Assembly (NCBI GenBank): GCA_018830005.1
Contig: JAHJTE010000001.1
Coordinates: forward strand, 1,332-65,331
Origin: Candidatus Omnitrophota bacterium
GTDB taxonomy: Bacteria > Omnitrophota > Gorgyraeia > JAHJTE01
Length of the DNA: 64,000 bases
Direction: 5' to 3'
Shown here: positions 1 to 64,000 of the stretch, piece after piece
Layout of the letters: every line of letters starts with the position of its first letter
Position numbering within the stretch: position 1 is the first letter of the stretch
Notes under the pieces: model-generated
What the model was told of the DNA's origin: nothing
The model's database searches: none
Seen by the model: only the letters and a program-made list of their open reading frames with translations
Program-made: the position numbers and the translations under genes

Positions 1-425
1 TTAATCAATACCTGGTCTTTAATCTCTGCTGTGTCAAATTCAATATCTTTATATATCAAATCTTTTATTTTAATTTTTCGATTCTGGACTACCCTATAGA
101 TTATCGCCTTGCCTTTCACGTTTTCCTTAGTGCTTTCCTGTTCATAGGCTAGGCCTTTATCTAACAACTTCTGTGCATGTTCTTTATATAACTTTGAGCG
201 CTTACTTTGATAATATTCCTCCTGCCAATCCATACCCAGCCACTTAAGGGATGTTAAGATTTCATCCAGGTACTCTTTTTTACTTCTGTTAATATCCGTA
301 TCTTCGATACGCAAGATGAATATTCCATTATTGGCTTTAGCAAAAAGCCAATTAAATATAGCAGTGCGCGCACCACCAATATGCAGATTTCCTGTTGGAC
401 TGGGAGCAAAACGTACTCTAACCAT
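1..425 (-). CDS. gltX: Glutamyl-tRNA synthetase, N-terminal part; ORF runs off the left window edge
   Basis: Reverse-strand translation from ATG at 425-423 gives [30 protein letters not shown]... with the class I HIGH motif. No stop before position 1. The start overlaps the stop of the preceding por gamma gene (ATGGTTAG). Confidence 0.8.
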
Positions 426-948
426 TGTATCCTAGCTCAAATGCCTTCTTATTGATCTGGAAAAGTTTAGGATTAACAGCCTTGGCCATCTCAGATAATG
501 TATCTATTAGGGTGTGTTTGGCTATGAGTTTGCGCTGAGATAAATACGCACCCAAGGCAACTATATTTGCAACCTTGATGTTTCCCAAATCAAGTGCTAT
601 TTGTGTTGCTGCTATTTTAACCATCTTAATCTTCTTTGCTGGCTTTGGTACCTTTGCTAAAGAGGTATTCACAACTAAAAGTCCACCCTCTGTTAAGGCT
701 GGCAAAAACTTCATAAGCGAGGGTTGATTCATCACAATAAGCGCATCGGCACAAGCAAAGTAAGGAGAGCCTATTTTTGTCTCACTTATGGTTAGCATGC
801 ACCTTGCTGTGCCTCCTCGCACCTCTGCTCCGTAAGATGGAAGCCAGGTTATATATCTGCCGTTGATCATTGCTGCCTGGGCCAGGACTTTAGCCATAAG
901 CATTATACCCTGACCGCCTGCTCCTGCGAAGATTATGTGTTCAGTCAT
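418..948 (-). CDS. 2-oxoacid:ferredoxin oxidoreductase gamma subunit (POR/VOR/KOR family)
   Basis: 176 aa; the N-terminus [23 protein letters not shown] is typical of Por/Kor gamma. Last gene of a delta-alpha-beta-gamma cluster. Confidence 0.8.
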
Positions 949-960
949 TGCTTTACCTTC

Positions 961-1692
961 TCACTTTATCCTGCCCAAAGGATACACCTTCACTATCTCT
1001 TCCTCTATCCAACGCAGGCTCTCCAGAGGTGTCTTTCCCCAATAGGTTGGACAGGGGCTCAAAATTTCAACAAGGCCAAAGCCTTTATTTTCAAGTTGAT
1101 TAGAGAAGGCGTTCTTGATTGCCCGTTTTACATTATGTATAGAACGAACTGTGGTAATTGCAGTGCGTTCTAAATATGATACCTGACTTAATTGAGCAAG
1201 CATCTCCAATAACTTTAAAGGCGGACCTTCCCCGGAACTTAAATTCCTGCCAAGGGGCGTAGTAGCAGTCCTCTGTCCCAGTAAAGTAGTTGGTGCCATC
1301 TGACCGCCCGTCATTCCATACACAGCATTATTAACAAAAATAACGGTTATATTTTCTCCTCTATTGGCAGTATGTATAGTTTCGGCAGTGCCAATAGCTG
1401 CTAAATCACCGTCTCCCTGATAGGTGAAGACTACTTTTTCAGGCTGTGTCCGTTTTAACCCTGTAGCAACTGCCGTCGCCCTTCCATGAGCTGCCTCGGC
1501 AGTATCCAGTTTCCAATAATCATAAGCAATAACCGCGCAACCAACAGGAGCAACAGCAATGGTTTTGTCTCTTATACCAAGTTCATCAATCACCTGGCAT
1601 ATTAATTTATGTATTAAGCCATGTCCGCAACCAGGACAGTAATGGGTTTTTACTTTGCGTAGCGATTCCGGATGAGAATATATCTTTTTCAT
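961..1692 (-). CDS. 2-oxoacid:ferredoxin oxidoreductase beta subunit (thiamine pyrophosphate binding)
   Basis: 243 aa; CPGCGHG cysteine cluster and a GDGD...N thiamine-pyrophosphate motif (YQGDGDLAAIG...NNAVYGMTGGQ). Confidence 0.85.
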   Translation of the reverse strand: MKKIYSHPESLRKVKTHYCPGCGHGLIHKLICQVIDELGIRDKTIAVAPVGCAVIAYDYWKLDTAEAAHGRATAVATGLKRTQPEKVVFTYQGDGDLAAIGTAETIHTANRGENITVIFVNNAVYGMTGGQMAPTTLLGQRTATTPLGRNLSSGEGPPLKLLEMLAQLSQVSYLERTAITTVRSIHNVKRAIKNAFSNQLENKGFGLVEILSPCPTYWGKTPLESLRWIEEEIVKVYPLGRIK

Positions 1693-1699
1693 GAATTTT

Positions 1700-2773
1700 C
1701 TATTTGTTATAAATAGTTTTTATCTTATGTGCTATCTCTTCTTGCGTTGGGATGCCTCCGCCTGTACGACCCAGGAAATCCACGCTACATCTAGCATCAA
1801 CTGCAAGTCTAACATCTTCTAGCATCTGCCCGGCGCTCATCTCAATAACCAGCACCTTTTTATTATTAGAGGCGTCTTTTATCTCCTTTGTAGGAAACGG
1901 CCAGAGACTTATTGGACGCAATAGGCCTAACCTTAAACCTTGTTTTCTTAAACTCCTGACCACGTCCTCTAGGATCCTGGCCATAATACCATAACTTACT
2001 ATTAAAAGTTTACTATCATTCAGAAAAGCGGCTTGATAGCGCACTTCTTTTTTCTGAATCTCTTTATATTTTCTCTGTAATTTTTTGTTAATCTCTTCTA
2101 ATGCGCCTTCTTTTAAAAATAGGGAACGAATTATATTAGGCCTTCTATTTTTAGCCCCCCTCAAGGCCCAGGATTTTTTAATTTTGATAGTCTTTAGTGC
2201 GTAGTGCTCAGCATTTAGATCTACTTGTTCCATCATTTGACCTAACATCCCGTCGGCTAAAATAATTACCGGCATCCTGTATTTATCAGCCAAATCAAAA
2301 GAGAGCTGTGCCAACTCATACGCCTCTTGCACATTAGAAGGTGCTAAGACAATCGAATGATAATCGCCGTGACCACCGCCTTTGACCGCCTGAAAATAAT
2401 CTGACTGGCTGGGAGCAATATTGCCTAAACCCGGTCCGCCGCGCATAACATTTACGATTACTGCTGGTAGCATGCATCCAGCCAGATAGGATATGCCTTC
2501 TTGTTTAAGGCTAATACCCGGGCTTGAAGAACTCGTCATCGCCCGTTTTCCGGCACAGCTTGCCCCAAATACCATATTAATCGCTGCGATTTCGCTTTCT
2601 GCCTGTATAAATATACCCTTAACTTGGGGCATCCTCCTGGAAAAATAAGCAGGTATCTCATTCTGAGGCGTAATCGGATAACCAGCATAGAAACGACAGC
2701 CAGCTAGAATAGCGCCTTCAGCAAATGCCTCATTCCCGCTCATCAATATTTTTTTTGGCTTTTTTGGACTCAT
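1700..2773 (-). CDS. 2-oxoacid:ferredoxin oxidoreductase alpha subunit
   Basis: 357 aa; pyruvate-flavodoxin/ferredoxin oxidoreductase domain similarity across the whole length. Sits between the delta and beta genes. Confidence 0.85.
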   Translation of the reverse strand: MSPKKPKKILMSGNEAFAEGAILAGCRFYAGYPITPQNEIPAYFSRRMPQVKGIFIQAESEIAAINMVFGASCAGKRAMTSSSSPGISLKQEGISYLAGCMLPAVIVNVMRGGPGLGNIAPSQSDYFQAVKGGGHGDYHSIVLAPSNVQEAYELAQLSFDLADKYRMPVIILADGMLGQMMEQVDLNAEHYALKTIKIKKSWALRGAKNRRPNIIRSLFLKEGALEEINKKLQRKYKEIQKKEVRYQAAFLNDSKLLIVSYGIMARILEDVVRSLRKQGLRLGLLRPISLWPFPTKEIKDASNNKKVLVIEMSAGQMLEDVRLAVDARCSVDFLGRTGGGIPTQEEIAHKIKTIYNK

Positions 2774-2778
2774 CGGAT

Positions 2779-2994
2779 TTATTTATATACCTCTATTGCC
2801 GCCTCCGGACAGATAATCGCACAGGCGCAACATCCTGTACAGGCCTTGCCTTTTTTCTCTAGGAATACCACAGGCTTATAGCCTACTTTATTTAGCGAAT
2901 GGCCTTTCTTTATATGTCCAAAAGGACAAAATACTATACACAGATTACATGCCTTACAACGTTTGCTATCAATCTTTATCTTTGCCATATGCAA
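2779..2994 (-). CDS. 2-oxoacid:ferredoxin oxidoreductase delta subunit (2x[4Fe-4S] ferredoxin)
   Basis: 71 aa with two CxxCxxCxxxCP clusters (CKACNLCIVFCP, CTGCCACAIICP). First gene of the operon. Confidence 0.75.
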   Translation of the reverse strand: MHMAKIKIDSKRCKACNLCIVFCPFGHIKKGHSLNKVGYKPVVFLEKKGKACTGCCACAIICPEAAIEVYK

Positions 2995-3046
2995 AAAGTT
3001 AGAGAATTATTGAGCTAGAACATATGTACCTATTTTTTATTTTTAT

Positions 3047-3553
3047 TTAACTTATGTCCACTCTTTTAATTCCCAGAATTCTAGAGAGGCGAATTAAAGT
3101 GAACATTGTGATATTTTTCTTTCCTTCTTCAACTCTGGAGATATCTGGTTGTTTCATACCTATTCTAAAAGCCAGTTGTTTTTGACTTAACCCTTTCTCG
3201 ACTCTTGCCTCTTTAATCAGTTTGCCGAATTCCCGAAAAAAAGCCGGAGTTTTTCCCTCAGCTCTTTTTTGTTTGTGTTGATACTCATCTAAAAGTTGTT
3301 CATATATTGTCTCCCACCAGTCTCTAAATTCCGATTGCCGTATACGTTTTACCCAGTAGACTCTAATCTTCGGCCATATTTTCACAAACTCTTTCTTGCT
3401 AATAACCGAAAAAAGCTCTTTCGGCTTATCACAACGCGATAAAAAAGTAGCCATTCGCATGGTAAATTTAGGGTGCTGAGAATTTTTTAGGATTTTTTTA
3501 GTTTCTCTTAGAGCCCCTTCTTTCAAATCCCAAAAGTATTTTGCAATAATCAT
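3047..3553 (-). CDS. XRE-family helix-turn-helix protein; an N-terminal domain of about 110 aa of unknown function precedes the C-terminal HTH
   Basis: The C-terminus LSQKQLAFRIGMKQPDISRVEEGKKNITMFTLIRLSRILG fits the Cro/C1 HTH_3 pattern. It overlaps the upstream nucleotidyltransferase gene by 4 nt (ATGA), implying translational coupling. Confidence 0.6.
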   Translation of the reverse strand: MIIAKYFWDLKEGALRETKKILKNSQHPKFTMRMATFLSRCDKPKELFSVISKKEFVKIWPKIRVYWVKRIRQSEFRDWWETIYEQLLDEYQHKQKRAEGKTPAFFREFGKLIKEARVEKGLSQKQLAFRIGMKQPDISRVEEGKKNITMFTLIRLSRILGIKRVDIS

Positions 3554-4260
3554 TCGATAACCTCTCTCATAAATTCTTTTATCTCATTCTCCAAATAAAT
3601 AATCATTTCCCTAGAGTTAAATTTCTTATCATAAATATCCATATCGATAAGTGCGAGCTTAAGATCTTGCCGAGAAAATGTTCGATACCAATGAATCATT
3701 CCTCTTTGTAATTGCGAAGAGACGTTCCGCAGGAATATATGCAATGGCTGTATGTTCTTTGAAAGCATATAAACATCAAACACATCACGCCCCTCCTTGC
3801 GACCTTCTATGATTTGCCTGCCTATCTCATCTATTTCAGGCCGAATCCCAGAAATGGCAATAATTTTCTGTAAATAGATATTTTCTACGCTATAAACACG
3901 GACTCCTTCAATTTTTCGTATCGCAGGATCTTGAAAAATAACATCTTCAACAAAATCAATCTTTAATGGTCTGCTAGAGCCCTTAACAGGTATAGTATAA
4001 AAACGAACCTTGGCCTTTCCGCCTGCCACAAACTCAGATTCCAAGTGTATCCTTTTATCTATATCTTTTCCAAATGCAGAGACCAAGTTATTTATTTCTG
4101 AAACCTCATATTTGTGTGAAAAGAAATCCAAATCTGCGGAAAAACGATGGTGTAAATAATACAATTCAAGGGCAGTGCCACCGGCAAGCCCAAAGTCATT
4201 AGCTTTCTTTGAAAAGACCTTTAAAATTTGATTCTGTGCTTTTCTGATTTTAGGATTCAT
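3550..4260 (-). CDS. Nucleotidyltransferase-fold protein, AbiEii/DUF1814-like (candidate toxin or abortive-infection effector)
   Basis: 236 aa. GGTALELYYLHHRFSADLDFF matches the hG[GS]-x(9-13)-DhD nucleotidyltransferase signature and the GGTAL...RFSxDLD pattern of AbiEii-type proteins. Confidence 0.55.
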   Translation of the reverse strand: MNPKIRKAQNQILKVFSKKANDFGLAGGTALELYYLHHRFSADLDFFSHKYEVSEINNLVSAFGKDIDKRIHLESEFVAGGKAKVRFYTIPVKGSSRPLKIDFVEDVIFQDPAIRKIEGVRVYSVENIYLQKIIAISGIRPEIDEIGRQIIEGRKEGRDVFDVYMLSKNIQPLHIFLRNVSSQLQRGMIHWYRTFSRQDLKLALIDMDIYDKKFNSREMIIYLENEIKEFMREVIE

Positions 4261-4276
4261 TTGGTTCTCAATAAAT

Positions 4277-4314
4277 ATAGGTTATAATCTATATATATAT
4301 AGATTATAACCTAT
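4277..4314. promoter_or_regulatory. 38-bp perfect palindrome containing TATAAT on both strands; putative operator/promoter of the nucleotidyltransferase-HTH operon
   Basis: ATAGGTTATAATCTATATA|TATATAGATTATAACCTAT; each half is the exact reverse complement of the other. It lies 17 nt upstream of the ATG at 4260. Confidence 0.5.
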
Positions 4315-4334
4315 ATTAAATATGTGTCAACTAT

Positions 4335-4358
4335 TTTCACAACTTATAAGTTGTGAAA
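4335..4358. promoter_or_regulatory. Second palindrome (TTTCACAACTTATAAGTTGTGAAA) in the same intergenic region
   Basis: 24-bp perfect inverted repeat followed by GCTGTTTTTG. It sits between the dxs 3' end and the nucleotidyltransferase promoter. Confidence 0.4.
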
Positions 4359-4440
4359 TAGCTGTTTTTGTACAATCAAGGTATTGAATAGCGGGGATTA
4401 ACCAGCCTAGCATCAAGAAGAAAGATCTGTTGTGCCACTT

Positions 4441-6306
4441 TTATATTTTATGTCTTATTTCACTTATCGTCTTGGCTATTTTCTCCGGACTCAATCCAAA
4501 TTTATCCAGCAAAACAGAGCGTGGGCCATGCTGTATGAAATCAAGCGGCAGACCCAAACATGTTACCTTGGCCTCTTCTCCTATTATATTTTTGACTCCC
4601 AAGCCAAAACCGCCATCAAGAATGCCCTCTTCAACTGTAATAATATGCTTGCTCTTTTTGGCTAAATCTTTATAAAAATCTTCCTGCAAGGGCTTTGCGC
4701 AACGTGCATTGATAAGGCCGATATCTTTGGCCTTGGGACCTAAAATCTTTATGGCCTCAAATGCCGGCTGTACCATGCTTCCCAGGGCCAGGATAGAAAC
4801 ATCTCCTGGCCTTTTTAAAACTTGAGGCCCTGCTATATTAGAGGTATCCTGAAACTCTTCAGGAAAATTAAAAACATCTGATTTTGGATAGCGAATAGCA
4901 ACAGGACAAGACTGACTAAAGGCAAACTCCAACATTGCCTCTAATTCTAGCCCATCCTTTGGTGCTAAAACAATAATATTGGGTATGGTCCTGAGAAAAG
5001 CAATGTCAAAGATGCCTTGATGCGTTACGCCATCTGAACCCACAATACCAGCGCGGTCAACGGCAAGTACCACGTTTAAATTTTGCAATGCCAGATCAAT
5101 GATAATCTGGTCATAAGAGCGCTGTAAAAAGGTAGAGTAAACAGCTACAACCGGCTTTATGCCTTTAGCAGAAAGCCCTGCGGCAAATGAAACAGCATGC
5201 TGTTCAGCTATGCCAACGTCAAAAAAACGACTCGGAAATTCTTTGCTGAATTTATCCAATCCTGTCCCCTCAGGCATTGCTGCAGTAATGGCTACGATTG
5301 ATTTATCCTTAGAGGCAAGTTGAATGAGCTTATTACTAAAGACCTCTGTAAATGTATGTTTTTTTGAAACAGAATTAGGGAGCGGTCTGCCATTCTGTTT
5401 ATTAAATTTATGGGCGCTATGAAATTTTTCTGGTTGGGCCTCTGCAGGAGCAAAGCCCTTGCCTTTTTTAGTCATTACATGCAAAAGCAGGGGGCCTTCA
5501 ACCTCTTTTAAATTATTCAGGGTTTGGATTAATTGTTCTAGATTATGGCCGTCCAAAGGACCAAAATAACGAAAGCCAAGTTCTTCAAAAAATATTCCCG
5601 GAACAATAAGGCCTTTTAATATCTCTTCAAAATGTAAAGACAACTTTACCAGGCGCGGGCCAATATGAGGGATGCGTAAACTTATAAATTTTTCAAGCGC
5701 AGATTTAAAACGATTATAAATAGGACGGGAAATTATTTTGTTTAGATAACCACTTAATGCTCCCACCGCCGGAGAAATACTCATCTCATTCGTATTTAAT
5801 ATTACTAGTAAATCTTTCTTTAAATGACCCGCATTATTTAAGGCCTCAAAGCACATACCGCCGCTTAGAGAACCATCGCCAATTATGGCGATTGTTTTTT
5901 CTTTGCCTTTTTTTAAGTCCCTGGCAGCAGCATAGCCTAATGCAAGAGAAACTGCTGTTGAACTATGCCCAACGCTAAATACATCATAAACAGATTCTCC
6001 CCGTAAAGGAAAACCGCTAATCCCTTCATACTGCCGCAGGCTAGAAAATTTATCTCTTCTTCCAGTGATAATTTTATGGGCGTAACACTGGTGGCCGACA
6101 TCCCAAACAATGACATCTTCTGGCGCCTGAAAGCAATAATGCAAGGCAATGGTCAACTCCACCACCCCTAGACTGCTTGCAAGATGCCCACCAGAAGAAG
6201 AAACAGCATCAATAATAATGCGGCGTATCTCGCTGGCTAAAATTGGCAGTTTCACACGTGGGATTTTCTTCAAATCCTCTGGGCTATTAACGGTCTCGAT
6301 TAACAT
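4441..6306 (-). CDS. dxs: 1-deoxy-D-xylulose-5-phosphate synthase
   Basis: 621 aa; thiamine-pyrophosphate motif IGDGSLSGGM and full-length transketolase-like architecture. Confidence 0.9.
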   Translation of the reverse strand: MLIETVNSPEDLKKIPRVKLPILASEIRRIIIDAVSSSGGHLASSLGVVELTIALHYCFQAPEDVIVWDVGHQCYAHKIITGRRDKFSSLRQYEGISGFPLRGESVYDVFSVGHSSTAVSLALGYAAARDLKKGKEKTIAIIGDGSLSGGMCFEALNNAGHLKKDLLVILNTNEMSISPAVGALSGYLNKIISRPIYNRFKSALEKFISLRIPHIGPRLVKLSLHFEEILKGLIVPGIFFEELGFRYFGPLDGHNLEQLIQTLNNLKEVEGPLLLHVMTKKGKGFAPAEAQPEKFHSAHKFNKQNGRPLPNSVSKKHTFTEVFSNKLIQLASKDKSIVAITAAMPEGTGLDKFSKEFPSRFFDVGIAEQHAVSFAAGLSAKGIKPVVAVYSTFLQRSYDQIIIDLALQNLNVVLAVDRAGIVGSDGVTHQGIFDIAFLRTIPNIIVLAPKDGLELEAMLEFAFSQSCPVAIRYPKSDVFNFPEEFQDTSNIAGPQVLKRPGDVSILALGSMVQPAFEAIKILGPKAKDIGLINARCAKPLQEDFYKDLAKKSKHIITVEEGILDGGFGLGVKNIIGEEAKVTCLGLPLDFIQHGPRSVLLDKFGLSPEKIAKTISEIRHKI

Positions 6307-6312
6307 ATTATC

Positions 6313-6537
6313 CTAGCGCAGAAAAGGCCTTACCTTTAGCTTGCCCTTCTCTTCTCCAACTACCTGTTCCACCTTGATTTTTACTGATTGTAATTGCTGC
6401 AGGCATTCTTGTGCAAGACGAGAACCAACCTTAAATTTCTTAATCGCCTCTTCCAGGCCCAAGGAGCCAGCCTCCAACTCCTGGACAATATCTTCTAATT
6501 TTTCAAATGCCTGCTCAAAGTCAAATTGCTTTGTCAT
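6313..6537 (-). CDS. xseB: Exodeoxyribonuclease VII small subunit
   Basis: 74 aa; FEQAFEKLEDIVQELEAG...LEEAIKKFKVGSRL is typical of XseB. Confidence 0.85.
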   Translation of the reverse strand: MTKQFDFEQAFEKLEDIVQELEAGSLGLEEAIKKFKVGSRLAQECLQQLQSVKIKVEQVVGEEKGKLKVRPFLR

Positions 6538-6544
6538 AACGCGT

Positions 6545-7699
6545 TTAACCTCTGTTTGATTTATTTTTTAGGACACTCTCCAGTTTTCCTCGCGAAAGAA
6601 TCGTCACCAATTCTGTCCCAACCATTACATCCTTGATATCCCTAATCACCTTATGATTCCTTTTATTAAAAGTAATACTGTATCCTCGCCTTAGAACATC
6701 TAGGGGGCTTAAGGCCTTGAACCTGTCTAGGAACCCTCTTGCCTTGGCAGTTTTTAGTTCTACCATCTGATTCAAACTCCTCCCTAGAGAAACAAGCAAA
6801 TCATCAAGACGCTGTTGATAATCCGGTATAAGCCTGTGCATGTATTGCTCTAGGCGTATTATCAACTCCTTTAATCTATCCTGCAGATTATCGCGAGATG
6901 GAATAATCAATTCTATTGCTGCCGAAGGGGTTGGTGCGCGCAAATCAGCAACAAAGTCTGCTATTGTCCAATCTACCTCGTGCCCTACAGCGCTAACAAC
7001 AGGAATCCGCGAGGAAAAAACAGCACGCGCTAGGACCTCTTCATTAAACGCCCAGAGATCTTCAAGACTACCACCGCCACGGGCAAGCAGCAGGCAATCA
7101 AAGTTGGCGTGTTTGTTTGCGAGCTTAACTGCTTGCGCTATCTCCCCTGCCGCCCCTTCTCCTTGCACCCGCACAGGAAAAAGCGTTGCCTGAATCAACA
7201 TTGCCCTTCGTTTTAGAACAGTAAGCATATCGTGTATAACTGCTCCAGAAGAAGAAGTAATAATTGCTATTCTTTTGGGAAGAGGTGGTATAGACCTTTT
7301 GCGTGCTTGATCAAAAAAACCTTCCCTGGCAAGCTTCTGTTTTAACTGCTGAAAGGCAAGTTCTAGACTGCCTAAGCCTTTTGGCTCAACGCATCTTGCA
7401 CATAACTGATAGTTTCCGCCCCTCTCATATACCCTCACGCTCCCGAAACAGAGAATCTGCATACCATCTTTAAGTTGGAATTTAGGTGACCTGTTATAGT
7501 CTCTAAAAAATACAGTGCGAATCTGGGAATGAGAATCTTTGAGGGTAAAATAGATATGTCCTGATGCAGGCCGGCTTAAATTCGAAACCTCACCTACAAC
7601 CCAAACATCTGGCAAGGAATTTTCCAGTACTGTCTTTATGTCCTGGGTTAACTCTTCTACGGTTAGAACCCGTCTTTTCCCTATTGTTTCTGAAGGCAT
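6545..7699 (-). CDS. xseA: Exodeoxyribonuclease VII large subunit
   Basis: 384 aa; an N-terminal OB fold (VWVVGEVSNLSRPASGHIYFTLKD) followed by the catalytic domain. Confidence 0.9.
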   Translation of the reverse strand: MPSETIGKRRVLTVEELTQDIKTVLENSLPDVWVVGEVSNLSRPASGHIYFTLKDSHSQIRTVFFRDYNRSPKFQLKDGMQILCFGSVRVYERGGNYQLCARCVEPKGLGSLELAFQQLKQKLAREGFFDQARKRSIPPLPKRIAIITSSSGAVIHDMLTVLKRRAMLIQATLFPVRVQGEGAAGEIAQAVKLANKHANFDCLLLARGGGSLEDLWAFNEEVLARAVFSSRIPVVSAVGHEVDWTIADFVADLRAPTPSAAIELIIPSRDNLQDRLKELIIRLEQYMHRLIPDYQQRLDDLLVSLGRSLNQMVELKTAKARGFLDRFKALSPLDVLRRGYSITFNKRNHKVIRDIKDVMVGTELVTILSRGKLESVLKNKSNRG

Positions 7700-8043
7700 T
7701 TATTTACTATCGCTTCAATTCTGGCAACATCTTTTGCATCTAGCTTTTTAAATTCAATACCTGTATCAAAAAATCCCGGTCTCTCTTTTTTAATCTCATG
7801 ACGTCTTACCACCCAGACAACCGTTCCTACGGTTTTAATCGGGGGTTGGCTATCCTTGATATCAAGTTCCAAGGATACGTCAGAAAATAAACCAAGGCCT
7901 TTTTCTAATACAGTGCATATGCCTCCGCAGCCGACGTTCTCCGTATTTGATACAAGGGTCTCCTTACCTTTTTTCTTGCTGATTTTAATCTGGCAAGGGT
8001 AATCAGCCCGCGGGAATCTGCGACGATTTATTCCATCCCACAT
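7681..8043 (-). CDS. PilZ-domain protein (putative c-di-GMP receptor)
   Basis: 120 aa. RRRFPR (RxxxR) is followed about 30 residues later by NVGCGG, approximating the PilZ D/NxSxxG motif. Length is typical of a single PilZ domain. Confidence 0.45.
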   Translation of the reverse strand: MWDGINRRRFPRADYPCQIKISKKKGKETLVSNTENVGCGGICTVLEKGLGLFSDVSLELDIKDSQPPIKTVGTVVWVVRRHEIKKERPGFFDTGIEFKKLDAKDVARIEAIVNKCLQKQ

Positions 8044-8076
8044 AACACACCTCCTCTTAATGTTAATGAGCCCACC

Positions 8077-8856
8077 TTAGGCGGACGCTTTTCTCTTTAT
8101 TCTCTTAATCTTTCGCGCCTGACCTGATTTCTCGTCAATATCAACTAAGACTCCCTGCAATTGTTCATCGCCTCTGGCTAACTCAAAACGCGTAGGTATA
8201 CTACTTAAGAAACGTTCAATAATCTGCTCTTTATTTCTGCCAATAACAGAAGCGCAAGAACCGGTCATGCCTACATCGCTTATATAGGCTGTTTTAGCTG
8301 GTAAGATATTTTCATCGGCAGTCTGAACGTGGGTGTGCGTTCCTAAGACTGCGCTCACCTTACCGTCTAAGAACCAACCCAAGGCTATCTTTTCACTCGT
8401 TGCCTCAGCGTGCATATCAACAATTATAATCTTTACTTTTGGATCAATACCAGTCAAAAGAGATCTGACTACCCTGAATGGACAATCTATAGGGTTCATA
8501 AATACCCGGCCTTCTAAATTTATAACAGCTATTTTTTCATTTTTCACTGTGATCACGATGAGACCTTTTCCAGGAACATTTTCAGGTAGATTCGCAGGAC
8601 GCAAAATTCTAGGATGGTCAATAACGCTAAAAGACTCACGTCTCTTAAAGATATGATCGCCACTTGTCAATACATCTATGCCTTGCGAAAATAGCTCATC
8701 GGCAACAGCTACAGTAATACCTGAGCCACCAGCAGCATTTTCAGCATTTGCAATAACTACGTCAATTTTAAACTCTGTCTTTAGACCTGGCAGGAGACCA
8801 GCTATGGTTTCTCTTCCGGGTTTTCCGACTATATCACCGATAAACAGAATCTTCAT
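8077..8856 (-). CDS. ymdB: YmdB-family metallophosphoesterase (2',3'-cyclic-nucleotide phosphodiesterase)
   Basis: 259 aa; N-terminus MKILFIGDIVGKPGR; immediately downstream of rny, as in Bacillus. Confidence 0.8.
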   Translation of the reverse strand: MKILFIGDIVGKPGRETIAGLLPGLKTEFKIDVVIANAENAAGGSGITVAVADELFSQGIDVLTSGDHIFKRRESFSVIDHPRILRPANLPENVPGKGLIVITVKNEKIAVINLEGRVFMNPIDCPFRVVRSLLTGIDPKVKIIIVDMHAEATSEKIALGWFLDGKVSAVLGTHTHVQTADENILPAKTAYISDVGMTGSCASVIGRNKEQIIERFLSSIPTRFELARGDEQLQGVLVDIDEKSGQARKIKRIKRKASA

Positions 8857-8915
8857 AATATAACTTAATTATACACAGATTAACACAGATACAAGCAATA
8901 AATATTGGCTAGTGT

Positions 8916-10487
8916 CTATTTAGCGTATTCTATGGCCCTTGTCTCTCTGATGACCGTAACCTTGACTTGACCTGGATATTCCATGCCCTCTTCTATTTTC
9001 TTGCGGATATCGCGAGCTAAAATCACGACATCAGAATCCTTAATCTTTTCTGGCTGAACAATAATCCTAACTTCTCGTCCAGCCTGAATAGCAAATGCCT
9101 TTTCTACGCCACTAAACAAATTAGCAATCGCCTCCAATTTCTCAAGGCGTTTAATATAAGTCTCAAGGGTTTCTCGGCGCGCACCAGGTCTTGCAGCGCT
9201 GATTGCGTCTGCAGCCGCAGCCAAGACTGAATAGAAAGAATTTAGCTCTACCTCTTCATGATGTGCGGCAATTGCACTAACCACATCCGGAGATTCGCCG
9301 TATTTCCTCGCAAGATCTGCGCCAATACCAGCATGGGTACCCTCTACATCCTGATCAATTGCCTTGCCGATATCATGAAGCAGGCCAATCTTACGTGCCA
9401 GTTTAAAATCTGCCCTTAATTCCGAGGCCATAACCCCCATAAGATAGGCGACCTCTTTAGAATGTTGCAAGGCGTTCTGGCCAAAGCTAGTACGATATTT
9501 CAATCTTCCGAGTAGTTTGATAATTTCAGGGTGTAGGCCGTGTACGCCAATATCAAAAGCAGCACGTTCGCCTTCTTCCCTGATGTTAACCTCCATTTCC
9601 TTCTTAACCTTATCCACCACCTCTTCAATCCTACCAGGATGAATGCGACCATCAACTATAAGTTTTTCTAAAGAAATACGAGCAATCTCCCTGCGTACAA
9701 CGTCAAAACCAGATAGTATCACTGCCTCTGGAGTATCATCAATAATAACGTCTATTCCAGTGGCCATTTCTAGGGCGCGGATATTTCGTCCTTCGCGGCC
9801 GATAATCCTACCCTTCATCTCATCGTTGGGCAGAGGGACAACGCTTACGGTAGATTCGCTTGTGTGATCTACAGACGTACGCTGGATAGATAAGGCTATT
9901 ATCTCCTGCGCCTTTTTAACCGCAGTCTCCCTAATCTGATCTTCCATATTCTTTATCAGTACGGCCTTTTCTACATTCAGTTCTTGCTCCATACGTGAAA
10001 GTAGCAGTTCTTTCGCCTGCTGAGGAGACAGAGAAGAGATTCTCTGCAGCATACCTTTTTCTTCGGCAATCAAAGATTCTAGATGCTGGGCTTTCTTGCT
10101 TAGATTGTCCTCTAAGGTATTAATGCTGTTCTGCTTATTTGCAATATCCTTTTCTTTTCTCTCCAGTAACTCTACACGCCTATCAAGGTTCTCTTCTTTC
10201 TGCAGCATTCTTTTTTCCATGTTGCTTAATTCCTGACGGCGTTCTTTGTTCTCGTTTTCAAAATCCATTCGTAAGCGGTAAAGTAAATCTTTGGATTCGA
10301 GCTGGGCTTCTTTATGAATATTAGAAGCCTTCTGCTTTGCTTCCTCCATTAACTGATTAGTCTTTTCGCGAGTGATGTTTAATCTGCGCTTGAGAAAAAA
10401 ACTAGAAATCAGATAACCTCCATAGGTGCTTACAACGATTATGGCCAAGGCCATAATCAATAGCATGATATTATTTGAACCTTCCAT
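8916..10487 (-). CDS. rny: Ribonuclease Y
   Basis: 523 aa with an N-terminal transmembrane helix, a coiled-coil, a KH domain ([22 protein letters not shown]) and an HD domain (LLHDIGKA). Confidence 0.9.
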
Positions 10488-10611
10488 GATTTATTTTTCC
10501 TCCACTTATTAGCAAAATTGCTACATAAACTTTGCCAAAAATTCATTATATTACTTAAGACAACATAAATCAAGACTGCTAGCTGCAATCTTTAATCTTA
10601 CTATCTTTTGA

Positions 10612-11163
10612 TTATGCGCTGATTACTCTTTCTACTGGGAGGTCACAAGAGGTATGAGGCAGAGAAGAGACGATTTGAAAATCAAAGCAGACTCCAGCTG
10701 TATAAGTATTCTTAGATAGATTTTTCAAAAAACGGTCATAATAACCTTGACCTCTGCCTAATCTAAGACCTGAACGGTCAAAAGCAAGACCGGGAACAAC
10801 AACGAAGTCTAAATCTTTTTTTGGAATAGACCGAGAACAATCAAGTCTTGGCTGTGGACTACCAAATCTGCTTTCTTGCAATGAATTGCATAGACCTTTG
10901 ATTGCTCGCGGAATCAATCTCTTCTTATTTTCTGCTATGAATGGCAGGCCAACGACCTTACCTTTCTTAATTGCCTCTTTAATCATCTTATATGTATCTA
11001 CCTCACCAGCAAAAGATGCATAAAACATAACCGTCTTTGCACTCCTAAATCTTTTGAGCGCAAATAACTTATGCATAATCATTCTACTTTTTTTAAGTCT
11101 TAAAACCTCCTTCTGGTTTTTAAGCTTTTTTAGCATTATTTTTCTTACTGTTTTCTTGGTCAT
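10612..11163 (-). CDS. 5-formyltetrahydrofolate cyclo-ligase
   Basis: 183 aa; GRGQGYYDRFL (the GxGxGYYDR motif) and LDFVVVPGLAFD. The start is ambiguous: this ORF overlaps iscU by 44 nt, and an internal Met at 11082 would remove the overlap. Confidence 0.7.
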   Translation of the reverse strand: MTKKTVRKIMLKKLKNQKEVLRLKKSRMIMHKLFALKRFRSAKTVMFYASFAGEVDTYKMIKEAIKKGKVVGLPFIAENKKRLIPRAIKGLCNSLQESRFGSPQPRLDCSRSIPKKDLDFVVVPGLAFDRSGLRLGRGQGYYDRFLKNLSKNTYTAGVCFDFQIVSSLPHTSCDLPVERVISA

Positions 11164-11539
11164 TATTCGCTTCTCTTTTACGATAATCAGTAATTGCTGA
11201 CTTTAATGCCTCCTCGGCTAATACAGAGCAGTGCATCTTAATCTGTGGCAGACCTCCTAAGGCCTCGGCTACAGCCTTGTTGGAAATCTTTAGCGCCTCC
11301 TCTATTGTCTTTCCTTTAATTAATTCAGTAACCATTGAACTTGTAGCAATCGCGGCACCACAGCCATACGTTTTAAACTTTGCATCGCTAATTACGCCGT
11401 CTTCTACTTTAATATATAATCTTAAGATGTCCCCGCAGACGGGATTACCGACATTACCTATGCCACTGGCATCAGGTATCTCACCCACATTGCGCGGGTG
11501 AAGAAAATGCTCCATTACTTTTTCGCTGTATGCTTCCAT
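11120..11539 (-). CDS. iscU: Fe-S cluster assembly scaffold IscU/NifU
   Basis: 139 aa; contains GNPVCGDILRL, YGCGAAIA and MHCSVLAEEAL, the three conserved cysteines of the scaffold. Confidence 0.8.
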   Translation of the reverse strand: MEAYSEKVMEHFLHPRNVGEIPDASGIGNVGNPVCGDILRLYIKVEDGVISDAKFKTYGCGAAIATSSMVTELIKGKTIEEALKISNKAVAEALGGLPQIKMHCSVLAEEALKSAITDYRKREANNDQENSKKNNAKKA

Positions 11540-12192
11540 TACTGCTCCAACTTTAGTTTGTGGGGTTTAATGCTTTGTGAATGATCTTTAGGGTCTTGTA
11601 TCTGCCTAAACTTACCCAGATTTTTGTGTTTCTCTGCCTCTTTATAAATTAGGACCCAGGCGCAATCCTGATCTTTATCTACTTCGCACTTACCTTTATC
11701 CATACCGCCGCAAGGACCGTTAAGCAGGCCCTTTGCACAACGCGTAACCGGACAAATCCCTCCTGTTATATCCAGGACACACTCGCCGCAATGCGAACAA
11801 TATTCATTAAATTCACCTTTGGCATTTACAGTAGCAGCAAAGAGGGTGTCACAGCCAGGTAAAACTGGCTTATCCCAGCGGTCATTTTCCTTTACTGACT
11901 GCACTCCTGAGCCGCAAGAGAGAACCAACATTGCATCAGCCTCTTCTATCGCCTTCCTGTTTTTAGCAAAGGGGACCTTTACCTGCGCGGCAACACAAGG
12001 AGATTCAGAAACAACTGTCCCGGTTATTAGCTTGCCGGCTTTTTCCAAAGCAGGCTTAATCTTGGCAACCTCCTCTTCTCCGCCGCTTTTACAGGTCGTA
12101 GAACATGTACCGCAACCAACAATAAATATCTTGCTATAAGGGCTTAATATCTTTAGGATTTCTTCAAATGGTTTTTGTTTACTGATTATCAT
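11539..12192 (-). CDS. Cys-rich protein resembling the methylenetetrahydrofolate reductase C-terminal domain (MetV-like)
   Basis: 217 aa; GCGTCSTTC, CSHCGECVLD...GICPV and the NGPCGG motif. Adjacent to 5-formyltetrahydrofolate cyclo-ligase, a folate-metabolism gene. Confidence 0.4.
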   Translation of the reverse strand: MIISKQKPFEEILKILSPYSKIFIVGCGTCSTTCKSGGEEEVAKIKPALEKAGKLITGTVVSESPCVAAQVKVPFAKNRKAIEEADAMLVLSCGSGVQSVKENDRWDKPVLPGCDTLFAATVNAKGEFNEYCSHCGECVLDITGGICPVTRCAKGLLNGPCGGMDKGKCEVDKDQDCAWVLIYKEAEKHKNLGKFRQIQDPKDHSQSIKPHKLKLEQ

Positions 12193-13516
12193 GCGCCCTT
12201 AATTCCTCCAGCCACTTCTTTATCTTGGCCTCATAACCCATGCTTGTCGGAATATAATATCTTTTCTTTTTGGGTATATATTTTTGCTTTACGTAATGTT
12301 TATCGTAATCATGGGCATATTTATAATCCTTACCATGTCCTAATTTCTCTGCCCCAGGATAGCTAGAATCGCGCAAATGCGCAGGTACTTCCAGAGTGCG
12401 TCCGGATTTAACGTCCTGGAGTGCATTCTCAATACCCATATAGGAAGCGTTTGATTTTGGCGAGCAGGCTATGAAAACTGCAGCCTGAGCCAGGGCAATC
12501 CTTGCCTCAGGCATACCAATGTATTCTAGAATATCTCTTGCTGCATTTGCCAGGACTAATGCCTGAGGTTGAGCATTACCAACATCCTCAGCAGCACAAA
12601 TACAGATTCTTCTGGCAATAAAACGCGCATCCTCTCCGGCATAAATCATCTTTGCTAACCAATAAAGCGTTGCATCTGGGTCAGAACCACGCATTGATTT
12701 GATAAATGCCGAGATAGTATCATAATGATTATCACCGTCGCGGTCATAGACAACAGCCTTTTTCTGAATTGACTCCTCGATAACTGAAAGTGTTAATCTA
12801 ATACAGCCTGATTTATCCTGCTCGGTTGTCAAGGCTGCTATCTCAATGGCATTAAGACAACGCCGCGCATCGCCATCTGCGACCTTGCAAAGAAAACTAC
12901 AGGCTGGTTCATCCAATACTATGTCTAATTTTCCCAGGCCACGTTGTTTATCCTTCAATGCCTTATTTATAATCTCCCTTAATTCCTCCTCGGTCAAAGG
13001 ATTAAGACTAAAAATATGCGAACGAGATAAAAGCGGACTGTTGAGAGAAAAGAAAGGATTCTCTACTGTGACCCCGATTAAGATGACCGTCTCATCCTCC
13101 ACAAAAGGATTTAAGACGTCCTGCTGTTGCTTATTGAAATGATGAAGCTCGTCGATAAAAAGGATTGTCCTTCTGCCGCTATTCCTCTTTCTGAGTTTTG
13201 CGCTTTCAGTAATCTTGCGCAGTTGATTAATGTTAGAGGTAACGGCATTGATCTGTTCGAAGTGGGCTTGTGTCTGAGAGCTTATGCAGAAGGCGAGAGA
13301 GGTCTTGCCTGTACCAGGTGGGCCATATAAAATAATCGAACTTAAACGATCTGCCTCAATACAACGCCGCAGGAGTCTACCAGAAGCCAGGATATGCTTC
13401 TGACCTACAAACTCCGTTAATTTACGCGGCCGCATTCTTGCAGCTAGAGGCCTATCGTAATCGGCATCCTTGGTATTTCTATCTATAAAAAAATCAAAAG
13501 TCTCTTTCTTTCTCAT
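12179..13516 (-). CDS. rarA: Replication-associated recombination protein A (AAA+ ATPase)
   Basis: 445 aa; Walker A GPPGTGKTS, Walker B ILFIDELH, and the C-terminal MgsA domains. Confidence 0.85.
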   Translation of the reverse strand: MRKKETFDFFIDRNTKDADYDRPLAARMRPRKLTEFVGQKHILASGRLLRRCIEADRLSSIILYGPPGTGKTSLAFCISSQTQAHFEQINAVTSNINQLRKITESAKLRKRNSGRRTILFIDELHHFNKQQQDVLNPFVEDETVILIGVTVENPFFSLNSPLLSRSHIFSLNPLTEEELREIINKALKDKQRGLGKLDIVLDEPACSFLCKVADGDARRCLNAIEIAALTTEQDKSGCIRLTLSVIEESIQKKAVVYDRDGDNHYDTISAFIKSMRGSDPDATLYWLAKMIYAGEDARFIARRICICAAEDVGNAQPQALVLANAARDILEYIGMPEARIALAQAAVFIACSPKSNASYMGIENALQDVKSGRTLEVPAHLRDSSYPGAEKLGHGKDYKYAHDYDKHYVKQKYIPKKKRYYIPTSMGYEAKIKKWLEELRAHDNQ

Positions 13517-13790
13517 ATGTCAATTTACCCTTGCGGGTAAAGAAGCACATCAACTTATGTACACGACAAAAAACCCCGCTTGTGTCGTCGGATAGGATGA
13601 TGTGAACCGGTCTTCCTAAACGTGGGTGCCATCTCATCTGCCCACAAGCAAGATGAAGTAAAGCTCCCTGGAAAGTTGTGTTGGTTCTACAAATATCAAG
13701 TCTATCCGGCGAACACTGCAGGGAATCTTTCAATCATCTTTAGTATAACATGCGGCCAACTAAATTGCAAGGGAAACTGCTTTTTAGCTT

Positions 13791-15878
13791 CTATCTTATT
13801 TGAGCAGAAAATCTATCCGTAAGCAAATCCTTTACTTTCTCCAGCGCGGCATTTATCTCCTCCTCTTTCAAGGTGCGATCAAAGGCTGCAAATTTAAGAG
13901 AAAAGGATAGGCTGCGAGAACCTTTCGGAATATTGGCTCCCCTGTATTCATCAAAGAGCAAAATCTCCTTCAAAATCGGTATATCTTTTTTTAGGATTTC
14001 ATCCTTTATTGTTTTTATGCGAACTCCCTTCTCTATAATAATGCTTATGTCTCTGGCAGCAGTAGGAAAAACAGAGAATTTAGTAAAACTCTTGCCTAGA
14101 TTGGAGATGGCCAGTAGCTTATCCAACCCTATCAGGGCTAGGAATACGTTCTTCTTGCGGATTCCCCACTTCTTTAATGTAAGATCCTCTACTTTGCCAA
14201 AATGACCTATGCTGCTGCCTTGACAGCTAACCCCTATACCTATGCCATTCTCATAGGGCGTTAATGCTTGCGGGGAAAAATCCAGCCTGGCTATATCAAT
14301 TCCTAAACGCAGGAAACAAGTCTCCAGGATACCTTTTATATCAAAAAGCGAGAAGTCTGCTTTCTCCTTTAGACAGGCCTGGCGATACCAATCATCTATT
14401 TTCTTTCCTGCTGCCAGAATCCCCATCTCTTGAGACTCCTCTATCTTACTGCTTGTGTCTTTAAAAACAGCTCCCATCTCAAAAATATTTACATCATCTA
14501 TCGAGCGATTAAAATTATACGCTGCTACATCTAGGAGTCCGGCTAAAAGACTGAGCCGTAAAACCTCCTGCTCTTTGCTTAAAGGATTTTCGATTCTTAC
14601 TATTTCTTTGCCATCTACGGATAAGATACTGGCCTTGGCCTCACTCTCCAGACTATAAGAAATGACTTCAAAAAATCCAGAGGCACAAAGAGTACGCTTG
14701 ATAACTCTTTTGCACTCATCCAGAAATACACTCTCCCTCTGCTGCGGCTTGGCTATAATTGCAGGTAATGTCAAGCCTATATTATCGTATCCTGAGATAC
14801 GTACGATCTCTTCAATTACATCTTCTTGACCTTCTATGTCCTTTCGAAAATCCGGCGCCTTTATCGTGAGTCTTGACTTAGATTGTGTCTTTACGCTAAA
14901 CTCCAATCTTTTTAAAATCTTTACAATCGTCTCTTTTGCCAAATCCGTGCCGAGAAGTTTATTGACATAAAGACAATCTAATTTTAAAGTTACCTCTTTG
15001 TTTTTTGGTTTTGCAGCAGCCGCTGCAAAGATACGTGAGCACCTAGCCTTGGGTGATGTCTTTAGGATTAAATCGGCAACGCGCTCCTGTGCCTTAGAAA
15101 CGCCGCAAAGATTTACATCACGCTCGAACCTATAGGAAGATTCAGTGTTTAGGCCTAATTTCTGGCGGCTAGTTCTTATGGTTATGGGATCAAAATATGC
15201 GCTTTCAAGAAGCAGTCTCTTTGTAGAACTATCTACCTCTGAGTCTTTTCCGCCCATAACACCGGCAATAGCAATAGGGCCTAATCTATCAGCAATAACA
15301 AGGATCTCACAAGATAGCTGGCGCGTTTCTCCATCAATCGTTACTATCTTCTCATCCTTCTTGGCGCGGCGCACAATTATCTCTATCGGCATCTTGCATC
15401 TATTAAGGATCTTATCCAAATCAAAGGCATGCAAAGGCTGACCCATCTCGAGTAATACATAATTTGTAATATCTACAATGCTATTAACGCCTCTTAGGCC
15501 AATAACGCCCAGGCGATTCAGCATGTGGCAGGATGAGGTCTTAACCAAGGCATTATCAATAACCCTGGCTGTATACAGGGGGCAGTCTTTTTTGTTTTCG
15601 ATTTTAACAGATACCTGATCTGACTTCTCTCGCCTTATGTCTTTAATGCTTGGCAGTCTTAGCTTCTTGTCATAAATAGCAGCAACTTCTCGGGCTATGC
15701 CGATATGGCTTAAGCAATCAGGGCGATTTGAGGTAACCTCGATATCTAAGACCCAATCATCGCCAGTTTTTCTGTAATCAGTTACCTCAAGTCCAGCCAT
15801 AGTTAATTTATGGGCCAGTTTATCAACGGGTTGTTTTATTACGATGTAATCTTTTAACCAATTATAGGATATCTTCAT
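13791..15878 (-). CDS. pheT: Phenylalanyl-tRNA synthetase beta subunit
   Basis: 695 aa; B3/B4, B5 and catalytic-like domains. Directly downstream of pheS. Confidence 0.9.
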   Translation of the reverse strand: MKISYNWLKDYIVIKQPVDKLAHKLTMAGLEVTDYRKTGDDWVLDIEVTSNRPDCLSHIGIAREVAAIYDKKLRLPSIKDIRREKSDQVSVKIENKKDCPLYTARVIDNALVKTSSCHMLNRLGVIGLRGVNSIVDITNYVLLEMGQPLHAFDLDKILNRCKMPIEIIVRRAKKDEKIVTIDGETRQLSCEILVIADRLGPIAIAGVMGGKDSEVDSSTKRLLLESAYFDPITIRTSRQKLGLNTESSYRFERDVNLCGVSKAQERVADLILKTSPKARCSRIFAAAAAKPKNKEVTLKLDCLYVNKLLGTDLAKETIVKILKRLEFSVKTQSKSRLTIKAPDFRKDIEGQEDVIEEIVRISGYDNIGLTLPAIIAKPQQRESVFLDECKRVIKRTLCASGFFEVISYSLESEAKASILSVDGKEIVRIENPLSKEQEVLRLSLLAGLLDVAAYNFNRSIDDVNIFEMGAVFKDTSSKIEESQEMGILAAGKKIDDWYRQACLKEKADFSLFDIKGILETCFLRLGIDIARLDFSPQALTPYENGIGIGVSCQGSSIGHFGKVEDLTLKKWGIRKKNVFLALIGLDKLLAISNLGKSFTKFSVFPTAARDISIIIEKGVRIKTIKDEILKKDIPILKEILLFDEYRGANIPKGSRSLSFSLKFAAFDRTLKEEEINAALEKVKDLLTDRFSAQIR

Positions 15879-15884
15879 ATTAAA

Positions 15885-16907
15885 TCAGAATTGCTCCAAA
15901 AATCGTAAATCGTTTTCAAAGAATAGACGGATATCGCCTATGCCACACTTTAGCATCGCAATACGCTCAATCCCCATGCCAAAGGCAAATCCTCTATAGC
16001 GTCCTGCTGGGTAGCCGACGTGTTTAAATACATTAGGATGAATCATCCCTGCCCCTAAAACTTCAAGCCAACCTTTTCCGCCACAGACACTACAGTGACC
16101 TTTTTTACTACTACATATTATGCAGGATATATCTACCTCTGCCGATGGTTCGGTAAATGGGAAAAAATGCGGCCGAAAGCGCATCTTTATATCCGGGCCG
16201 AATAGTTCCTTGGCAAATAAATCTAATACACCCTTTAGATCAGAAAATCTTATATCAGTGGAAACGACAAAGCCCTCGATCTGATGAAACATAAAAGAAT
16301 GAGAGGCGTCTGTTGCATCTGGGCGGTATACCTTTCCTGGGACCACCACAGCCAAAGGTGGTGCGCAGTTTTTCATTACCCTTATCTGCACAGGTGAAGT
16401 GTGACTGCGCAGCAGTAATCTCTCTTGTGTCTTTAAATAGAACGTGTCGAATGCATCTCGGGAAGGATGATTTAAGGGGATGTTCAAACCAGTAAAATTA
16501 TTAAATTCTGTCTCAACCTCAGGACCCTCTACAACCTCAAACCCCATTTTTTCAAAAATAGCACAGGTATTATCTATGGTTTGATTTATTATGTGTTCTT
16601 TGCCCAGCCGCGTCTTAATGCCATCAGCAGTGAAATCAATATCGCCACAGGCAAGAATTGGCTTTTTCTTAAGTTGTCTTGATTTATTATCAGCCTCTCG
16701 CGTGATATCTGCCTTTAACTTGTTTAGGGCCTTACCAAATTGCGGTCTTTCTTGAGTAGAAACAGATTTTATATTCTTAAAATACTCAGGCAACAACCCC
16801 TTGCGGCTAAGATACTTTACCTTGAGCTTATCAAGCTCCTCAACCGTGGCTGCATTTTCAATCTCTTTCAGCGCCTGTTCCTGAATATGCTTAAGATCAG
16901 CAAACAT
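15885..16907 (-). CDS. pheS: Phenylalanyl-tRNA synthetase alpha subunit
   Basis: 340 aa; class II motifs (FRPHFFPFTEP, GFAFGMGIERIAM). Confidence 0.9.
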   Translation of the reverse strand: MFADLKHIQEQALKEIENAATVEELDKLKVKYLSRKGLLPEYFKNIKSVSTQERPQFGKALNKLKADITREADNKSRQLKKKPILACGDIDFTADGIKTRLGKEHIINQTIDNTCAIFEKMGFEVVEGPEVETEFNNFTGLNIPLNHPSRDAFDTFYLKTQERLLLRSHTSPVQIRVMKNCAPPLAVVVPGKVYRPDATDASHSFMFHQIEGFVVSTDIRFSDLKGVLDLFAKELFGPDIKMRFRPHFFPFTEPSAEVDISCIICSSKKGHCSVCGGKGWLEVLGAGMIHPNVFKHVGYPAGRYRGFAFGMGIERIAMLKCGIGDIRLFFENDLRFLEQF

Positions 16908-17362
16908 AATACCCCCAGGCTCAGATATAGAGCCAGTCTTTTTCTCTCGGGATTTATCTTCTCTGGTAAAAATTTGCCCTTTTCTATTGTTGCTAAATTT
17001 TGAGCATGTATATCAAGATCGCCACCGTGCGCCTTGCATCTGACATTGAATATACCTTGAATCTCAATATAATCGCCCCGCACTCCGTGGGTCCCGACAA
17101 AGCGAATGAGCGGTTTAAGCCTTACTGGTGCCCAGATGCCAATAGCAGTGTCGCAAGTATGGTCTAATATATTTATCCAGAAGAAATTGCCTCTTACCAT
17201 TATATCGCCAACTGCCTCGCCCTGATAGACGATTGCCTTACCGTCATAATCTTGACTATTTTCAATCAAGTCCTTTGCGCTTACCACATCCTGGGCAAGG
17301 ATATTCTTAGGTTGCAGGCACAAAAAACTTAAGGCAATCAAAATGATACATAACTTATTCAT
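16868..17362 (-). CDS. Secreted/anchored hypothetical protein: signal peptide plus a C-terminal hydrophobic helix followed by RNRR
   Basis: 164 aa; the N-terminal MNKLCIILIALSFLCLQPKNILAQD is signal-peptide-like, and the C-terminal LALYLSLGVLCLLILSIFRNRR resembles a sorting or anchor signal. Confidence 0.35.
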   Translation of the reverse strand: MNKLCIILIALSFLCLQPKNILAQDVVSAKDLIENSQDYDGKAIVYQGEAVGDIMVRGNFFWINILDHTCDTAIGIWAPVRLKPLIRFVGTHGVRGDYIEIQGIFNVRCKAHGGDLDIHAQNLATIEKGKFLPEKINPERKRLALYLSLGVLCLLILSIFRNRR

Positions 17363-18865
17363 CTACTTTCCTTTTATGGCTGAAACAATAAAGCCGATCA
17401 AAACAAAAACTGACATAAATTCAAGCCGCCCTATCCACATCTGAAAAATGTATACAATCTTTAACGCCTGCGGCATTGTCGGCGAGGTAATGCCGCATGA
17501 AAGACCGACATTTGCTGCAGCTGAGGTAGACTCAAAAAGAGAAGACAATAAAGAATAACCCATAAACATCCCCATCAAGGATCCGAAAGAATATAGAAAA
17601 AGAAATGCCAAGAAAATAGTTAAGGCTGATCTAACGTGTTTCTCCTCCAGGATCATGTCTTTTATGTGGTGTATTTTGCCAACTACAATAGCACGTTCGC
17701 TCAAGAGTATGCTCTTTATATCCTGGACAAGCGCCTTAAAAAGCACTCCGATTCTCAAAAGTTTTATTCCTCCGGTAGTAGAACAAACACAGCCTCCTAT
17801 GGCCATAGCAACGATAAGACCTACCAAGGCTAAAGAGTTCCAACTAGCTACCATCTGCTGCGGATAAAGATTAGTATGACCTGTGCCTGTGTGGGCGGAA
17901 AATACCTGAAAGAAACCCCTGCGCATGAGCATAACAGCGTTAGGATAGATATTAAGCCGATGAAGGGCAAGGGCAGTTATAAAGAAAGCAATGCTTAAGG
18001 TTACAATAAACGTAATTATCTCTATATTCCTGCGTAATTCCTTGCGATCCCCGGTCCAGATAGTATGATGTAGTTTGAAATTTAATGCTCCCAGAAACAT
18101 CAAGAAAATACTGACAAGCTCAAAAAGCGGGCTGTGATAATAAAGCATGTTCTGCGATTGAGGGCTAAATCCTCCTGTGTCAAAGGCTGCCATGAAAATG
18201 CAAGAGCCATGAAAAAATGCCCTGCCCCAAGACAGGCCCTCAAACTTTCCCACCAAAGACAATACTATTGTACCGATAATAAAATAGACAATGCTTACCA
18301 GCCAGATGAAACGCGCTGTCTGGATTATATTTGGCAGGATCTTCTCCTCTCTTGCCTCCCCCACATACATCTTTAAGGCGCCGGAGAAGCCTTTTAAGAG
18401 AAAGGCTAAAACAACAACCACGATCCCCTGCCCGCCAATAAACATAATCAAATGCCGCCATAGGTTTACAGAAAGCGGCAGATGGTCTAAATCCGTAACC
18501 AAAACTAATCCTGTAGTCGCAAATCCGCTCATGGCATCAAAACATGCATCTAGAAAGGAGCGCCAGTGGCCGCTTAAATAAAAAGGAATTGCGCCAAAGA
18601 CCATAGCCAGCAACCAAGATAAGGCAACCACAATCATACCCTGCGTCCAATTAAGATCTTTTCCAGTCCGGCATAAAATAGTCATGCTAAGACCGACGAT
18701 CAAGGCCAAGGATGCAGCTATTAAAAAATCGAATCCAGCAGGATTCTCCCCTAAGCATAAAGCAACAATAAGCGGGATGAACATCACCAGACCTAAACCG
18801 ATAGCGATTTTGCCGATAAAAAATGCGATTATTTGTAAATCTTCTCTTTGTGGTTTAAGAATCAT
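17363..18865 (-). CDS. trkH: TrkH/KtrB-family K+ transporter membrane subunit
   Basis: 500 aa, polytopic; repeated selectivity-filter-like motifs (SGFATTG, FDTGGFS, TGHTN, STTGGIK). Confidence 0.8.
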   Translation of the reverse strand: MILKPQREDLQIIAFFIGKIAIGLGLVMFIPLIVALCLGENPAGFDFLIAASLALIVGLSMTILCRTGKDLNWTQGMIVVALSWLLAMVFGAIPFYLSGHWRSFLDACFDAMSGFATTGLVLVTDLDHLPLSVNLWRHLIMFIGGQGIVVVVLAFLLKGFSGALKMYVGEAREEKILPNIIQTARFIWLVSIVYFIIGTIVLSLVGKFEGLSWGRAFFHGSCIFMAAFDTGGFSPQSQNMLYYHSPLFELVSIFLMFLGALNFKLHHTIWTGDRKELRRNIEIITFIVTLSIAFFITALALHRLNIYPNAVMLMRRGFFQVFSAHTGTGHTNLYPQQMVASWNSLALVGLIVAMAIGGCVCSTTGGIKLLRIGVLFKALVQDIKSILLSERAIVVGKIHHIKDMILEEKHVRSALTIFLAFLFLYSFGSLMGMFMGYSLLSSLFESTSAAANVGLSCGITSPTMPQALKIVYIFQMWIGRLEFMSVFVLIGFIVSAIKGK

Positions 18866-18917
18866 AGATTGGCTTTATATATATTTTAAACCTCTTACTT
18901 ACATAGCATACAGCGGG

Positions 18918-19040
18918 CTAACGAGGCAAATGAACAATAATCAAACTTAACAGAAATGCGAAAATAAAAATATAAGCAGCAAAGCTTAACTCCGCAATTA
19001 TTCCTAAGACGGCCTTCTTAAATGGAATGAGTAATTTCAT
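18918..19040 (-). CDS. Candidate 40-aa single-transmembrane peptide between trkA and trkH
   Basis: MKLLIPFKKAVLGIIAELSFAAYIFIFAFLLSLIIVHLPR. Its ATG overlaps the trkA stop (ATGA). Below the ORF-track length cutoff. Confidence 0.25.
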   Translation of the reverse strand: MKLLIPFKKAVLGIIAELSFAAYIFIFAFLLSLIIVHLPR

Positions 19041-19699
19041 ATCTTGCCAATAAGGGCATTGAGGAGCTGCTGTTCATTTTCGATTAATGTAAGGGCAATG
19101 ATATCATCTCCTGCCTCTAAAACTGTATCGCCTTTAGGCACAATCACCTCATCGCCTCGAATAATGGAAACAAAAACCGAATCAGCCGGCAGCTTAATGG
19201 ACTGGACATCTTTCTTTATCACGGGTGAATCCGCCGGTAAATCAACTCTCACAATAGCAAGTTTTCCGCGTTTAAAACTTAGGAGATTGACAAAGTCGGC
19301 AAACGAGACCTCTTCTTCAACAATCTTGGCGATGATCTCAGTAGCGTCTATGGGGACATCAACCCCTAACTGACTGAATATCTTTTCATTGGCTGGGTCA
19401 TTTACTCGCGAGACAGTACGCGCCACATGAAATTTCTCCTTAGCCAGCTGACAAATCACTAAATTATCCTCATCGCTTCCTGTTACCACAGCAACAACAT
19501 CGCAACGATCAATGCGCGCATCCTCCAAGACATGAGGATCGCAGCCGTCTCCGCAGATTACTAAGGCGTTTAATATCTTGGCCAACTCTTCGCAGACTTC
19601 CTTATCGCTATCAATAAGTACCACAGCATGTTTATCCGCGATTAAACGCGTAGCCAGAGAATATCCGACCCTTCCTGCTCCAACAATTATTATATACAC
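19037..19699 (-). CDS. trkA: TrkA/KtrA regulatory subunit (RCK_N plus RCK_C)
   Basis: 220 aa; Rossmann-type motif IIIVGAGRVG and a C-terminal TrkA-C-like region. Confidence 0.8.
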   Translation of the reverse strand: MYIIIVGAGRVGYSLATRLIADKHAVVLIDSDKEVCEELAKILNALVICGDGCDPHVLEDARIDRCDVVAVVTGSDEDNLVICQLAKEKFHVARTVSRVNDPANEKIFSQLGVDVPIDATEIIAKIVEEEVSFADFVNLLSFKRGKLAIVRVDLPADSPVIKKDVQSIKLPADSVFVSIIRGDEVIVPKGDTVLEAGDDIIALTLIENEQQLLNALIGKI

Positions 19700-19732
19700 C
19701 GCGCCCTCCTTGGATGAACAGGCAGCATAAAC

Positions 19733-20128
19733 CTATTTAATTTTATCTTTGATAACTTCAGCAAAAATAACCGTGCCGCTTACTGTATCAAGCCCTAATG
19801 TCTTATAAATGGCTGCCCTCTGAGGATCATATACACGTGCAAAGACCTTAGGCACTTTAAAAATCTTCTTAGCAATCTGCGAGGCCATAATATTCGTATT
19901 GTCATAATCAGTCAGGGCGCAAAAGACATCTGCCTTTTCAATGCCCGCCTTCTTCAGCACATCGCTATTACATCCGTTGCCCGTCTGTGTGATGCCGTTA
20001 AAGGTCTGGCCAACGCGATCAAAGGCGGCGATGTTTTTGTCCACAACCACTACGTTATGGCCTTCCTCGCTTAAAAGCTTAGCTAACTGTGCCCCGACTC
20101 TTCCACAACCAACAATAATTATGTACAT
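19733..20128 (-). CDS. TrkA-N (RCK_N) domain-only protein
   Basis: 131 aa; IIIVGCGRVGAQLAKLL Rossmann motif and no C-terminal domain. Confidence 0.75.
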   Translation of the reverse strand: MYIIIVGCGRVGAQLAKLLSEEGHNVVVVDKNIAAFDRVGQTFNGITQTGNGCNSDVLKKAGIEKADVFCALTDYDNTNIMASQIAKKIFKVPKVFARVYDPQRAAIYKTLGLDTVSGTVIFAEVIKDKIK

Positions 20129-20202
20129 AGTAAACCTCTAAAGTTTAGTCCTCAGCTTCCAGTTTTGAAGATTTATCTTTCTGATAACTAATAACTCTCA
20201 GA

Positions 20203-20550
20203 TTAGTGCTTGCTGATTTCAACCAACTTCTTAAACGTCTTAGGATCATTTACTGCCACATCCGCAAGCATCTTCCTATCTAGGGCTATCTTTGCCTTGA
20301 GGAGGCCATTGATAAAGCGGCTATAACTTATCTTGTTCAGTCTGCAGGCAGCATTGATTCGCACAATCCAAAGCCTGCGAAAATCACGCTTGCGCACTCT
20401 TCTGTCACGATAGGCAAAAGCAAGCCCGCGTTCTACCGTACCCTTTGCAAGTTTATATCGCTTACTACGGTCTCCCCAGAAACCCTTTGCTGCCTTTAAT
20501 ATCTTTTTTCTTCTTTTTCTACTTCCGGGACTCCTTGTTGATCGTGCCAT
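20203..20550 (-). CDS. rplT: 50S ribosomal protein L20
   Basis: 115 aa; typical basic L20 sequence ([30 protein letters not shown]). Confidence 0.95.
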
Positions 20551-20663
20551 GCTCTACCCCTCTCATTGTAATTAACACAGGCGATCTCAAATAAATTCAT
20601 CTTAAGATCATCTGTATGTTTTGTCCCGTTAGATATTCATACATCCGACGGGATCATATACAT

Positions 20664-20861
20664 TTATCCATAAGGCAGAAGACGCCTTGCCAGCTTTGTA
20701 TCCGGGCCGCTGATTAATGACGTTTTTCTTAAACGTCTTTTGCGATTAGCGTTCTTCTTGGTCAAGATATGGCCCTTACCGGCTTTGTGTCTTTTGATTT
20801 TACCACTCTTAGTAAGTCTTGCTCTCTTTGCGAAAGATTTATTCGTCTTTAATTTAGGCAT
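20664..20861 (-). CDS. rpmI: 50S ribosomal protein L35
   Basis: 65 aa; MPKLKTNKSFAKR... is typical of L35. Confidence 0.95.
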   Translation of the reverse strand: MPKLKTNKSFAKRARLTKSGKIKRHKAGKGHILTKKNANRKRRLRKTSLISGPDTKLARRLLPYG

Positions 20862-20960
20862 ACAAACCTCGTTTCAGAATAGACTAAAGACACCTGCCTA
20901 GATTAGACAGACTTTATATCGATCTCCAATCTAATTCGTGCCTTTCCTATCTCTTATTTT

Positions 20961-21479
20961 TTATTTATTTGGTGCAAAGACCATGCTCATAACTCTACCT
21001 TCAAAGGATGGAGACTTCTCCATCTGGCCTTCCTTTGACATATCGCTGATAAATTTATCCAGAACTCGCTTGCCAATTTCCTTATGAGCCATCTCTCTGC
21101 CTCGGAAGAAAAGATTGACCTTTACCTTATTGCCTTTCTCCAAGAATTCCAAGGCGTGTCGCAATTTCACCTGATAATCATGGTCTTCGATATTAGGCTT
21201 AACCCGAATCTCTTTAATAAGGACTCGCTTCTGATGATGCTTGGCCTCTCGCTCCTTCTTTTCCTGGTCATATTTAAACTTAGCAAAGTCCATAACCCTA
21301 CATACTGGGGGCTTGACATTACCGGCAACCTCTACTAAATCAAGCTCGCGTTCCTCAGCAAGCTCAATGCCTCGAGATAATTCAACAATGCCCAGCTGTT
21401 CCCCTTCAGCGCCAATCAGTCTTATCTGACTTGCGCGGATACCTCTGTTAACCCGTATGTTCTTACGAATCTCTACCAC
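20961..21479 (-). CDS. infC: Translation initiation factor IF-3
   Basis: 172 aa; IRASQIRLIGAEGEQLGIV and the C-terminal domain. The start overlaps the thrS stop. Confidence 0.9.
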   Translation of the reverse strand: MVEIRKNIRVNRGIRASQIRLIGAEGEQLGIVELSRGIELAEERELDLVEVAGNVKPPVCRVMDFAKFKYDQEKKEREAKHHQKRVLIKEIRVKPNIEDHDYQVKLRHALEFLEKGNKVKVNLFFRGREMAHKEIGKRVLDKFISDMSKEGQMEKSPSFEGRVMSMVFAPNK

Positions 21480-23197
21480 CTCCTTTTTTCTTCTATGTCC
21501 ATCTTTGCCTTTTCAATAAAATCTTCTATCTTCATCGTACCTTGATCGCCTATGGAGCGTTTTCTTACGGAGACAACATTCTTATTGCATTCCTTTTCGC
21601 CGATAACCAAGATGTAGGGAATCCTGGCCTTTTCTGCTTGGCGGATTTTTTTACCTAGAGTCTGGTTACTTAAATCAATCTCTACGCGCAATTTTTCTTT
21701 GATTAAGCGCTGTTTTAGTTTTTGGCAGTATTCATTGAGCGCATCTTTTAAAGGCAAAATAATCACCTGGGTTGGTGAAAGCCAAAGCGGCAATGCCCCT
21801 GAATAGTGTTCTAGAAGCGCGCCGATAAATCTCTCCAGACTTCCTAATATAACGCGATGAAGCATAATAGGTTGTTTTTCTTTGCCATCTTTACCTATAT
21901 AGGTTAAATCAAAACGGCCGGGGAGAGCAAAGTCACACTGGATTGTAGCGCATTGCCATGTCCTTTTTAATGCATCCTTTAATTTAATGTCAATCTTAGG
22001 GCCATAGAATGCGCCTTCGCCGACATTAATCGAAAAATCGAGGGATTTCTCCTTCAGCGAATCCTGGAGTGCCTTGGTTGCCTCCTGCCACTGCTGTGGC
22101 TGACCTATATATTTCTCCGGCTGCGTACTTAACTCAATGTGTATATCATTAAAACCAAATACCTTCATCGTATCTAGAACAAAATCTATAACATTTTTAA
22201 TTTCATCCTTTAAATCTTCCTGGCAGCAAAATATGTGCGCATCATCCTGGGTAAAACCTCTCACTCTTAACAGGCCGTGAAGCACGCCGCTCTTTTCATA
22301 ACGATATACTGTACCTAGTTCAAATAATCTCAAAGGCAGATCGCGGTAGCTGCGCAATTTAGATTTGTAAATCAAAATATGGCCAGGACAATTCATCGGC
22401 TTCAGGGCATACTCTTTCTCATCAATATTAAAAACAAACATATTATCCCGATAATATTCATAATGACCGGATTGTACCCAGAGGTCCTGCTTTAATATAT
22501 GCGGTGTTATTACCATATCATAGCCGCGGCTTAGATGTTCGTTCTTTTCGTAATCCTCGATGATATTCCTTAACATCGCGCCCTTTGGATGATAAAAGAC
22601 AAGACCGGCGCCTGCCTTTTCATGATAGATATCAAAGTAACCTAATTCTGGCCCGAGTTTTCTGTGGTCTCTTTTTTTAGCCTCTTCTTGGCGCTTTAAA
22701 TAATCATTGAGTAACTTCTTATCGGAGAATACCGTGCCATATACCCTCTGCAGCATTGGGTTTGTCTCTATGCCGTGCCAGTATGCACCTGCTAAAGAAA
22801 GCAATTTAAACGCCTTAATCTCTCCTGTTGATTTTATATGTGGGCCGCGGCACAAATCAATAAAATCATCGCCGGTTTTATAAATCGTAACCTCTTCATC
22901 TGGGATTTCTGAAAGCAGTGATAATTTGTATTGTTCGTTTCTTTTCTTGAATAATCTTATTGCCTCATCCTTGGACAGAACCTCACGCTTGAATTTTTCA
23001 TTGCGCTTGATAATCTGCTGCATCCTGGCTTCGATCTTAGCTAAATCTGCATCACAAAAAGGCTCCTCTCTATCGAAATCATAATAAAAGCCATCTTCAA
23101 TGGCAGGGCCGATGCCAAGCTTGACCTCTGGCCAGAGCTCTTTTACTGCCTGAGCTAAAACATGCGAACAAGAATGTCTTAATGTTTCTAAATTCAT
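21473..23197 (-). CDS. thrS: Threonyl-tRNA synthetase (lacks the N-terminal TGS domain)
   Basis: 574 aa; editing domain, class II catalytic core and anticodon-binding domain. Confidence 0.9.
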   Translation of the reverse strand: MNLETLRHSCSHVLAQAVKELWPEVKLGIGPAIEDGFYYDFDREEPFCDADLAKIEARMQQIIKRNEKFKREVLSKDEAIRLFKKRNEQYKLSLLSEIPDEEVTIYKTGDDFIDLCRGPHIKSTGEIKAFKLLSLAGAYWHGIETNPMLQRVYGTVFSDKKLLNDYLKRQEEAKKRDHRKLGPELGYFDIYHEKAGAGLVFYHPKGAMLRNIIEDYEKNEHLSRGYDMVITPHILKQDLWVQSGHYEYYRDNMFVFNIDEKEYALKPMNCPGHILIYKSKLRSYRDLPLRLFELGTVYRYEKSGVLHGLLRVRGFTQDDAHIFCCQEDLKDEIKNVIDFVLDTMKVFGFNDIHIELSTQPEKYIGQPQQWQEATKALQDSLKEKSLDFSINVGEGAFYGPKIDIKLKDALKRTWQCATIQCDFALPGRFDLTYIGKDGKEKQPIMLHRVILGSLERFIGALLEHYSGALPLWLSPTQVIILPLKDALNEYCQKLKQRLIKEKLRVEIDLSNQTLGKKIRQAEKARIPYILVIGEKECNKNVVSVRKRSIGDQGTMKIEDFIEKAKMDIEEKRRW

Positions 23198-23198
23198 C

Positions 23199-23666
23199 TT
23201 ATTTCTTTTTTTTCAGTCTTAAGCTGCTCTTTAAACTATCTAAATCGGCAATATCCGAGTGCCGCTTTAATCTCTTCTTTGATTTTAGCAACTCATCTAT
23301 CCCGATAATATTGACCTTAATGCCATCAAAGTTAGCAATCTTTCTATTGCGCCAAGCATGCTCAAACTTTACTGCTGGAATGCCCATTATTATATCAACC
23401 CTTACGGGTTCAACGCCTATCTGATAAACAAGATCTTTATTAGTAAAATCCTCAACCGCCACATCCTTTAAAGGGGCTCCAAATTCTTCTAATGACTCAT
23501 AAGTCTTTTTAGCATTCTTTATTTCAGGTTTTATCCAAATGTCTAAATCTTTAGTGTAGCGTGGTTCGGTATAGTGTATAACGGCGTAGGCGCCTACTAT
23601 TAAATACTTAACCCTATGCCTGTTTAAGAGCTTCAATAGTTCTTTGTAATCGTAAGGTTTGAGCAT
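23199..23666 (-). CDS. Small nucleotidyltransferase-fold protein (minimal nucleotidyltransferase, DUF2204/DUF6036-like)
   Basis: 155 aa; LIVGAYAVIHYTEPRYTKDLDIWI fits the hG-x(13)-DhD nucleotidyltransferase signature. Basic C-terminal tail. Confidence 0.4.
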   Translation of the reverse strand: MLKPYDYKELLKLLNRHRVKYLIVGAYAVIHYTEPRYTKDLDIWIKPEIKNAKKTYESLEEFGAPLKDVAVEDFTNKDLVYQIGVEPVRVDIIMGIPAVKFEHAWRNRKIANFDGIKVNIIGIDELLKSKKRLKRHSDIADLDSLKSSLRLKKKK

Positions 23667-23817
23667 TTATTTTTTTTCCTTTTAATCTGTAAAAATCCCT
23701 TAGCATATCAAAGCTAACCGTAAAACGTGCACTTGCGCTTTGTGTCTGCCAAAATTTGATGTCAAAACTTCGGCCTGCCTTAGAAAGCGGAACCATTCTC
23801 TCCCATATCTTTTTCAT
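23614..23817 (-). CDS. Small hypothetical protein upstream of the nucleotidyltransferase and overlapping it (possible partner)
   Basis: About 67 aa from an internal Met (MKKIWERMVPLSK...) of the 85-aa ORF 23614..23871. Its 3' end overlaps the nucleotidyltransferase gene by 53 nt. No recognisable motif. Confidence 0.25.
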   Translation of the reverse strand: MKKIWERMVPLSKAGRSFDIKFWQTQSASARFTVSFDMLRDFYRLKGKKINAQTLRLQRTIEALKQA

Positions 23818-23916
23818 TTTAGCGCCTGCTCCTTTAACGTCTGGTTTTATCATGCAACCACAAATACTCATAATATAGCTTGCGGCTTGGGATAGATTTT
23901 ACGTCGTCACATTCCA

Positions 23917-23991
23917 TGGGCGGTACTGGACTCGAACCAGTGACCTTCACGATGTCAACGTGACGCGCTAACCAGGCTGCGCCAACCGCCC
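23917..23991 (-). tRNA. tRNA-Val (anticodon GAC)
   Basis: GGGCGGTTGGCGCAGCCTGGTTAGCGCGTCACGTTGACATCGTGAAGGTCACTGGTTCGAGTCCAGTACCGCCCA; cloverleaf with a TTGACAT anticodon loop; no encoded CCA. Confidence 0.85.
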
Positions 23992-24032
23992 TAATATTAA
24001 TACTTTTTTTCAACTTCTCGTCATACAAGTAA

Positions 24033-24116
24033 TGCCGAGAGAGGGAGTCGAACCCTCACGCCCTTACGGACAAGGGATTTTAAATCCCTATTGTCTACCA
24101 GTTCCAACATCTCGGC
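24033..24116 (-). tRNA. tRNA-Leu (anticodon TAA), long variable arm
   Basis: GCCGAGATGTTGGAACTGGTAGACAATAGGGATTTAAAATCCCTTGTCCGTAAGGGCGTGAGGGTTCGACTCCCTCTCTCGGCA. Confidence 0.85.
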
Positions 24117-24133
24117 AATGTTAATTGTAATTT

Positions 24134-24208
24134 TGGAGGCGACGAGCGGATTCGAACCGCTGGATAAAGGTTTTGCAGACCTCCCCCTTGCCACTTGGGT
24201 ACGTCGCC
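24134..24208 (-). tRNA. tRNA-Cys (anticodon GCA), CCA encoded
   Basis: GGCGACGTACCCAAGTGGCAAGGGGGAGGTCTGCAAAACCTTTATCCAGCGGTTCGAATCCGCTCGTCGCCTCCA; anticodon stem GAGGT/ACCTT, loop CTGCAAA. Confidence 0.8.
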
Positions 24209-24218
24209 AAAAATATCA

Positions 24219-24761
24219 TTACAGAAGCTGCTTAATTCGTTTGGCAATATCTGCTACGTCGACAAGCCGACCCCAGCCAACATCCCCTGATGCCAGTTTT
24301 CCTTTTAGGGGGCCGATAAACTGATAACCAATCTTTTTTAACTTTGCGATGTTCTCCTGTGTAACTGGATGTTTAAACATCACCTCGTGCATTGCCGGAG
24401 CGATTAATATCTTTGCCTTAGTCGCAATAACAGTTGAGCTCAACAAATCATCGCAAATACCTGCTGCCAGTTTTGCAATAATATTTGCAGTCGCCGGAGC
24501 AATCACGATCAAATTGGCTTTTCCTGCCAAGGATACGTGATACTCATCCCATTCACTTTCTTTGGAAAATAAATCTGTATAAACACGCTTGCCAGATAGA
24601 GTCCTGAAGGTTAAAGGCCGAACTAATTCCTGAGCCTCCTTGGTCATCAGGACTATCACATTTATATTAGACTGTTTAAGTATTCGCACTAATTCACAGG
24701 CCTTATAGATTGCGATACTTCCGGTCACGCCTAAGATTACGTTTTTTTTCTGCTTTGCCAT
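24219..24761 (-). CDS. coaC: Phosphopantothenoylcysteine decarboxylase-type flavoprotein (stand-alone CoaC-like)
   Basis: 180 aa; ILGVTGSIAIYK flavoprotein motif. Sits in the rpoZ-coaBC position of the conserved gmk-rpoZ-coaBC cluster but lacks the CoaB half. Confidence 0.7.
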   Translation of the reverse strand: MAKQKKNVILGVTGSIAIYKACELVRILKQSNINVIVLMTKEAQELVRPLTFRTLSGKRVYTDLFSKESEWDEYHVSLAGKANLIVIAPATANIIAKLAAGICDDLLSSTVIATKAKILIAPAMHEVMFKHPVTQENIAKLKKIGYQFIGPLKGKLASGDVGWGRLVDVADIAKRIKQLL

Positions 24762-24762
24762 T

Positions 24763-24975
24763 TTAAGTCTTCTTTGTCTTTGCCTGTTTTATTCTGACCT
24801 TGCCTTGAGCTATTTCTTCCAAGGCAATGCTACCTGGTTTTGAACTACTGGTCTTTTCCACAAGGGGTGGAGCGCCTTCAGCAATTTCAAAGGCACGCTT
24901 AGAGGCAAGTACCACCAACTTATATAAACTATTGTCTGTCTTATCTATTAATTTTTCTAATGGAATGTAGGGCAT
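24763..24975 (-). CDS. rpoZ: DNA-directed RNA polymerase omega subunit
   Basis: 70 aa; KLIDKTDNSLYKLVVLASKRA is typical of RpoZ. Confidence 0.85.
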   Translation of the reverse strand: MPYIPLEKLIDKTDNSLYKLVVLASKRAFEIAEGAPPLVEKTSSSKPGSIALEEIAQGKVRIKQAKTKKT

Positions 24976-25564
24976 GCTCTCTCCTGCAATGTTCTGCTAA
25001 AATTATTGACTTTAACTCTTCTATGGCCCAATCAATATCGTTGTTTATTATAATGTAGTTATACTCCTTTACTGATTTAATCTCCTGTTTTGCCAGTTTC
25101 AGGCGGGCGCAGATTGCGCGCTCGCTATCCGTAGAACGCAACCTGAGTCTCTCCTCCAATGTCTTCAGATTAGGAGGCATGATAAAAATAGTAACTGCTC
25201 CTTTTTTAAATCTGCTTTTCTTTAACTGACGCGCACCGCCTACGTCAACGCAAAGAAGCATATCTTTTCCTTTCTTGATGGTGTCTTTAACATATTTTAA
25301 TTGGGTCCCGTAGTTATAACCTAAGACATTTTTCCATTCAAGCATCCATTTCTTGTTCTTATATCTAGCGAAAATATCCTCACTAACAAAAAAATAATCC
25401 CGGCCATCAACCTCGCCTAATCTTATTGGCCTGGTTGTAAAAGAAACAGATTGCGCCAATCGTGGCCGCATGTCATCAAGCGCCATTAGCATCTTACACA
25501 ACGTGGTCTTGCCTGATCCGGAAGGGCCGGATACTATAAATAGCCTTCCTTTGCTTTTTTTCAT
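24941..25564 (-). CDS. gmk: Guanylate kinase
   Basis: 207 aa; P-loop GPSGSGKTT and a GMP-binding region. Confidence 0.9.
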   Translation of the reverse strand: MKKSKGRLFIVSGPSGSGKTTLCKMLMALDDMRPRLAQSVSFTTRPIRLGEVDGRDYFFVSEDIFARYKNKKWMLEWKNVLGYNYGTQLKYVKDTIKKGKDMLLCVDVGGARQLKKSRFKKGAVTIFIMPPNLKTLEERLRLRSTDSERAICARLKLAKQEIKSVKEYNYIIINNDIDWAIEELKSIILAEHCRREHALHSIRKINR

Positions 25565-25637
25565 CTCTTGCTCCTAATTTACACAGATGATCCTAAGATG
25601 TCAGCCTCTTAAAGTAGAATCTGCGTCCGTGCGTGGT

Positions 25638-26468
25638 TTATTCCACATTCTGTAGCTGCTCGCGAATCTTTTCTAACTGGCTTTTAATCTTTACTACTGC
25701 ATATGAGACGAGCTTATCTGGTACCTTTGCCCCTAATGTATTTACCTCTCTCTGGAGTTCCTGAGAGATAAAATCTAACTCCTTACCAATAGATTCATTA
25801 TTCGTACGGCAAGCTGTGCGAGAAAAATTAGCAAGATGAAACTTCAACCTCACAAGCTCCTCGCTCACATCAGCGCTTCTCTTAAAAGAAACTAGCTCCT
25901 CCTTTGACAACCTCTTCTTGGCACGCAGAAATATCTTAGGAAACTCCCTTTCTATAAAGCTTATTTTGCTCTTGATAAATGCGGCCCTTTCTTTTAGGTC
26001 TCTATATATTGCTACTCCTTCCTTCCTGCGCATCTGCACCACAGCCTCTATTGCCATGCCTAAGCTTGAGGCAATAAGGTTCTTCACTGTGCCTGCATTG
26101 GCAGCTATACCCTGCGGCTCCTTGAGAACCTTAGGCAGATTGATTGCTTGCGAAAAAGAAATATCGCCAGAGATGCCGAATCTCCTCTTAAGCTCCCGGG
26201 CAAGGCGTGTATAGGCAGAAATCACATCCGGGTTTATATTAGGGCTAATCGCAGCTTTATTGGTAATATTAAAAGAAACTGTAACCTTGCCTCTTTTTAT
26301 CCTGCCTTTAATTTTTGTCTTTAAGTAGGCCTCTAGCCAGCGTAATGATTCCGGTAAATATATTGCATAATCAAGATAACGATGATTGAGTGTGCGCACC
26401 TGCACAGTTACCTTAAGCTTACTATTTTCTGCCTCTGATTGTCCGAAACCAGACATTCCCCTAATCAT
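25638..26468 (-). CDS. yicC: YicC-family stress-induced protein
   Basis: 276 aa; MIRGMSGFG N-terminus and the YicC N/DUF1732 C-terminal architecture. Upstream of gmk, as in many bacteria. Confidence 0.8.
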   Translation of the reverse strand: MIRGMSGFGQSEAENSKLKVTVQVRTLNHRYLDYAIYLPESLRWLEAYLKTKIKGRIKRGKVTVSFNITNKAAISPNINPDVISAYTRLARELKRRFGISGDISFSQAINLPKVLKEPQGIAANAGTVKNLIASSLGMAIEAVVQMRRKEGVAIYRDLKERAAFIKSKISFIEREFPKIFLRAKKRLSKEELVSFKRSADVSEELVRLKFHLANFSRTACRTNNESIGKELDFISQELQREVNTLGAKVPDKLVSYAVVKIKSQLEKIREQLQNVE

Positions 26469-26493
26469 GGATCTCTATCGCCCCCTCCCTAAT

Positions 26494-26985
26494 TTATTTA
26501 TAGCGTCCTTTGTCTACATCAACAATGATCTCTTCATCAGAAAACCACAAATTTATCTCCCTCTCGGCATCTGCCTCATTTGCTGAGACATGAACAACGT
26601 TTTCATATACGCCGCCGGTGGTAATGCGTCCATAAGAGCCACGAATAGTTGTCGCCTCTGCCTCCTCTGGATTTGTGGTTCCGGCGAGCTGTCTTACTTT
26701 TTTAATCGCATCCGTCCCCCAGTATACAAGCGCCATTACCTTCCTTCTGTCATGCAGCTCTCCCATAATATACTTCATCAGCTCTGGGAAAAATGGTTTA
26801 TCTTTTAGGTGGCTGTAATGCTCCTGTGCTAATTTTTTGCTAACCCTGACTACCTTTGCGGCCACGATTTCCAGTTTTGTCTCTGAAAGCCGAGTAAGAA
26901 TATTGCCGGTTAAAGATTTTTTTAACCCGTCGGGCTTGATTAAAACTAAGGTTGCCTGGTTTCTTGTTTCTTTGTCTTTGTTCAT
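26494..26985 (-). CDS. ndk: Nucleoside diphosphate kinase
   Basis: 163 aa; LVLIKPDG, active-site His in NVVHVS, and REINLWF. Confidence 0.85.
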   Translation of the reverse strand: MNKDKETRNQATLVLIKPDGLKKSLTGNILTRLSETKLEIVAAKVVRVSKKLAQEHYSHLKDKPFFPELMKYIMGELHDRRKVMALVYWGTDAIKKVRQLAGTTNPEEAEATTIRGSYGRITTGGVYENVVHVSANEADAEREINLWFSDEEIIVDVDKGRYK

Positions 26986-27833
26986 CTCTTTAATAGCTCC
27001 GTTAATCGCTCCAAATCATCCAGATTATAAAACTCAATAACAATCGTGCCCTTATTTTTCTTTGATATATTAATTCGCACTTTTGTGCCTATTTTCTGCT
27101 GCAAGTTTTCTTCCGCAGCAAGAACATGCGCATCTTTCATGCTGCGCCTTGCAGATGTCTTTTTGCGTTTAGGACTTTCCTGAATTAATCTTTCTAATTC
27201 CCGCACGCTTAAAGAATTTGCAATTATTTTGTCGAAAAAATTTAACTGGTCTTTTGTAGCTGCTAATCCTAATAAAGCACGGGCATGCCCCATTGATATT
27301 GTGTTTTTACTAACCTCATCTTGAATCTCTTTTGGCAATTTGAGCAACCTTAAAGTATTAGAAATAGTAACCCTATCTTTTCCTACAGAGCTTGCCACAA
27401 CTTCTTGTGAAAAACCAAAGTCATTAATCAAGCGCTTAAACGCATGCGCCTCTTCTATGGGATTTAATTTCTCCCTTTGAATATTTTCAATAATCGACAA
27501 AACCAATGAATCTTTATTTTCTACATCTTTAATTATTACAGGAACTTGCGTCATTTTTAGTATTTTGGCTGCGCGTAAACGCCTTTCTCCTGCAACCAAC
27601 TCATATCCTGTGCTTGTAAGGCGCACAATAAGTGGTTGCAAAATCCCCTTCTCTTTTATGGAAGCAGACAGATCGTTTAATCTATCCTGAGCAAAATTCT
27701 CACGTGGCTGATATGTATTAGATTTTATCTTGTATACTTCAACATACTCAATGGACAATGATTGCTTGGCAGCGCTTTTGGGTCTTTCTGGGATTAAGGC
27801 AGCAAGGCCTCTGCCCAAGGCTTTAGTTGACAT
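26982..27833 (-). CDS. parB: Chromosome partitioning protein ParB/Spo0J
   Basis: 283 aa; VAGERRLRAAK ParB box and an HTH. Confidence 0.9.
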   Translation of the reverse strand: MSTKALGRGLAALIPERPKSAAKQSLSIEYVEVYKIKSNTYQPRENFAQDRLNDLSASIKEKGILQPLIVRLTSTGYELVAGERRLRAAKILKMTQVPVIIKDVENKDSLVLSIIENIQREKLNPIEEAHAFKRLINDFGFSQEVVASSVGKDRVTISNTLRLLKLPKEIQDEVSKNTISMGHARALLGLAATKDQLNFFDKIIANSLSVRELERLIQESPKRKKTSARRSMKDAHVLAAEENLQQKIGTKVRINISKKNKGTIVIEFYNLDDLERLTELLKR

Positions 27834-27915
27834 GATATTTCTCCTTACGCTCTATATATGCGTAAATGTCCAATATTATACATTAATTTACTATAACTCC
27901 TTTATTTTCATAGTG

Positions 27916-28683
27916 TTACATCAAATTATTACCCAAAATCTCTTTTGTCAATGATTCATACATCTTGGCCCCAAGAGAATTCTTGTCATGGAATAATATT
28001 GGTTTGCCATAACTAGGAGCCTCGCTAAGTCTTACATTCCTAGGTATAACTGTCTGGAACACCTTATCCTTAAAATACTCCCTCGCCTCTTGTATCACTT
28101 CTTGAGTTAAATTAGTGCGGTAATCAGCCATAGTTAACAATATGCCTTCAATACCCAGGTTGGGGTTTATTCTCTCTTTGACCAATTGGATGCTTTGCAA
28201 TAACTGGGTTAGACCTTCAAGAGCATAATACTCGCACTGAAGTGGTATTAAAACAGTATCTGCGGCTACGAGGCTATTAAGAGCAAGCAGACCTAATGAC
28301 GGCGGGGCATCAATAATAATGTAATCGTAACTTTCTCTTATGGGAGCAATTATCTCGCGTAGTCGAAGCTCTCTATTCTCAGCATTAGCTAGCTCGATTT
28401 CAAAGGCGACTAAATCAACATTGGCAGGTACTATATCTAAGCCAGATATAGCGGTCTTTTTTGAGGCTTCTTGCAGATGTTTGTCTCCAATAAGGCAGTG
28501 GTAAATGGAAATGTCCAGAGATCTCTTGTCAAGACCAATGCCGCTAGTAGAATTACCCTGAGGATCAATGTCCACTAACAGCACCTTTTTACCAGCGGTT
28601 GCCATGTAAGTGGCTAAATTGATTGCGGTTGTGGTCTTGCCTGTACCGCCTTTTTGATTACAAATTGTAATGGCTTTTGCCAT
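27916..28683 (-). CDS. parA: Chromosome partitioning ATPase ParA/Soj
   Basis: 255 aa; deviant Walker A KGGTGKTTTAINLA. Confidence 0.9.
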   Translation of the reverse strand: MAKAITICNQKGGTGKTTTAINLATYMATAGKKVLLVDIDPQGNSTSGIGLDKRSLDISIYHCLIGDKHLQEASKKTAISGLDIVPANVDLVAFEIELANAENRELRLREIIAPIRESYDYIIIDAPPSLGLLALNSLVAADTVLIPLQCEYYALEGLTQLLQSIQLVKERINPNLGIEGILLTMADYRTNLTQEVIQEAREYFKDKVFQTVIPRNVRLSEAPSYGKPILFHDKNSLGAKMYESLTKEILGNNLM

Positions 28684-28687
28684 ATGT

Positions 28688-29128
28688 TCACTGCTGCCTA
28701 TTTCTTAACTTGGTATTCTTATTGCTCAGCTTAGAAAGAGACAAAGCTAACTCTGCCAACTTCATTTTATCTGGCTGGCGGAATTTTTGCTTAACCTCGA
28801 ACATTTGTCTCCAAATCTTATAGGACTTAAGCTTTTTACCAAATAAAGGAAAATTATCAAAATGCTCGACGACCTTCTCTAGTTCCGAAACTCTTGTAAC
28901 CCTATAATAAACAGCTGGATTAGTCAACCCACTGTATTTTCTAGGGGGCGTTGCTTTTACATCGTAAATTGTACCGACGCCAAAGAATTCTTGGATCTGA
29001 AGGATTAAATCTTTGTCTTCCTCATTTAACTTAATTGCAAAATACAGATTTAATCTATCTCCGTGGCGACTGTATGTAAAAGCAGCTTCTCCTTCACAAA
29101 ATCCCGTTATAAACCAAGGGGTTAGCAT
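28688..29128 (-). CDS. Free-standing single-motif LAGLIDADG homing endonuclease (I-CreI-like)
   Basis: 146 aa; WFITGFCEGEAAFTY corresponds to the LAGFVDGDGSI block, and ILQIQEFFGVGTIYD to the I-CreI xxIGVGYVxD block. Not embedded in an intron or intein. Confidence 0.6.
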   Translation of the reverse strand: MLTPWFITGFCEGEAAFTYSRHGDRLNLYFAIKLNEEDKDLILQIQEFFGVGTIYDVKATPPRKYSGLTNPAVYYRVTRVSELEKVVEHFDNFPLFGKKLKSYKIWRQMFEVKQKFRQPDKMKLAELALSLSKLSNKNTKLRNRQQ

Positions 29129-29258
29129 TTATCAAAAAATCTATTCAAAATATGTTTCACATGAAAATGTTTCCACTGGAACATTTTCACATGAAACGTC
29201 TATCTCATTGTACATCTATATTAACAAAGTTATCAAATCGGGTCAAGTAAAATTACTC

Positions 29259-29438
29259 TTATTTCTTAACTATGGTCACCCGTACCCGCGCAGGCTTTCC
29301 GCCTTTCATGCCAAAAAGGCCCTTTTTCTCCTCAGAAAGGATCTGAATCTTAGCATCCTTGCGGGAGACCTTGAGTATTTTTAAGGCCTTCTTAATGGCT
29401 GCTTCGGGAGTTTTGTCTTCTATTTCAATGCTTTCCAT
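29259..29438 (-). CDS. Jag/KhpB N-terminal-domain-only small protein (59 aa); a truncated jag downstream of yidC
   Basis: MESIEIEDKTPEAAIKKALKILKVSRKDAKIQILSEEKKGLFGMKGGKPARVRVTIVKK matches the Jag_N pattern (TVEEAI..AL..L......V.S.EKKGF.G..GKKPA.V). KH and R3H domains are absent. Below the ORF-track cutoff. Confidence 0.5.
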   Translation of the reverse strand: MESIEIEDKTPEAAIKKALKILKVSRKDAKIQILSEEKKGLFGMKGGKPARVRVTIVKK

Positions 29439-30976
29439 TGACTCGCCATCATTAATAAGCTGTTAGTGAACCAATACAACACCAAGCCAGAGGGCATATT
29501 ATAAAATATAAAACCAAATACAATAGGCATGACCCAGAGCATCATCTTTTGCTGTTCACTTTGCGTGCCAGAGACATTACGCATGGACATTTTCTGCTGG
29601 AAGAACATTCCTACCATCATCAAAATCGGCAGCAGATTAATATCCATTCCGCCTAAACCTCCGGGGATAAACCGATCAGGCGCTGAAAGGTCTTTTATCC
29701 ATAAAAAACCCGCACCTTTAAGTTCAATGGCTCGAGATAAGGCCTGGAATAATGAGAAAAACACAGGAATCTGGAATATTACAGGAAAGCATCCTCCTAG
29801 TGGATTGGCCTTGTGTGCCTTGTATAATTCCATTATTTCCTTATTAAGTCTTTGCGGGTTGTCCTTATATTGGCTTTTCAATGCCTCCATTTCAGGTTGT
29901 AAGGCCTGCATTGTCTTCATTGAGCGCATCTGCTTTATTGTCAATGGGTAAAGGCAAATATAAATTAATATTGTCAAAATTATGATGGAAAGACCCCAGC
30001 TCTTAACTACATTGTGTATAGATAATAATGCTCTTAATAAGAACTTAACTATTGCATCCAACTTGCCAAAATTGCGTATCTTTTCGAAATCTGCACCACT
30101 TGCAACTAATAATTTGTCAATCTGAGGCCCAGCGTAGTACAAAAACCCGTCTTTAACTTCTTCACCAGGCTGAATAGCTTGATTCTTACGATACACCTTA
30201 ATTATGTCATTGCCATCTGTTGTCTTGGCTATGTCAATTGATTCAAATGCTGAAGAAGTAGGATGGAGGATATATGCGAAATACTTATCACGCAAGCCTA
30301 CCCACCTGAACGCTTGTTTGAACTCTTTATTAGTGCCTTTTCTAATACGTAAGTTATTGTGCCGCAAAATGTTATCTTCATCAATCATGATTGTGGTATC
30401 TTTATACCGCTCATCTATTGAAGACTTTGACGGCGAGAATTCAGAAAATATTGTGTAGTAACTATCTGTGTTATAAGGAGTTAGGTTACGAATCGTTAAA
30501 TAAAACTCAAGGTAATAACCACCTTCTGAAAATTTATACTCCTTAGTGATTTCTTTTTGTTCATCCTGATAAGTAAAGATAATAGCGTCTTGCCTCTTGC
30601 GATGGGAAAATTCCAAATCCGACCATTCCTGTGTGGCAACTAACGCATTGGAAGGAACATCAAAATCATACTGTTTAAATTTAATAGAAACAAGATTGCC
30701 GCCAAAAGGAGAAAATCCGAAAATCACAGCTTCTGTTTCTAAGGAAATTGGGGTATATTCAAGAGCAGGAATCTGCTGTGGTGCTGGCGACTCTGGCTTA
30801 GGATATGCTTTAAATTTGGGAACAGAGGTTACTGGTACTGAATCTACACCTCCGGCCAAATCATCTGTAACTTCTTTATTTTCAATAGGATAGTACTTTG
30901 ATGACAGAGAAGAATAGACAATTATAATTAAAATAGATAACACTACAGCAATAACTGTTCTTTTTTGCAAGTCCAT
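29420..30976 (-). CDS. yidC: Membrane protein insertase YidC
   Basis: 518 aa; a periplasmic domain plus a C-terminal 5-TM insertase core (PLGGCFPVIFQIPVFFSLF). Confidence 0.9.
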   Translation of the reverse strand: MDLQKRTVIAVVLSILIIIVYSSLSSKYYPIENKEVTDDLAGGVDSVPVTSVPKFKAYPKPESPAPQQIPALEYTPISLETEAVIFGFSPFGGNLVSIKFKQYDFDVPSNALVATQEWSDLEFSHRKRQDAIIFTYQDEQKEITKEYKFSEGGYYLEFYLTIRNLTPYNTDSYYTIFSEFSPSKSSIDERYKDTTIMIDEDNILRHNNLRIRKGTNKEFKQAFRWVGLRDKYFAYILHPTSSAFESIDIAKTTDGNDIIKVYRKNQAIQPGEEVKDGFLYYAGPQIDKLLVASGADFEKIRNFGKLDAIVKFLLRALLSIHNVVKSWGLSIIILTILIYICLYPLTIKQMRSMKTMQALQPEMEALKSQYKDNPQRLNKEIMELYKAHKANPLGGCFPVIFQIPVFFSLFQALSRAIELKGAGFLWIKDLSAPDRFIPGGLGGMDINLLPILMMVGMFFQQKMSMRNVSGTQSEQQKMMLWVMPIVFGFIFYNMPSGLVLYWFTNSLLMMASQWKALK

Positions 30977-30983
30977 TATAGCC

Positions 30984-31196
30984 TCACTTCACAGGGTCAA
31001 ATCCGCCTCGGGAGAACCCTTGGCAACGTAATAGGCGCCAAAAGCTCATGATCAGACCACGAAACACGCCATGTTTTATTAAAGCATGTGTGGCAAACTC
31101 TGAACAGCTTGGCGAAAAACGGCAGGTAGGGAAAGGAGAGAGCACGCGGGAGATTTTTTGGTAAAGCTTTATAATCCAGACTAAGATTTTGCTCAT
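30984..31196 (-). CDS. yidD: Membrane protein insertion efficiency factor YidD
   Basis: 70 aa; [11 protein letters not shown] motif. Confidence 0.85.
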
Positions 31197-31198
31197 TT

Positions 31199-31336
31199 TT
31201 ATTTACTAAGACGGTGCCTGCCTTTGGCACGCCGTCTTTTTAAGATTTTTTTCCCTCCAACAGATTTCATTCTCCGACGAAAACCGTGCCTTCTTTTCCC
31301 TTTTATAAGCGTTGGGGTCTTAAGATGCTTTTTCAT
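31199..31336 (-). CDS. rpmH: 50S ribosomal protein L34
   Basis: 45 aa [45 protein letters not shown], translated manually from the reverse strand. Below the ORF-track cutoff. Confidence 0.85.
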
Positions 31337-31560
31337 AGGTTTGTAATTATATCATAACGCTTCTTTTAGTCAAGTAAAATTGCCTGATTAAAAATTTTTC
31401 TTGCAAAAATAGTTTCCTCTGTTATAATAACTCCCTGTTATCATATCTTGAAGGATAAAATATAACAACCTGAGATTGCCTTTCCTGTTGATAAGCTGTG
31501 GATACTGTGTAAAACTCTTCGTATCTCTGTTAATAATATACGTTTTGCATCAAACTTCTC
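31337..31560. promoter_or_regulatory. Probable oriC / dnaA promoter region at the rpmH-dnaA divergence
   Basis: rpmH and dnaA diverge here and the gene-strand bias switches at this point. The region is AT-rich with a DnaA-box-like TGTGGATAC at 31497-31505 and TTATCA variants. Confidence 0.4.
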
Positions 31561-32901
31561 TTGTCTATGGACAGTAATAAAGTCTGGGCATCTGCCTTAA
31601 AAAACATTGAAAACGTTGTTGGTCAAACCGCCATAGAAACCTGGTTTGCGCCGATACAAGCTAAGTTGCTCGAGAACAAATTCATCCTAGAAGTGCCTGA
31701 TGAGTTCTTTAAGGATTGGGTAATACAGCATTATCTTAAATTGATTAAAAGCGCTTTGGAAGAAGTAGTCCCTGATTTTCCTCACGATATACAGGTGCGT
31801 GTCAATGCGCTTATCTACAAGAGCCGGGAGCAATCGCGTCTTGCTGATTTTACCCAGAGGGTCCAACCACGTCAAATAACTACCCTAAATCTGAACAGTC
31901 GTTTTACCTTTGATCAGTTTGTTATTGGCTCATCCAATAGGTTTGCCCATGCAGCCAGCCTTGCGGTGGCTGAATCTCCTGCCAAGGCCTATAATCCGTT
32001 TTTTATATATGGAGGGGTGGGCCTAGGCAAGACCCATCTTATGCAGGCCATTGCCCATTTCATTCTAAAAAAGCGCAATGACGCAAAGATCACCTATATC
32101 CCTAGCGAAAAATTCACCAATGAACTCATCGGCGCTATTCAGCATCGTTCCACGTCACAATTTCGTACTAAATACCGCAATGTTGATGTGTTGTTAATAG
32201 ATGATATCCAATTCATCGCTGGTAAAGAATCTACACAAGAAGAGTTTTTTCATACCTTTAATGAATTATATGATCACCATAAACAGATCGTTCTCTCCTC
32301 GGATAGGCCGCCACGAGAAATAGCCAACCTGGAAGAAAGACTTATCTCCCGATTCCAATGGGGATTGATTACGGATATTCAACCGCCAAATTTTGAAACG
32401 CGCATTGCTATTCTAAAGAAAAAAATCGAACATGAACCAGTGCAGGTTCCGGAAGATGTCGTCTATTTTATCGCTGATTTAATAAAGACCAATATTCGGG
32501 AATTAGAAGGGGCCCTGATCCGTGTCATTGCCTATTCGCTGCTTGAGGAAAAAACAATATCCTTGAATCTAGCTCAAGACGTATTACGAGACATGTTAAC
32601 CGAGTCTGCCAAAATCATTACAATCGAGCGCATACAGAAAGAGGTAGCCGGCATGTTTAATGTAACGGTTAATGAGGTGCGCTCGAAACGCCGCACTAAA
32701 AATATTATTTTACCTCGACAGATTGCCATGTATCTTGCAAGAGAGTTAACGACTCAATCTTTGCCGGAAATCGGCGAGGCCTTTGGAGGAAAAAACCACA
32801 CTACAGTACTCTATGCCTGCAAGAAGATAAAAAAAGAAATTAACAACAATAAACAGGTAAGTAATTTTGTAAGTAGTATCTTAAAAAATATTAAACAATA
32901 A
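31561..32901 (+). CDS. dnaA: Chromosomal replication initiator DnaA
   Basis: 446 aa; AAA+ motifs GGVGLGKTHL and LLIDDIQF, and a C-terminal DnaA-box-binding domain. Confidence 0.95.
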   Translation: MSMDSNKVWASALKNIENVVGQTAIETWFAPIQAKLLENKFILEVPDEFFKDWVIQHYLKLIKSALEEVVPDFPHDIQVRVNALIYKSREQSRLADFTQRVQPRQITTLNLNSRFTFDQFVIGSSNRFAHAASLAVAESPAKAYNPFFIYGGVGLGKTHLMQAIAHFILKKRNDAKITYIPSEKFTNELIGAIQHRSTSQFRTKYRNVDVLLIDDIQFIAGKESTQEEFFHTFNELYDHHKQIVLSSDRPPREIANLEERLISRFQWGLITDIQPPNFETRIAILKKKIEHEPVQVPEDVVYFIADLIKTNIRELEGALIRVIAYSLLEEKTISLNLAQDVLRDMLTESAKIITIERIQKEVAGMFNVTVNEVRSKRRTKNIILPRQIAMYLARELTTQSLPEIGEAFGGKNHTTVLYACKKIKKEINNNKQVSNFVSSILKNIKQ

Positions 32902-33055
32902 CCACCAAGTTATGAACACGTTAAGAATAACATATCTAGATGTTTTATAAACAACAAGGGTTTGATATAATTGATGTTATGGTAAAAAGACCCGTTGAAT
33001 CAGCCTTACTTACTACTACTACTATTTTTAATACTTATATAATAACTACAAGAGG

Positions 33056-34156
33056 TTGTTAATGAAAATCTGTGTAAACAAAGAAATCTTTTTAGAAACG
33101 ATATCAAAAGTAACTAATGTCATAAATCCAAGAAGCAATCTGCCTATTCTATCCAATGTTCTTGTAGAAGCTGTAGGTTCTAAGATGAAGTTAACTGCTA
33201 CAGATTTAGACATAGGGATAACAACGCAAATTCAAACAACAGTAAATGAACCCGGAGCAATAACCATACCTGCTAAAAGGTTTTTTGAGATTATTAAAGA
33301 ACTACCAGAGGGCGATATCCGCATTGTTGTCAAGAAAAACAACTCAATCCACATCGAAAGCAATGATTGCTTCTTTAAACTTATGGGCTTGCCCAAAGAA
33401 GAGTTTCCCAAACTGCCGGATTTTAAAAATAAAGATGTTTTAAAATTCAATCAAGCAACACTACTTTCAATGTTGGAATTGACTTCATTTGCTGTTTCTC
33501 ATGATGAAACCCGTTATGTTTTAAATGGAATTCTATTTGAAACAAACGGGCAGAATTTAACATTGGTAGCTACGGACGGAAGAAGATTAGCCCTTATTTC
33601 TAAAGATATAATTTCTAAAGGGCCCGGCAAAAACGAACATTTCATTGTTCCAACAAAAGCAATCCAGGAGTTAATGCGCGCGCTACGCCAGAGCGAAGAA
33701 GATGTAAATTTTGTACTAACCGAAAACCAGGCCCTTTTTGAAATTGGAAACACCTCGATTGTTTCGCGTTTAATTGAGGGAGGATTTCCTAATTATAAAC
33801 AGGTTATACCAGTTGATAATCCCTATAATGCTCGCCTAGAGCGTCTAGTGTTCTTATCTGCCCTGAGGCGGGCTAGTCTCTTGACCACAACCGATTATCA
33901 GACAGTTAGGCTGGAATTGTTCAAAGATAAGATGGTAATCTCTAAATCCACCCCTGATGTAGGAGAGTCTCGGGAAGAAATCCCGATGCAATACCAGGGT
34001 AAAGAGATGGTAATAGGATTTAACCCCTATTATCTTGTTGAGGTATTAAAGAATTTAAGGGTACCAGAGGTTTGCTTAGAATTTAGCGATCCAGAAAAAC
34101 CAGCGCTTTTAAAAGAAGGGGACTATCTATACGTTGTGTTGCCGATGAGAATCTAA
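33056..34156 (+). CDS. dnaN: DNA polymerase III beta sliding clamp
   Basis: 366 aa; three-domain clamp, MKICVNKEIFLETISKV N-terminus. Confidence 0.9.
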   Translation: MLMKICVNKEIFLETISKVTNVINPRSNLPILSNVLVEAVGSKMKLTATDLDIGITTQIQTTVNEPGAITIPAKRFFEIIKELPEGDIRIVVKKNNSIHIESNDCFFKLMGLPKEEFPKLPDFKNKDVLKFNQATLLSMLELTSFAVSHDETRYVLNGILFETNGQNLTLVATDGRRLALISKDIISKGPGKNEHFIVPTKAIQELMRALRQSEEDVNFVLTENQALFEIGNTSIVSRLIEGGFPNYKQVIPVDNPYNARLERLVFLSALRRASLLTTTDYQTVRLELFKDKMVISKSTPDVGESREEIPMQYQGKEMVIGFNPYYLVEVLKNLRVPEVCLEFSDPEKPALLKEGDYLYVVLPMRI

Positions 34157-34166
34157 AGACATAAAT

Positions 34167-37303
<3,137 letters not shown>

Positions 37304-37314
37304 GCGAGGAGTAA

Positions 37315-40300
37315 ATGTATACAAAGGGTGAAAAGGTAGTTCCGGTTTATATTGAAGAGGAAATGAAGGATTCCTACATTTCCTACGCAATGAGCGTGAT
37401 TGTTGGCAGGGCCCTGCCTGATGTGCGCGATGGCCTAAAGCCCGTACATCGACGCATTCTATATACGATGCATGAGCTGAATCTTAGGCACAACCAACCC
37501 TTTAAAAAATCAGCCAGAATCGTTGGGGATTGCTTGGGAAAATATCATCCTCACGGAGATACGGCAGTATATGACGCCCTAGTAAGAATGGTGCAGGATT
37601 TTTCTCTGCGCTATCCTTTGATAGATGGCCAGGGGAATTTTGGTTCGGTTGACGGCGATGCTCCAGCGGCGATGCGATATTGCATTAGTGGTGACACATT
37701 AATTGTCACAGATAAAGGGTTGCAGAGGATAGAGAAGATTCCCCATCATTCAGAAGTTTCTTTTTATGCACTTTCAGCAAATAATAAGATAAATCATGTT
37801 TCAAAATGGTTTGATTCTGGTGAGCATCCAACAATAAGAATACAAACCCACAGAGGTTTTAGCCTATGCGGCAGCTATAATCATCCTATTCTTGTCTGGC
37901 AAAGCAAAGAAAGAAGAGCGTGTTTTAAGTGGAGATTGCTGAAAGAGTTGCAAGAAGGTGACTATGCAGTAATAAGTAGGAGTGATGCGCTCTTTCCTAA
38001 AAAAGAGACATCTTTAAAGCCTTTTTACCCAAAGGTCAACAAAAGATGCAAGATTCATAAGCTTCCACGATTTATGAATAGGGATTTTGCTTTGATTTTG
38101 GGGGCGATAGTTGCTGAGGGTAATATTGGTAAGGAGCATATCGGATTTTGTAATAACGATGAGCTATTTATTGAGCAATTTAAAAGCAGCTTTAAAAGAG
38201 TATTCCCTGATTGTAAGCTTCACGAATTTGTGCGAAAACCACAAGGTTACACCAAAAAACAATACATGTCTTTAGAAATTCACTCTAAGCAAGTAATAGA
38301 ATTTTTGAAAAATCTCGGCCTAACACCAGGTAGAGCTAAAGATAGGAGAGTTCCGGATATCATTTTTCAGTCCAAGAAAGATTCAGTCGCTTCTTTTGTT
38401 CGTGGTTATGCAGAAGGAGATGGTAGCGTTTGCATATCATCTTCTTTGAGCAATCTAGAAGTAACTTTTATTTCCGCTAGCAAAAAACTTATGCAAGAAC
38501 TCCAAATTTTATTATTGAGATTTGGGATCGATTCTTCATATAGGTTGCAGAGGTCACGCAATGTGTTTAAGCTTTTTATTAGAAGCCACGACAACCTCAA
38601 TCTATTTAAAAATAATATAGGTTTTATATCGCGCAGAAAGCGCAAGAAACTACAAGAGATCTCTGGCCGCAATAGCAATAGCTGGGTTATGTCTAAGATG
38701 GACTTTATCCCCTATTTGTCTAATTACATCCGCACAAGCAATAAATACAAGGCCAAGTATAGAGGCCACGGGGAATTTTTGATTAAACACAACATCGATA
38801 GGTATACGAAAATAGAGCGACATTGGAAGAAGCTCAAAGAAGTGCTTGATAAGGAAGATATGCAGCTGTACGCAACATTGAGAGGGAACAAATACATTTT
38901 TGATAAAATTACCTCGGTTAAAGAAAGCGGGGTAAACAGGGTCTATTCAATAAAAGTAGATAGTCCCTGCCACTCATTCGTATCAAATGGATTTATAAGT
39001 CATAATACTGAGGCACGTATGGCTTCCATTTCCTTCGAGATGCTAGCAGACATCGAAAAGGATACAGTAAATTTTGCTCCTAATTTTGATGCTTCTTTGC
39101 AGGAGCCAATATTATTACCTGCAGCTATTCCTAACCTATTAATTAATGGTTCAAGCGGCATAGCCGTAGGCATGGCAACTAACATCCCGCCACATAACTT
39201 AGGTGAAGTTATTGACGGTTTAAGTTATTTAATTGATAAACCCGACTGTGAACTCAAGGCATTGATGAAGATTATTAAAGGGCCAGATTTTCCAACAGGC
39301 GGAATAATCTGCGGTAGGAACAGCATAAAGGACGCCTATTCTAAAGGCAGGGGTAAACTTACGGTCCGCGCCCGAGCTCAGATTGAAAAATCCAAAGGCT
39401 CTAAAGAGGCGATTGTTGTGACTGAGCTTCCTTACCAGGTGAATAAATCCAACCTTATCGCTTCTGTGGCTTCATTGGTAACAGACAAAAAGGTCGAGGG
39501 GATAAGTGATATTCGCGATGAATCTGATAAAGATGGAATGCGCATTGTTATAGATTTAAAACGTGATGCTGAATCTAAGGTCATACTCAATCAATTATTT
39601 AAGCACACAGATTTAGAGACTACTTTCGGCATTATCTTGCTTGCCTTGGTAGACAGCCGACCGCGTATATTAAACCTTAAGAGTATCCTGCATTATTTTA
39701 TTGTTCACAGAAAAGAAATAATTAAAAGACGTACACAATTTGAGCTGGATAAGGCATTAAAGAGAGCGCATATTTTAGAAGGTTTAAAGATTGCCCTGAA
39801 GTTTTTAGACAGGGTTATCAAAACCATAAAGCAATCAAAGAGCGTGCCTGATGCCAAGGCAGCATTAATGAAGAACTTTAAACTATCAGATGTGCAGGCA
39901 CAGGCGATTTTAGAAATGCAATTGCAGCGGCTCACGGCCCTAGAAAGAAGCAAGCTGGAAAATGAATATTTAGAGTTGATTAAGCGCATAGAACTGTTGC
40001 GTTCAATCCTTGCTTCGGAAAAAAAGATAGAGATGATCATTAAAGAAGAGCTGGATGCTTTAAAGAAAAAATATGCGGATGAGCGCCGTACAGATATAGT
40101 GGGTGAAGTTCAGGAACTAGAGATAGAAGATCTGATAGCTGAAGAAGATGTGGTGATCACTATAAGTCATACTGGTTACATCAAGAGATTGCCGGTGTCA
40201 GCCTATCGCAAACACCACCGGGGAGGAAAAGGAGTTACAGGGGCCGAGATGAAGGATGAGGATCTCATAGAGCATCTTTTTATTGCCTCTACGCATGAGT

Positions 40301-41070
40301 ATATTCTATTTTTCACGGATACAGGAAGGGTATTGTGGTTAAGGGTTCATGAGATCCCTCAGGCAGGCCGCGCCTCAAAGGGCAAGGCAATTGTGAATCT
40401 TCTGCAGCTTGGCAGCGGAGAAAATATCAGCGCTTGCATACCAGTGAAAGAGTTTCATGAGGATGCCTTTCTGGTTATGGCTACCAAGAATGGCCTGATT
40501 AAAAAGACAAGACTAGACGCCTTTAGCAACCCACGCAAGGGCGGCATTATTGGTTTGAGTTTGGAAAAAGGCGACAGCTTGATTAGCGTAAAGATGACTG
40601 ATGGTAACAGTGAGATTCTTTTGGCCACGGCTCAAGGTAAGGCTATAAGATTTGTGGAAAAGCAGGTGCGGGAAATGGGAAGGGCTGCCAAAGGAGTAAA
40701 AGGGATTTCGCTTGCCAAAAAGGATTTGGTTATTGCCATGGAGATTCCTGCTAAGGAGTGTACTTTTCTTACGGTGACCGAGCGCGGATTTGCAAAAAGG
40801 ACTCAGGCTTCAGAGTACCGTTTACAATCAAGGGGCGGCAAGGGAATTATTAATATAAGGGTAACAAGTAAAAACGGGCCTGCTGTTAATTTGTTATCAG
40901 TGCGCGATAAAGATGAGATCATGGCAATTACACAGAACGCCATGATTGTGCGCTGTGCAGTAAAGGATATCCGCAGCACCGGACGCTCTGCTCAAGGCGT
41001 GCGTTTAATCAAGTTAGGCGCTAAGGATAAAGTCGCCTGCATGGCACACGTAGTTAAGCAGGAAGAATAA
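37315..41070 (+). CDS. gyrA: DNA gyrase subunit A, interrupted by a 442-aa intein at the catalytic Tyr
   Basis: 1251 aa; exteins ...[10 protein letters not shown] | [13 protein letters not shown]...; intervening block CISGDTLIV...FISHN. Confidence 0.9.
37681..39006 (+). mobile_element. GyrA intein carrying a LAGLIDADG homing-endonuclease domain
   Basis: Same insertion site as the Mxe GyrA intein (RY^CI...HN^TEA). LAGLIDADG motifs [12 protein letters not shown] and [12 protein letters not shown]. Terminal HN, +1 Thr. Confidence 0.85.
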
Positions 41071-41102
41071 ACAAAAGCGCAAAGCTAAAAATTAACTTAC
41101 TC

Positions 41103-41176
41103 GACCCCATCGTCTAGCCTGGTCAGGACAAGAGCTTTTCAAGCTCTCGACACCGGTTCAAATCCGGTTGGGGTCG
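41103..41176 (+). tRNA. tRNA-Glu (anticodon TTC)
   Basis: GACCCCATCGTCTAGCCTGGTCAGGACAAGAGCTTTTCAAGCTCTCGACACCGGTTCAAATCCGGTTGGGGTCG. Confidence 0.85.
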
Positions 41177-41291
41177 CTTTTTATTAAAAGCGTTAAGTCC
41201 ACTTAAGGCGGATTTCGCTAGAGGTATTCAGGCCACCTTTGGTGGATGCCACTAAAGTGCTCGCCATAGGCGAGCAAAATTAAGGTGTTCC

Positions 41292-43127
41292 ATGTGTGGG
41301 ATAGTTGGATATATCGGAGACAAAGAAGCGCAGCCGATTCTATTGGCCAGCTTAAAGCGCCTTGAATATCGCGGCTATGATTCAGCTGGTATTGCCCTCT
41401 TAAGCAATTCCAAGATTGTTATCAAAAAAAGACGCGGTAAGATCAGAGATTTAGAGCACTTACTTAAAGGCAGGCGCGCCTCTCGCGCAACCTTAGGTAT
41501 TGCCCATACTCGCTGGGCAACTCATGGCGCACCCAGCAATGTCAATGCCCACCCCCATTCTGATGGCTCAAGAAGGATTTCCTTGGTGCATAATGGCATT
41601 ATAGAAAACTACGCTCAAATTAAAAGTGAGTTATTGAAGAAGAAGCATAAGTTTACTTCAGAAACTGACACAGAGGTCATCTCCCATCTTATTGAAGAGA
41701 ACCTGAAGGAGTGTAAGGATTTTGTACAGGCAGTAAGATTAGCCCTTGCGCGTCTAAGGGGCTCTTATGCCTTGGCAATAATTAATTCTGACAATCCAGA
41801 TATGCTTGTTGTAGCACGCCTAAATTCACCACTGGTGATCGGTAAAGGAAGGTCCTGTAATTTTGTTGCCTCTGATGTCCAGCCTTTACTTAAATACACA
41901 AGAGAGGTAATGTATCTGGATGATAATGAGATGGCCGTTATTACCAAAGACGATATTAAGGTTACGGATTTAAAAGGCAAAGAAAAGGTAAAGCCAGTTA
42001 ATATTATTAAGTGGGACATAAAGGATGCCCAGCGTTCAGGCTTTGCCCATTTTATGCTTAAGGAGATTTACGAACAGCCTCAGGTTTCAACTCAGATTAT
42101 AACTAACCGCATAAATGAAAAGGGTGAAGTTCATTTCCAGGAAATGAAATTAGAAGATGAACACCTCAAAAATATTAACTCAATTACAATAGTTGCCTGT
42201 GGTACTGCTTATCATGCTGGCCTGGTTGGTAAATACATATTTGAGAAGCTAGCAAAGATACCGCTAAGCGTAGATCTATCAAGCGAATTTCGTTATCGGG
42301 ATACAGTCTTGGATAAAAACAGCTTGATTATCGCTATAAGTCAGTCAGGCGAGACTGCAGATACGCTAGCTGCGGTAAGACTTGCAAAAGATAAAGGCGC
42401 TAAGGTATTAGCAATATGCAATGTTGTAGGTTCTTCCTTAACCAGAGACGCAGATTCTACAATCTATACCTTGGCAGGGCCTGAGATTGGCGTGGCCTCA
42501 ACTAAGGCCTACACGGCTCAGGTTTTCTCTCTCTATTTACTGGGAATCTATTTAGCAAAAATTAAAGAGTCTATGCCAGCTGCGAAGATAAAAGGGCTTA
42601 TTAATGACCTTCGTAATATACCAACTCAACAAGAAGAAGTCTTAAGGGCAGATAGGCATATTAAAAGTATCGCTCGCAGACATTCTCATTTTGGTTCATT
42701 TCTGTTTTTGGGAAGAAACACAAATTATCCTTCAGCGCTAGAAGGGGCCCTGAAATTAAAAGAGATTTCTTATATCCCTGCTGAAGGCTATGCCGCAGGA
42801 GAGATGAAACACGGCCCCATTGCCTTAATCGATGAGTACCGCGCCGTAGTCTGTATTGCAGTTGATTCACGCATCTATGAAAAGATGATTTCCAATATTC
42901 AGGAAATACGTTCGCGGCGTGGCAGGATAATCATTATTGCCAGCGATCAAAATCGTGAGATTAAAGATTTTGCAAAAGAGATTATTTATATCCCCAAAGT
43001 AAATGAATTTTTGTCTCCGCTTTTAGTGGCACTGCCTTTACAGTTATTAGCCTACCACATTGCAGTCCGCCGCGGCTGTGATGTCGACCAACCGAGAAAT
43101 CTGGCAAAAAGCGTTACTGTTGAGTAA
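41292..43127 (+). CDS. glmS: Glutamine--fructose-6-phosphate aminotransferase
   Basis: 611 aa; MCGIVGYIG N-terminal nucleophile, two SIS domains, C-terminal ...KSVTVE. Confidence 0.95.
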   Translation: MCGIVGYIGDKEAQPILLASLKRLEYRGYDSAGIALLSNSKIVIKKRRGKIRDLEHLLKGRRASRATLGIAHTRWATHGAPSNVNAHPHSDGSRRISLVHNGIIENYAQIKSELLKKKHKFTSETDTEVISHLIEENLKECKDFVQAVRLALARLRGSYALAIINSDNPDMLVVARLNSPLVIGKGRSCNFVASDVQPLLKYTREVMYLDDNEMAVITKDDIKVTDLKGKEKVKPVNIIKWDIKDAQRSGFAHFMLKEIYEQPQVSTQIITNRINEKGEVHFQEMKLEDEHLKNINSITIVACGTAYHAGLVGKYIFEKLAKIPLSVDLSSEFRYRDTVLDKNSLIIAISQSGETADTLAAVRLAKDKGAKVLAICNVVGSSLTRDADSTIYTLAGPEIGVASTKAYTAQVFSLYLLGIYLAKIKESMPAAKIKGLINDLRNIPTQQEEVLRADRHIKSIARRHSHFGSFLFLGRNTNYPSALEGALKLKEISYIPAEGYAAGEMKHGPIALIDEYRAVVCIAVDSRIYEKMISNIQEIRSRRGRIIIIASDQNREIKDFAKEIIYIPKVNEFLSPLLVALPLQLLAYHIAVRRGCDVDQPRNLAKSVTVE

Positions 43128-43129
43128 AC

Positions 43130-43795
43130 ATGCTATACGTTGTTTCTACCCCAATTGGAAATCTCAAAGATATAACCTTGCGCGCAGTAGATATTTTAAG
43201 TAAAGCAGATTTTATAGCCTGCGAAGATACGCGTCATACGAATAAACTTCTTGCGCATTACAATATTAAAAAGCCGCTTATAAGCTACCACAGTTATAAT
43301 AAGCAAAAAAGTAGCGAGGAGATTCTAAAAAAGTTAAAGGCAGGAAGCTGTATTGCCTTAGTAACTGATAGTGGCACCCCGGGTGTAAATGACCCTGGCT
43401 GGTTGATCATAAAAAAGGTGATAGACGCAGGATTGCCACTTGAGGCCATACCTGGTGTGAGTGCATTTCTTGCAGCCTTAAGCATTTCCGGAATGCCGAC
43501 AGATAAATTCTTTTTTGCCGGATTTCTATCTTCAAAGTCCGGCCGCCGCAGAGGTCAAATTGAGAATTTGGCTAAGGTAGAGGCAACGATTATAATCTAT
43601 GAAGCGCCTCACCGCATCATTAAGTTACTCAAAGATTTACTCGATTGCCTGGGTGATGCAGATATTGTTTTGGCTAGAGAGTTAACCAAGAAATTCGAAG
43701 AAGTAAGACGCGAGAAGATAAGCACAAGCTTGAGGCATTTTAGTGAAGTCAGGCCAAGGGGAGAGTTTGTTGTAATCTTTAGGCCATCAAATTAA
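43130..43795 (+). CDS. rsmI: 16S rRNA (cytidine1402-2'-O)-methyltransferase
   Basis: 221 aa; MLYVVSTPIGNLKDITLRA, a tetrapyrrole-methylase fold. Confidence 0.85.
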   Translation: MLYVVSTPIGNLKDITLRAVDILSKADFIACEDTRHTNKLLAHYNIKKPLISYHSYNKQKSSEEILKKLKAGSCIALVTDSGTPGVNDPGWLIIKKVIDAGLPLEAIPGVSAFLAALSISGMPTDKFFFAGFLSSKSGRRRGQIENLAKVEATIIIYEAPHRIIKLLKDLLDCLGDADIVLARELTKKFEEVRREKISTSLRHFSEVRPRGEFVVIFRPSN

Positions 43796-43814
43796 GACAT
43801 ACAGGCATATAAAT

Positions 43815-43850
43815 AAAAAACCACAGGTATGTTTTTGCCTGTGGTTTTTA
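43815..43850. terminator. Bidirectional rho-independent terminator
   Basis: AAAAACCACAGG-TATGTTTTTG-CCTGTGGTTTTT: a 9-bp stem with A and T tracts on both sides. Sits between the convergent rsmI and acidic-protein genes. Confidence 0.6.
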
Positions 43851-43860
43851 ACTAACTAGA

Positions 43861-44448
43861 TTAGCGGACTAAGCGTTCAGTCGCATCGTCCAATTCCTCG
43901 TCATCATCTGGATTCGTAGCTGGACCAGTAATTGCATCATCACCTATTTCATTAATTACACCTGAGAAGATCGCATCTGGATCTGATACGTCTTCTTCTT
44001 GCTCTTCCTCTTCTTCTTGCTCTTCTTCTTGTACCTCTTCAGCTGCAACGAATTCTAATGAGCCAATGTTCTTCTCATCAGCATCCTCGTTGTCTTCTTC
44101 TGTCTCTTCTGTTGTACTCTCCTCTGTCTCTGTTCTGTCTTCAGGAGGAGCAACATTTGTTGTAGTGGAAGTGTTACCAAGAGTGGTGAACTCTCCTATA
44201 TCGTCAATGCCTTCTGTGTTTTCGAAAGAAGAGTATGATACCCTGTCACTTACCTCTTCCAATATTTCTTGACGCCATGCTTCTTGGCGTTCTTGCTTCA
44301 TCTGTTCGCGTAGAATCTCTCTAGAAAATTCTGAGGTACCACCGCTGGCCTCATAGTTTTCAACGCTATCAAACCAATCTGCATAGGCTGCGCTTGTAAA
44401 CAGACAACCAACGCCGACCATTAATAGATAAAGGATATATTTTTTCAT
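43861..44448 (-). CDS. Secreted highly acidic (Glu/Asp-rich) low-complexity protein
   Basis: 195 aa; signal peptide MKKYILYLLMVGVGCLFTSAAYA; EEEQEEEEEQEED runs. Confidence 0.4.
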   Translation of the reverse strand: MKKYILYLLMVGVGCLFTSAAYADWFDSVENYEASGGTSEFSREILREQMKQERQEAWRQEILEEVSDRVSYSSFENTEGIDDIGEFTTLGNTSTTTNVAPPEDRTETEESTTEETEEDNEDADEKNIGSLEFVAAEEVQEEEQEEEEEQEEDVSDPDAIFSGVINEIGDDAITGPATNPDDDEELDDATERLVR

Positions 44449-44463
44449 CTTAGCACCTCTTTT

Positions 44464-44498
44464 AAATAAAAAACCTATTCTCCGTTTGAGAATAGGTT
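44464..44498 (-). terminator. Rho-independent terminator downstream of the outer-membrane protein gene
   Basis: Minus strand: CCTATTCTCAAACGGAGAATAGG followed by TTTTTTATTT. Confidence 0.5.
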
Positions 44499-44706
44499 TC
44501 TATTATGCATTCGGTAGCCAGACTATCCTAAAGTCTTTTAGGACCCTCAGCTTTGCGCCTACCCCTTACGGAGTGTTTGCCGTTTCGTGCTGCTAACCTT
44601 TAATTGTCAATTAAAGTATACCATAGAAAGCCTCAGAGTGCCATTTTTATTACTATTGTAACGCGTTATATTGTAATAAGTTATATAAATAAAAAAGATT
44701 GGATAA

Positions 44707-46149
44707 TTAGAATGTTATTCTGAAGCGGCTGTAGAAGTATTTAGTGTTGTTATTTGTTGTGGTAGGGTAGGCATCGCCAGGAAAGAAGATCCCATAGCGG
44801 TTTGACCAGAAAATGTTTTTTCTCAGTTTCCAATAGAAGTAGAAATCTGCTTCTTGCCCAATGTCTAGATTGCTTACTGTAGCATCCGTATCATATATGC
44901 CGCCTGCCTTTTTGTCTTTGCGATATCTGAAGTATTTTAGACCGCAGACAATCTCCTTGCCAAACTTAAGCTTTTCGAAAGGCGCAAATGTGCAGTCTAG
45001 TTTGTATATATGCATATTTGACAGGCGCGGCGCAAGGGCATAGCCAGAAAAGAAACTGCCAAAATATGAGAAGTTTGTATCATTCCCATAAAGATTACCG
45101 CCAGAGCGTGTATCGGTTACGCTTGAGCGATCTTTATCTCCTGAGGCATAAGCATATTCTAGTTCAATGCGGGGCTTAAGAGGCATTTTTAATGTGTAAT
45201 TAAGGCCGCAGTTAGCCAGCCAGGCATCAATGCGTTTTTCTTCTAGGTCTACAGAGGCAGTATCTGTGTAGCTCGAACCTTCTTCTTTGATTACCTCTAG
45301 CCAGTAAGCTAATTTACTCTTGGGGTTATTGCTCTGCAGGCCAAGGCCGTAATATTCACTGTTGTACCTGTAGCTTTGGCTGGGTGTTTCGGGCGGAAAG
45401 CGTGCATTCTTGTCTTTCTGGATGAGCAAGAAGCCATAGGCGATATTATTTTTAATACCAGAATAGGCAAGCTCTAGGCCGGCGAAGATGCGATCGTTGG
45501 TCTTATTATAATTAGGCACACTTTGGTCGATGTTGTATTCATTTTCACCCGAGATAGATGTGAATGTTTTAAGATACAAGATATTTTTGATGTCGGTTTT
45601 ATATTTTATACCATAATGTACGTTGCTATATGCTATGCCCCTTCCAACAAATAGATATTGCCGGCCAAGGGTTAAGTCTAAAGGAATGCTCCAGTCTTTT
45701 TTCGAGATATTGATATAGGCCATATCCAGATGCGGCCCATCATAATCGCTGGAGTAACTGGTTGAACGCGCGCTTGTATCCCGACGTGTATAGCTGTGTT
45801 TTAGACGCAGATACAGAGAGTAGTCTTTACGATAGTTGATTCTTGACCAGAGGCGCAGGTCTTGATACCAATTCCAGGAAACAAGGTCTTTGTCAGCAGC
45901 ATTATTATCAGTATCAGTGTAATCTCTGAATATGGAGTTAAACCAGCCCCCTAGTTTGGCTGACCATATTTTTTCTATAGGCGGAGGCTTAATGACTACT
46001 TCTTTTAATTCGCGAGTTGTTTCTTCTTCTATAAGTTTATCTTCTTCTGTGCTTTCAGGGGTAGCGCTCTGGGCCGAGCAATGCAGGCTACTGCAAAGTA
46101 ATAGGATTAGGGAGATTATTGTAGATAGAAAAATGTATTTTTTAGTCAT
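44707..46149 (-). CDS. Outer-membrane beta-barrel protein of unknown function
   Basis: 480 aa; signal peptide; alternating aromatic/hydrophilic beta-strand pattern; C-terminal ...YSRFRITF with a terminal Phe (beta-barrel assembly signal). Confidence 0.5.
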   Translation of the reverse strand: MTKKYIFLSTIISLILLLCSSLHCSAQSATPESTEEDKLIEEETTRELKEVVIKPPPIEKIWSAKLGGWFNSIFRDYTDTDNNAADKDLVSWNWYQDLRLWSRINYRKDYSLYLRLKHSYTRRDTSARSTSYSSDYDGPHLDMAYINISKKDWSIPLDLTLGRQYLFVGRGIAYSNVHYGIKYKTDIKNILYLKTFTSISGENEYNIDQSVPNYNKTNDRIFAGLELAYSGIKNNIAYGFLLIQKDKNARFPPETPSQSYRYNSEYYGLGLQSNNPKSKLAYWLEVIKEEGSSYTDTASVDLEEKRIDAWLANCGLNYTLKMPLKPRIELEYAYASGDKDRSSVTDTRSGGNLYGNDTNFSYFGSFFSGYALAPRLSNMHIYKLDCTFAPFEKLKFGKEIVCGLKYFRYRKDKKAGGIYDTDATVSNLDIGQEADFYFYWKLRKNIFWSNRYGIFFPGDAYPTTTNNNTKYFYSRFRITF

Positions 46150-46246
46150 TTCTAGAAAATATCTTATAATAGTCTGGCCAATCCGTCAATGCATTTTTGC
46201 TTGACAATGGCCTAAGGGGGTGATATAGTAAGAAAACTTAACCTTT

Positions 46247-46367
46247 AAGTTGGCCCAGAGAGGCCAGCAAGGAAGATGGAAAATGAACCTAGAAAGGAAC
46301 AAATGTACCCTTGGCAGTCTTTGTGTGTCTAACGTGTTCTGACACAGGAAGGTCAAGGGATTTTTTA
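46247..46367 (+). promoter_or_regulatory. PyrR-binding attenuator (binding loop plus terminator) in the pyrR leader
   Basis: AAGTTGGCCCAGAGAGGCCAGCAAGGAAG matches the PyrR binding-loop consensus (..CCAGAGAGGCyrGCAAGG..). Downstream are the nested hairpins CCCTTG...TGTGTC-N10-GACACA...CAAGGG, then a TTTTTT tract. Confidence 0.65.
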
Positions 46368-46389
46368 TGCCTTCCAAGGAGAGGATTTT

Positions 46390-46950
46390 ATGATGAGTGA
46401 GCTTAAGGTCAAGGCCAAGATACTGGATAAGGATTCGATGCAGCGCATATTAAAGCGCCTGGCACACGAGATTATAGAGAAGAATAGCCAATGCAAGGAT
46501 AATCTATGTCTTATAGGCATACGTACGCGGGGTGTTTATGTGGCTGAAAGAATCAACTCTGAAATTGAAAAGATTATTGGCGTGAAATTGCCATTCGGGA
46601 TATTGGATATTACGCTTTATCGAGATGATTTGACGCTAGTTGGGCCTAGCCCGATTGTCAGAAAGACTCAAATCGATTTTGGCCTGGAAGATAAAAAGGT
46701 CATTTTGGTTGATGATGTTTTGTTTTCAGGCAGAACCATAAGGGCAGCCATGGATGAGCTGATAGACTTTGGCAGGCCCAAGGTCATAGGACTGGCTGTG
46801 CTTATTGACCGTGGCCACAGGGAATTGCCCATCCGGGCAGATTATGTTGGTAAGAATATCCCGACCTCCTTGCAGGAAATAGTGGAAGTGCGTCTGGAAG
46901 AGATTGACGCTAAAGATGAAGTAGTGGTTGTAGAGAAAAAGGCAGGCTAG
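46390..46950 (+). CDS. pyrR: Bifunctional pyrimidine operon regulator / uracil phosphoribosyltransferase
   Basis: 186 aa; phosphoribosyltransferase-type fold with VILVDDVLFSGRT. Confidence 0.9.
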   Translation: MMSELKVKAKILDKDSMQRILKRLAHEIIEKNSQCKDNLCLIGIRTRGVYVAERINSEIEKIIGVKLPFGILDITLYRDDLTLVGPSPIVRKTQIDFGLEDKKVILVDDVLFSGRTIRAAMDELIDFGRPKVIGLAVLIDRGHRELPIRADYVGKNIPTSLQEIVEVRLEEIDAKDEVVVVEKKAG

Positions 46951-46953
46951 ATA

Positions 46954-47886
46954 ATGACCTGGACAAGAAAAGATTTACTAGGCCTGGAAGATTTAAGCCC
47001 AGAAGAAATCAAATTTATTTTAACTACTGTGGAGTCGTTTAAAGAGGTTTCCACCCGGGCTATTAAAAAGGTGCCTGCACTGCGGGGAAAGACAGTAGTA
47101 AATTTGTTTTACGAGCCCTCTACCAGGACAAGGGTGTCTTTCGAAGTAGCTGCCAAAAGGTTATCTGCAGATGTAATCAATATAGATATTGAGACCTCTA
47201 GCATCAAAAAAGGCGAGACCTTGATTGACACAGGAAAGAATATCCAGGCCTTAAACGCAGACATTATTATCATAAGACATTCTTGTTCAGGCGCAGCGAT
47301 GTTATTGGCGAAGCATGTAGATATCAGCGTGGTTAATGCTGGTGATGGTCGGCATGAGCATCCGACGCAGGCGCTGCTAGACATTTATACCTTGCAGGAA
47401 AAATTTGGCAGAATCGAAGGATTAAATGTAAGTATTGTCGGAGATATTGCTCATTCGCGCGTAGCACGTTCAAATATCTGGGGTCTAACCAAATTAGGCG
47501 CTAAGGTAACAGTTTGCGCTCCCAGGATGCTTATTCCACCTGCTATAGAACAGATAGGAGTGCGCGTAACCCACGATATAGATGATGCCTTGAAAAAAGC
47601 AGATGCAGTGAATGTCTTGCGTATGCAGTTTGAACGTGACGAAGAAGGTGCCTTTCCTAAACAAATAGAATATTTTAGGAATTTTGGCATAACGAGTGAA
47701 AGGCTAAAGCGGGCAAAAAAGAATATTCTCCTCATGCATCCAGGACCATTAAATCGAGGCACTGAGATATCTAGTGAAGTTGCAGATGGCCCTAATTCCG
47801 TCATATTAGAGCAGGTTACCAATGGTATTGCAGTAAGGATGGCAGTGTTGTTTTTGGTATCACAAGGCGCTACGAAATCGCGCTAG
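46954..47886 (+). CDS. pyrB: Aspartate carbamoyltransferase catalytic subunit
   Basis: 310 aa; STRTR carbamoyl-phosphate motif and HPGP...LP. Confidence 0.9.
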   Translation: MTWTRKDLLGLEDLSPEEIKFILTTVESFKEVSTRAIKKVPALRGKTVVNLFYEPSTRTRVSFEVAAKRLSADVINIDIETSSIKKGETLIDTGKNIQALNADIIIIRHSCSGAAMLLAKHVDISVVNAGDGRHEHPTQALLDIYTLQEKFGRIEGLNVSIVGDIAHSRVARSNIWGLTKLGAKVTVCAPRMLIPPAIEQIGVRVTHDIDDALKKADAVNVLRMQFERDEEGAFPKQIEYFRNFGITSERLKRAKKNILLMHPGPLNRGTEISSEVADGPNSVILEQVTNGIAVRMAVLFLVSQGATKSR

Positions 47887-48021
47887 CGATTTCATAGCAC
47901 TAGTCCTGCAGAATTTTTTCCTTCGAAATTCAAAGAATTTCAAAGGACTAAAGTACCCGAAATTTATTTGAAATTTCAGGGTGCAAATTCTGTAGGGCAA
48001 AGAGAAAAGAAAAGCATCACG

Positions 48022-49299
48022 ATGAAACTATTAATCAAAAATGGCCATGTAGTTGATCCGGCAAATAAGATAGATGATATTCTAGATATCTTGATAGATG
48101 CTAATAAGATATCTCTGGTTGGCAAAGATATCAAGGCAAGTGTTGATAAAACAATAGATGCCACTAAAAGAATAGTTATGCCGGGAATTATAGATATGCA
48201 TGTACATTTACGTGAACCCGGCAGAGAAGATAAAGAGACGATTGCTTCAGGCACACTGGCAGCCTTAAAAGGCGGAATCACTTCTGTCTTGGCTATGCCA
48301 AATACTCAAATTCCTATTGATTGCAGCCAGAATCTGAAGTTGCTAAAAAGTATTATTAAAAAAACCAGCCATGCAAATGTATTAATTGCCGCAGCAATTA
48401 CCAAGGCACGCCAAGGTAAAGAGCTTACTGAAATTTCCCAATTGAAAAAAGAAGGCATACTCGCGATTACAGATGACGGTGCATCAGTAGATGATGAGAG
48501 GTTAATGTCAGAGGCGCTAAAACAAGCTATGAAGCATAAAGTTTTAGTAATTTGTCATTGTGAAGATGTATCAATATCTAAGGATGGCGTAATTAATCTG
48601 GGGTTTATTTCAACACGTCTGGGTTTGAGGGGGGTATCTTGCGAGTCAGAATATAGGAGGGTCAGGCGTGATATCCAATTGGCAGAAAAATTAGGGGCAT
48701 CTATTCATATTGCACACGTAAGTTGTAAAGAATCCGTAGAGATTATTGCTAAGGCTAAAAAAAAGAGCCTCAGACTAAGCGCAGAAACTGCACCGCATTA
48801 CTTTTCTTTTAGCGAAGAAGACCTACTAGGATATAATACTAACATGAAGGTGAATCCGCCGCTACGAAGCAAAGAAGACGTTGTTGAGATAAAACAAGGA
48901 TTAAAAAGCGGTGTCATTGATGTTATTGCCTCTGATCACGCACCTCATACTGACAATGAGAAGATAATAGAATTTGAACGTGCAGAATTTGGGGCAATTG
49001 GCCTAGAGACAGAATTAGCTGCCTCCATTACTGAGCTAGTGGATCAAGGCATCTTGAATTGGACGCAGTTAGTGCAGAAATTTACAGTTAATCCAGCAAA
49101 GATTTTAGGAATTGATAGAGGCACATTAGGAAAAGGCGCTATCGCTGATATAATCATTGTAGATACTGAAAGAGAATGGACTGTAGAAAGCAAGGATTTC
49201 CTCTCCAGGTCTAAGAATTCTCCTTTTATTGGTCGCAGGCTAAAAGGCATTGTTGAGCTTACTATTTTAAATGGTAAGATTGCTTATAATCGGTGCTAA
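48022..49299 (+). CDS. pyrC: Dihydroorotase
   Basis: Amidohydrolase with DMHVHLREPG and the DHAPH motif. The ORF-track start at 47968 is a TTG; the first ATG (MKLLIKNGHVV) at 48022 is preferred. Confidence 0.85.
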   Translation: MKLLIKNGHVVDPANKIDDILDILIDANKISLVGKDIKASVDKTIDATKRIVMPGIIDMHVHLREPGREDKETIASGTLAALKGGITSVLAMPNTQIPIDCSQNLKLLKSIIKKTSHANVLIAAAITKARQGKELTEISQLKKEGILAITDDGASVDDERLMSEALKQAMKHKVLVICHCEDVSISKDGVINLGFISTRLGLRGVSCESEYRRVRRDIQLAEKLGASIHIAHVSCKESVEIIAKAKKKSLRLSAETAPHYFSFSEEDLLGYNTNMKVNPPLRSKEDVVEIKQGLKSGVIDVIASDHAPHTDNEKIIEFERAEFGAIGLETELAASITELVDQGILNWTQLVQKFTVNPAKILGIDRGTLGKGAIADIIIVDTEREWTVESKDFLSRSKNSPFIGRRLKGIVELTILNGKIAYNRC

Positions 49300-49312
49300 T
49301 CTGCGAAAGATC

Positions 49313-49765
49313 ATGAAGTTTGTAGTGACAAAGGAATTAGGAAAACTGGCAAAGTGGTTGCGGATTTTTGGGTTTGACACTATTTACTTTAAGGAAGCCA
49401 CTTTTAGTACAGTATTAATTATTGCATTTCAGGAAGACAGGATTATCCTAACCAGAAACACCAAAATCGGCGTACATTCTGGAGTGCGGATTATTACAAT
49501 CAAAAGCAATAATTTGGCTGAGCAGCTTAATCAGGTTTTTAGAGAGCTAAAATCCAAGCCGCAGAAAGAGAAGATGTTTAGCCGTTGTATTCTTTGCAAC
49601 GAAGAATTAAGCCACATTGCTAAAGAAAAAATTAAGAAAAAAGTACCTGAATATGTTTATAAAACGCAAAGCTCATTTGTAGCCTGCCCTGAATGCAAAC
49701 GCGTATATTGGCAAGGAACACATTGGGGTAAAGTAGAGGAAGCACTGCATGCAATTCGTAGCTGA
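49313..49765 (+). CDS. Mut7-C RNase-domain (DUF82) protein with a C-terminal zinc ribbon
   Basis: MKFVVTKELGKLAKWLRIFGFDT is the signature DUF82 N-terminus; the zinc ribbon is CILCN...CPECK. Start taken at the internal Met (49313) preceded by an RBS-like sequence. Confidence 0.6.
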   Translation: MKFVVTKELGKLAKWLRIFGFDTIYFKEATFSTVLIIAFQEDRIILTRNTKIGVHSGVRIITIKSNNLAEQLNQVFRELKSKPQKEKMFSRCILCNEELSHIAKEKIKKKVPEYVYKTQSSFVACPECKRVYWQGTHWGKVEEALHAIRS

Positions 49766-52223
49766 TTTTCACATTCATTCTAAATATTCTCGTGCCACAA
49801 GCCGCGAGATGGATATAGAACATCTTGCTAAATGGGCAAAGATAAAAGGTATCTCTCTTTTAGGCACAGGAGATTTTACGCACCATCTTTGGCTTGAGGA
49901 GCTAAAGGCAAATTTAGAGCCGAAAGACAACGGCCTCTTTGTTTATAACGGGATAAACTTTATCTTGACTGCTGAAATTAGCAGTATCTATTCAAAAAAA
50001 GGACGCACCTATCGTATACACAATTGTTTACTTGCGCCGTCTTTTGAAACAGTGGATAAGATTAATGCCCGACTTTCAGAGATAGGGAATCTCGCCTCTG
50101 ACGGAAGACCGATTTTAGGTTTGGATGCTAAGGAATTAGTAAGAATAGTCTTAGATATTGATCCAAATTGTATGATTATTCCCGCCCATTGTCTTCTACC
50201 AGATAGTCATATTCATACCAAGCTTGGAATTAAAAAAATTAAAGACATTCAAGAAGGAGAATTGGTCTATACGCACAAGTCAAATATTAAAAAAGTTACA
50301 AAGACTTTTAAAAGACAATATAAAGGGGAGATTTATCATATCAAACCATTTTATTTCAGAGAAGGGTTAAAGACAACGCCAGAACACCCATTTTATGTCA
50401 TTAAGACATATAAAAATTGTCCGTCAACTCAGGGATATTGCAAGAAGGATTGTTGTCATATCAAGAAAGGTTGTAAGCGTAGATTTTATGAAGATTATAA
50501 GCCTGGCTGGGTACAAGCAAAAGACATAGAAAATAGTGACGTACTTCTGTTCCCCAGATTTATTAATAATTCGAGAGATATTAATGAGATAAAATTAAGT
50601 GATTATATAGAAGCCGATTTTACATTAAAGAATAATAAAATTGCTCCTAATGGAAGTAGAGTTCATTGGTTGCCAAATAATATTAAAATAGATGAAGATT
50701 TTTGTAGATTGGTAGGTTATTATTTAGCAGAAGGCTATACTAATAATCGCGATCAGATTTCTTTTTGTTTCAAAGATAGCGAGCTAGACTATATTAATGA
50801 TGTTAAATTTTTGGTGAAGAAAATTTTTGATATTAACTTATCTAGCAATCGAATCAGGGAGGGCGTCAACAGCATAGAATTAAATTTTTGTTCAAAGATT
50901 TTACTCAACCTATTTAGCAAGTTTTTTTACGTTAGTAATCCAGCAAAGACTCATAATAAATGCCTACCGGGTTGGATGTTGCAGCTTTCAGCTGTTAAGC
51001 AGATGCAAATTCTAAAAGGTTGGTGGCGTGGCGATACAGGCTATACATCTTCGCAAACGCTTATGAATCAAATGAAGATTATATTGTTAAGATTAGGTAT
51101 TATTCCTTCAATCCGGGTTGATTCTATTCAAGATCATTTTAAACGTGGTAAACACAAGATTGGAGAAAGAGATGTAGTAGCTAAATATGACAACTATTAC
51201 TTTTCTAATTTGTCTTTCTTTGAAGATGAACATAGTTTATTAAATGACCCTAGTTTTGAAAAATTTAGGACAAAATTACAACGTAGACATGGTTGGATGG
51301 ACGACAAATATATTTATATACCGGTTAAGGATATAGAAGTGAGTAATTATAACGGAGAAGTTTACAATCTAGAAGTTGAAGATGATAATTCTTATGTTAG
51401 TGAATTTGCAATTGTCCATAATTGTTGGACCCCCTGGTTCAGTCTTTTTGGTTCAATGTCAGGATTTGATAAAATTGAGTATTGCTTTGAAGAGCAGACT
51501 AAAAACATATTCTGCTTAGAAACCGGCCTTAGTAGCGATCCGGCTATGAACTGGCGATTATCAGCACTGGATAGGTTTTCTTTAATCAGCAACTCTGACA
51601 GTCACTCTCCTTCCCGTATTGGCCGCGAAGCCAATGTCTTTGATTGCGGCTTAGATTACAAGACTATAATGGAGGTTTTAAAGACAAAGGATAAGAAGCG
51701 TTTTCTCTATACTATTGAATTTTTCCCACAAGAAGGGAAATATCATTTTGATGGGCATAGAAATTGTGGCATTTGTTTTAGCCCGCAAGAATCCCGAAAA
51801 CATAAGAACCGTTGTCCAAAATGCGGTCGCGCTTTAACTATAGGGGTTATGAACAGGGTAGAACAGTTGGCAGATAGGCCTGTGGGATTCGTCCCGGAAA
51901 ACAACATCCCATTTAAGAATCTTATCCCTCTGGATGAGATTATCTCTGAGGTGCGAGGTGTAGGCAAGGCCTCCAAGACAGTCACGAATGAGTACAATAC
52001 AATTATACATAAATTCCAGACAGAGTTTGATGTGTTAGTCAAGGCAACCAGGGAAGAGCTGGCAAAAAGTCTTCCTGAGAAAATTGTAGAAGGGATTATG
52101 CGCGTTAGACAAGGCAGGGTCGACATTCTACCTGGACATGACGGCGAATACGGCAAGATTAAGATCTTTGATGAGAATGAAAAAGGTAAACCTACAGGAG
52201 AGGAGCAGCTGAGCCTGTTTTGA
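49749..52223 (+). CDS. Endonuclease Q (EndoQ)-like PHP-domain protein, interrupted by a 411-aa intein
   Basis: Exteins (413 aa): DFHIHSKYSRATS...GTGDFTH...SDGRP...IIPAH | CWTPWFSLFGS...SNSDSHSP...GKYHFDGHRNCGICF...CPKCGRAL...GHDGEYGKIKI. This matches the archaeal EndoQ architecture: PHP fold, zinc finger, and a C-terminal GxYGxI. Confidence 0.7.
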   Translation: MQFVADFHIHSKYSRATSREMDIEHLAKWAKIKGISLLGTGDFTHHLWLEELKANLEPKDNGLFVYNGINFILTAEISSIYSKKGRTYRIHNCLLAPSFETVDKINARLSEIGNLASDGRPILGLDAKELVRIVLDIDPNCMIIPAHCLLPDSHIHTKLGIKKIKDIQEGELVYTHKSNIKKVTKTFKRQYKGEIYHIKPFYFREGLKTTPEHPFYVIKTYKNCPSTQGYCKKDCCHIKKGCKRRFYEDYKPGWVQAKDIENSDVLLFPRFINNSRDINEIKLSDYIEADFTLKNNKIAPNGSRVHWLPNNIKIDEDFCRLVGYYLAEGYTNNRDQISFCFKDSELDYINDVKFLVKKIFDINLSSNRIREGVNSIELNFCSKILLNLFSKFFYVSNPAKTHNKCLPGWMLQLSAVKQMQILKGWWRGDTGYTSSQTLMNQMKIILLRLGIIPSIRVDSIQDHFKRGKHKIGERDVVAKYDNYYFSNLSFFEDEHSLLNDPSFEKFRTKLQRRHGWMDDKYIYIPVKDIEVSNYNGEVYNLEVEDDNSYVSEFAIVHNCWTPWFSLFGSMSGFDKIEYCFEEQTKNIFCLETGLSSDPAMNWRLSALDRFSLISNSDSHSPSRIGREANVFDCGLDYKTIMEVLKTKDKKRFLYTIEFFPQEGKYHFDGHRNCGICFSPQESRKHKNRCPKCGRALTIGVMNRVEQLADRPVGFVPENNIPFKNLIPLDEIISEVRGVGKASKTVTNEYNTIIHKFQTEFDVLVKATREELAKSLPEKIVEGIMRVRQGRVDILPGHDGEYGKIKIFDENEKGKPTGEEQLSLF
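50190..51422 (+). mobile_element. Intein with a LAGLIDADG homing-endonuclease domain inside the EndoQ-like gene
   Basis: CLLPDSHIHT (block A) ... LVGYYLAEGYTNN and LKGWWRGDTGYT (LAGLIDADG blocks) ... FAIVHN, then a +1 Cys. A Cys-rich insert (CPSTQGYCKKDCCHIKKGCKRR) follows block B. Confidence 0.75.
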
Positions 52224-52232
52224 ATTAGATTA

Positions 52233-52304
52233 GCGCCTGTAGCTCAATGGATAGAGCAGTGGCCTCCGGAGCCATGTGTGCAGGTTCGACTCCTGCCAGG
52301 CGCA
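52233..52304 (+). tRNA. tRNA-Arg (anticodon CCG)
   Basis: GCGCCTGTAGCTCAATGGATAGAGCAGTGGCCTCCGGAGCCATGTGTGCAGGTTCGACTCCTGCCAGGCGCA. Confidence 0.85.
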
Positions 52305-52336
52305 TTTCAAGGCAGTTAAATAAAGGAGCATGGGAC

Positions 52337-52798
52337 ATGTTAACTAATTGCAAGGCAATAGTTTCCGTAATTGGTGGCCATAAATGTTCTAAAGAAGTGG
52401 AGGAAATAGCCATAAATTTAGGCAAAAATATAGGTAAAAGTGGTTATATTTTAGTATGTGGAGGCCTAAGTGGAGTAATGGAAGCAGCAGCAAAGGGCGC
52501 CAAACAGACAGGTGCTACCACAGTTGGCATATTACCAGGCAATGATAAATGCGTTGCCAATCCTTATATTGACGTTGCGATTGCTACTGGTTTAGGTATG
52601 GTCAGGAATACCATCGTAGTTTCTGCTGCAGATGCTGTTGTGGCCTTAGCAGGAGAAAAAGGCACTTTATCTGAAATTGCCTTTGCCCTTACATTAGAAA
52701 AACCAGTAATTGACTTAGGGAACTGGGGCCTTCCAGGCATGATTAAGGCTAGCTCACCAGAAGAGGCAATACAGATTATAGAGGGAGTTATCAAATAA
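52337..52798 (+). CDS. TIGR00725/LOG-family Rossmann-fold protein
   Basis: 153 aa from the ATG at 52337 (RBS AAAGGAG upstream); SVIGGHKCS...ILVCGGLSGVMEAAAKGA...GILP pattern. The longer ORF-track start would run through tRNA-Arg. Confidence 0.6.
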   Translation: MLTNCKAIVSVIGGHKCSKEVEEIAINLGKNIGKSGYILVCGGLSGVMEAAAKGAKQTGATTVGILPGNDKCVANPYIDVAIATGLGMVRNTIVVSAADAVVALAGEKGTLSEIAFALTLEKPVIDLGNWGLPGMIKASSPEEAIQIIEGVIK

Positions 52799-52803
52799 GA
52801 TCA

Positions 52804-53616
52804 ATGCCAGAACTACCTGAAATAGAAACCATAAAAAGAGAGTTAAAACCAAAACTCCTAGGCAAGAGAATTACAAAGGTCTTAATAAAGCGTTCTCGAG
52901 TTATCCGCATGCCATCAAAAAGAGTGTTTGTCGATAAAATAAAGCATGCGTGTATTAAGTCCATCTCAAGGCGCGGCAAGGCATTAATATTTGAACTATC
53001 AGGCCCTGGTTTGAGGCAACGGTTTTTAGTAGTTCACCTACGTATGAGCGGCCAATTAATATATCCGGGAGACGCGCACAAGGCGCGAGTAAGTTTTAAA
53101 TTCTCCGATGGCAGCATGCTTGATTTCAATGACCAGCGGCTTTTAGGAGAGATTTTTCTTTTGGATGACTGGCAAGAGCTAGCGTTTTTTAAACGTCTGG
53201 GACCCGAGCCATTTGATATATCATGGCGTGATTTCTCAAGGTCACTCCAGGGCAGAAAGGCCAAGATTAAACCATTGCTCATGGACCAATCTTTCATTGC
53301 TGGTATTGGCAATATCTATGCTGCCGAGGCCTTGTTTAAGGCCAGGATAGCGCCCCAGAGAAAGGCGCAGAGTCTTTCCTCAAAGGAAAAAAATAGGCTA
53401 TTTAAATCCATTACTTCTATATTAGCCGAGGCGATAAGAAGAAAAGGCTCATCCATAGACCAGTATGTGCGTTCAGACGGAAAAAGAGGCATGTTTGCGC
53501 GTCAACATAAGGTATACAACAGAAAAGGAGAGTCTTGCTTTGTCTGCAGGAGTCCTATAAAGAGAATAGCGCTTGCAGGCAGAGGGACTTATTTTTGTTC
53601 AAGGTGCCAGAGATGA
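52804..53616 (+). CDS. mutM: Formamidopyrimidine-DNA glycosylase
   Basis: 270 aa; MPELPEIETIKREL N-terminus (catalytic Pro2/Glu3), H2TH domain, C-terminal zinc finger CFVCRSPIKRIALAGRGTYFCSRCQ. Confidence 0.9.
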   Translation: MPELPEIETIKRELKPKLLGKRITKVLIKRSRVIRMPSKRVFVDKIKHACIKSISRRGKALIFELSGPGLRQRFLVVHLRMSGQLIYPGDAHKARVSFKFSDGSMLDFNDQRLLGEIFLLDDWQELAFFKRLGPEPFDISWRDFSRSLQGRKAKIKPLLMDQSFIAGIGNIYAAEALFKARIAPQRKAQSLSSKEKNRLFKSITSILAEAIRRKGSSIDQYVRSDGKRGMFARQHKVYNRKGESCFVCRSPIKRIALAGRGTYFCSRCQR

Positions 53617-54440
53617 AAGAAAGAAACACCAAACACAAACAGAATATCATTCAGACCAAGGCCAAGATCCTCTTTAACAAAAGGATTGTCGATAATTTTT
53701 ATAAAATTAGTATCAGGGCACCTAAGATTGCAAAGGCTGCTTTACCAGGACAGTTTTTGAATATAAAAGTTAACGATACCTATCAACCGCTTTTAAGAAA
53801 GCCATTAGGAATCAATAGAATTAGAGACAAAGGCAATAAGACTGGACTAGATATTTTATATAAGGTAGTAGGCGAGGGCACAGAGGCCCTCTCTCACAGG
53901 CAGAGCGGAGAATATATTGATATATTAGGTCCTTTGGGTAATGGCTTTTCCTTAGATTTTACTGCTGATAGATTGAAAGAGGATGAGATATTTCTTGTTG
54001 CTGGCGGCATTGGTATTGCACCTCTTTTGTTTCTGGCTGAGAGAATATTGGAAAACTCATCTTGCCAGAAATTAATCGTATTGATCGGCGCTAAAACCAA
54101 AAGCCATATTCTCTGCCAAAAAGAATTCAAAGATTTAGGTTGTAATGTTTTGGTGGCTACAGATGATGGCAGCTGCGGCTTTAGGGGCAATGTAACAGAT
54201 TTATTCAGGAAGACCTTGGGATCAGAAAGAGCAACGGTCTATATTTGTGGTCCCCGTCCTATGCTTAAAGAAACAGCAAGGATCGGCGCTAGGCGTGCTT
54301 TTTCCTGCTTTGGTCTTTTAGAGGAATACATGGCTTGTGGTACGGGTGCTTGTTTCGGCTGCGTGGTTGCTACAACTGGCGGTTATAAACGCGTATGCAA
54401 GGAAGGGCCAGTATTTGACTTAAAGTCAATCAAGTGGTAG
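53613..54440 (+). CDS. pyrK: Dihydroorotate dehydrogenase electron-transfer subunit
   Basis: FAD/NAD-binding fold plus a C-terminal 2Fe-2S cluster (CGTGACFGC). Start at ATG 53613, overlapping the mutM stop (ATGA). Confidence 0.85.
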   Translation: MKERNTKHKQNIIQTKAKILFNKRIVDNFYKISIRAPKIAKAALPGQFLNIKVNDTYQPLLRKPLGINRIRDKGNKTGLDILYKVVGEGTEALSHRQSGEYIDILGPLGNGFSLDFTADRLKEDEIFLVAGGIGIAPLLFLAERILENSSCQKLIVLIGAKTKSHILCQKEFKDLGCNVLVATDDGSCGFRGNVTDLFRKTLGSERATVYICGPRPMLKETARIGARRAFSCFGLLEEYMACGTGACFGCVVATTGGYKRVCKEGPVFDLKSIKW

Positions 54441-54624
54441 AATGAGTTCGCTCTTCATACTTATTGGCGGGCTCGCGTAAATTGTCTGTACCCATTATCC
54501 CTTGCTTATGCACTTGAAAATTTCTACGAAATTTTCTGCGTAAGCTTCGGGATAAATTCGACCAAACAACTTATGTTCGCACTTCGTGCTCCATAAGCTG
54601 TGGTCTTATTTAAAGGAGGTCAAT

Positions 54625-54891
54625 ATGTTTTATACAGCAGATCTATTGAGGATAGGAGGATCAGTTCTGGGGATAGTTGGCATTCTATTATCCGTAGGGT
54701 TAATCTTTTTTCCCAAGCAGCTGCTTACACTAAACAATATACTTAACAGGCAGATTTCTACAGATAAATTAAGGCTTGCTTTGGAAAAGGAATTCGATAT
54801 TACCAATATTATTATGCAGGCAAGAGTCCTTGCCGGAGTCATTACTTTATTGTTATCATTTATTTTATTGACGATAGCCATAAAGGTTTAG
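54625..54891 (+). CDS. Small 2-transmembrane membrane protein
   Basis: 88 aa from the ATG at 54625, preceded by AAAGGAGG. Hydrophobic segments IGGSVLGIVGILLSVGLIFF and VLAGVITLLLSFILLTIAI. Confidence 0.35.
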   Translation: MFYTADLLRIGGSVLGIVGILLSVGLIFFPKQLLTLNNILNRQISTDKLRLALEKEFDITNIIMQARVLAGVITLLLSFILLTIAIKV

Positions 54892-56082
54892 TTGGTAAAT
54901 AATAAAATAGATCGATATAGCCCCCTTGAATTGAGCCAGAACCCATTTATTTCAATAATCATCCCAGTACGCAACGCTGCCCGGACACTACCTACCACTT
55001 TTAACTATCTCTTTCGCGTTGATTATCCTAGAGACAAGATGGAGATAATTATTGCCGATGGAGGTAGCAGCGACGATACTGTTAGCGTAATCAGGCATTG
55101 GCAAAAGGACTACTCCTTTATAAAACTTGTTGAAATTCCCAATTGTCCTTCCCCTGGTTTTGCCAGGAATAAGGCGCTTAAGGTAGTTAAGGGAGAGTTT
55201 ATCTTTTTTACTGATGGCGATTGCGCACCTGCGTCTGACTGGATATGGAAGATATTGAAGGTCTTTTCGCGTGATGAGAACATTGCTGCTGTTGGTGGAG
55301 AGGTGCATACATTGCGCGTGGATAAGGATAATGTTGTTGAGGCATGGTGTGAGCACTTTGGCTTTAATATGGTGAGCCCTCGCTATGGTTTTATTAAAGA
55401 AGGATATTTTCCTGATTTTCCCAAAGACCCTACCCCAGCAGATGTGGCTGGACATCGGGCATATTTTTTTGGCACCTGTAACGTTGCCTATCGAAAAGAA
55501 GCGCTCGATGTAGCAGGTGCGTATTTCTGGGAAAGGCCTACGGGTGAAGATATGGAATTGAGTTTGCGAACAAGAAAACACGGGTATAAATTTTATTTTG
55601 CACCAGATGCAGACGTAAAACATATGCACAGGGCAAACCTAAAGCAGCTACTAAATGTATGGGCATCTTATGGCAGGGCCCATCCTGTCCTGATTGAGAA
55701 ATATATTAGAAAACACAGATTAGACATCATTTTACAATTCTTAAAAAGCAAACCTGTACTGTCTTTTCCTTTTCCTATCCGAGGTTTTATTTATCTTGGC
55801 AACCTACAGCTTGGGATTCTTTGTCTTATTCTCTCTTTAGTCTCTGGCCTTGCTATTATTTTAGGCAACAGTTCTGCCGGTTTATTAGTTAGTCTGGGAA
55901 TTTTTGTGATGGGTTTTGTTTTGTTTTCTTTTAATTATTTCAAGGCCTGTTTTGATATGCAGCCAAGGAGATTATTTCTAAGCTGGTGTGCAATGAAATT
56001 CCTGACCAATATTTATTTTATTCGCGGAGGCTTAGAAGGCATTTTCAAGCATAAGATATTGTGCATTGAACCAAGTTTCTAG
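54892..56082 (+). CDS. Family-2 glycosyltransferase with C-terminal transmembrane helices
   Basis: 396 aa; SIIIPVRNAARTL and IIADGGSSDDT, the GT-A DxD region; about four C-terminal TM helices. A TTG start is inferred. Confidence 0.7.
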   Translation: MVNNKIDRYSPLELSQNPFISIIIPVRNAARTLPTTFNYLFRVDYPRDKMEIIIADGGSSDDTVSVIRHWQKDYSFIKLVEIPNCPSPGFARNKALKVVKGEFIFFTDGDCAPASDWIWKILKVFSRDENIAAVGGEVHTLRVDKDNVVEAWCEHFGFNMVSPRYGFIKEGYFPDFPKDPTPADVAGHRAYFFGTCNVAYRKEALDVAGAYFWERPTGEDMELSLRTRKHGYKFYFAPDADVKHMHRANLKQLLNVWASYGRAHPVLIEKYIRKHRLDIILQFLKSKPVLSFPFPIRGFIYLGNLQLGILCLILSLVSGLAIILGNSSAGLLVSLGIFVMGFVLFSFNYFKACFDMQPRRLFLSWCAMKFLTNIYFIRGGLEGIFKHKILCIEPSF

Positions 56083-56199
56083 ATCAGAGATGGGGAATTG
56101 AAGATAGTAGCCCCCCTGCAGAATTCAACGAATTCTACAGGATCAGTCCTAATAGAAATTCTTTCAGAATTTCTGTGGGAGGGTCAGGAGGAGGGTGCG

Positions 56200-56646
56200 A
56201 TGAAGAGAAAGAAAGGAATAACTATATTTGGTATAGCTAGTATAGTCATTGCCCTATTGCAACATTTTCTATTAACAAAGCAGTATTTGAAGCTAATTCT
56301 AATTATCGATGGATATCAAAAAACCATCTCTATAAGACCGCTATTGTCTCTTTTTTATCAATTCTTAATACTTACTTCAGCTTTTTTGGCAATTAATGGT
56401 TTAGTCATTCTTATTCGGAAAAGGATTTTAGAAGTACCTACCGCATTTATTCTTGTTATAAACTATATTATCTTCATTGTTCCTGCGATTTATATAGTCA
56501 AACTTGGACATAATAATATGACGCTTTTGCCACTTTATCCAAAAGATAGCATTTTAGTAATTTTAATATTTATGGTTTCGGTTTATACAATTGGTTCACT
56601 GGCATATTTAGTTCTATCTAAACCCCAAAGTAAAGGAGCAGTCTAG
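56200..56646 (+). CDS. Polytopic membrane protein of unknown function
   Basis: 148 aa from the ATG at 56200 (RBS AGGAGGAG upstream); 4-5 predicted transmembrane helices. Confidence 0.4.
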   Translation: MKRKKGITIFGIASIVIALLQHFLLTKQYLKLILIIDGYQKTISIRPLLSLFYQFLILTSAFLAINGLVILIRKRILEVPTAFILVINYIIFIVPAIYIVKLGHNNMTLLPLYPKDSILVILIFMVSVYTIGSLAYLVLSKPQSKGAV

Positions 56647-56652
56647 TTAATT

Positions 56653-57603
56653 ATGGCAGTTAAACAGAAAAACTTATCAGTACGCATCGGTAAATTAGCC
56701 CTTTCTTCTCCTCTCATTGCTGCCTCAGGCACGTTTGGGTATGGCCAGGAGTTAGAGGGGCTGATTGATTTTAAAGATTTCGGCGCTATTATTACAAAGA
56801 CAATAACCCTAAAAGCGCGTAAGGGAAATCCACCGCCTCGCTTGATAGAGACTCCCTGGGGGTTGCTTAATTCCATTGGACTAGAGAATCCTGGTATTGA
56901 TGTATTCTTGAGGGATAAATGGCCATATTTAGCAAGATTAAAAACCCCTGTCATTATAAGCATAGGCGGAGAAACTAAAGATGAATTTGTAAGGCTTACT
57001 AAGCGTCTGGATAGATTAGAAGATTTGAAGGCAATAGAGGTTAATATCTCTTGTCCTAATATTAAGAAGGCGAAAATCAAAAAGAGAAAGACGCAAGGCC
57101 TAACAATGTTTTCTCAAGGTATAGATGAGACATTTGCTGTTGTTAAGGTAGTGCGTAAGCTAACGTCTAAGACATTGATTGTTAAGCTTACGCCCAACGT
57201 TACGGATATTTCTAGTATAGCCATTGCTGCCTCAAGCGCTGGAGCAGATGCACTTTGTTTAGTAAATACCTATTTTGGCATGGCTGTTGATATCCAAAAC
57301 AGGAGGCCTCAGCTTGCGAATATAACCGGAGGTTTAAGCGGCCCGGCAATAAAGCCATTAAGTCTTTATGCGGTTTATAAGACATACAAGGCAGTGAGAA
57401 AACCTATTATCGGCGGAGGAGGCATTATGAATAGCGCTGATGCTATCGAATTTTTAACCTGCGGGGCAACAGCGTTGTCTTTAGGAACAGTAAACTTTAT
57501 TAATACCAAGGCCCCTAAGGAAATTTTGACGGGAATAAAAGGCTATTTGAAAAAGAATAAGATTAAGGATATTTATAAGCTTAGAGGTAGTTTGCGTACA
57601 TGA
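56653..57603 (+). CDS. pyrD: Dihydroorotate dehydrogenase catalytic subunit (class 1B)
   Basis: 316 aa; LSSPLIAASGTFGYG and NSIGLENPG motifs. Confidence 0.9.
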   Translation: MAVKQKNLSVRIGKLALSSPLIAASGTFGYGQELEGLIDFKDFGAIITKTITLKARKGNPPPRLIETPWGLLNSIGLENPGIDVFLRDKWPYLARLKTPVIISIGGETKDEFVRLTKRLDRLEDLKAIEVNISCPNIKKAKIKKRKTQGLTMFSQGIDETFAVVKVVRKLTSKTLIVKLTPNVTDISSIAIAASSAGADALCLVNTYFGMAVDIQNRRPQLANITGGLSGPAIKPLSLYAVYKTYKAVRKPIIGGGGIMNSADAIEFLTCGATALSLGTVNFINTKAPKEILTGIKGYLKKNKIKDIYKLRGSLRT

Positions 57604-58283
57604 AGACAAAACTCATAGTTGCATTGGATGTTGATAGTTTTAGTAAGGCAAAGGCTATCGTAAATAGATTAGGCCCTTGTGTGAGAGCTTACAAGGTAGG
57701 CAGCCAATTGTTTATTGCCTCAGGCATAGAGATTGTTCTCTGGCTAAAACGCAAACATAAGAATGTGTTTCTGGATTTAAAGTTGCATGATATACCCAAT
57801 ACTGTTGCTGCTAGCGCCAGGCAAATAACCAAACTTGGCGTTTATATGTTTACGATTCATGCTACTGGTGGCAAGGTGATGATGCGCGGCTGTGTCAAGG
57901 CAGTCAGATCAGAGGCAAGTCGCCTTAAGATTAAAAAACCAGCTGTGCTTGCTGTAACTGTGTTAACCAGCCAGAAATCCACCAATACCAAAAGAGATGT
58001 CCTGAGGTTGGCAAAGGAGGCGCTATCTTGCGGAGTTGATGGAATTGTCTGTTCAGTAGAAGAGGCACATCTTTTACATAGAAAACTAAAACATAAGTTC
58101 ATTCTGGTCTGTCCGGGTATAAGAAGCGCAACCAACAAAAAATCGGACCAGAAAAGAATAGCTACGCCACAGCAGGCAAAGAAGGCGCAGGTTGACTTTA
58201 TTGTAGTGGGCAGGCCAATAATAGAGGCTCCTTCTGCTTCTCTTGCAGCTGTAAATATATTGAACGCACTCAAAGAAAGATAG
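57600..58283 (+). CDS. pyrF: Orotidine 5'-phosphate decarboxylase
   Basis: 227 aa; LIVALDV and LDLKLHDIPNT motifs. Confidence 0.9.
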   Translation: MKTKLIVALDVDSFSKAKAIVNRLGPCVRAYKVGSQLFIASGIEIVLWLKRKHKNVFLDLKLHDIPNTVAASARQITKLGVYMFTIHATGGKVMMRGCVKAVRSEASRLKIKKPAVLAVTVLTSQKSTNTKRDVLRLAKEALSCGVDGIVCSVEEAHLLHRKLKHKFILVCPGIRSATNKKSDQKRIATPQQAKKAQVDFIVVGRPIIEAPSASLAAVNILNALKER

Positions 58284-58357
58284 AAGCATTTATTTTTTGA
58301 TTAATAATATTTTAAGGCTTATTTGCTTATACTAAGTCTTAGGAGGAAGGTATAGAC

Positions 58358-58960
58358 ATGACAGAAAAACTAAAAGACCTTCTTGAGAAGATTAACGAAG
58401 AAGGCGTAAAACAGGCAGAGGAGGCGGCACGCAGAATAGAATCAAAGGCTGAGGATGATGCTGAAAAGATTCTTAGAGATGCTAAGTCGCAGGCAGAAGC
58501 AATTATAGATGATGCCAGGAGTCATGCACGCAAGGTCAAAGAGGCAGGTGAGTTGGCCCTGAAGCAATCCGGCAGAAATCTAATGCTTTCTCTTAAAGAA
58601 GAAATCAGGAGTCTTTTGAATAAGATTATTGGCGCAGAGACTGCCAAGATAATGTCAGCAGTTGATCTTGAGGCCATTTTAGAGAAATTAATAATAAATT
58701 TTGCCAAGGAGAAAGGCGAGACCTCTGATATAAAGGTGCTCTTAAAACAAGAAGATCTCGCAAAACTTAAAAAGACTTTTATTCTAAGGTTAAAGGAGAG
58801 GTTGAAAGAGCCGATAGAGTTTAGGCCAGCAGCCAATATTAATACTGGTTTTTCCATAAGCTTTGACAAAGGCAAGTCGTTTTTTGACTTTACAGATGAA
58901 GGTTTGGCCGAGGCAATACGTAACTATCTTAATCCAGAACTTGCAAGGATTTTCAAATGA
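58358..58960 (+). CDS. atpE: V-type ATP synthase subunit E
   Basis: 200 aa, charged coiled-coil-rich; the first gene of a V/A-ATPase operon. Confidence 0.7.
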   Translation: MTEKLKDLLEKINEEGVKQAEEAARRIESKAEDDAEKILRDAKSQAEAIIDDARSHARKVKEAGELALKQSGRNLMLSLKEEIRSLLNKIIGAETAKIMSAVDLEAILEKLIINFAKEKGETSDIKVLLKQEDLAKLKKTFILRLKERLKEPIEFRPAANINTGFSISFDKGKSFFDFTDEGLAEAIRNYLNPELARIFK

Positions 58961-59490
58961 GACAATATTATTATTTAATAGCAAGCCTGCCCCTTTTAGA
59001 ATTCGCTATGAAGCCGCCTTTGAAATATAGTGATTTCCTAAAGTGCTCCAGAGAGCAGTTAAGTGCTCATGATATGGATATTATTCAAAGGACCAAGATT
59101 ACGCCAGCGCAAGATGTAGATGAGTCACAAGCAACATTAAGAGAGTGGCAGATATTCGATATTACTTTAAGAAATGAGATAGTCAAATTTAGGGCCAGCC
59201 GAAAATTAAAAGACCCTGCTAAATATATACGCGCCCCGGGATATTCGGATCCCTTTATTGCTTCTTTTGCGCACTGGGTTACTAGCCAGGATTCTCCTAT
59301 GGAGGCAGAACTTAGCCTGGACCGTGAAAGATGGCAAAGGTTGGAAGAATTAGCAAAGGCTCATTATTTTGATATTGATTATTTAATTACATATGCCTTG
59401 CAATTACAGATCTTAGAGCGTTGGCAAATGATAAATTCACAACCAGCAATAGTAGCATTAGAGGCATTACTGGAGAAAGAGATAATATAA
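58957..59490 (+). CDS. DUF2764-family protein (V-ATPase-associated, subunit C-like position)
   Basis: 177 aa; occupies the slot between subunits E and A, as in chlamydial and spirochaetal V-ATPase operons. Confidence 0.5.
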   Translation: MRQYYYLIASLPLLEFAMKPPLKYSDFLKCSREQLSAHDMDIIQRTKITPAQDVDESQATLREWQIFDITLRNEIVKFRASRKLKDPAKYIRAPGYSDPFIASFAHWVTSQDSPMEAELSLDRERWQRLEELAKAHYFDIDYLITYALQLQILERWQMINSQPAIVALEALLEKEII

Positions 59491-61235
59491 TGGGTAAAAG
59501 GCAAGGCAAGATTGTAGGCATAACCGGGAACATGGTAGTTGCAGAATTTGATGACTATGTTGTGCAAAACGAAGTCGCTTTTATTCTGCACGGGAAAGAG
59601 CGCCTAAAATCAGAGGTAATACGCGTAAAGGGCAATAAAGCAGAACTTCAGGTCTACGAAGATACCAAAGGCCTAAAGGCTGGAGAAAGAGTCGAATTTA
59701 GCGATGAGCTTCTTTCAGTTGAACTAGGACCGGGTCTTTTGGGACAGATTTTTGATGGACTCCAGAATCCCCTGCCGCAGCTTGCCCAAAAGTGTGGGTT
59801 TTTCTTAAAGCGCGGCGTATATTTAGAGGCATTGCCAGATGAAAATAAGTGGGAGTTTCATCCTGTTGCAAAGCGAGGCGATAAACTAAAATCAGGTGAT
59901 AAACTTGGTTTTGTGAAGGAAGGCATGATTGAGCATTGGATTATGGTTCCCTTTGCATTAAGCGGCCAATTACAAGTAGAGACTATTGTCAGCAAAGGCA
60001 AATTTAATTTAAAGCAGGCAATCGCAAAGCTTAAAGATGAAAGCGGCAAGATACATGAGGCTACTATGCAGCAGATCTGGCCGGTTAAGATACCAATAAC
60101 AGCTTATGCTGAGAAATTAAAACCCCAGACGCCTTTGGTTACAAATATTAGAATAGTTGATACATTGATGCCAGTGTCTTTAGGAGGCACTTATTGTATT
60201 CCGGGTCCTTTTGGTTCAGGAAAGACCGTACTGCAGCAGTTGATTAGTAAGCATGCAGAGGTTGATATTGTGGTTATAGCTGCTTGCGGAGAAAGGGCGG
60301 GTGAGGTTGTTGAAACGTTGAGGACATTCCCAGAGTTAAAAGACCCCCGCACCAATAGGCCGCTGATGGAGCGCACGGTTATTATCTGTAATACCAGCTC
60401 CATGCCGGTTTCTGCTAGAGAGTCTAGCGTCTATACCGCAGTTACGATCGCAGAATACTATAGACAAATGGGCCTTAAGGTATTGTTGTTAGCTGATTCT
60501 ACTTCACGCTGGGCACAGGCAATGCGCGAGATGTCAGGTCGCCTGGAAGAGATTCCAGGAGAAGAGGCATTTCCTGCTTATCTTGAGACAAGGATCGCTT
60601 CTTTTTATGAACGGGCAGGACTGGTAAGACTGCATGATGGCAGCCTTGGCTCTGTAACAATAGGCGGTACAGTTAGCCCTGCAGGCGGGAACTTCGAAGA
60701 GCCAGTTACTCAGGCAACACTAAAGGTGGTAGGTGCATTCCACGGACTTTCACGCGATCGCTCAAATGCAAGAAAATACCCAGCAATAGATCCCTTAGAG
60801 AGCTGGAGTAAATACAAGAGTTTTATCGACGATAAAGAGAGACAAAAAGCCCAGGCCATCTTAAGAAGGGGCCATGAGGTAAATCAGATGATGAAGGTTG
60901 TGGGAGAAGAAGGCACTTCGCTTCTTGATTTTATTACTTATTTAAAAGGAGAATTCCTTGATTCGGTTTATTTGCAGCAGAATGCCTTTGATGAAGTGGA
61001 TGCCGCTACAATTGCCGAAAGGCAAAAACACACATTCCATACAATTTATAAAATCTTAGAGAGAGATTTCCAGCTTGGGGATAAAGATACTGCTAGAAGT
61101 TTCTTCCAGAATCTAAGCCAGAAATTTATAGAATGGAACTCCATTGAATGGAAAACAGATGCATTTTCTGCAAAAGAAAAAGAAATAGAGAAGTTAATAA
61201 GCGAAAAGGAAAAGGCAGGATCCGCCAATGCATAA
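59490..61235 (+). CDS. atpA: V-type ATP synthase catalytic subunit A
   Basis: Walker [10 protein letters not shown]. Start at ATG 59490, overlapping the upstream stop (TAATG). Confidence 0.9.
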
Positions 61236-62523
61236 AATATATAATCGCATAACGCAGATAGCAGGTAACGTTGTAACCGTTGAAGCAAGGGATATAGGCT
61301 ACAAAGACCTGGCTGAGATATCTTCCAAGAACGCTAAATCCTTAGCCCAGGTAATTAGGATAGATGGAGAGCGCATCTATTTACAGGTTTTTGCTGGAAG
61401 CCGGGGTGTTTCAACTGGTGATCGAGTAAGATTTCTAGGTCATGCGATGAGGGTCTCCTTTAGTGAGAATCTCCTAGGCAGAATCTTTACCGGCGCAGGC
61501 CTACCTCGAGATAATGGCCCGGCATTAAGTGAGAATATGATAGAGATTGGCGGCCCGCCTGTAAATCCGGCAAAAAGGATTATTCCGCGGCGTATGGTGC
61601 GTACAGGCATACCCATGATCGATGTGTTTAATAGCCTGGTGGAATCTCAGAAGCTACCTATTTTCTCTGTGCCGGGAGAGCCTTATAATGAGGTCTTGGT
61701 GCGGATTGCAATGCAGGCAGAGGTAGATTTGATAATCTTAGGCGGTATGGGTCTAAAATATGATGATTATCTTTTCTTCCGGGACACATTGAATGCGCAC
61801 GGTTCATTATCACGTTCAATATTTTTTGTGCACACTGCATCAGATCCTACTGTAGAGTGCCTCCTAGTTCCAGATATAAGTTTAGCCGTTGCTGAGCAGT
61901 TTGCACTTAGCGGCAAACGCGTCTTAGTGCTCCTTAGTGATATGACAAATTTTGCCGATGCCTTAAAGGAAATATCTATTACCATGGAGCAGATTCCTTC
62001 AAACAGGGGCTATCCGGGTGATTTATACAGCCAGCTGGCCTCACGCTATGAAAAGGCTGTTGATTTTGATACTGCCGGCTCTATTACTATTCTAGCGGTT
62101 ACTACAATGCCGGGAGATGATGTTACCCATCCCATACCTGATAATACTGGATATATAACGGAAGGACAGTTCTACTTAAGAAACAAGTCTATTGAGCCTT
62201 TTGGTTCTTTGAGTCGGCTTAAACAGCTAGTAAATGGCAAGACAAGAAAAGATCACAGGACTGTTATGGACAGGATGATTCAGTTTTTTGCTGATTATCG
62301 CTCAACATTAGAAAAACAGGCCATGGGATTTCAGATGAGCCAATGGGATAAGAAACTCCTGCGTTATGGAAAGAGCTTCCAGGAGAAAATGATGAATCTT
62401 TCTGTAAATATATCACTTGAAGAGGCCTTGGATTTAGGTTGGCAGATTATGGCAGAGGCCTTTCAGCCTTTTGAGACGGGTATAAAGTCAGAACTTATCG
62501 AGGAATTCTGGCCCAAGAAATAA
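61228..62523 (+). CDS. atpB: V-type ATP synthase subunit B
   Basis: 431 aa; non-catalytic nucleotide-binding fold. Confidence 0.9.
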
Positions 62524-62524
62524 T

Positions 62525-63142
62525 ATGGCAAAGATTAAATTTACAAAAGGTGAACTAAAAAGACAACGTGATAGCTTGAAGCAGTTTGAGCATTATCTTC
62601 CGATTCTGCAGCTAAAAAAGCAACAGCTACAGATCGAGATTCAACACGTGCATGAAAGATTGGATTTGAAATTAAATGAGATAAGTAGTTCAAAGGCTGC
62701 GATAAGTATCTGGGCAGGATTATTGAATGAAGGCCAGAAGGATATAGTTGCTTGGATAACCCCCAAAGAGATTATTACCAAAAAGTTCAATATCGCAGGT
62801 GTTGATATACCTTTGTTTGTACGCGTGAATTTTGCAGATAGTGAATATGATTTATTTCTAACACCATTATGGGTAGATATCGCTATTGAGAAAATCAGGC
62901 AGCTTGTAGTTTTATATGAGCAAGAGAAGATATTTCGTTCTCAACTAGAGATCCTGGAGCATGAATTAAGACTGACAGCCCAGAGGGTTAATTTGTTCGA
63001 AAAGGTAAAGATACCTGAGGCAAGAGAGAACGTGCGTATTATAAAGATTTATTTGGGCGATCAGCAGACAAACGCGGTTGGCCGCTCAAAGATTGCCAAG
63101 AAAAAAACTGAGAGCTTAGTTTTAGAGGAAGCCGTCTTATGA
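62525..63142 (+). CDS. atpD: V-type ATP synthase subunit D
   Basis: 205 aa; MAKIKFTKGELKRQRDSLKQFEHYLPILQLKKQQL is typical of subunit D. Confidence 0.85.
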   Translation: MAKIKFTKGELKRQRDSLKQFEHYLPILQLKKQQLQIEIQHVHERLDLKLNEISSSKAAISIWAGLLNEGQKDIVAWITPKEIITKKFNIAGVDIPLFVRVNFADSEYDLFLTPLWVDIAIEKIRQLVVLYEQEKIFRSQLEILEHELRLTAQRVNLFEKVKIPEARENVRIIKIYLGDQQTNAVGRSKIAKKKTESLVLEEAVL

Positions 63143-64000
63143 TCGTAGGAATGAAGAAGATAACAGTTTTGGTGCAGACAAAAGATGTCGAGCCTACGCT
63201 TAAGGTCTTGGCAGGAGCAGGCGTCTTGCATATAGAGCATCAGAGAGCGCCTCGAAGCGAAAGCGTTTCAAGGCTAGAAGAAAATCTTAAATCATTATCA
63301 AAGGCAATAGAGACCTTGCCTGTTGTTCAGGTTCAAGAAAACACAGTCCCTGATTACAACCAGGCCTCTGAGGGAATCCTTGCCCTGCTTGAGGCAAGAG
63401 AGGTCATTAGAGAGGATCTAAAGAAGATAAAAAAGAATATAGATCTCTGGAGGGAATGGGGAGATTTTCCGCCAAAACTTATAGAGGAGTTGAAGGATAG
63501 CGATATCCGGATATATCTAGCTAAATTAAATAAGAAGCAGCTCTCCCAGGTGCCGCAAGAAGTAGTCTTAGAGGAAATTTTTAAAAAAGGAAACATATTT
63601 TATTGTGCACTTATATCAAAAAATAAAACAACCTTGCCTTTTGAGACTCTTTCCTTGCCAAATGAAGGCTTAAACGAGATGATCCTTAAGCTAGAAAGGG
63701 CAGAAAGTGAAATAGCCCAGATAGAGAAAAGATTATTTGAGTTTGCAAAATATAAAAACGCACTTTCCTCTTACAGGCAAAGACTCAAATCCTTACTTGA
63801 ATTTCACGGCGTACGCGCAGGCATGGGTAGTTTTGCAAGACTTGCCTACCTAAAAGGTTATTGCCCTGACTATAGCGTTAAGACATTAGAGCAATTAGCA
63901 GAAAGAGAAAAATGGGGCCTACTTATTGAAGAGCCGGATAAATTGGATAATGTTCCTACCTTGATAAAGAACCCGCGCTGGATTCAAATAATAGAACCAG
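63139..64000 (+). CDS. atpI: V-type ATP synthase subunit I (a-subunit), N-terminal part; runs off the right window edge
   Basis: The ATG at 63139 overlaps the atpD stop (ATGA); a hydrophilic N-terminal domain with no stop within the window. Confidence 0.7.
   Translation, partial: MIVGMKKITVLVQTKDVEPTLKVLAGAGVLHIEHQRAPRSESVSRLEENLKSLSKAIETLPVVQVQENTVPDYNQASEGILALLEAREVIREDLKKIKKNIDLWREWGDFPPKLIEELKDSDIRIYLAKLNKKQLSQVPQEVVLEEIFKKGNIFYCALISKNKTTLPFETLSLPNEGLNEMILKLERAESEIAQIEKRLFEFAKYKNALSSYRQRLKSLLEFHGVRAGMGSFARLAYLKGYCPDYSVKTLEQLAEREKWGLLIEEPDKLDNVPTLIKNPRWIQIIEP

Follow-up and report, generated by a model that had tools for sequence, protein, structure and literature searches.

Two overlapping minus-strand genes wedged between dxs and the por operon raise the question of whether a nucleotidyltransferase (NTase) paired with a helix-turn-helix (HTH) protein forms a toxin-antitoxin (TA) system, and whether that system is AbiE or something else. 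AbiE was formerly classed as type IV and is now proposed to be a type VII TA or abortive infection system. The ORF list of the window, that is, the whole 64-kb stretch of DNA that was analysed, confirms the flanks and the gene order recorded in the preliminary description, as well as the 4-nt overlap of the two genes in an ATGA, implying that their translation would be coupled (Table 1). The cassette is chromosomal and lies between housekeeping operons, and no mobility genes were found adjoining it among the window ORFs.

Table 1. Coordinates of the two-gene cassette, its predicted control elements and its flanks in the window
Feature	Position	Strand	Remarks
por ferredoxin gene, flanking	2779..2994		then porA, porB, porG
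Partner gene	3047..3553	-	168 aa; ORF; HTH_3 match
Variable linker (about aa 93-107) and C-terminal XRE HTH (aa 108-165), then stop	3047..3241	-	putative operator-binding domain
Partner N-terminal domain, aa 1-104	3242..3553	-	putative toxin-neutralising domain; five helices
ATGA overlap, NTase stop / partner start	3550..3553	-	4 nt
NTase gene (putative toxin), DUF1814/AbiEii family	3550..4260	-	236 aa; Pfam AbiEii and PADLOC AbiEii models
Operator box 2 (putative), TATAGATTATAACCTATA	4276..4293	-	in predicted 5' leader
Operator box 1 (putative), TATAGGTTATAATCTATA	4298..4315	-	contains -10 TATAAT (4308..4303)
-35 hexamer TTGACA	4325..4330	-	12/12 consensus promoter, 16-nt spacer
24-bp perfect palindrome	4335..4358	.	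4 nt upstream of -35; terminator-like for + strand only
dxs, flanking	4441..6306		

The upstream gene had been assigned to the AbiEii family from a GGTAL...RFSADLDFF signature, which is indeed present in its product, and profile searches bear the assignment out: the protein matches Pfam AbiEii (PF08843) at E=5.7e-19, scoring 69.4 bits where the cut-off is 22.5, and is matched by 20 PADLOC AbiEii models. Motif definitions were taken from PMC3985639, in which hG[GS]-x(n)-DhD, the pol-beta catalytic core, represents motifs I and II. Here, motif I is A26-G27-G28 and motif II follows 14 residues on as D43-L44-D45, with a third acidic site at K100-I-D102. Motif III (K132) and motif IV (R158-D159-V-F-D162) both align to JHP933, the closest solved relative by sequence (4o8s, E=1.6e-6); between them, the family has an insertion of its own, about 11 residues long. 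Given that all four catalytic motifs are present and invariant in 31 homologues, the NTase appears catalytically intact. Also invariant in these homologues is S41, two residues before D43 (S41-A-D43). This geometry equals the phosphoacceptor spacing of MenT3 (S78-x-D80) and MenT4 (S67-x-D69), the corresponding position in MenT1 being T39 (positions from PMC7450476 and PMC11375011). A sequence search with the NTase family profile at E<=1 did not reach the MenT structures.

The partner protein had been described as a C-terminal XRE-type HTH preceded by a domain that could not be assigned, and as distinct from COG5340-type AbiEi. Both statements hold. HTH_3 matches aa 113-164 (Pfam, E=1.5e-14), the first ~105 aa have no match in Pfam, NCBIfam, PADLOC or PHROGs, and neither the partner nor 30 of its homologues gave a Pfam or PADLOC match to the AbiEi family. 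A search with the model of the full-length partner returned HTH matches only, the best structural matches being the controller proteins C.AhdI and C.BclI, and the N-terminal domain (N-domain) has no known family or fold relative. Curated models of XRE antitoxins scored below their thresholds (41 bits vs 71.65 for the Y4mF/HipB couple, 23.9 vs 47.7 for HigA and 20 vs 61.8 for MqsA), and the weak HigA-, MqsA- and HipB-type profile matches are confined to the HTH. PF24250 is listed in precomputed annotations of some homologues; it was discarded, as it was not recovered when 30 members were run through hmmscan at E<=10. With 60 clusters, the N-domain family is small; its invariant residues include Y6 F7 W8, S39 R40 C41, W60 P61 and R77 D78 W79 W80, and its conservation equals that of the HTH.

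The two-gene cassette is real and conserved across several phyla. The partner gene follows the NTase gene in 65/65 related loci having downstream DNA, with pairs in Omnitrophota, Nitrospirae, WOR-1, Elusimicrobia, Firestonebacteria, Margulisiibacteriota and one Syntrophomonadaceae MAG. Of 62 related loci, 50 share the 4-nt overlap of the two genes and 7 have a 1-nt overlap, and the pairwise divergences of NTase and partner are correlated (r=0.89), although co-inheritance of an enzyme and a dedicated regulator could also explain the correlation and the pairing. The Shine-Dalgarno sequence of the partner is stronger than that of the NTase in 45 of 62 loci (p=5e-5), as expected if an antitoxin must be made in excess. 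It sits within conserved codons of the NTase C-terminus, and its strength may thus be a by-product.

In one distant relative (L102), dxs is directly joined to porD, without the cassette, whereas another relative (L003), with a Dxs identity of only 69%, carries the module at the same junction, where it appears to be stably inherited. A metagenome scan with Dxs found no relative closer than 53%, and therefore the empty site rests on the distant relative. Both cassette genes are 69-71% identical to their L003 orthologues, which equals the Dxs rate and therefore points to purifying selection on both. In other genomes, the contexts of the cassette are unrelated, and only one of the contexts examined has a defence neighbour (EcoRII-C and a methylase). 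Carriage by phages was discarded, as no phage matches were obtained, and so was carriage by plasmids, for which the only candidates were 28%-identical NTases of Campylobacter plasmids with other neighbours.

Upstream of the NTase gene lies a sigma-70 promoter with a 12/12 consensus match and a predicted transcription start near 4296; its -10 is part of a perfect palindrome that was previously given as 38 bp. The palindrome is real, with TATAAT on both strands (4283-4288 on the plus strand and 4308..4303 on the minus strand), but it extends to 44 bp (4274-4317) and contains the 38 bp noted earlier; such a sequence cannot have arisen by chance. It resolves into two putative 18-bp operator boxes (TATAGnTTATAAnCTATA) lying 22 bp apart centre-to-centre, the upstream one containing the -10 and the other ending 15 nt before the ATG, and within the window the 18-bp pattern occurs at these two sites only. 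Two boxes at 22-23 bp spacing, embedding the -10, recur in 54 of 66 upstream regions (shuffles: 0.015), and TTGACA occupies the same position in 49 of the 59 loci with clear boxes. The general arrangement is two tandem boxes of 18 bp, of which the 44-bp perfect palindrome is a local special case, not one long site. The recognition helix of the partner changes together with the half-site: QPD is found with TATAG, QR[NL] with TATGC and QQ[FM] with TACAAC. The operator-like character proposed for this region has strong comparative support in the case of the double box but not in that of the 24-bp palindrome, which exists but is not conserved; it is absent from the 65 other loci and from the syntenic L003, was rejected as a second operator and is probably outside the module. 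A divergent plus-strand promoter starting from the second TATAAT was also rejected, given that the scan found no acceptable -35.

We favour, with a probability of about 0.6, a stand-alone two-gene TA-like cassette of the AbiE/MenAT (DUF1814) family, in which the gene order is reversed, the antitoxin/repressor would be of a new type and a double operator would mediate autorepression. By homology to MenT1/3/4 and AbiEii, the NTase would most likely add nucleotides to the 3' acceptor ends of tRNA and arrest translation, and the downstream, translationally coupled gene would supply a bifunctional partner. The XRE HTH of this partner, as dimers, would bind the two 18-bp inverted-repeat boxes two helical turns apart, one holding the -10 and the other in the leader, so that the operon would repress itself; we infer operator binding and self-repression from the conservation of the boxes and the covariation between helix and half-site. 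The family-specific helical N-domain would contact and neutralise the NTase; it may sequester the enzyme or cause it to auto-phosphorylate at the invariant active-site Ser41. Antitoxin-induced auto-phosphorylation has been shown for MenA1/MenT1, MenA3/MenT3 and AbiEi/AbiEii. Against a TA system, stable inheritance and divergence at a housekeeping rate are atypical of fast-turnover TA and defence cassettes.

The alternative that best withstands these data, though we regard it as unlikely, is that the NTase is non-toxic or conditionally used, for RNA or small-molecule nucleotidylation or as a defence effector, and that the XRE protein does no more than control its transcription, as a dedicated regulator that sets the timing and level of expression like a restriction-modification C-protein. 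The N-domain would then serve oligomerisation or ligand sensing and not toxin binding. The structural proximity of the HTH to C.AhdI and C.BclI fits this alternative, as do the two-turn double operator, which resembles C-boxes, the retention of the module at a single chromosomal site while its proteins diverged by about 30% and the lack of resemblance between the N-domain and known antitoxins; furthermore, not every DUF1814 protein is a toxin, and some lack an antitoxin (PMC3985639). However, a pure regulator is unlikely to keep a 4-nt coupling downstream of its target in >90% of loci, or to have an N-domain that matches its DNA-binding domain in conservation, and the PF08843 members with intact motifs I-IV that have been tested experimentally, AbiEii and MenT1/3/4, are all growth-inhibitory (PMC3985639, PMC7450476, PMC10435456).

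We give still less credence to the N-domain being a new class of NTase control, fused to an XRE repressor and neutralising a MenT-like toxin by an undescribed mechanism, in which the N-domain itself might be nucleotidylated or might act as a sensor that, upon a phage or stress signal, frees both toxin and promoter. If true, the cassette would represent a new type of defence or stress module, one that Omnitrophota and other uncultivated phyla carry in abundance. MNT-HEPN modules have their NTase gene upstream of the toxin gene, with which it overlaps. A type VII-like reversal of roles, in which the NTase would be the antitoxin and would inactivate a toxic N-domain by covalent modification, would suit an all-helical domain with invariant Arg, Asp and Glu, but it is very improbable. 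The pair does not combine a minimal MNT NTase with a HEPN toxin bearing Rx4-6H. Least credible is a decaying or inert relic, domesticated or non-functional and without a current role, as its chromosomal position between housekeeping operons with no adjoining mobility genes might suggest, given that both ORFs are intact with all catalytic residues invariant, promoter and operators match consensus and symmetry perfectly, and both genes appear to be under purifying selection.

The TA-like cassette that we favour shares features with several known systems. Its double-operator logic parallels that of restriction-modification controller proteins and AbiEi. The C-proteins C.AhdI and C.BclI, however, are single-domain proteins of about 70-80 aa, encoded upstream of the controlled gene, and also activate transcription, whereas the cassette partner has an extra 100-aa domain and its gene lies downstream. 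In MqsRA and HigBA, as in the cassette, the toxin gene comes first and the antitoxin joins an N-terminal toxin-binding part to a C-terminal XRE HTH; both autorepress at palindromic operators overlapping the promoter, which is also predicted here. Their toxins are RNases and not NTases, the N-domains are unrelated and the partner lacks the MqsA zinc motif. JHP933 (jhp0933) of Helicobacter pylori (PDB 4O8S/4OK0) is of similar size, about 230-260 aa, and aligns with the NTase over G-x-TAL, RFS-x-DLDF, K-x-[DE], K and ARD-x-FD, but it is distantly related and without the 11-residue insertion, and no such partner is known for it.

AbiE of Lactococcus and Streptococcus agalactiae is likewise bicistronic, with a PF08843 toxin carrying motifs I-IV and a DNA-binding protein that has a second, non-DNA-binding domain. 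AbiEi binds the promoter inverted repeats IR1 and IR2 (PMC3985639), and the cassette promoter is overlapped by two conserved inverted-repeat boxes, unrelated in sequence to those of AbiEi. AbiEi is a COG5340 protein with an N-terminal winged HTH and an AbiEi C-terminal domain, whereas the partner has a C-terminal XRE HTH and an unrelated second domain, and the NTase, at 236 aa, is shorter than AbiEii and carries 11 extra residues between motifs III and IV. In canonical AbiE, the regulator/antitoxin precedes the NTase (PMC3985639); the reversed order noted in the preliminary description is thus correct and holds for the window and for all 65 related loci. By its gene content, the cassette is not a canonical AbiE system, as it has no AbiEi/COG5340 partner. 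Its novelty is nevertheless lower than had been implied, since abiEii-HTH_XRE and abiEii-higA pairs without abiEi have been predicted computationally in Pseudomonas aeruginosa (PMC9424990). That report gives catalogue counts only and does not describe the architecture of the pairs (PMC9424990), and their XRE partners probably lack this N-domain, given the small size of its family.

In MenAT of Mycobacterium tuberculosis, as in the cassette, the DUF1814 NTase has a conserved Ser/Thr at two residues' distance ahead of its first catalytic Asp, in MenT the site of antitoxin-induced auto-phosphorylation, and MenAT sets a precedent for the control of one toxin family by antitoxins of unrelated folds (PMC7450476, PMC10435456, PMC11375011). 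The MenT genes lie downstream of their antitoxin genes, whereas the cassette NTase lies upstream of its partner, and no MenA is known to have an XRE HTH or the N-domain of the cassette. On present sequence comparisons, the cassette is a putative variant of a known TA family and not a new kind of system. The DUF1814 toxins AbiEii and MenT are being studied actively, since they stop translation by altering tRNA ends and are inactivated when antitoxins induce their auto-phosphorylation; the antitoxins known for them so far fall into a few types only. To these, the cassette family would add a compact, well-defined partner type that combines a new helical domain with an XRE HTH, in reversed order and with a readable promoter-operator, offering hundreds of natural variants in uncultivated phyla and a natural series of repressor/operator specificities. 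The family could test whether control by auto-phosphorylation, as known from MenAT and AbiE, extends to unrelated antitoxins.

By computation, the nucleotidyltransferase (NTase) belongs to the AbiEii family and its catalytic motifs are intact. It matched Pfam AbiEii (PF08843) with 69.4 bits (E=5.7e-19; cut-off 22.5 bits) and 20 PADLOC AbiEii models, which bears out the AbiEii-like assignment of the preliminary description. In an alignment of 31 homologues, all residues that define DUF1814 NTases (Dy et al. 2014, PMC3985639) were invariant, and so was S41, two residues ahead of the first catalytic Asp. This position corresponds to S67/D69 of MenT4 and T39 of MenT1, and MenT3 is inactivated by phosphoserine/phosphothreonine at the equivalent position (S78, D80) (PMC7450476, PMC11375011). 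The one solved structure reached by the family profile in sequence searches was Helicobacter pylori JHP933 (4o8s, E=1.6e-6), with which all motifs align; the alignment also reveals that this family has an insertion of its own, 11 residues long, between motifs III and IV.

Features of the module region, conserved NTase motifs (residue numbers) and other elements of the window
Feature	Position	Strand	Remark
dxs	4441..6306	-	preceded by xseA, xseB
24-bp perfect palindrome TTTCACAACTTATAAGTTGTGAAA	4335-4358		4 nt upstream of module -35
-35 TTGACA	4330..4325	-	
-10 TATAAT	4308..4303	-	
NTase ORF	3550..4260	-	236 aa
Motif I	G27-G28		invariant, 31 homologues
Motif II	D43-x-D45		invariant, 31 homologues
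Strand	K100-I-D102		invariant, 31 homologues
Motif III lysine	K132		invariant, 31 homologues
Motif IV (+DxxD)	R158-D159-V-F-D162		invariant, 31 homologues
Partner ORF	3047..3553	-	168 aa
Weak promoter-like site	3060..3032		9/12
Small ferredoxin gene of por/OFOR operon	2779..2994	-	then porA, porB, porG
6S (SsrS) RNA match	13569-13727	-	48.4, just over gathering score 46.4
Three of five tRNA genes	23917-24208	-	tightly clustered, 23.9-24.2 kb
tRNA gene	41103-41176	+	
c-di-GMP-I riboswitch aptamer	44510-44591	-	57 bits vs gathering score 35
tRNA gene	52233-52304	+	

The partner protein carries a standard XRE HTH at its C-terminus (HTH_3, residues 113-164, E=1.5e-14), as first proposed; matches to HipB, Y4mF, HigA and MqsA models covered the HTH only and fell well under the curated cut-offs. 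Its N-terminal part had been called unassignable, and indeed no match in Pfam, NCBIfam, PADLOC or PHROGs was found for residues 1-105 of the window protein or of 30 homologues. AlphaFold2, run on the complete protein (pLDDT 85) and on the isolated N-domain (pLDDT 85, pTM 0.72), predicts an N-domain of five helices that is joined to the HTH by a disordered linker (about residues 95-103). The N-domain is conserved as much as the HTH and the linker is not, with mean pairwise identities across 62 loci of 50%, 56% and 22%, respectively. Only 60 N-domain clusters were found when 1.84 billion cluster representatives were searched exhaustively with phmmer, and in eight of the ten longer matches scanned an XRE HTH followed straight after.

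The two genes form an obligate, widespread unit. Hundreds of full-length homologues of each protein were found at 60-78% identity, and scanning one genome per species gave 70 loci. Most of these belong to Omnitrophota, and the others come from Nitrospirae, WOR-1, Elusimicrobia, Ratteibacteria, Firestonebacteria, Goldiibacteriota, Margulisiibacteriota and one Syntrophomonadaceae MAG. At all 65 loci with downstream DNA (one pairing, L066, was confirmed by eye), the NTase gene came first and the gene for the N-domain and HTH lay immediately 3' of it, as had been described for the window. NTase and partner genes overlap by 4 nt in 50 of 62 loci (ATGA in the window) and by 1 nt in seven, and the pairwise identities of NTase and partner are correlated (r=0.89).

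In the window, all genes of the module region lie on the minus strand, and 180 nt separate dxs from the NTase ORF. The same order, xseA-xseB-dxs-module-porD-porA-porB-porG, was found in Omnitrophota MAG234 (L003; JBFMEB010000003.1, 640-7830), with identities to the window of 69% for Dxs, 79% for PorB, 71% for the NTase and 69% for the partner; therefore, the cassette was inherited at the dxs/por junction and diverged at the housekeeping rate. A module-free junction, which the preliminary description proposed looking for, occurs in the more distant L102 (164-3123; Dxs 48%, PorB 67%), where dxs overlaps porD, followed by porA. In another distant relative, L086 (5989-11015), a tlyA-like methyltransferase gene and nadK fill the dxs/porD gap. 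The xseA-xseB-dxs...porDABG neighbourhood is kept across Omnitrophota-like genomes, while the content of this gap varies. All other loci have unrelated neighbours, such as valS/nadC or methyltransferases, and in one case pyrD/pyrF beside an EcoRII-C and methylase pair. The only defence-island-like context among those examined is L071 (8325-10960), an Omnitrophota-like contig in which the cassette directly adjoins genes for an EcoRII-C endonuclease and for a large LexA_DNA_bind/Peptidase_S24/N6_N4 methyltransferase fusion, followed by GIY-YIG and LAGLIDADG genes. The module had no phage matches, and its only plasmid matches were Campylobacter NTases, 28% identical. Overall, the module looks like a self-contained cassette of two genes that is transferred from time to time and retained thereafter.

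The coding-strand promoter is a 12/12 consensus with a 16-nt spacer. The perfect palindrome previously reported here is present, although it measures 44 bp (4274-4317) rather than 38 bp. Aligning 66 upstream regions revealed a near-universal layout of TTGACA, box 1 and box 2. Each box is an 18-bp inverted repeat, TATAGnTTATAAnCTATA, whose outer arms, TATAG and CTATA, are nearly invariant in position counts. Almost everywhere, box 1 starts 15-16 nt past the start of the TTGACA hexamer and is centred on the -10 (TATAAT or TATACT); box 2 follows within the leader at a distance of 22-23 bp. Of the 66 loci, 54 have a box pair at this spacing, compared with a mean of 0.015 in shuffled controls, which supports the proposed operator-like site. 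Because box 2 in the window is the exact reverse complement of box 1, the two form the long perfect palindrome; the pattern was found nowhere else in the 64 kb. A subset of loci (L054-L056, L062 and L069) shows a variant geometry of the same family, with box 1 beginning 9 nt past the -35 start and the -10 between the boxes. In divergent branches, though in few lineages, the start of the recognition helix and the half-sites change jointly: MKQPDIS pairs with TATAG...CTATA, QR[NL]IS with TATGC...GCATA (L058, L060) and QQ[FM] with TACAAC...GTTGTA (L067, L068), as would be expected if the HTH reads the boxes. The 22-bp spacing would place two dimers on the same helix face, one over the -10 and the other over the transcript start, an arrangement that matches the classical autorepression layout.

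The second palindrome of the preliminary description is real, but as an operator-like site it is not conserved: it was absent from the other related loci, including syntenic L003, in which only about 20 nt lie between the end of dxs and the -35. A terminator-like character was seen for a plus-strand transcript only, and the core is similar to the single operator palindrome ATACAACTTTTAGGTTGTAT of the distant L067 and L068. Possible readings are a hairpin that ends dxs transcription, a binding site of another XRE regulator, or a chance occurrence. Downstream, no terminator was detected in the roughly 50 nt between the partner stop and the por ferredoxin gene (2995-3046), and read-through from the putatively autorepressed cassette promoter may contribute part of por operon transcription.

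We favour a toxin-antitoxin-like mechanism, with a probability of roughly 0.6. By analogy with MenT1/3/4, which nucleotidylate tRNA 3' ends (PMC7450476, PMC10435456), the NTase would be growth-inhibitory, probably by modifying tRNA in this way. The partner HTH would repress its own operon, and the N-domain would neutralize the NTase through binding or by triggering auto-phosphorylation of S41; auto-phosphorylation is documented for MenA1/MenT1 and MenA3/MenT3 (PMC11375011) and AbiEi/AbiEii (bioRxiv 10.64898/2026.01.19.700257). The Shine-Dalgarno of the partner is stronger than that of the NTase in 45 of 62 loci (p=5e-5), and several loci have almost no leader ahead of the NTase start; both fit a need for excess antitoxin and lend soft support. 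The main rival is a plain enzyme with a dedicated controller-type regulator, and we regard it as doubtful. A HEPN-MNT-like reversal of roles and an inert relic are both unlikely.

The original observation is confirmed and its first interpretation supported, with corrections. The module is proposed to work like AbiE and MenAT, yet it is not canonical AbiE, because its partner is not COG5340/AbiEi and the gene order is reversed; in AbiE, the regulator precedes the NTase (PMC3985639). AbiEii-XRE pairing as a general idea is not new, since AbiEii genes paired with HTH_XRE or HigA have been counted in Pseudomonas aeruginosa genomes, without further analysis (PMC9424990). In the literature searched, we found no description or test of this N-domain family, the fixed reverse order or the double operator. 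The operator logic of the module resembles that of C-proteins and the two inverted repeats of AbiEi. In architecture, the module resembles MqsRA and HigBA, in which the toxin comes first and is followed by a protein with an N-terminal neutralizing part and a C-terminal XRE HTH.

Follow-up and report, generated by a model that had tools for sequence, protein, structure and literature searches.

In the window, by which we mean the whole stretch of DNA analysed (64,000 nucleotides from an Omnitrophota bacterium), an open reading frame encoding a LAGLIDADG protein, here termed LAG, forms the first cistron of a par operon, with its own start and stop codons between jag and parA (Table 1). The start of parA lies 4 nt past the LAG stop codon, and most relatives have the two codons overlapping as TAATG (LAG stop and parA ATG). 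A promoter-like site is located between the jag stop and a group of parS-like sites, and the leaders of relatives hold a TTGAC...-10 pair in the equivalent place; we presume this site to be the putative promoter of LAG-parA-parB. No Rfam family was recovered in 26500-31600 at E<=1 except for two chance matches, and hence no group I intron was found around LAG. Given this result, and an ORF with its own start and stop confined to the jag-parA interval, we discarded the possibility that LAG belongs to an intron or intein. The genes are as the first-pass annotation had described them from the sequence, with a single-motif LAGLIDADG gene encoding 146 aa located between yidC and parA and free of any intron or intein.

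Table 1. Genes and sequence features of the yidC-parB region (positions are those of the window).
Feature	Position	Strand	Description and basis
yidC	29420-30976	-	upstream flank; anchor for unbiased sampling of relatives
Jag_N-only gene	29259-29438	-	59 aa; outside the proposed cassette; overlaps the end of yidC
Promoter-like site	29218-29246	-	TTGACC-17 nt-TAATAT, TG before the -10; consensus scan only
S1	29183-29198		parS-like 16-mer, coding strand CGTTTCATGTGAAAAT; distal site of the doublet/triplet; sequence reading
S2	29168-29183		parS variant with non-parS centre TGTTCCAGTGGAAACA; pattern match
S1'	29153-29168		second parS-like 16-mer ATTTTCATGTGAAACA; site nearest the LAG start
LAG	28688-29128	-	LAGLIDADG ORF, 146 aa, start MLTPWFITGFCEGEAAF; ORF call
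parA	27916-28683	-	Soj-type ATPase, 255 aa; ORF call and Pfam
parB	26982-27833	-	ParB_N, HTH_ParB and ParB_C, 283 aa; ORF call and Pfam

Family, fold and predicted active site of LAG

Profile searches assigned LAG a single domain, LAGLIDADG_1 (PF00961; residues 7-109, 58.8 bits, cut-off 23.1), bearing out the LAGLIDADG-fold similarity initially read from its motif, and recovered no further Pfam domain and no HTH; against the same profile, LAG relatives of other phyla reach 39-55 bits. The family comprises ~1,600 members at E<=1e-10. An AF2 model of the protein (pLDDT 88.8; helices 4-14, 36-49 and 80-92, strands 15-22, 25-35, 53-57 and 72-77) returned exclusively LAGLIDADG enzymes among its top 50 Foldseek matches, at a probability of 1.00. 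Among solved structures, LAG is nearest in sequence and fold to the N-terminal domains of the monomeric enzymes I-OnuI, I-CpaMI and I-AabMI and to the homodimeric I-TnaI. In the PDB sequence search the N-domains of I-OnuI and I-CpaMI were matched at E~1e-17 with 24-29% identity; I-TnaI (5gkk) could be aligned with the LAG model over its full length (TM 0.72), its sequence similarity being weak (E 1e-3). I-CreI was not among the closest structures and was not recovered at all in the sequence search, and the initial description of LAG as 'I-CreI-like' therefore holds for its single-domain architecture but not for its sequence or fold, to which the I-OnuI, I-CpaMI and I-AabMI N-domains and I-TnaI are nearer.

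The predicted catalytic residue of LAG, Glu14, is located within the motif TGFCEGEAAF and corresponds in the alignment to the I-OnuI catalytic Glu. This residue is invariant among 31 close homologues, while across the wider family the position is occupied by E or D in 188/209 members and is non-acidic in 21/209. Lys99 is 92% conserved, in a column that is 100% Lys in a control LAGLIDADG family. LAG thus appears to carry both catalytic features of such enzymes, an acidic residue at the C-terminal end of the LAGLIDADG helix and an active-site lysine, and it presumably acts as a homodimer. Decayed copies were also encountered, for example at locus L031 (GE to AA, plus a 12-aa deletion) and at locus L123 (E to C).

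Pairwise dN/dS values of 0.04-0.23 indicate that LAG is under purifying selection (0.16 relative to its nearest relative, L182), and between the window and L182 the gene has been inherited vertically over a dS of ~0.8 with purifying selection still present. Conservation extends to the DNA-contact surface: within the LAG family the beta-strand residues T18, S20, R21, Y29, K33, Y55, Y74 and R76 show 86-99% conservation, whereas the equivalent columns in an I-OnuI-like control show 12-43%.

parS-like sites in the par leader

No parS-like sites other than S1, S2 and S1' occur in the 64-kb window. These three differ from the universal 16-bp parS consensus (TGTTNCACGTGAAACA) at 3-4 positions, and three matches where 1.07 are expected are not significant alone. 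In relatives, the homologues of S1 are near-consensus parS sites (e.g. TGTTTCACGTGAAAAA in L008, with 1 mismatch), homologous sites there reaching 1-2 mismatches, and LAG-less relatives carry perfect palindromes in the equivalent place; cassette-free leaders include those of L014 and L017, with ATGTTCCACGTGGAACAT. As in a chromosomal ParABS leader, S1 and S1' fall within 1-4 mismatches of the parS consensus and are placed downstream of the putative promoter and ahead of the first par-operon gene, and the single parS of LAG-less relatives occupies a similar position. Leaders that carry LAG differ from these plain ParABS leaders in having a doublet or triplet of sites, with the extra variant S2 placed 15 bp from S1, and an endonuclease gene ahead of parA.

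S1 and S1', of which ParB is the presumed reader, are identical in the window and L182, while the centre of S2 differs between the two. Together with its flanks, S2 makes up a palindrome of ~22-26 bp (GAAAATGTTCCAGTGGAAACATTTTC) and is a candidate binding site of the predicted LAG homodimer. The three sites combined form a 45-bp quasi-palindrome with an 18-pair hairpin-like match at 29154-29197 that was flagged as terminator-like; a general role as an RNA attenuator is nonetheless unlikely, since most loci have S1-S2 only. A further palindrome that some loci have where parA begins (ATTGCAATTTGCAAT, 5' end of the gene) was dropped from consideration as it is not conserved.

The composite of S1 and S2, a doublet of ~31 bp, was found just upstream of LAG in 50/54 loci, at a fixed distance from the LAG start; in most of them, 16-35 nt separate it from the conserved codons for Pro4-Trp5 (PW) that follow. 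Within the YidC-anchored sample described below it occurs in 9/9 loci with LAG and 5/71 loci without (Fisher 9e-9); this test excepted, the template for the composite was scored on the loci that had served to derive it. The doublet is not strictly specific to the cassette, as L035 and L042 carry doublets despite being LAG-less. It is also present in Myxococcota-like loci with a GC content of 66-70% and in loci of Parcubacteria, including those in which the downstream gene is not parA.

Distribution and inheritance of LAG

Relatives were sampled in an unbiased manner through YidC-anchored loci from GTDB genomes (n=80). LAG was identified in nine of these, always between the stop codon of jag or yidC and the start codon of parA, such that the comparison of yidC-jag-parA loci proposed in the first-pass annotation revealed a presence/absence polymorphism at one site. 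A location directly 5' of parA was seen in 7/7 homologue contexts, the 9 GTDB loci and ~35 metagenome loci. In a neighbour-joining tree of 62 taxa, built from three host proteins only (YidC+ParA+ParB), LAG appears at 9 separate positions, for which Fitch parsimony requires at least 9 changes with absence as the root state; the host proteins of the nearest LAG-less relatives are 82-87% identical.

The LAG tree, likewise constructed by neighbour-joining, separates a type A from the remaining sequences with 100% bootstrap support, in conflict with the host tree, which groups L003 and L055, also with 100% support. At L055, LAG is of type B and 64-69% identical to genes residing in hosts that are only 45-48% identical, while its counterpart at L003, a member of the sister clade of L055, is of type A, at 40% identity. 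Synonymous divergence shows discordance in both directions, with LAG at a dS of 0.18 between L115 and L119 where the flanks are at 1.2, and at 2.6 between L030 and L037 where the flanks are at 0.5-0.7. Sliding identity places the boundaries of the exchanged tract at the jag stop and within the first ~30 nt of parA. Comparison of empty and filled alleles revealed, for L042 relative to L055, an insertion placed precisely where parA starts and bounded on either side by an ATGGCWAA repeat, and, for L027 relative to L030, replacement of the whole leader past the -10 box; neither pair yielded a derivable cleavage site. LAG consequently displays two characteristics of homing genes, namely presence or absence at a homologous site and a history decoupled from that of its flanks.

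No homologue of LAG was found in 50,697 phage records, nor in true plasmid records, the only 'plasmid' matches being two unannotated Peribacillus records with 31-34% identity, and a phage or plasmid origin was therefore rejected.

Discussion

In this work we examined a LAGLIDADG gene in the leader of a bacterial par operon, which we regard, with moderate confidence, as an intact, free-standing, single-domain homing-endonuclease gene belonging to a short mobile cassette. The cassette would comprise a leader with a parS-like doublet (a near-consensus S1 and a variant S2 with variable centre) followed by the LAG ORF, and would fill the 5' leader of parAB in the interval bounded by the jag stop and the parA start codon. 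LAG is predicted to share the par promoter with parA and parB, and its translation is probably coupled to that of parA. On this reading the niche of LAG is the parS leader, which is probably its recognition site as well. Because the contact strands are near-invariant across phyla, and because the doublet is the only motif shared among loci, we infer that a LAG dimer may recognise a parS-like palindrome. Such a dimer would cut alleles that lack the cassette in their palindromic parS leader, and the cassette would be copied in during repair. S2 may then represent a copy that is bound but not cut, with central bases free to vary, that would protect the carrier. It may also serve as an operator by analogy with the autorepressor I-TevI, which represses its own expression by binding an operator that resembles its target (PMC3384342). 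Against this reading, parS-like sites are kept in the carrier genome right beside LAG, and cleavage of parS itself would oblige the cell to shield its own sites, either through ParB occupancy or through sequence differences.

More tentatively, and at a little short of even confidence, we propose that the cognate DNA of the LAG family is the centromere sequence parS or a variant of it, whether LAG is a homing endonuclease that brings a replacement parS or a cassette-borne accessory factor of ParABS. Included in this joint reading, and held just as tentatively, is the suggestion that a parS-reading LAGLIDADG family may have spread over at least three phylum-level groups (Omnitrophota, Myxococcota-like and Parcubacteria).

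LAG combines properties of several known groups of homing endonucleases. It resembles the single-motif, homodimeric enzymes I-CreI, I-MsoI, I-CeuI and I-TnaI in consisting of one domain, from which palindromic targets of ~22 bp would be expected; these enzymes, however, reside in group I introns of rRNA genes, whereas LAG is free-standing in an operon leader. Its best matches in sequence and fold are the N-terminal domains of I-OnuI, I-LtrI and I-CpaMI, members of the same Pfam family. In contrast to single-domain LAG, these monomeric fungal mitochondrial enzymes are intron-encoded, with two fused domains and asymmetric targets, and DNA-contact residues of the I-OnuI type are highly variable in our control set where those of LAG are nearly invariant. 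In lifestyle LAG is akin to the free-standing homing endonucleases of phages, which are likewise intron-less, lie between conserved genes and spread by double-strand break repair with co-conversion of short flanks, but which belong to different families (GIY-YIG and HNH) and to phage genomes.

An alternative that we consider unlikely on the whole, while still deserving of serious attention, is that LAG has been co-opted as an accessory factor or regulator of the par system. The LAGLIDADG dimer would here occupy S2 beside ParB-bound parS in the service of the host, for example by controlling transcription of the par operon or the loading of ParB, with or without residual nuclease activity, and would still be carried on an exchangeable cassette. 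The position of LAG as the first parAB cistron, with overlapping stop and start codons, is consistent with such a role, as are the parS doublet beside LAG in three phylum-level groups (the 50/54 loci noted above), the near-invariant DNA-contact surface, and purifying selection in the dS-congruent pairs window/L182, L006/L010 and L113/L117. Furthermore, the 21 full-length family members that lack the catalytic acid remain recognisable, and the vertical inheritance of LAG relative to L182 also fits a function beneficial to the host. There is in addition a precedent in WhiA (DUF199), a bacterial regulator of parAB2 in Streptomyces with a LAGLIDADG-derived fold (PMC3384342; PMC3781837), which has two degenerate LAGLIDADG domains and a C-terminal HTH and has lost its catalytic residues (PMC3384342). 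LAG does not conform to this type, being a single domain that is patchily distributed and mobile, has retained Glu14 and Lys99 unlike WhiA (PMC3384342), and has gained no HTH or other DNA-binding or protein-interaction domain. The co-opted role is further opposed by the ~60/70 sampled Omnitrophota that do without LAG, by its scattered distribution (at least 9 changes), and by the fully supported conflict between gene and host trees. A domesticated endonuclease of the par locus had been put forward at the outset, and of that proposal the tie to parS and the purifying selection, evident even under vertical inheritance, are what lead us to retain it; it is not the best fit because LAG is patchy, horizontally exchanged and sometimes decayed, and has kept its catalytic residues.

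Strictly vertical inheritance of an ancestral operon gene, with many losses and no mobility, is very improbable. It would account for the fixed position of LAG in all loci, for the correlation between LAG and host identity (Pearson 0.62 overall and 0.91-0.96 in the first 7 loci), and for congruent dS in several pairs, but not for a type B gene at L055 beside type A at L003 (bootstraps of 100% against 0%), nor for LAG dS values ~6-fold lower than the flanks in L115/L119 and 4-5-fold higher in L030/L037, with sharp tract boundaries in each case; this discordance of trees and dS led us to reject it. Similarly remote is a competition or defence nuclease that would cut foreign parS-bearing replicons (plasmids, phage or rival chromosomes) while the host's own sites are protected. 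The association of LAG with parS, its conserved catalytic site and its matches to 'HEase' models in PADLOC could be read in this manner. These models, however, are generic homing-endonuclease models that correspond to no defined system, on which ground a defence-system component was rejected; phage and true plasmid records hold no homologues, no partner genes are conserved besides parAB, and the proposal is pure inference. A PHROGs search with LAG gave marginal matches (E 2e-3).

The least credible proposal, to which we attach next to no weight, is that LAG entered a once complete jag/khpB gene and took the place of the KH and R3H portion, as the first-pass annotation had suggested from the adjacency of a Jag_N-only gene and an endonuclease gene in the window. 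That annotation was correct in reading the neighbouring gene as a 59-aa Jag_N domain devoid of KH and R3H: it scores 61 bits against Jag_N (PF14804) and 48 bits against NCBIfam Jag_EloR, below the cut-off of 145, and so falls outside Jag/KhpB (EloR) as defined by Jag_N, KH and R3H together. Yet in ~45 LAG-less Omnitrophota loci of the YidC-anchored GTDB sample, yidC is followed by a Jag_N-only gene (59-100 aa) and then directly by parA-parB, and only outgroups (Abyssobacteria and Desulfobacterota-like loci) have all three domains, which indicates that the short form is ancestral in Omnitrophota and independent of LAG. Conversely, the clade of L003 and L055 has LAG but no jag gene. The exchanged tract begins past the jag stop, and a tblastn search of the 64-kb window with full-length outgroup Jag recovered residues 1-58 only (at 29265-29438) and hence no KH or R3H remnant, contrary to what had been looked for in the flanking DNA. 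The Jag_N gene itself, 86-88% identical to the L001 and L182 copies, is under purifying selection (dN/dS 0.05-0.17). A smaller point is thereby settled, namely that across the whole of Omnitrophota Jag retains only the N-terminal domain, and that this reduction is independent of the endonuclease.

To our knowledge, free-standing LAGLIDADG genes in bacterial chromosomes have been little studied, and a full-text literature search for a link between such a gene and parS returned only WhiA and unrelated papers. If LAG does read a parS-like palindrome, it would represent a selfish element that has landed on one of the most conserved non-coding sequences of bacteria, and the use of parS as a landing pad would account for its occurrence in several phyla. 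A further question would then be how the host survives a nuclease directed against its own centromere, whether through protection by ParB or through variation of the central bases. Furthermore, LAG would serve as a natural scaffold for meganucleases, its palindromic target being defined, and would provide a handle on the regulation of the par operon in uncultured Omnitrophota.

Results

Organization of the par locus

The 146-aa ORF directly 5' of parA (hereafter LAG) was confirmed as a free-standing, single-motif LAGLIDADG gene: it gave one Pfam match, to LAGLIDADG_1 (58.8 bits against a cut-off of 23.1), its AlphaFold2 model (31 homologues) was confident (pLDDT 88.8) with the expected LAGLIDADG core, and Foldseek returned LAGLIDADG enzymes only, with the single-domain homodimer I-TnaI aligned full length (TM 0.72). 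An RNA-family search of 26500-31600 gave no match, and hence no group I intron surrounds the gene. The first-pass annotation's label "I-CreI-like" is apt for the single-domain architecture only, as its best sequence matches among solved structures are to the N-terminal domains of I-OnuI, I-CpaMI and I-AabMI (E~1e-17), onto whose catalytic Glu LAG Glu14 (TGFCEGEAAF) was aligned. LAG is 100% identical to one Candidatus Omnitrophota MAG protein, and a protein search yielded 32 homologues of 133-167 aa (82-44% identity). All seven independent homologue contigs have the order (yidC)-(Jag_N gene or nothing)-LAG-parA-parB-ndk-yicC-gmk-rpoZ, with the LAG stop adjoining or overlapping the parA start.

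Features of the par locus in gene order (window coordinates)
Feature	Position	Strand	Sequence or remark
dnaA	31561-32901	+	Divergent, upstream of the minus-strand locus genes
rpmH	31199-31336	-	
yidD	30984-31196	-	
yidC	29420-30976	-	
59-aa ORF	29259-29438	-	Pfam match, Jag_N only
Spacer, 130 bp			Between the 59-aa and 146-aa ORFs
Promoter-like TTGACC-17-TAATAT	29246-29218		In the spacer 5' of LAG; sequence scan
S1	29183-29198		CGTTTCATGTGAAAAT; parS-like 16-mer following the promoter-like site
S2	29168-29183		TGTTCCAGTGGAAACA; parS-like 16-mer abutting S1
S1'	29153-29168		ATTTTCATGTGAAACA; parS-like 16-mer abutting S2
LAG, 146-aa ORF	28688-29128	-	Pfam match, LAGLIDADG_1
parA	27916-28683	-	Begins 4 nt past the LAG stop
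parB	26982-27833	-	Followed by ndk, yicC, gmk, rpoZ

Elsewhere in the origin region, the window lacks rnpA where it is normally found, between rpmH and yidD/yidC (the rpmH end is at 31199 and the yidD start at 31196). RnpA queries from the related loci L002 and L003, which carry rnpA at that place, found none by tblastn in the 64-kb window or in loci L001, L006, L008, L011, L012, L017, L021 and L030. The Omnitrophota relatives L002, L003, L006 and L008 have a DciA gene after dnaN in their origin regions.

An ancestral Jag_N-only gene

The upstream jag gene is indeed short, with the Jag_N domain alone: it failed the NCBIfam Jag/EloR equivalog (48 vs 145 bits), and outgroup full-length Jag matched the 64-kb window with residues 1-58 at 29265-29438 and nothing else, leaving no KH or R3H remnants in the flanking DNA. 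The earlier proposal that LAG inserted into jag and replaced its 3' part fails, however, because LAG-less relatives carry the same short gene. Since a sample of relatives independent of the endonuclease gene was wanted, we anchored on YidC (six-protein Omnitrophota alignment, one genome per GTDB species) and annotated the resulting 80 loci with HMMs made from the first loci. Approximately 45 Omnitrophota loci have the order yidC-Jag_N (59-100 aa)-parA-parB with the endonuclease gene absent, while Jag proteins of 212-307 aa were found in outgroups only (e.g. Abyssobacteria and Desulfobacterota-like loci), and the Jag_N-only gene is thus the ancestral state of the phylum. A Pfam check recovered Jag_N, KH and R3H in two outgroup proteins and Jag_N alone in three LAG-less Omnitrophota. 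The window gene is 86-88% identical to those of relatives L001 and L182 (dN/dS 0.05-0.17), and the short jag in Omnitrophota is under purifying selection. In one clade (L003, L019, L020, L032, L035, L036, L042, L055) jag is absent after yidC.

Horizontal exchange, selection and decay of LAG

LAG was present in 9 of the 80 YidC-anchored loci, directly 5' of parA each time. On a neighbour-joining host tree of concatenated YidC, ParA and ParB (62 taxa, among them the window and the first loci), 13 LAG-positive taxa fell at 9 separate positions with LAG-less sisters at each, and Fitch parsimony gave at least 9 LAG changes from a LAG-absent root; the closest LAG-less relatives share 87% (L030/L027) and 82% (L055/L042) host-protein identity. 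Two LAG sequence types were distinguished, type A with a ...KNT... tail (members include the window, L001, L003 and L008) and type B with an SRAFKVHK tail. L055 carries a type B gene although its host is sister to the type A carrier L003: the two hosts share 67% protein identity and their LAG proteins 40%, whereas L055 LAG is 64-69% identical to type B genes in distant hosts that share 45-48% with its own. Bootstrap support for the split of type A from the rest is 100% in the LAG tree and 0% in the host tree; for the L003+L055 grouping it is 0% and 100%, respectively, and the conflict is robust.

Synonymous divergence was discordant between LAG and its flanks in both directions (dS of LAG vs flanks: 0.18 vs 1.2-1.3 for L115/L119; 2.6 vs 0.48-0.73 for L030/L037; 1.3 vs 0.6 for L101/L102). 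In both informative pairs, sliding-window identity showed the discordant tract to begin at the jag stop and to end in the first ~30 nt of parA (L115/L119, 93-100% inside and 75-88% outside; L030/L037, 48-75% and 85-95%), so that what is exchanged is the leader together with the ORF. L055 differs from L042 by an ORF insertion exactly at the parA start (flanks ATGGCAAA / ATGGCTAAA), a pair illustrating how seamless the insertion is.

LAG dN/dS was 0.04-0.23 in twelve pairs, a range equal to that of ParA and ParB. Glu14 is invariant across 31 close homologues, and among 209 members of the wider single-domain family this residue is acidic (E or D) in 188 and non-acidic in 21; clearly decayed genes were seen in L031 (GE->AA plus a 12-aa deletion) and L123 (E->C). 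Between the window and its nearest relative, L182, LAG dS is 0.77 (flanks 0.48-0.92) and dN/dS 0.16, and the window copy looks vertically inherited since that split. By these comparisons, leader and ORF form a cassette that is horizontally exchanged, patchily distributed, selected and sometimes decaying.

A parS-like doublet upstream of LAG

Apart from S1, S2 and S1', the 64-kb window has no sequence that differs from the parS consensus TGTTNCACGTGAAACA at 3 positions or fewer, and homologous S1 sites in relatives have 1-2 mismatches at best. On this similarity to the consensus, S1 is a presumed ParB-binding site. A composite of ~31 bp (aaTGTTCCgCGTGaAAA-TGTkcc-nnnn-GGAACAtTT), comprising S1 and S2, was found in 50/54 non-redundant LAG loci, with a template built, except for the YidC-anchored test, from the loci it describes; it lies mostly 16-35 nt upstream of a conserved PW codon, in either orientation and in some loci as S1-S2-S1'. 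The S1/S2/S1' region was its sole match in the 64-kb window. LAG-less relatives usually have a single palindromic parS ~25 nt before the parA ATG (e.g. ATGTTCCACGTGGAACAT in L014 and L017), and in the YidC-anchored sample the composite was present in 9/9 LAG-positive vs 5/71 LAG-negative loci (Fisher 9e-9). Two of these five carry true doublets before parA, L035 (7626-7657) and L042 (7644-7675), both close relatives of LAG-positive L055; these may be footprints of precise LAG loss or the clade's pre-insertion state.

S1-S2-S1' also forms a 45-bp quasi-palindrome (29153-29198) in the LAG 5' UTR, where a terminator scan reported, on the coding strand, a hairpin of 18 pairs with a T-rich tail after it; the symmetric triplet recurs in L001, L113, L117 and L182, and could act at the RNA level besides the DNA level.

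A scan of metagenomes, together with a further protein search, extended the family to Parcubacteria and to contigs of 62-70% GC, where one protein cluster (P0293) is labelled Myxococcales by NCBI; phylum assignment outside Omnitrophota and Parcubacteria is based on one named MAG and gene order. In non-Omnitrophota LAG is found upstream of parA in divergent orientation with gidB-gidA-mnmE alongside, between gidB and bioF, or adjoining a CCA-adding enzyme gene, and the doublet is again directly 5' of it (e.g. CGTTCCACGTGAAAATGTTCCATTTGAAACA in a 66% GC contig). As contexts vary yet the doublet stays upstream, the constant partner of the family is the parS doublet rather than parA. In L175 and L178 (GC 66-68%, Myxococcota-like), LAG is divergent between parA and gidB, and downstream of parA-parB lie a bactofilin gene and the ATP synthase operon, an order that presumably resembles the Myxococcus parAB-bactofilin region. 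Some non-Omnitrophota loci have the doublet twice: it flanks LAG as direct repeats in L094 (819-1350), and L092, L093, L095 and L109 have two copies 50-90 nt apart upstream with promoter-like sequence between; such repeats may represent resident and imported copies after insertion.

A candidate shared DNA target

In LAGLIDADG enzymes, base contacts are borne by four beta strands. We compared 93 non-redundant family members with 71 control domains, taken from two-domain I-OnuI-like proteins found with the same profile. Mean top-residue frequencies (family vs control) were 0.75 vs 0.47, 0.65 vs 0.39, 0.61 vs 0.28 and 0.72 vs 0.35 for strands 1 to 4, and 0.55 vs 0.43 for the helices; T18, S20, R21, Y29, K33, Y55, Y74 and R76 reach 86-99% conservation in the family against 12-43% in the control. 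This invariance of the reading surface across phyla implies a common DNA site, and the doublet is the sole DNA motif that LAG loci appear to share. Taken together with its flanks (AAATGTTCC-nnnn-GGAACATTT), S2 is as long and as symmetric as a homodimeric LAGLIDADG target should be, making it a candidate site. Across LAG loci the composite varies most at the S2 centre, which differs between the window and L182 while S1 and S1' are identical. Since LAGLIDADG enzymes cleave at the central four base pairs and read them only indirectly, it is a reasonable inference, and no more, that LAG binds S2 without cutting it.

Discussion

Homing endonuclease genes classically cycle through gain, spread, decay and loss at one site (a cycle of this kind is described in PMC13619312), and LAG fits this pattern. 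By its position, LAG is the leading cistron of the par operon, presumably expressed from the operon's promoter. We propose that its dimer would recognise parS-like half-sites and cut the perfect palindrome of cassette-free leaders, with recombinational repair then swapping the cut leader for the cassette, which carries its own parS, S1; S2 would be an immune or operator copy.

The main rival, a protein co-opted as a par accessory factor or regulator, is compatible with homing. It is favoured by the WhiA precedent (PMC3384342) and by the purifying selection seen in pairs inherited vertically; the patchy distribution of LAG, its transfers between genomes and its retained active site weigh against it.

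Full-text searches for LAGLIDADG with parS, and for homing endonucleases with ParB, parS, centromere or Omnitrophota, returned only WhiA and unrelated papers. No LAG homologues were found in phage records, and plasmid records gave two weak matches only, both unannotated Peribacillus records. These Peribacillus frigoritolerans "plasmids" (NZ_CP110133.1 and NZ_CP110134.1, 26-39 kb) contain several LAGLIDADG-like stretches (31-34% identity) and resemble fungal mitochondrial DNA more than bacterial plasmids.

On sequence grounds, LAG would belong to a known kind, the free-standing LAGLIDADG homing endonucleases, in a new niche, the centromere leader, which is probably its new target. Because the cassette brings S1, the host would retain its centromere and parA its translation start.

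Follow-up and report, generated by a model that had tools for sequence, protein, structure and literature searches.

REP and BIME elements of enterobacteria and pseudomonads, which are associated with RAYT and REPIN doublets, are short imperfect extragenic palindromes of 20-40 nt that lie inside operons, occur in both orientations and form mosaics with conserved linkers; they number hundreds per genome, carry a conserved GT(A/G)G tetranucleotide at the palindrome's foot, lack terminal repeats and target duplications, and may overlap the 3′ ends of genes. ERIC/IRU elements are long imperfect palindromes of ~127 nt in transcribed intergenic regions, conserved across distant genomes with a patchy distribution and sometimes a low copy number; their presence differs between relatives, and variants exist with internal insertions at fixed points. 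BOX, RUP and Correia elements and MITEs are small, non-coding and modular (A-B-C-like), form stable stem-loops between genes and are able to alter neighbouring gene ends, classical MITEs and Correia elements having in addition terminal inverted repeats and a target-site duplication. PATEs, which are derived from IS200/IS605, contain two different subterminal hairpins in a defined orientation, have neither terminal repeats nor a target duplication and are plausible single-strand DNA hairpin substrates; they are far larger than the ~65-nt unit described below. Integron attC sites consist of a single long hairpin with RYYYAAC/GTTRRRY cores, close to cassettes and an integrase. A literature search on palindromic, intergenic or repetitive extragenic elements in the uncultivated phylum Omnitrophota (Omnitrophica) returned no papers.

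The window analysed here is a 64,000-nt stretch of an Omnitrophota genome that contains a pyr operon. A sequence-only reading had reported five related palindromes, (a) to (e), in the gaps of this region and had proposed that they are either the operator of a regulator shared by the pyrimidine genes and an inserted glycosyltransferase cassette, or a single REP/MITE-like family marking insertion junctions. The palindromes fall into two families of small palindromic repeats with a modular build, which probably represent mobile or recombining, non-autonomous DNA comparable to REP, BIME and ERIC elements.

Two repeat families in the pyr region

All five palindromes are present in the window. Positions 47956-47981 for (b), 54516-54536 for (c), 56116-56140 for (d) and 56154-56174 for (e) were given correctly, and (a), which had been placed at 47918-47946, lies one base further on at 47919-47947. 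The palindromes are far above chance expectation: GAAATTC-N2-6-GAATTTC has two matches against 0.00 in 100 shuffles, and the 27-nt pattern CCTNNNRAATTCAAMGAATTYNNNAGG, drawn from (a) and (d) themselves, has four matches with up to three mismatches against 0.01 expected. The half-site words alone are not enriched (GAAATTC occurs seven times with ~6 expected), and the shared 11-mer CCTGCAGAATT alone has no significance when tested against the whole 64 kb.

The first family is composed of units of ~65 nt in which a hairpin H1 is followed by the linker AYTAGT and a second hairpin H2. H1 is 27 nt long, with the consensus CCTnnnRAATTC-AAA-GAATTYnnnAGG and the loop AAA, while H2 measures 26-38 nt, has a loop of the TTTCA type and looks like a diverged inverted H1. 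All copies are intergenic or overlap gene ends, and the unit ends (CCCTG...CAGGG) are inverted only weakly and inconsistently. The window holds three units, U1 on the minus strand, U2 and U3. U3 (56112-56181, plus strand; 66.4 bits with covariance model R1) lies between the GT2 gene and an orphan ORF and consists of H1 at 56115-56141, which is palindrome (d), the linker ATCAGT at 56142-56147 and H2 at 56148-56179, which contains (e). U2 (47917-47984, plus strand; R1 59.8 bits) comprises (a) as its H1 (47920-47946), the linker ACTAAAGTA and (b) as its H2.

The sequence-only reading overlooked that positions 47905-47996 fold together as a single nested structure (z = -8.3 for the RNA fold). Its outer arms, CCTGCAGAATT at 47905-47915 and AATTCTGTAGG at 47986-47996, are the H1 of U1 (47905-47996, minus strand), whose loop has been invaded by U2, so that a plus-oriented insert of ~70 nt sits in the H1 loop of a minus-oriented unit. 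Also overlooked was the H2 hairpin of U1, GCTACGAAATCGC-GCTA-GCGATTTCATAGC (47869-47898, minus strand), within or beside whose loop the pyrB stop codon lies (47884-47886); a minus-strand covariance-model match of 19.8 bits (47865-47915) covers this hairpin. The outer stem and this hairpin constitute one minus-oriented unit because the minus strand of 47897-47919, AAAAAATTCTGCAGGACTAGTGC, reads as an H1 right arm followed by the canonical linker ACTAGT (47899-47904). The 11-mer, said to precede both (a) and (d), does occur twice exactly, at 47905 and 56115, but the copy at 56115 belongs to (d), as its left arm, rather than preceding it. Alignment with relatives delimits the two nested units as a composite insertion of 131 nt (47868-47998, with no strand assigned).

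Covariance model R2 was built from Omnitrophota copies outside the window, taken from genomes that had been found without use of the linker or H2. It matches the window at 56112-56183 (60 bits, E 5e-14) and 47917-47985 (44.2 bits, E 8e-10), recovers the linker and H2 in both units, and has no third match within the window.

The idea of a single family did not survive, since palindrome (c) belongs to a second one. It caps a 59-nt hairpin, Hc (54496-54554, TATCCC...GGGATA), that had likewise gone unnoticed and whose gap folds with z = -5.3. Hc, a AAATTCGACC box and another hairpin at ~54567-54600 make up a family-2 element of ~125 nt (54488-54615, plus strand), which stops just short of the SD and the ATG at 54625; the tip of the long hairpin in this family is GAAAATTTC/GAAATTTTC. 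Over ~120 nt the element is 77% identical to a locus of genome L136 that is not orthologous (3183-3365, minus an inserted unit), and more copies are found at non-orthologous sites in L136 (5676-5779) and L138 (815-888 and 1994-2090). In L136 and L138 a family-1 unit lies inside a family-2 copy, at the exact point where the window copy is empty: this internal site is filled at L136 3241-3302 and L138 2088-2179, and empty in the window, at L138 815-888 and at L136 5676-5779. Ahead of the window copy, in the 3′ end of pyrK, a promoter-like site TTGACT-17-TAGAAT with a TG (54415-54443, plus strand) was recognised by consensus match only, and its hexamers also occur in the corresponding gaps of relatives L147 and L149; if it fires, the family-2 element would fall in the 5′ UTR.

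Copies in other genomes

A search of 185,579 species genomes with the 27-nt H1 pattern gave 11 matches, five of them in Omnitrophota, and all five also carry the same linker and an H2; five genomes that were fully scanned with the exact pattern contain one match each. A metagenome scan with AAMGAATTYNNCAGGAYYAGTCC gave eight matches, comprising one true unit (L146) and seven chance matches in coding sequence. Six other Omnitrophota assemblies (five species genomes and one metagenome) carry family-1 units in intergenic positions, in either orientation and next to unrelated housekeeping genes (fab, leuA/aro, tadA/tRNA, miaB-like and uvrA), and in the searches made both families were seen only in Omnitrophota. 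The three units of the window all lie inside 8.3 kb and no further unit was found in 84 kb of the source genome, so that copy number looks low and the copies clustered.

Copies elsewhere also show nesting and exchange. In L135 one unit sits within the H2 loop of another, and in the second L138 copy the H1 loop is interrupted by an insert of 21 nt. The two L138 copies, 700 nt apart, are identical at 37 of 38 positions in H2 but differ in H1, which points to exchange at the level of modules. GTAG or CTAC occurs in some arms (U1, U3, L136 and L138) and is absent in L134, L137 and L146; neither a conserved target sequence nor a GTAG signature could be defined among the copies compared. No transposase was detected near the copies by Pfam analysis of the flanking genes, no RAYT was seen in the annotated 60 kb, and among the loci examined neither a full-length parent element nor a transposase was found.

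Three patterns were tried on viral contigs. CCTGCAGAATT-N3-33-AATTCTNNAGG had two matches, which are not members according to the covariance model, and AATTYNNCAGGAYYAGTCC had 27 matches with no member among them; GAAATTC-N3-5-GAATTTC, with at least 120 matches, is too unspecific for large collections. BLAST returned nothing relevant when plasmids were searched with the unit and phages with gap 1. Rfam contained no relevant family at gathering thresholds for the whole window or at E <= 10 for the three gaps and L136, the relaxed search giving only spurious microRNA-precursor-like matches far under threshold.

Junctions of the pyr operon in relatives

The insertion at 47868-47998 is missing from the closest relative, L003 (PyrB 93% identical), and from L147 and L149. 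In these three, CAAGG is followed directly by (A/C)AGAGA...ATG, and the two genes are coupled, pyrB and pyrC overlapping or lying 3 nt apart; in the window, 131 extra nt come right after CAAGG and provide pyrB with its stop codon and the five codons before it. The comparison of empty and filled sites (CAAGG|insert|AAAGAG) reveals no target duplication. Other relatives have the pyrB-pyrC gap filled by unrelated, lineage-specific hairpins; the orthologous junctions in seven relatives are empty or hold unrelated sequence, and 82 kb of relatives' pyr loci contain no family-1 unit.

The glycosyltransferase genes are not a recently inserted cassette, since the pair of a small membrane protein and GT2 is conserved in relatives. 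U3 forms the left border of a lineage-specific segment that bears, directly downstream of the unit, an orphan ORF of 148 aa (56200-56646, plus strand) whose hydrophobic sequence predicts a membrane protein; the ORF is missing between GT2 and pyrD in L004, L147 and L149. No matching site was seen at the other end of this segment, and a homology search with the ORF, asking whether the unit travels with it, returned only the ORF itself. Two annotations of the window sequence disagree on the pyrC start, the GT2 start and the orphan ORF. The proposal that REP/MITE-like repeats mark junctions is largely upheld, as comparison with relatives shows the repeats to be insertions, one of them bordering the orphan segment, but the families number two, the copy number appears low and the cassette is not recent.

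Upstream of pyrR, at 46238-46368 and thus in the expected place, a sub-threshold match to the PyrR binding site (RF00515; 37.7 bits, E 7e-4, gathering score 54) is accompanied by a strong promoter-like site, and neither gap 1 nor 54400-56300 has a match to RF00515 even at E <= 10. Judged by this match, the weak PyrR leader is likely to be the pyr regulator.

Origin of the repeats

The observed structure with its covarying stems, family membership, presence or absence between genomes, nesting and spread to unrelated loci in mixed orientation would best be explained by repeats that appear and disappear at gene junctions, enter each other's hairpin loops either way round and form mosaics, and that would have been inserted at three junctions of the pyr-containing operon in the source genome. 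Since the insertions show neither a target duplication nor consistent terminal inverted repeats, an enzyme that recognises hairpins might mobilise the repeats in trans; the most likely candidate would be an HUH/Y1 transposase acting on single-strand DNA, of the type known from RAYT or IS200/IS605. Effects on the host, for example the uncoupling of pyrB and pyrC or stem-loops in the operon mRNA, would then be incidental. Against mobile repeats speak the low apparent copy number, the failure to find a transposase, a parent element or a definable target among the loci examined, and the single empty/filled pair with clean boundaries; conserved loops and linker would fit a functional motif too, and family-2 copies that are sense-only and abut a ribosome-binding site or tRNA gene could mean a role at the RNA level.

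It is accordingly conceivable, though rather unlikely, that family-1 units and family 2 are functional cis RNAs of 5′ UTRs or intercistronic regions, affecting stability, processing or translation, which selection would maintain and recombination would spread, rather than selfish DNA. This would agree with the strong folds in both gaps and with the conservation of both stems through compensatory substitutions (12 pairs differ on both sides, and 83.9% of cells are paired, a level reached in 0 of 500 shuffles), as well as with loops (AAA, TTTCA) and a linker that are conserved across divergent genomes with a GC content of 39-53%. Family-1 copies are sense to the flanking genes in eight of 11 cases, the family-2 copies seen are all sense and all 5-6 lie just upstream of an SD and ATG or a tRNA gene, the window copy has a promoter-like site ahead of it, and the other long hairpins at the relatives' junctions hint that hairpins are tolerated or favoured there. 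However, three family-1 copies are antisense, two of them overlapping the stop codons of pyrB and of uvrA (L134), and units are nested in opposite orientation. Neither folding energy nor G-U use favours the sense strand (12 sense versus 19 antisense), as expected of DNA palindromes; moreover, the downstream genes have no functional relation, the closest relatives are entirely devoid of the elements, and no Rfam family matches. It is also unlikely that the ~65-nt unit is a novel kind of element in its own right, be it an unusually small mobile element with a specific preference for DNA hairpin loops, including its own, or an undescribed structured RNA motif that Omnitrophota conserve, with family 2 as a portable 5′-leader.

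Site-specific recombination, in which the hairpins would be attC-like or Xer/dif-like substrates for shuffling small cassettes such as the orphan ORF, is very unlikely: the structured imperfect palindromes of ~60-130 nt, the conservation of structure but not of stem sequence, and the position of U3 would suit it, but on reading the sequence no GTTRRRY (R′) core is visible, each unit has two hairpins instead of one, copies lie in housekeeping operons with no integrase in the annotated flanks, and the far end of the orphan segment has no partner site. There is even less to be said for hairpins that formed separately at each site, through slippage or template switching within AT-rich spacers, with their likeness a low-complexity coincidence. 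The half-site words and the 11-mer are indeed unremarkable in the window, GAAATTTC-type words are near-palindromes themselves, and relatives have unrelated hairpins at the same junctions; as to homology, however, this explanation is already refuted by the model from other genomes that recovers both units with linker and H2, by the family-2 identity with a non-orthologous locus and by the near absence of matches in shuffles. Finally, double-stranded DNA operators of one dimeric transcription factor co-regulating the pyr and glycosyltransferase genes are scarcely credible and appear largely refuted by the comparative data, for although palindromic half-sites with 3-5 nt spacers recur in three gaps of one operon and presumably look like AT-rich operators, the CodY box for instance, the sites are not conserved at orthologous junctions, adjoin unrelated genes elsewhere (which also rejects any pyr-specific role), covary freely in their stems unlike a fixed half-site, are in one case divided by a 70-nt nested insert and lie inside the operon and not at its promoter, and the PyrR-type leader with its promoter-like site is found upstream of pyrR.

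Comparison with known repeat systems

Mobile or recombining repeats remove a tempting regulatory reading of the pyr region, for which the likely regulator would be PyrR acting at the leader upstream of pyrR. They change gene ends (pyrB here, uvrA in L134), break the translational coupling of pyrB and pyrC and can mislead gene callers, and their nesting in hairpin loops offers a concrete handle on which enzyme moves such elements. As far as the literature searched and Rfam show, this is the first description of modular palindromic repeats in Omnitrophota.

Family 1 shares with REP/BIME elements short imperfect extragenic palindromes inside operons, both H1 and H2 being within the characteristic size range, a unit that is a doublet of inverted, related hairpins, the lack of terminal repeats and target duplication, and the occasional overlap with gene 3′ ends; mosaics in both orientations with conserved linkers are matched by H1-AYTAGT-H2 units that lie on either strand, nest in one another and combine with family-2 modules. 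It appears to differ in its low, clustered copies, in a GTAG tetranucleotide confined to some arms and in the absence of a RAYT from the annotated 60 kb, and it does differ in the lack of any sequence relationship and in units that insert into each other's loops. With PATEs it has in common two different hairpins in a defined orientation, ends without repeats or duplication and a plausible single-strand DNA hairpin substrate, although the loci examined yielded no tnpA- or tnpB-bearing parent IS and no conserved target tetranucleotide could be defined; from attC it is set apart by its two hairpins and the absence of a visible core.

Both families resemble ERIC/IRU in being imperfect palindromes of intergenic regions that are patchily conserved across distant genomes at sometimes low copy number, vary in presence between relatives and carry internal insertions at fixed points, but they differ in length (~65 and ~125 nt), sequence and phylum, and their inserts are copies of the element family itself. 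They are also like BOX, RUP, Correia elements and MITEs in their small, modular, non-coding stem-loops between genes and their altered gene ends; the clean insertion has neither the terminal inverted repeats nor the target-site duplication of classical MITEs and Correia elements, while the presence/absence polymorphism of classical MITEs is found at the pyrB-pyrC junction and at the family-2 internal site, each known empty and filled. Taken together, the repeats of the window are probably a fresh example of an already known kind of element.

Palindromes of the pyr region and their repeat unit

The sequence-only reading had listed five related palindromes in three intergenic gaps of the pyr region, and all five are present; (b) to (e) lie at 47956–47981, 54516–54536, 56116–56140 and 56154–56174 as listed, while (a) lies at 47919–47947, one base from where it had been placed. 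The arrangement GAAATTC-N2-6-GAATTTC has two matches in the window versus 0.00 in shuffles. Since the half-site words alone are not enriched in the window and the 11-mer CCTGCAGAATT, common to two sites, is by itself not significant against 64 kb, the signal lies in word arrangement and not in word frequency.

A single 27-nt hairpin, CCTNNNRAATTC-AAM-GAATTYNNNAGG, accommodates both (a) and (d). Read on the minus strand, 47897–47919 is AAAAAATTCTGCAGG-ACTAGT-GC, so that the CCTGCAGAATT/AATTCTGTAGG outer stem is a hairpin of the same kind in opposite orientation, followed on that strand by the linker ACTAGT and then by a hairpin (47869–47898) that spans the stop codon of pyrB. Gap 1 (47887–48021) is thus a minus-strand unit, U1, carrying a plus-strand unit, U2 (palindromes (a) and (b)), inside the loop of its first hairpin, and a third unit, U3 (palindromes (d) and (e)), lies in gap 3 (56083–56199). 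The gap-1 region as a whole folds with z = -8.3 and gap 2 (54441–54624) with z = -5.3; the fold of gap 3 as a whole is unexceptional (z = -1.0).

Family 1 in other Omnitrophota

The unit of about 65 nt, in which hairpin H1, an AYTAGT linker and hairpin H2 follow one another (family 1), recurs outside this genome. A scan with the 27-nt H1 pattern, covering 185,579 species with one genome each, gave 11 matches, five of them in Omnitrophota. All five also carry two features that were not part of the search pattern: AYTAGTCC as linker and a second hairpin whose loop is of the TTTCA type. The other six were rejected as coincidental hits in coding regions or hairpins with no relation to the unit. 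A long near-perfect hairpin in an Oscillospiraceae MAG (a Firmicute; L128, ~205–253), AGAAATTCCCCTTGAAAATTC-AAA-GAATTTTCAAGGGGAATTTCT, matches the pattern and is probably unrelated, because it is without linker and H2. A metagenome scan added one copy (L146). In one locus (L135) a second unit is nested within the H2 loop of the first; another (L138) holds two copies 700 nt apart, the second with an H2 that is 37/38 identical and a 21-nt insert within the H1 loop. Across ten aligned units 83.9% of cells are paired and 12 pairs are changed on both sides; none of 500 shuffles pairs as highly and slid controls drop to 31–47%. Both stems are preserved by compensatory change. A model built from six non-window copies recovers U3 (60 bits) and U2 (44 bits) and nothing else in the window, and no additional units turned up elsewhere in the window, within 20 kb adjoining its ends or across 82 kb of pyr loci from relatives.

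The genes flanking family-1 copies are housekeeping genes that are mutually unrelated (fabD/fabF/fabG; leuA/aroE/aroC; tRNA-Arg/tadA/tRNA-Ser; a MiaB-like enzyme; a TPR protein and uvrA), and no transposase is found among them. The copy in L134 overlaps the stop codon of uvrA, as U1 does that of pyrB.

A second family around palindrome (c)

A 59-nt hairpin (54496–54554) has palindrome (c) at its tip and lies within an element of about 125 nt (54488–54615), here family 2. Once its inserted family-1 unit is removed, L136 3183–3365 is 77% identical to this element; further copies lie at L136 5676–5779, L138 815–888, L138 1994–2090 and in L135, and L004 has partial matches. The copies sit immediately 5' of an SD and ATG or of a tRNA gene, and what follows them are genes unrelated to one another. 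Inside family 2, L136 and L138 carry the family-1 unit at one and the same point (after GCTTCG), which is empty in the window copy. The window element has an SD on one side and on the other a promoter-like site (54415–54443) common to the window, L147 and L149; if this site fires, the element would be an insertion into a 5' UTR.

The pyr locus and its junctions in relatives

The window sequence is that of contig JBDRIX010000008.1 in the Candidatus Omnitrophota MAG GCA_043815545.1, and an ENA contig of 552 kb carries it too. Pfam matches and ORF calls give the order pyrR (46390–46950), pyrB (46954–47886), gap 1, pyrC (48022–49299), a Mut7-C RNase gene (49271–49765), an intein-containing MJ0043_C-family gene (49749–52223, +), tRNA-Arg(CCG) (52233–52304, +), a LOG-like gene, fpg (52804–53616), pyrK (ending at 54440), gap 2, an 88-aa membrane protein gene (54625–54891), a GT2 glycosyltransferase gene (54892–56082), gap 3, an orphan 148-aa ORF (56200–56646, +), pyrD (56653–57603) and pyrF (57600–58283). 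The tRNA gene is embedded in an otherwise co-directional string, between the intein-containing and the LOG-like gene. The MJ0043_C-family protein has 824 aa with an intein and a LAGLIDADG domain; the versions in relatives have 409–413 aa and are intein-free. Inteins are also found in gyrA and gyrB of this genome, the intein observations covering 49749–52223 of the window and L001 1–4117, and gyrA of L003 and L147 is intein-free (810 aa).

Seven related Omnitrophota loci, whose PyrB is 83–93% identical, were compared at the pyrB–pyrC junction. The junction is a 3-nt gap in the closest (L003, 93%), an ATGA overlap in L147 and L149, and a gap of 52 nt in L150, 198 nt in L148, 183 nt in L004 and 178 nt in L005, the longer gaps being filled by unrelated, lineage-specific long hairpins. 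The alignment places a 131-nt insertion in the window at 47868–47998, immediately 3' of CAAGG and with no duplication, which replaces the PyrB C-terminus (ending ...QGATKSR in the window versus ...QGKR in L003). The relatives have their own recurring long hairpins at the same operon junctions (L004 9410–9575 and 11196–11290; L148 4177–4374; L150 4444–4495; L147 19940–20037; L149 17507–17588): for example, CCCTTGACATC-AAA-GATGTCAAGGG followed by CMAATTCGCA is present twice in L004, CCCGCCCTTCCT...AGGAAGAGCGGGG is common to L148 and L150, and GTAGCGAGTAG...CTACTCGCTAC to L147 and L149. Hairpin repeats specific to a lineage thus seem to be a general feature of this group.

The glycosyltransferase cassette had been regarded as inserted; since the small-membrane-protein and GT2 pair is kept between pyrK and pyrD in L004, L147 and L149, it is not a recent one. 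The 148-aa ORF, which is annotated with 182 or 148 aa in two annotations of the same sequence and has a hydrophobic product, may not be a real gene, as it has no homologue but itself among 5.8 billion proteins and in the same three loci does not occur between GT2 and pyrD.

Other features of the window

A c-di-GMP-I riboswitch (44510–44591, -), scoring 57 bits, is located 5' of a gene of 195 aa that has no Pfam match and adjoins an alginate-export-family outer-membrane gene, and a 6S RNA match (13569–13727, -) scores 48.4 bits, barely over the gathering threshold of 46.4. A perfect 44-nt AT-rich palindrome (4274–4317) is followed by a second, TTTCACAACT-TATA-AGTTGTGAAA (4335–4358); neither is related to families 1 and 2. 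An AbiEii toxin and HTH pair (~2600–4300) and, just past the window start, genes with Bro-N and Fic domains that lie amid short ORFs without annotation (L151 14095–17994) look like a defence or mobile island.

Nature of the repeats

The evidence agrees with DNA repeats of the REP/BIME/ERIC kind, which are small, modular and palindromic, so that of the two readings offered from the sequence the small REP/MITE-like family holds. Rfam has no entry for the family, and a literature search on Omnitrophota palindromic or intergenic repeats gave no description of it. The main rival is a role of the elements at the RNA level, which is supported by the bias of family 2 towards the sense orientation and by its position next to an SD. 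Against it, family 1 has antisense copies (3, against 8 in sense orientation to neighbouring genes), nested copies and no strand asymmetry, the units showing no sense-strand preference in folding energy or G-U counts. The two readings are compatible, as a repeat, once inserted, can be recruited to serve as a stem-loop of the mRNA. A shared operator of the pyrimidine genes and the cassette does not fit the evidence, nor do PyrR sites as the identity of the palindromes. Just 5' of pyrR (46201–46368, +), a strong promoter-like site (TTGACA-17-TATAGT, 11/12, with TG) precedes a sub-threshold match to the PyrR leader RF00515 (37.7 bits, E 7e-4; gathering score 54), and the two are likely the true regulatory leader of the operon.

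The non-coding units come and go at gene junctions, join as mosaics and insert into one another's loops. The hairpin ends, an insertion that duplicates no target and the absence of consistent terminal inverted repeats point to a single-strand DNA enzyme of the HUH/Y1 type rather than a DDE transposase as the probable mobilising enzyme. The chief difference of the Omnitrophota units from classical REPs is their apparently low, clustered copy number.

Follow-up and report, generated by a model that had tools for sequence, protein, structure and literature searches.

A bacterial allele of the Mja hyp1 intein in a predicted endonuclease Q gene of Candidatus Omnitrophota

INTRODUCTION

What kind of protein is encoded by an 824-codon gene of Candidatus Omnitrophota whose product carries only the database name 'hypothetical protein', and of which one half resembles endonuclease Q (EndoQ) and the other half an intein? 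EndoQ cleaves DNA 5' of dU, dI, dX and AP sites. The gene lies at 49749..52223 (+) of the window, by which we mean the whole 64,000-nucleotide stretch of DNA that was analysed (contig JAHJTE010000001.1). A sequence-only reading had divided the protein into an extein and a LAGLIDADG intein, had considered EndoQ rare in bacteria and had known of no EndoQ intein allele.

Here, we describe the host protein, the anatomy and fold of the intein, its relatives at the same insertion site, and the alternatives to our preferred reading. We hold it very probable that a resident Omnitrophota endoQ has been invaded by a canonical class-1 LAGLIDADG intein that belongs, as a bacterial allele, to the 'Mja hyp1' family. 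The window intein alone adds little, as the allele is widespread in metagenomes, and its value lies mainly in correction and annotation.

THE GENE AND ITS SURROUNDINGS

In the list of open reading frames, the endoQ precursor gene starts with ATG and comprises 824 codons and a stop. Its limits and strand were confirmed, as was its division into 413 extein residues and a 411-residue intein at 50190..51422 (CLLPDSHIHT…AIVHN, precursor aa 148-558). The motifs DFHIH, IIPAH, CGIC…CPKC and GHDGEYGKIKI, the two LAGLIDADG blocks and the Cys-rich stretch were likewise found where the sequence-only reading had put them. Upstream lies a Mut7-C (PF01927) gene at 49271..49765 (+), which shares 17 nt with the start of endoQ, and the gene order pyrC–Mut7-C–endoQ–LOG-like is kept in related Omnitrophota. 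GyrA and GyrB inteins are also present in the window.

THE ENDONUCLEASE Q EXTEIN

When the insert is excised, the extein aligns end to end with the solved PfuEndoQ (5zb8), unbroken and colinear across the junction (E 7.5e-61), which supports the earlier assignment of a PHP fold, a zinc finger and a C-terminal domain. The N-extein (aa 1-147; 49749..50189, +), defined through residue-by-residue alignment to PfuEndoQ 5zb8/7k30, makes up the initial portion of the PHP domain. It contains the metal ligands H8/H10 (49770-49778), E76 (49974-49976), H91 (50019-50021; Pfu H84) and H147 (50187-50189; Pfu H139). The C-extein (aa 559-824; 51423..52220, +) supplies the remainder of the PHP domain and everything beyond it, and was delineated by the PfuEndoQ alignment, which continues to Pfu residue 390, and by a precomputed PF27218 (MJ0043_C) match on record for the window protein itself. 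Its PHP parts are the CWTPWF lesion-pocket strand, ETGLSSDP, and NSDSHSP (51591-51611), where D618/H620 of the precursor correspond to Pfu D193/H195. They are followed by a C4 zinc finger (51765-51824, +), whose CGIC…CPKC matches Pfu C249/C252/C268/C271, and by a C-terminal helical domain with GHDGEYGKIKI (52134-52166, +). Every PHP Zn ligand of PfuEndoQ (H8, H10, E76, H84, H139 and D193, together with H195) is matched in the window protein; the ligand list is published, and exchange of the Zn ligand His139 for Ala (H139A) leaves almost no activity (PMC5961232).

Judged by these alignments, the host gene is a member of the endonuclease Q family that is resident in Omnitrophota. The PHP Zn ligands, lesion-pocket residues, C4 finger and C-terminal helical domain of PfuEndoQ, TkoEndoQ and Bacillus pumilus EndoQ are all kept in the extein; those three proteins are without an intein, whereas the window EndoQ, the activity of which is predicted, has one. 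The closest relatives of the extein are intein-less proteins of 411-435 aa that are 70-86% identical and are named 'endonuclease Q family protein' by NCBI. The window protein scores 202.3 bits against TIGR00375, for which the equivalog cut-off is 326.6 bits. This profile also matches intein residues 270-410, an effect that may stem from a seed that includes the intein-bearing MJ0043, which would be consistent with the later results.

A search with the extein returned at least 8000 matches, all with E<=1e-10. The best 120 of these are all intein-less and about 411-435 aa long, and the extein is colinear with them at 96-100% coverage; those with a named organism all come from Omnitrophota or an unclassified 'bacterium'. 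The view that EndoQ is rare in bacteria agrees with published EndoQ papers, which place the enzyme in few bacterial genera, but not with the sequence databases, where the Omnitrophota matches indicate that EndoQ is abundant in this phylum. Bacterial EndoQ, in Omnitrophota and CPR, is far commoner than the published 'few bacterial genera'.

ANATOMY AND FOLD OF THE INTEIN

Evidence from Pfam/NCBIfam, AlphaFold2 with Foldseek, and MJ0043 homology identifies the 411-aa insert (50190..51422, +) as a class-1 Hint intein with a nested LAGLIDADG endonuclease. It separates His147, which corresponds to the Zn ligand His139 of PfuEndoQ, from Cys+1, and this position bears out the suggestion of a canonical LAGLIDADG intein directly after a PHP metal-ligand histidine. 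Block A, CLLPDSHIHT (50190..50219, +), begins with the first nucleophile, Cys1, and block B, TTPEHPF (50373..50393, +), contains Thr63 and His66. Blocks F (VYNLEVEDDNSYV) and G (AIVHN), together with the C-extein +1 Cys (51423-51425), occupy 51360..51425 (+). For conservation counts we used a set of 140 distinct complete allelic intein sequences, in which conservation of C1, T63, H66, H410 and N411 is 100%; every EndoQ-site allele seen has a Cys at +1.

In the profile searches, the insert matches Pfam Intein_splicing with an E of 7.7e-13. The two NCBIfam matches are weak: intein_Nterm (E 2.7e-4) reaches 21.9 bits, under its 24.5-bit cutoff, and intein_Cterm (E 3e-3) reaches 17.8 bits against a cutoff of 15.6. 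The LAGLIDADG (DOD) homing-endonuclease domain spans approximately intein aa 160-345 (50667..51224, +), as delimited by LAGLIDADG_3 (E 1.1e-5, 26.1 bits against a cutoff of 22.5), AlphaFold2 secondary structure and Foldseek. Motif 1, LVGYYLAEGY (precursor aa 321-330; 50709-50738, +), contains the catalytic Glu181, and motif 2, ILKGWWRGDTGY (precursor aa 421-432; 51009-51044, +), the catalytic Asp282; across the 140 alleles these residues are conserved at 98% and 99%, respectively.

Structure prediction supports both the Hint and the DOD domain. The AlphaFold2 model of the insert has a pLDDT of 92.9 and a pTM of 0.92, and Foldseek relates it to the HEN-bearing inteins TliVMA, PI-TkoII, PI-SceI and PI-PfuI (E 1e-19 to 1e-10), as well as to mini-inteins and Hedgehog Hint domains (gp41-1, Prp8, 1at0). 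The endonuclease domain matches I-DmoI, I-SceI and PI-SceI. The solved structures 7qss/7qsu/7qst (TliVMA/PhoVMA), 2cw7 (PI-TkoII), 1vde/1lws (PI-SceI) and 1dq3 (PI-PfuI) have the two-domain fold in common with the window intein (TM 0.5-0.63), although sequence identity is only 11-17% and their hosts are V-ATPase, DNA polymerase and RNR rather than EndoQ. The window intein and these solved HEN-bearing inteins also have in common the concept of an accessory element, attached to either the Hint or the HEN domain, that aids DNA recognition (PMC8966425).

RELATIVES AT THE SAME INSERTION SITE

The impression of the sequence-only reading, which was not aware of an EndoQ intein allele, is not supported. 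MJ0043 of Methanocaldococcus jannaschii (785 aa, UniProt Q60348) is named 'Contains: Mja hyp1 intein', and its junctions, LIGPAH|CVPPDT…GTLHN|CFTPW, mark the same insertion point as IIPAH|C…VHN|CWTPWF in the window. With BLASTP, the window and MJ0043 inteins align over their full length, including the Cys-rich segment, with 40% identity over 416 columns (E 7e-89). Both combine a class-1 Hint domain with a LAGLIDADG endonuclease of two motifs, both have the Cys-rich insert behind block B, and their hosts belong to the same family, PF27218 'MJ0043_C' and TIGR00375 being EndoQ. They differ in intein length (411 aa in the window, 392 aa in MJ0043), in the +2 residue (Trp and Phe, respectively) and in the host, which is archaeal for MJ0043 but Candidatus Omnitrophota with a bacterial-type EndoQ for the window, the exteins being only ~47-48% identical. 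We take the Mja hyp1 allele to have been catalogued since the M. jannaschii genome, and the archaeal entry is presumably itself just a sequence-based prediction. We found no mention of an intein or of MJ0043 in the EndoQ literature searched; the link between MJ0043 and an EndoQ intein is drawn from database names and sequences.

The PAH|C…HN|C[WMF]TPW site is also filled in Thermococcus litoralis, T. barophilus CH5, Palaeococcus, M. vulcanius and M. bathoardescens. Among 188 species-representative genome loci confirmed by tblastn, 79 of the best 80 have an intein at the EndoQ PAH site, so that the allele is present in no fewer than 79 species-level genomes, which belong to Patescibacteria (CPR), DPANN archaea and Omnitrophota. 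These CPR, DPANN and other Omnitrophota inteins have the same site and architecture as that of the window and are 44-59% identical in pairwise global alignment, none being closer than ~60% to the window intein. In both its Cys-segment sequence and the NJ tree, the window intein falls outside a tight Omnitrophota subgroup (L003/L004/L079/P0124). The median length of the allelic inteins is 407 aa, and deletions are rare, one example being P0155 at 308 aa. On sequence grounds, the window intein is a bacterial allele of the long-catalogued Mja hyp1 intein, real but ordinary.

EndoQ inteins occupy at least five insertion sites, most of them at or beside conserved functional motifs, namely metal-ligand histidines, ETGLSSDP and the zinc finger, and one EndoQ protein has two inteins. 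EndoQ is an intein hot-spot, and the host of the old 'hyp1' intein can now be recognised as endonuclease Q. Most of the metagenome-assembled allelic EndoQ genes bear the annotation 'hypothetical protein' or 'LAGLIDADG family homing endonuclease'; for the window protein, the NCBI label 'hypothetical protein' should become 'endonuclease Q, intein-containing'.

PREDICTED SPLICING AND HOMING

Since all of its splicing and endonuclease catalytic residues are intact, the window intein most likely works as a class-1 intein and carries a homing endonuclease. In the 824-aa precursor as translated, the intein would part the Zn-ligand His147 from Cys559 and would lie three residues ahead of the lesion-pocket Thr. 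As the intein splits the active site, the precursor should be catalytically dead. From the intact residues we infer that splicing would begin with an N-S acyl shift at Cys148, after which Cys559 would take over the N-extein. Asn558 would then cyclise with the help of His557, freeing the intein, and an S-N shift would yield a 413-aa EndoQ reading …IIPAH-CWTPWF… at the join.

The freed 411-aa intein would be expected to cut intein-less endoQ alleles site-specifically, at a highly conserved coding stretch, and repair templated by the intein-bearing copy would then install the intein in the cut allele. The endonuclease could be inactive despite its intact acidic residues, because the LAGLIDADG_3 match is modest (26 bits).

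HISTORY AND MOBILITY OF THE INTEIN

Two alternatives bear on the history of the locus. One would make it a chimeric assembly, or a pseudogene broken by an unrelated insertion. GC content does go down, from ~0.41 to 0.31, precisely at the limits of the insert (0.313 in the intein, against 0.392 and 0.427 in the two extein parts), but so it does in nearly all allelic inteins of other genomes. Moreover, the reading frame is unbroken, four contigs of ENA and NCBI assemblies that are independent of one another encode an identical protein, the ends of the insert are intein consensus residues, and excision restores perfect EndoQ colinearity. The intact frame, independent assemblies and exact boundaries effectively refute an artefact or dead gene, which we regard as vanishingly improbable. 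Low GC was also rejected as a decisive sign of recent foreign origin of the intein; since almost every allelic intein is richer in AT than the sequence on either side of it, irrespective of host, low GC may instead reflect amino-acid composition.

The other alternative accepts that the intein splices and takes its endonuclease to be inactive or immobile, leaving an old, vertically inherited passenger late in the homing cycle. We consider this somewhat unlikely, though it has evidence in its favour. Pairwise identities initially suggested that the intein phylogeny is decoupled from that of the host, an idea that the NJ trees, constructed without bootstrap support values, reduced to 'partly discordant': at the level of clades, the trees of intein and extein broadly agree, with a few discordant placements (Spearman 0.45). 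Trees that follow clades in this way suggest an intein that has been resident for long, not one that invaded recently. With the other Omnitrophota inteins of its tree group, the window intein shares only 56-61% identity, compared with 77-78% for the exteins. When the extein DNA was aligned with that of the nearest intein-less allele (P0001/L083, 77% nucleotide identity), no co-conversion tract appeared beside the junction, where only the codons PGH|I and PAH|C differ and there is no local dip or jump. As a test of recent homing, we set this alignment aside, as it gives evidence neither way. Viral contigs searched for a vector contained relatives at most 34% identical, and none had the EndoQ junction.

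The distribution of the intein, by contrast, is that of a mobile element. The relative nearest in sequence, at 86% identity and likewise with pyrC upstream, is intein-less, yet 79 of the best 80 species-genome matches, which span Omnitrophota, CPR and DPANN, carry the intein at this site. Among syntenic Omnitrophota loci some have the intein and some do not, a patchiness that implies recent gain or loss. The discordant placements, such as that of an Altarchaeum intein within a clade of Paceibacteria or of a Shapirobacteria intein adjoining that of the window, also speak against a passenger, as do the full-size endonuclease domain and the retention of both catalytic acidic residues in nearly every allele. 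An invaded endoQ whose intein has kept its homing endonuclease remains our preferred reading.

THE CYS-RICH SEGMENT

The Cys-rich excursion noted earlier, CPSTQGYCKKDCCHIKKGC (precursor aa 224-242; 50418..50474, +), is present, but as a signature of the whole allele family rather than a peculiarity of the window copy. In intein numbering it reads C77-x6-C84-x3-C88C89-x5-C95, and it lies in the Hint domain just past block B with conserved Lys/Arg on both sides. In the AlphaFold2 model it takes the form of a loop that includes two short helices (pLDDT ~78-83). No counterpart could be aligned in solved inteins, and the PI-PkoII profile alignment to the window intein ends at position 74, just before the insert. 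Across the 140 alleles, those of Mja and Thermococcus included, C77 is conserved at 94%, C84 and C95 at 96% and C88 at 59%, so that conservation is strong in only three of the four cluster cysteines.

Might this cluster be a switch that senses redox state, zinc or Fe-S, making splicing conditional so that EndoQ is activated post-translationally under certain conditions? From Methanocaldococcus to Omnitrophota, Cys77/84/95 come close to the catalytic residues in their degree of conservation, the insert occurs in none of the solved inteins, and an intein in the active site means that splicing gates EndoQ activity. The EndoIII/MutY Fe-S loop has the spacing C-x6-C-x2-C-x5-C, which the C-x6-C-x3-C-x5-12-C of the alleles loosely resembles. 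The fourth Cys, though, is the poorly conserved one, and the insert is wholly missing in a few alleles (P0139). Similar inserts in related inteins of unrelated hosts, dCMP deaminase and a BadF-type ATPase, point to an intein-intrinsic role in DNA binding or stability rather than one specific to EndoQ, and the strongly basic neighbouring residues are as a DNA contact would predict. We judge such a switch improbable. A broader proposal, in which Cys77/84/95 (±Cys88) form an undescribed Zn/Fe-S module that either serves as a homing DNA-recognition element or couples splicing, and so EndoQ activation, to the redox or metal status of the cell, seems to us doubtful.

The Cys cluster most likely forms a small loop, stabilised by metal and accessory to the Hint domain. 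It probably helps to bind target DNA, because its position is analogous to the DNA-recognition region of PI-SceI.

Endonuclease Q gene and its intein

The endoQ gene of the window (49749..52223, + strand) encodes an 824-aa precursor interrupted by an intein of 411 aa (50190..51422, + strand; precursor aa 148-558), which runs CLLPDSHIHT…AIVHN; its deletion leaves an extein, the host protein proper, of 413 aa. These are the open reading frame, intein limits and extein size given in the sequence-only reading, whose listed motifs were all found at the positions claimed for them, and the observation of an intein-split endonuclease Q (EndoQ) gene is confirmed. The anatomy proposed there has held up, while the novelty attached to it has not, as described below. 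The database entry of the protein is titled 'hypothetical protein [Candidatus Omnitrophota bacterium]'. Four contigs from independent assemblies at ENA and NCBI encode exactly this protein, the window's counterpart being contig JBDRIX010000008.1 of GCA_043815545.1, and an assembly artefact was thereby excluded.

The identification of the host as EndoQ is borne out by a search with the extein only. Residues 5-403 align colinearly to the Pyrococcus furiosus enzyme, PfuEndoQ (5zb8, 7k30; E 7.5e-61), and the alignment is unbroken at the junction, where iipah-cwtpwf of the window lies against igpah-aftpwt. In PfuEndoQ, the two catalytic Zn are held by His8, His10, Glu76, His84, His139 and Asp193, the lesion pocket is lined by His139 and Thr142, and the H139A substitution almost abolishes activity (PMC5961232). 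Like PfuEndoQ, the window protein has the Zn ligands, the His139 and Thr142 equivalents and the C4 zinc finger all conserved; counted along the alignment, Pfu His139 is His147 of the window protein. A precomputed match to the Pfam entry PF27218 ('MJ0043_C') is on record, and the NCBIfam model TIGR00375 matches end to end with 202 bits, under its equivalog cutoff of 326.6 bits.

The insert is a canonical intein and carries a LAGLIDADG endonuclease. It matches the Pfam profiles Intein_splicing (E 7.7e-13) and LAGLIDADG_3 (E 1.1e-5); the NCBIfam models intein_Nterm (E 2.7e-4, below its own cutoff) and intein_Cterm (E 3e-3, just over its own cutoff) match weakly. An AlphaFold2 model built from 46 aligned relatives (pLDDT 92.9, pTM 0.92) finds its best PDB matches in the endonuclease-bearing inteins TliVMA, PhoVMA, PI-TkoII, PI-SceI and PI-PfuI (E 1.6e-19 to 2e-10); the next-ranked matches are free LAGLIDADG enzymes, mini-inteins and Hedgehog Hint domains. 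Among 140 distinct complete inteins, all from the same EndoQ site, the first nucleophile Cys1, Thr63 and His66 of block B, His410 and Asn411 of block G and the C-extein nucleophile, +1 Cys, are each present in 100%, and the acidic residues of LAGLIDADG motifs 1 and 2, Glu181 and Asp282, in 98% and 99%, respectively. With the key residues conserved across these alleles, the intein appears to be fully equipped for class-1 splicing and DNA cleavage.

Correspondence to the Mja hyp1 intein

The sequence-only reading knew of no EndoQ intein allele, which does not stand. Each listed relative that is 43-59% identical to the window intein occupies the same site, PAH|C…HN|C[WM]TPWF, in an EndoQ-family protein. 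When one genome per species was scanned, 188 relatives were confirmed by tblastn; 79 of the top 80 have the junction and an open frame, and their hosts are Omnitrophota, many Patescibacteria/CPR lineages, DPANN archaea and Altarchaeum. An exhaustive search of representatives added a Thermococcus-type EndoQ that bears the intein (homologue P0251), whose cluster was traced to Thermococcus barophilus CH5, and Palaeococcus, Methanocaldococcus vulcanius and M. bathoardescens are further cultured hosts. In T. litoralis DSM 5473, the copy at the EndoQ site is deposited as 'Mja hyp1 intein'.

That name comes from Methanocaldococcus jannaschii, in which MJ0043 (Q60348) is entered as 'Uncharacterized protein MJ0043; Contains: Mja hyp1 intein'. 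Its intein of 392 aa is inserted at the same site as that of the window (LIGPAH|CVPPDT…GTLHN|CFTPW) and is 40% identical to it over the full length (E 7e-89). Judged by this shared site and homology, the 'EndoQ intein' is the long-catalogued hyp1 intein and not a new allele; after the discovery of EndoQ in 2015, only the name of the hyp1 host changed. Both the allele family of the intein and the family of its host are thus known, and the window intein is a new member of the former, from a bacterium (Omnitrophota). Our literature search found no paper tying the hyp1 intein to EndoQ, and the word 'intein' is absent from the two main EndoQ papers (PMC5961232 among them). The identity of the hyp1 host with EndoQ, so far unremarked, is worth a specialist's look.

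EndoQ in Omnitrophota

EndoQ was also described as rare in bacteria, in line with the EndoQ papers of 2015-2018 (PMC5961232 among them), which speak of a 'few bacterial genera'. This is contradicted by the database relatives of the extein, which number at least 8000 at E<=1e-10. The best 120 are intein-less proteins of 411-435 aa, 70-86% identical, which are named, where a name is given, 'endonuclease Q family protein', 'DNA helicase UvrD' or 'TIGR00375 family', and whose organism, where given, is Candidatus Omnitrophota or 'bacterium'. On the strength of these matches, EndoQ is common in the phylum.

A Mut7-C (PF01927) gene (49271..49765, + strand) ends 17 nt into endoQ, across its start codon, and the order pyrC–Mut7-C–endoQ–LOG/TIGR00725-like–fpg lies inside a pyrimidine-biosynthesis cluster (pyrB, pyrC … pyrK, pyrD, pyrF). 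The order pyrC–Mut7-C–endoQ–LOG-like recurs in other Omnitrophota loci (L004 and L079 included), both intein-bearing and intein-less, and the window endoQ is thus a resident gene.

Most representatives of the EndoQ family at 50% identity are ~1000-1250 aa long (P0253-P0385, P0439-P0453), and the Pfam-annotated long examples have an N-terminal EndoQ module fused to a UvrD/PcrA-type helicase (PF00580, PF13361, PF13245). Such fusions probably explain the misnaming of some stand-alone Omnitrophota EndoQs as 'DNA helicase UvrD'. A second TIGR00375 match falls in the C-terminal third of the intein (aa 270-410; E 2.7e-11, profile positions 2-134), likely because MJ0043, with its intein, is in the seed of the model and is aligned there wrongly with the N-exteins of the other members; if so, this is a flaw in a curated model that could mislead annotation.

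Empty sites and intein history

The nearest EndoQ (86% identical), whose gene has pyrC upstream like that of the window, is intein-less and reads PGH|I at the site, like most intein-less Omnitrophota alleles (…CCCGGGCAT|ATCTGGACGCCTTGG… in the homologue P0001). Among the best 120 intein-less relatives, the +1 residue is Ile in 104, Ala in 7, Val in 6 and Cys in 3, while nearly all intein-bearing alleles have PAH|C. The three with Cys (e.g. P0012, P0016) carry the exact spliced-junction sequence of intein-bearing alleles, PAH|CWTPWF, most others reading PGH|IWTPWF; they may represent precise intein loss or ready-made homing targets. No co-conversion tract was detectable beyond the junction codons when the window was compared with the nearest intein-less allele.

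In a neighbor-joining tree, the inteins that cluster with that of the window come from other Omnitrophota, apart from one of Shapirobacteria, and the intein and extein trees, which carry no support values, agree broadly and disagree locally. Relatives on viral contigs are distant, at most 34% identical, and none of them is at the EndoQ site. Recent import might be read from the GC content of the intein (0.313, versus 0.392 in the N-extein, 0.427 in the C-extein and 0.408 in the whole window), but this was rejected as proof because in almost every host the AT content of the intein exceeds that of its flanks. The whole is consistent with an old mobile element that is gained and lost in cycles and occasionally transferred between co-occurring small-celled lineages.

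Cys-rich segment

The Cys-rich segment comes directly after block B and appears in the AlphaFold2 model as an excursion of ~33 residues, which has two short helices and a slightly reduced pLDDT (~78-83). Cys77, Cys84 and Cys95 are Cys in 94%, 96% and 96% of the 140 alleles, and Cys88 in 59%, with His in a further 9%; the cysteines are mostly spaced C-x6-C-x3-C-x5-12-C or C-x6-C-x9/11-C, and positions 72, 75, 85 and 96-98 are mostly Lys/Arg. The segment is found in the Mja and Thermococcus copies, is missing from a few alleles (e.g. P0139) and has related forms in some cousin inteins of other host proteins. No solved intein aligns across it, the PI-PkoII profile match stopping at position 74. 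The cluster is best seen as a small, putative metal-stabilised, basic DNA-contact loop; that it senses redox or metal and makes splicing conditional is possible but less likely. As a conserved and uncharacterised feature, it merits specialist attention.

Other inteins and neighbouring features

EndoQ homologues elsewhere (P0379, P0242, P0252, P0254, P0369) have inteins at four other positions: after the metal-ligand His of SD(A/S)H (…DAH|C…THN|SP), within ETGLS|SDP, within the zinc finger (CPV|C…VHN|CGKPL) and ahead of the (E/S)YGKYH motif. Inteins at the SDSH site have an additional HTH domain, and P0242 has two inteins, one there and one at the window's site. These several sites are a residual point for a specialist.

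Within the 64-kb window, GyrB and GyrA contain inteins in addition to EndoQ, three in all, and the intein density of this Omnitrophota genome likewise deserves expert examination. The gyrB gene (34478..37303, + strand; 941 aa) has a mini-intein of 149 aa (35768..36214) with no endonuclease, the junction GDSAGG|CFSGDT…GIFVHN|SAKQGR and an Intein_splicing match of E 2.2e-13. The gyrA gene (37315..41070, + strand; 1251 aa) has a LAGLIDADG intein of 442 aa (37681..39006; AAMRY|CISGDT…GFISHN|TEARM) that matches Intein_splicing (E 3e-10) and LAGLIDADG_3 (E 8.9e-17) and has a GC content of 0.369 versus 0.436 in its extein. A tRNA-Arg (CCG) gene (52233..52304, + strand) begins 10 nt past the endoQ stop codon; the overlapping open reading frame at 52225..52425 (- strand) and the N-terminal part of that at 52247..52798 (+ strand) are probably spurious there.
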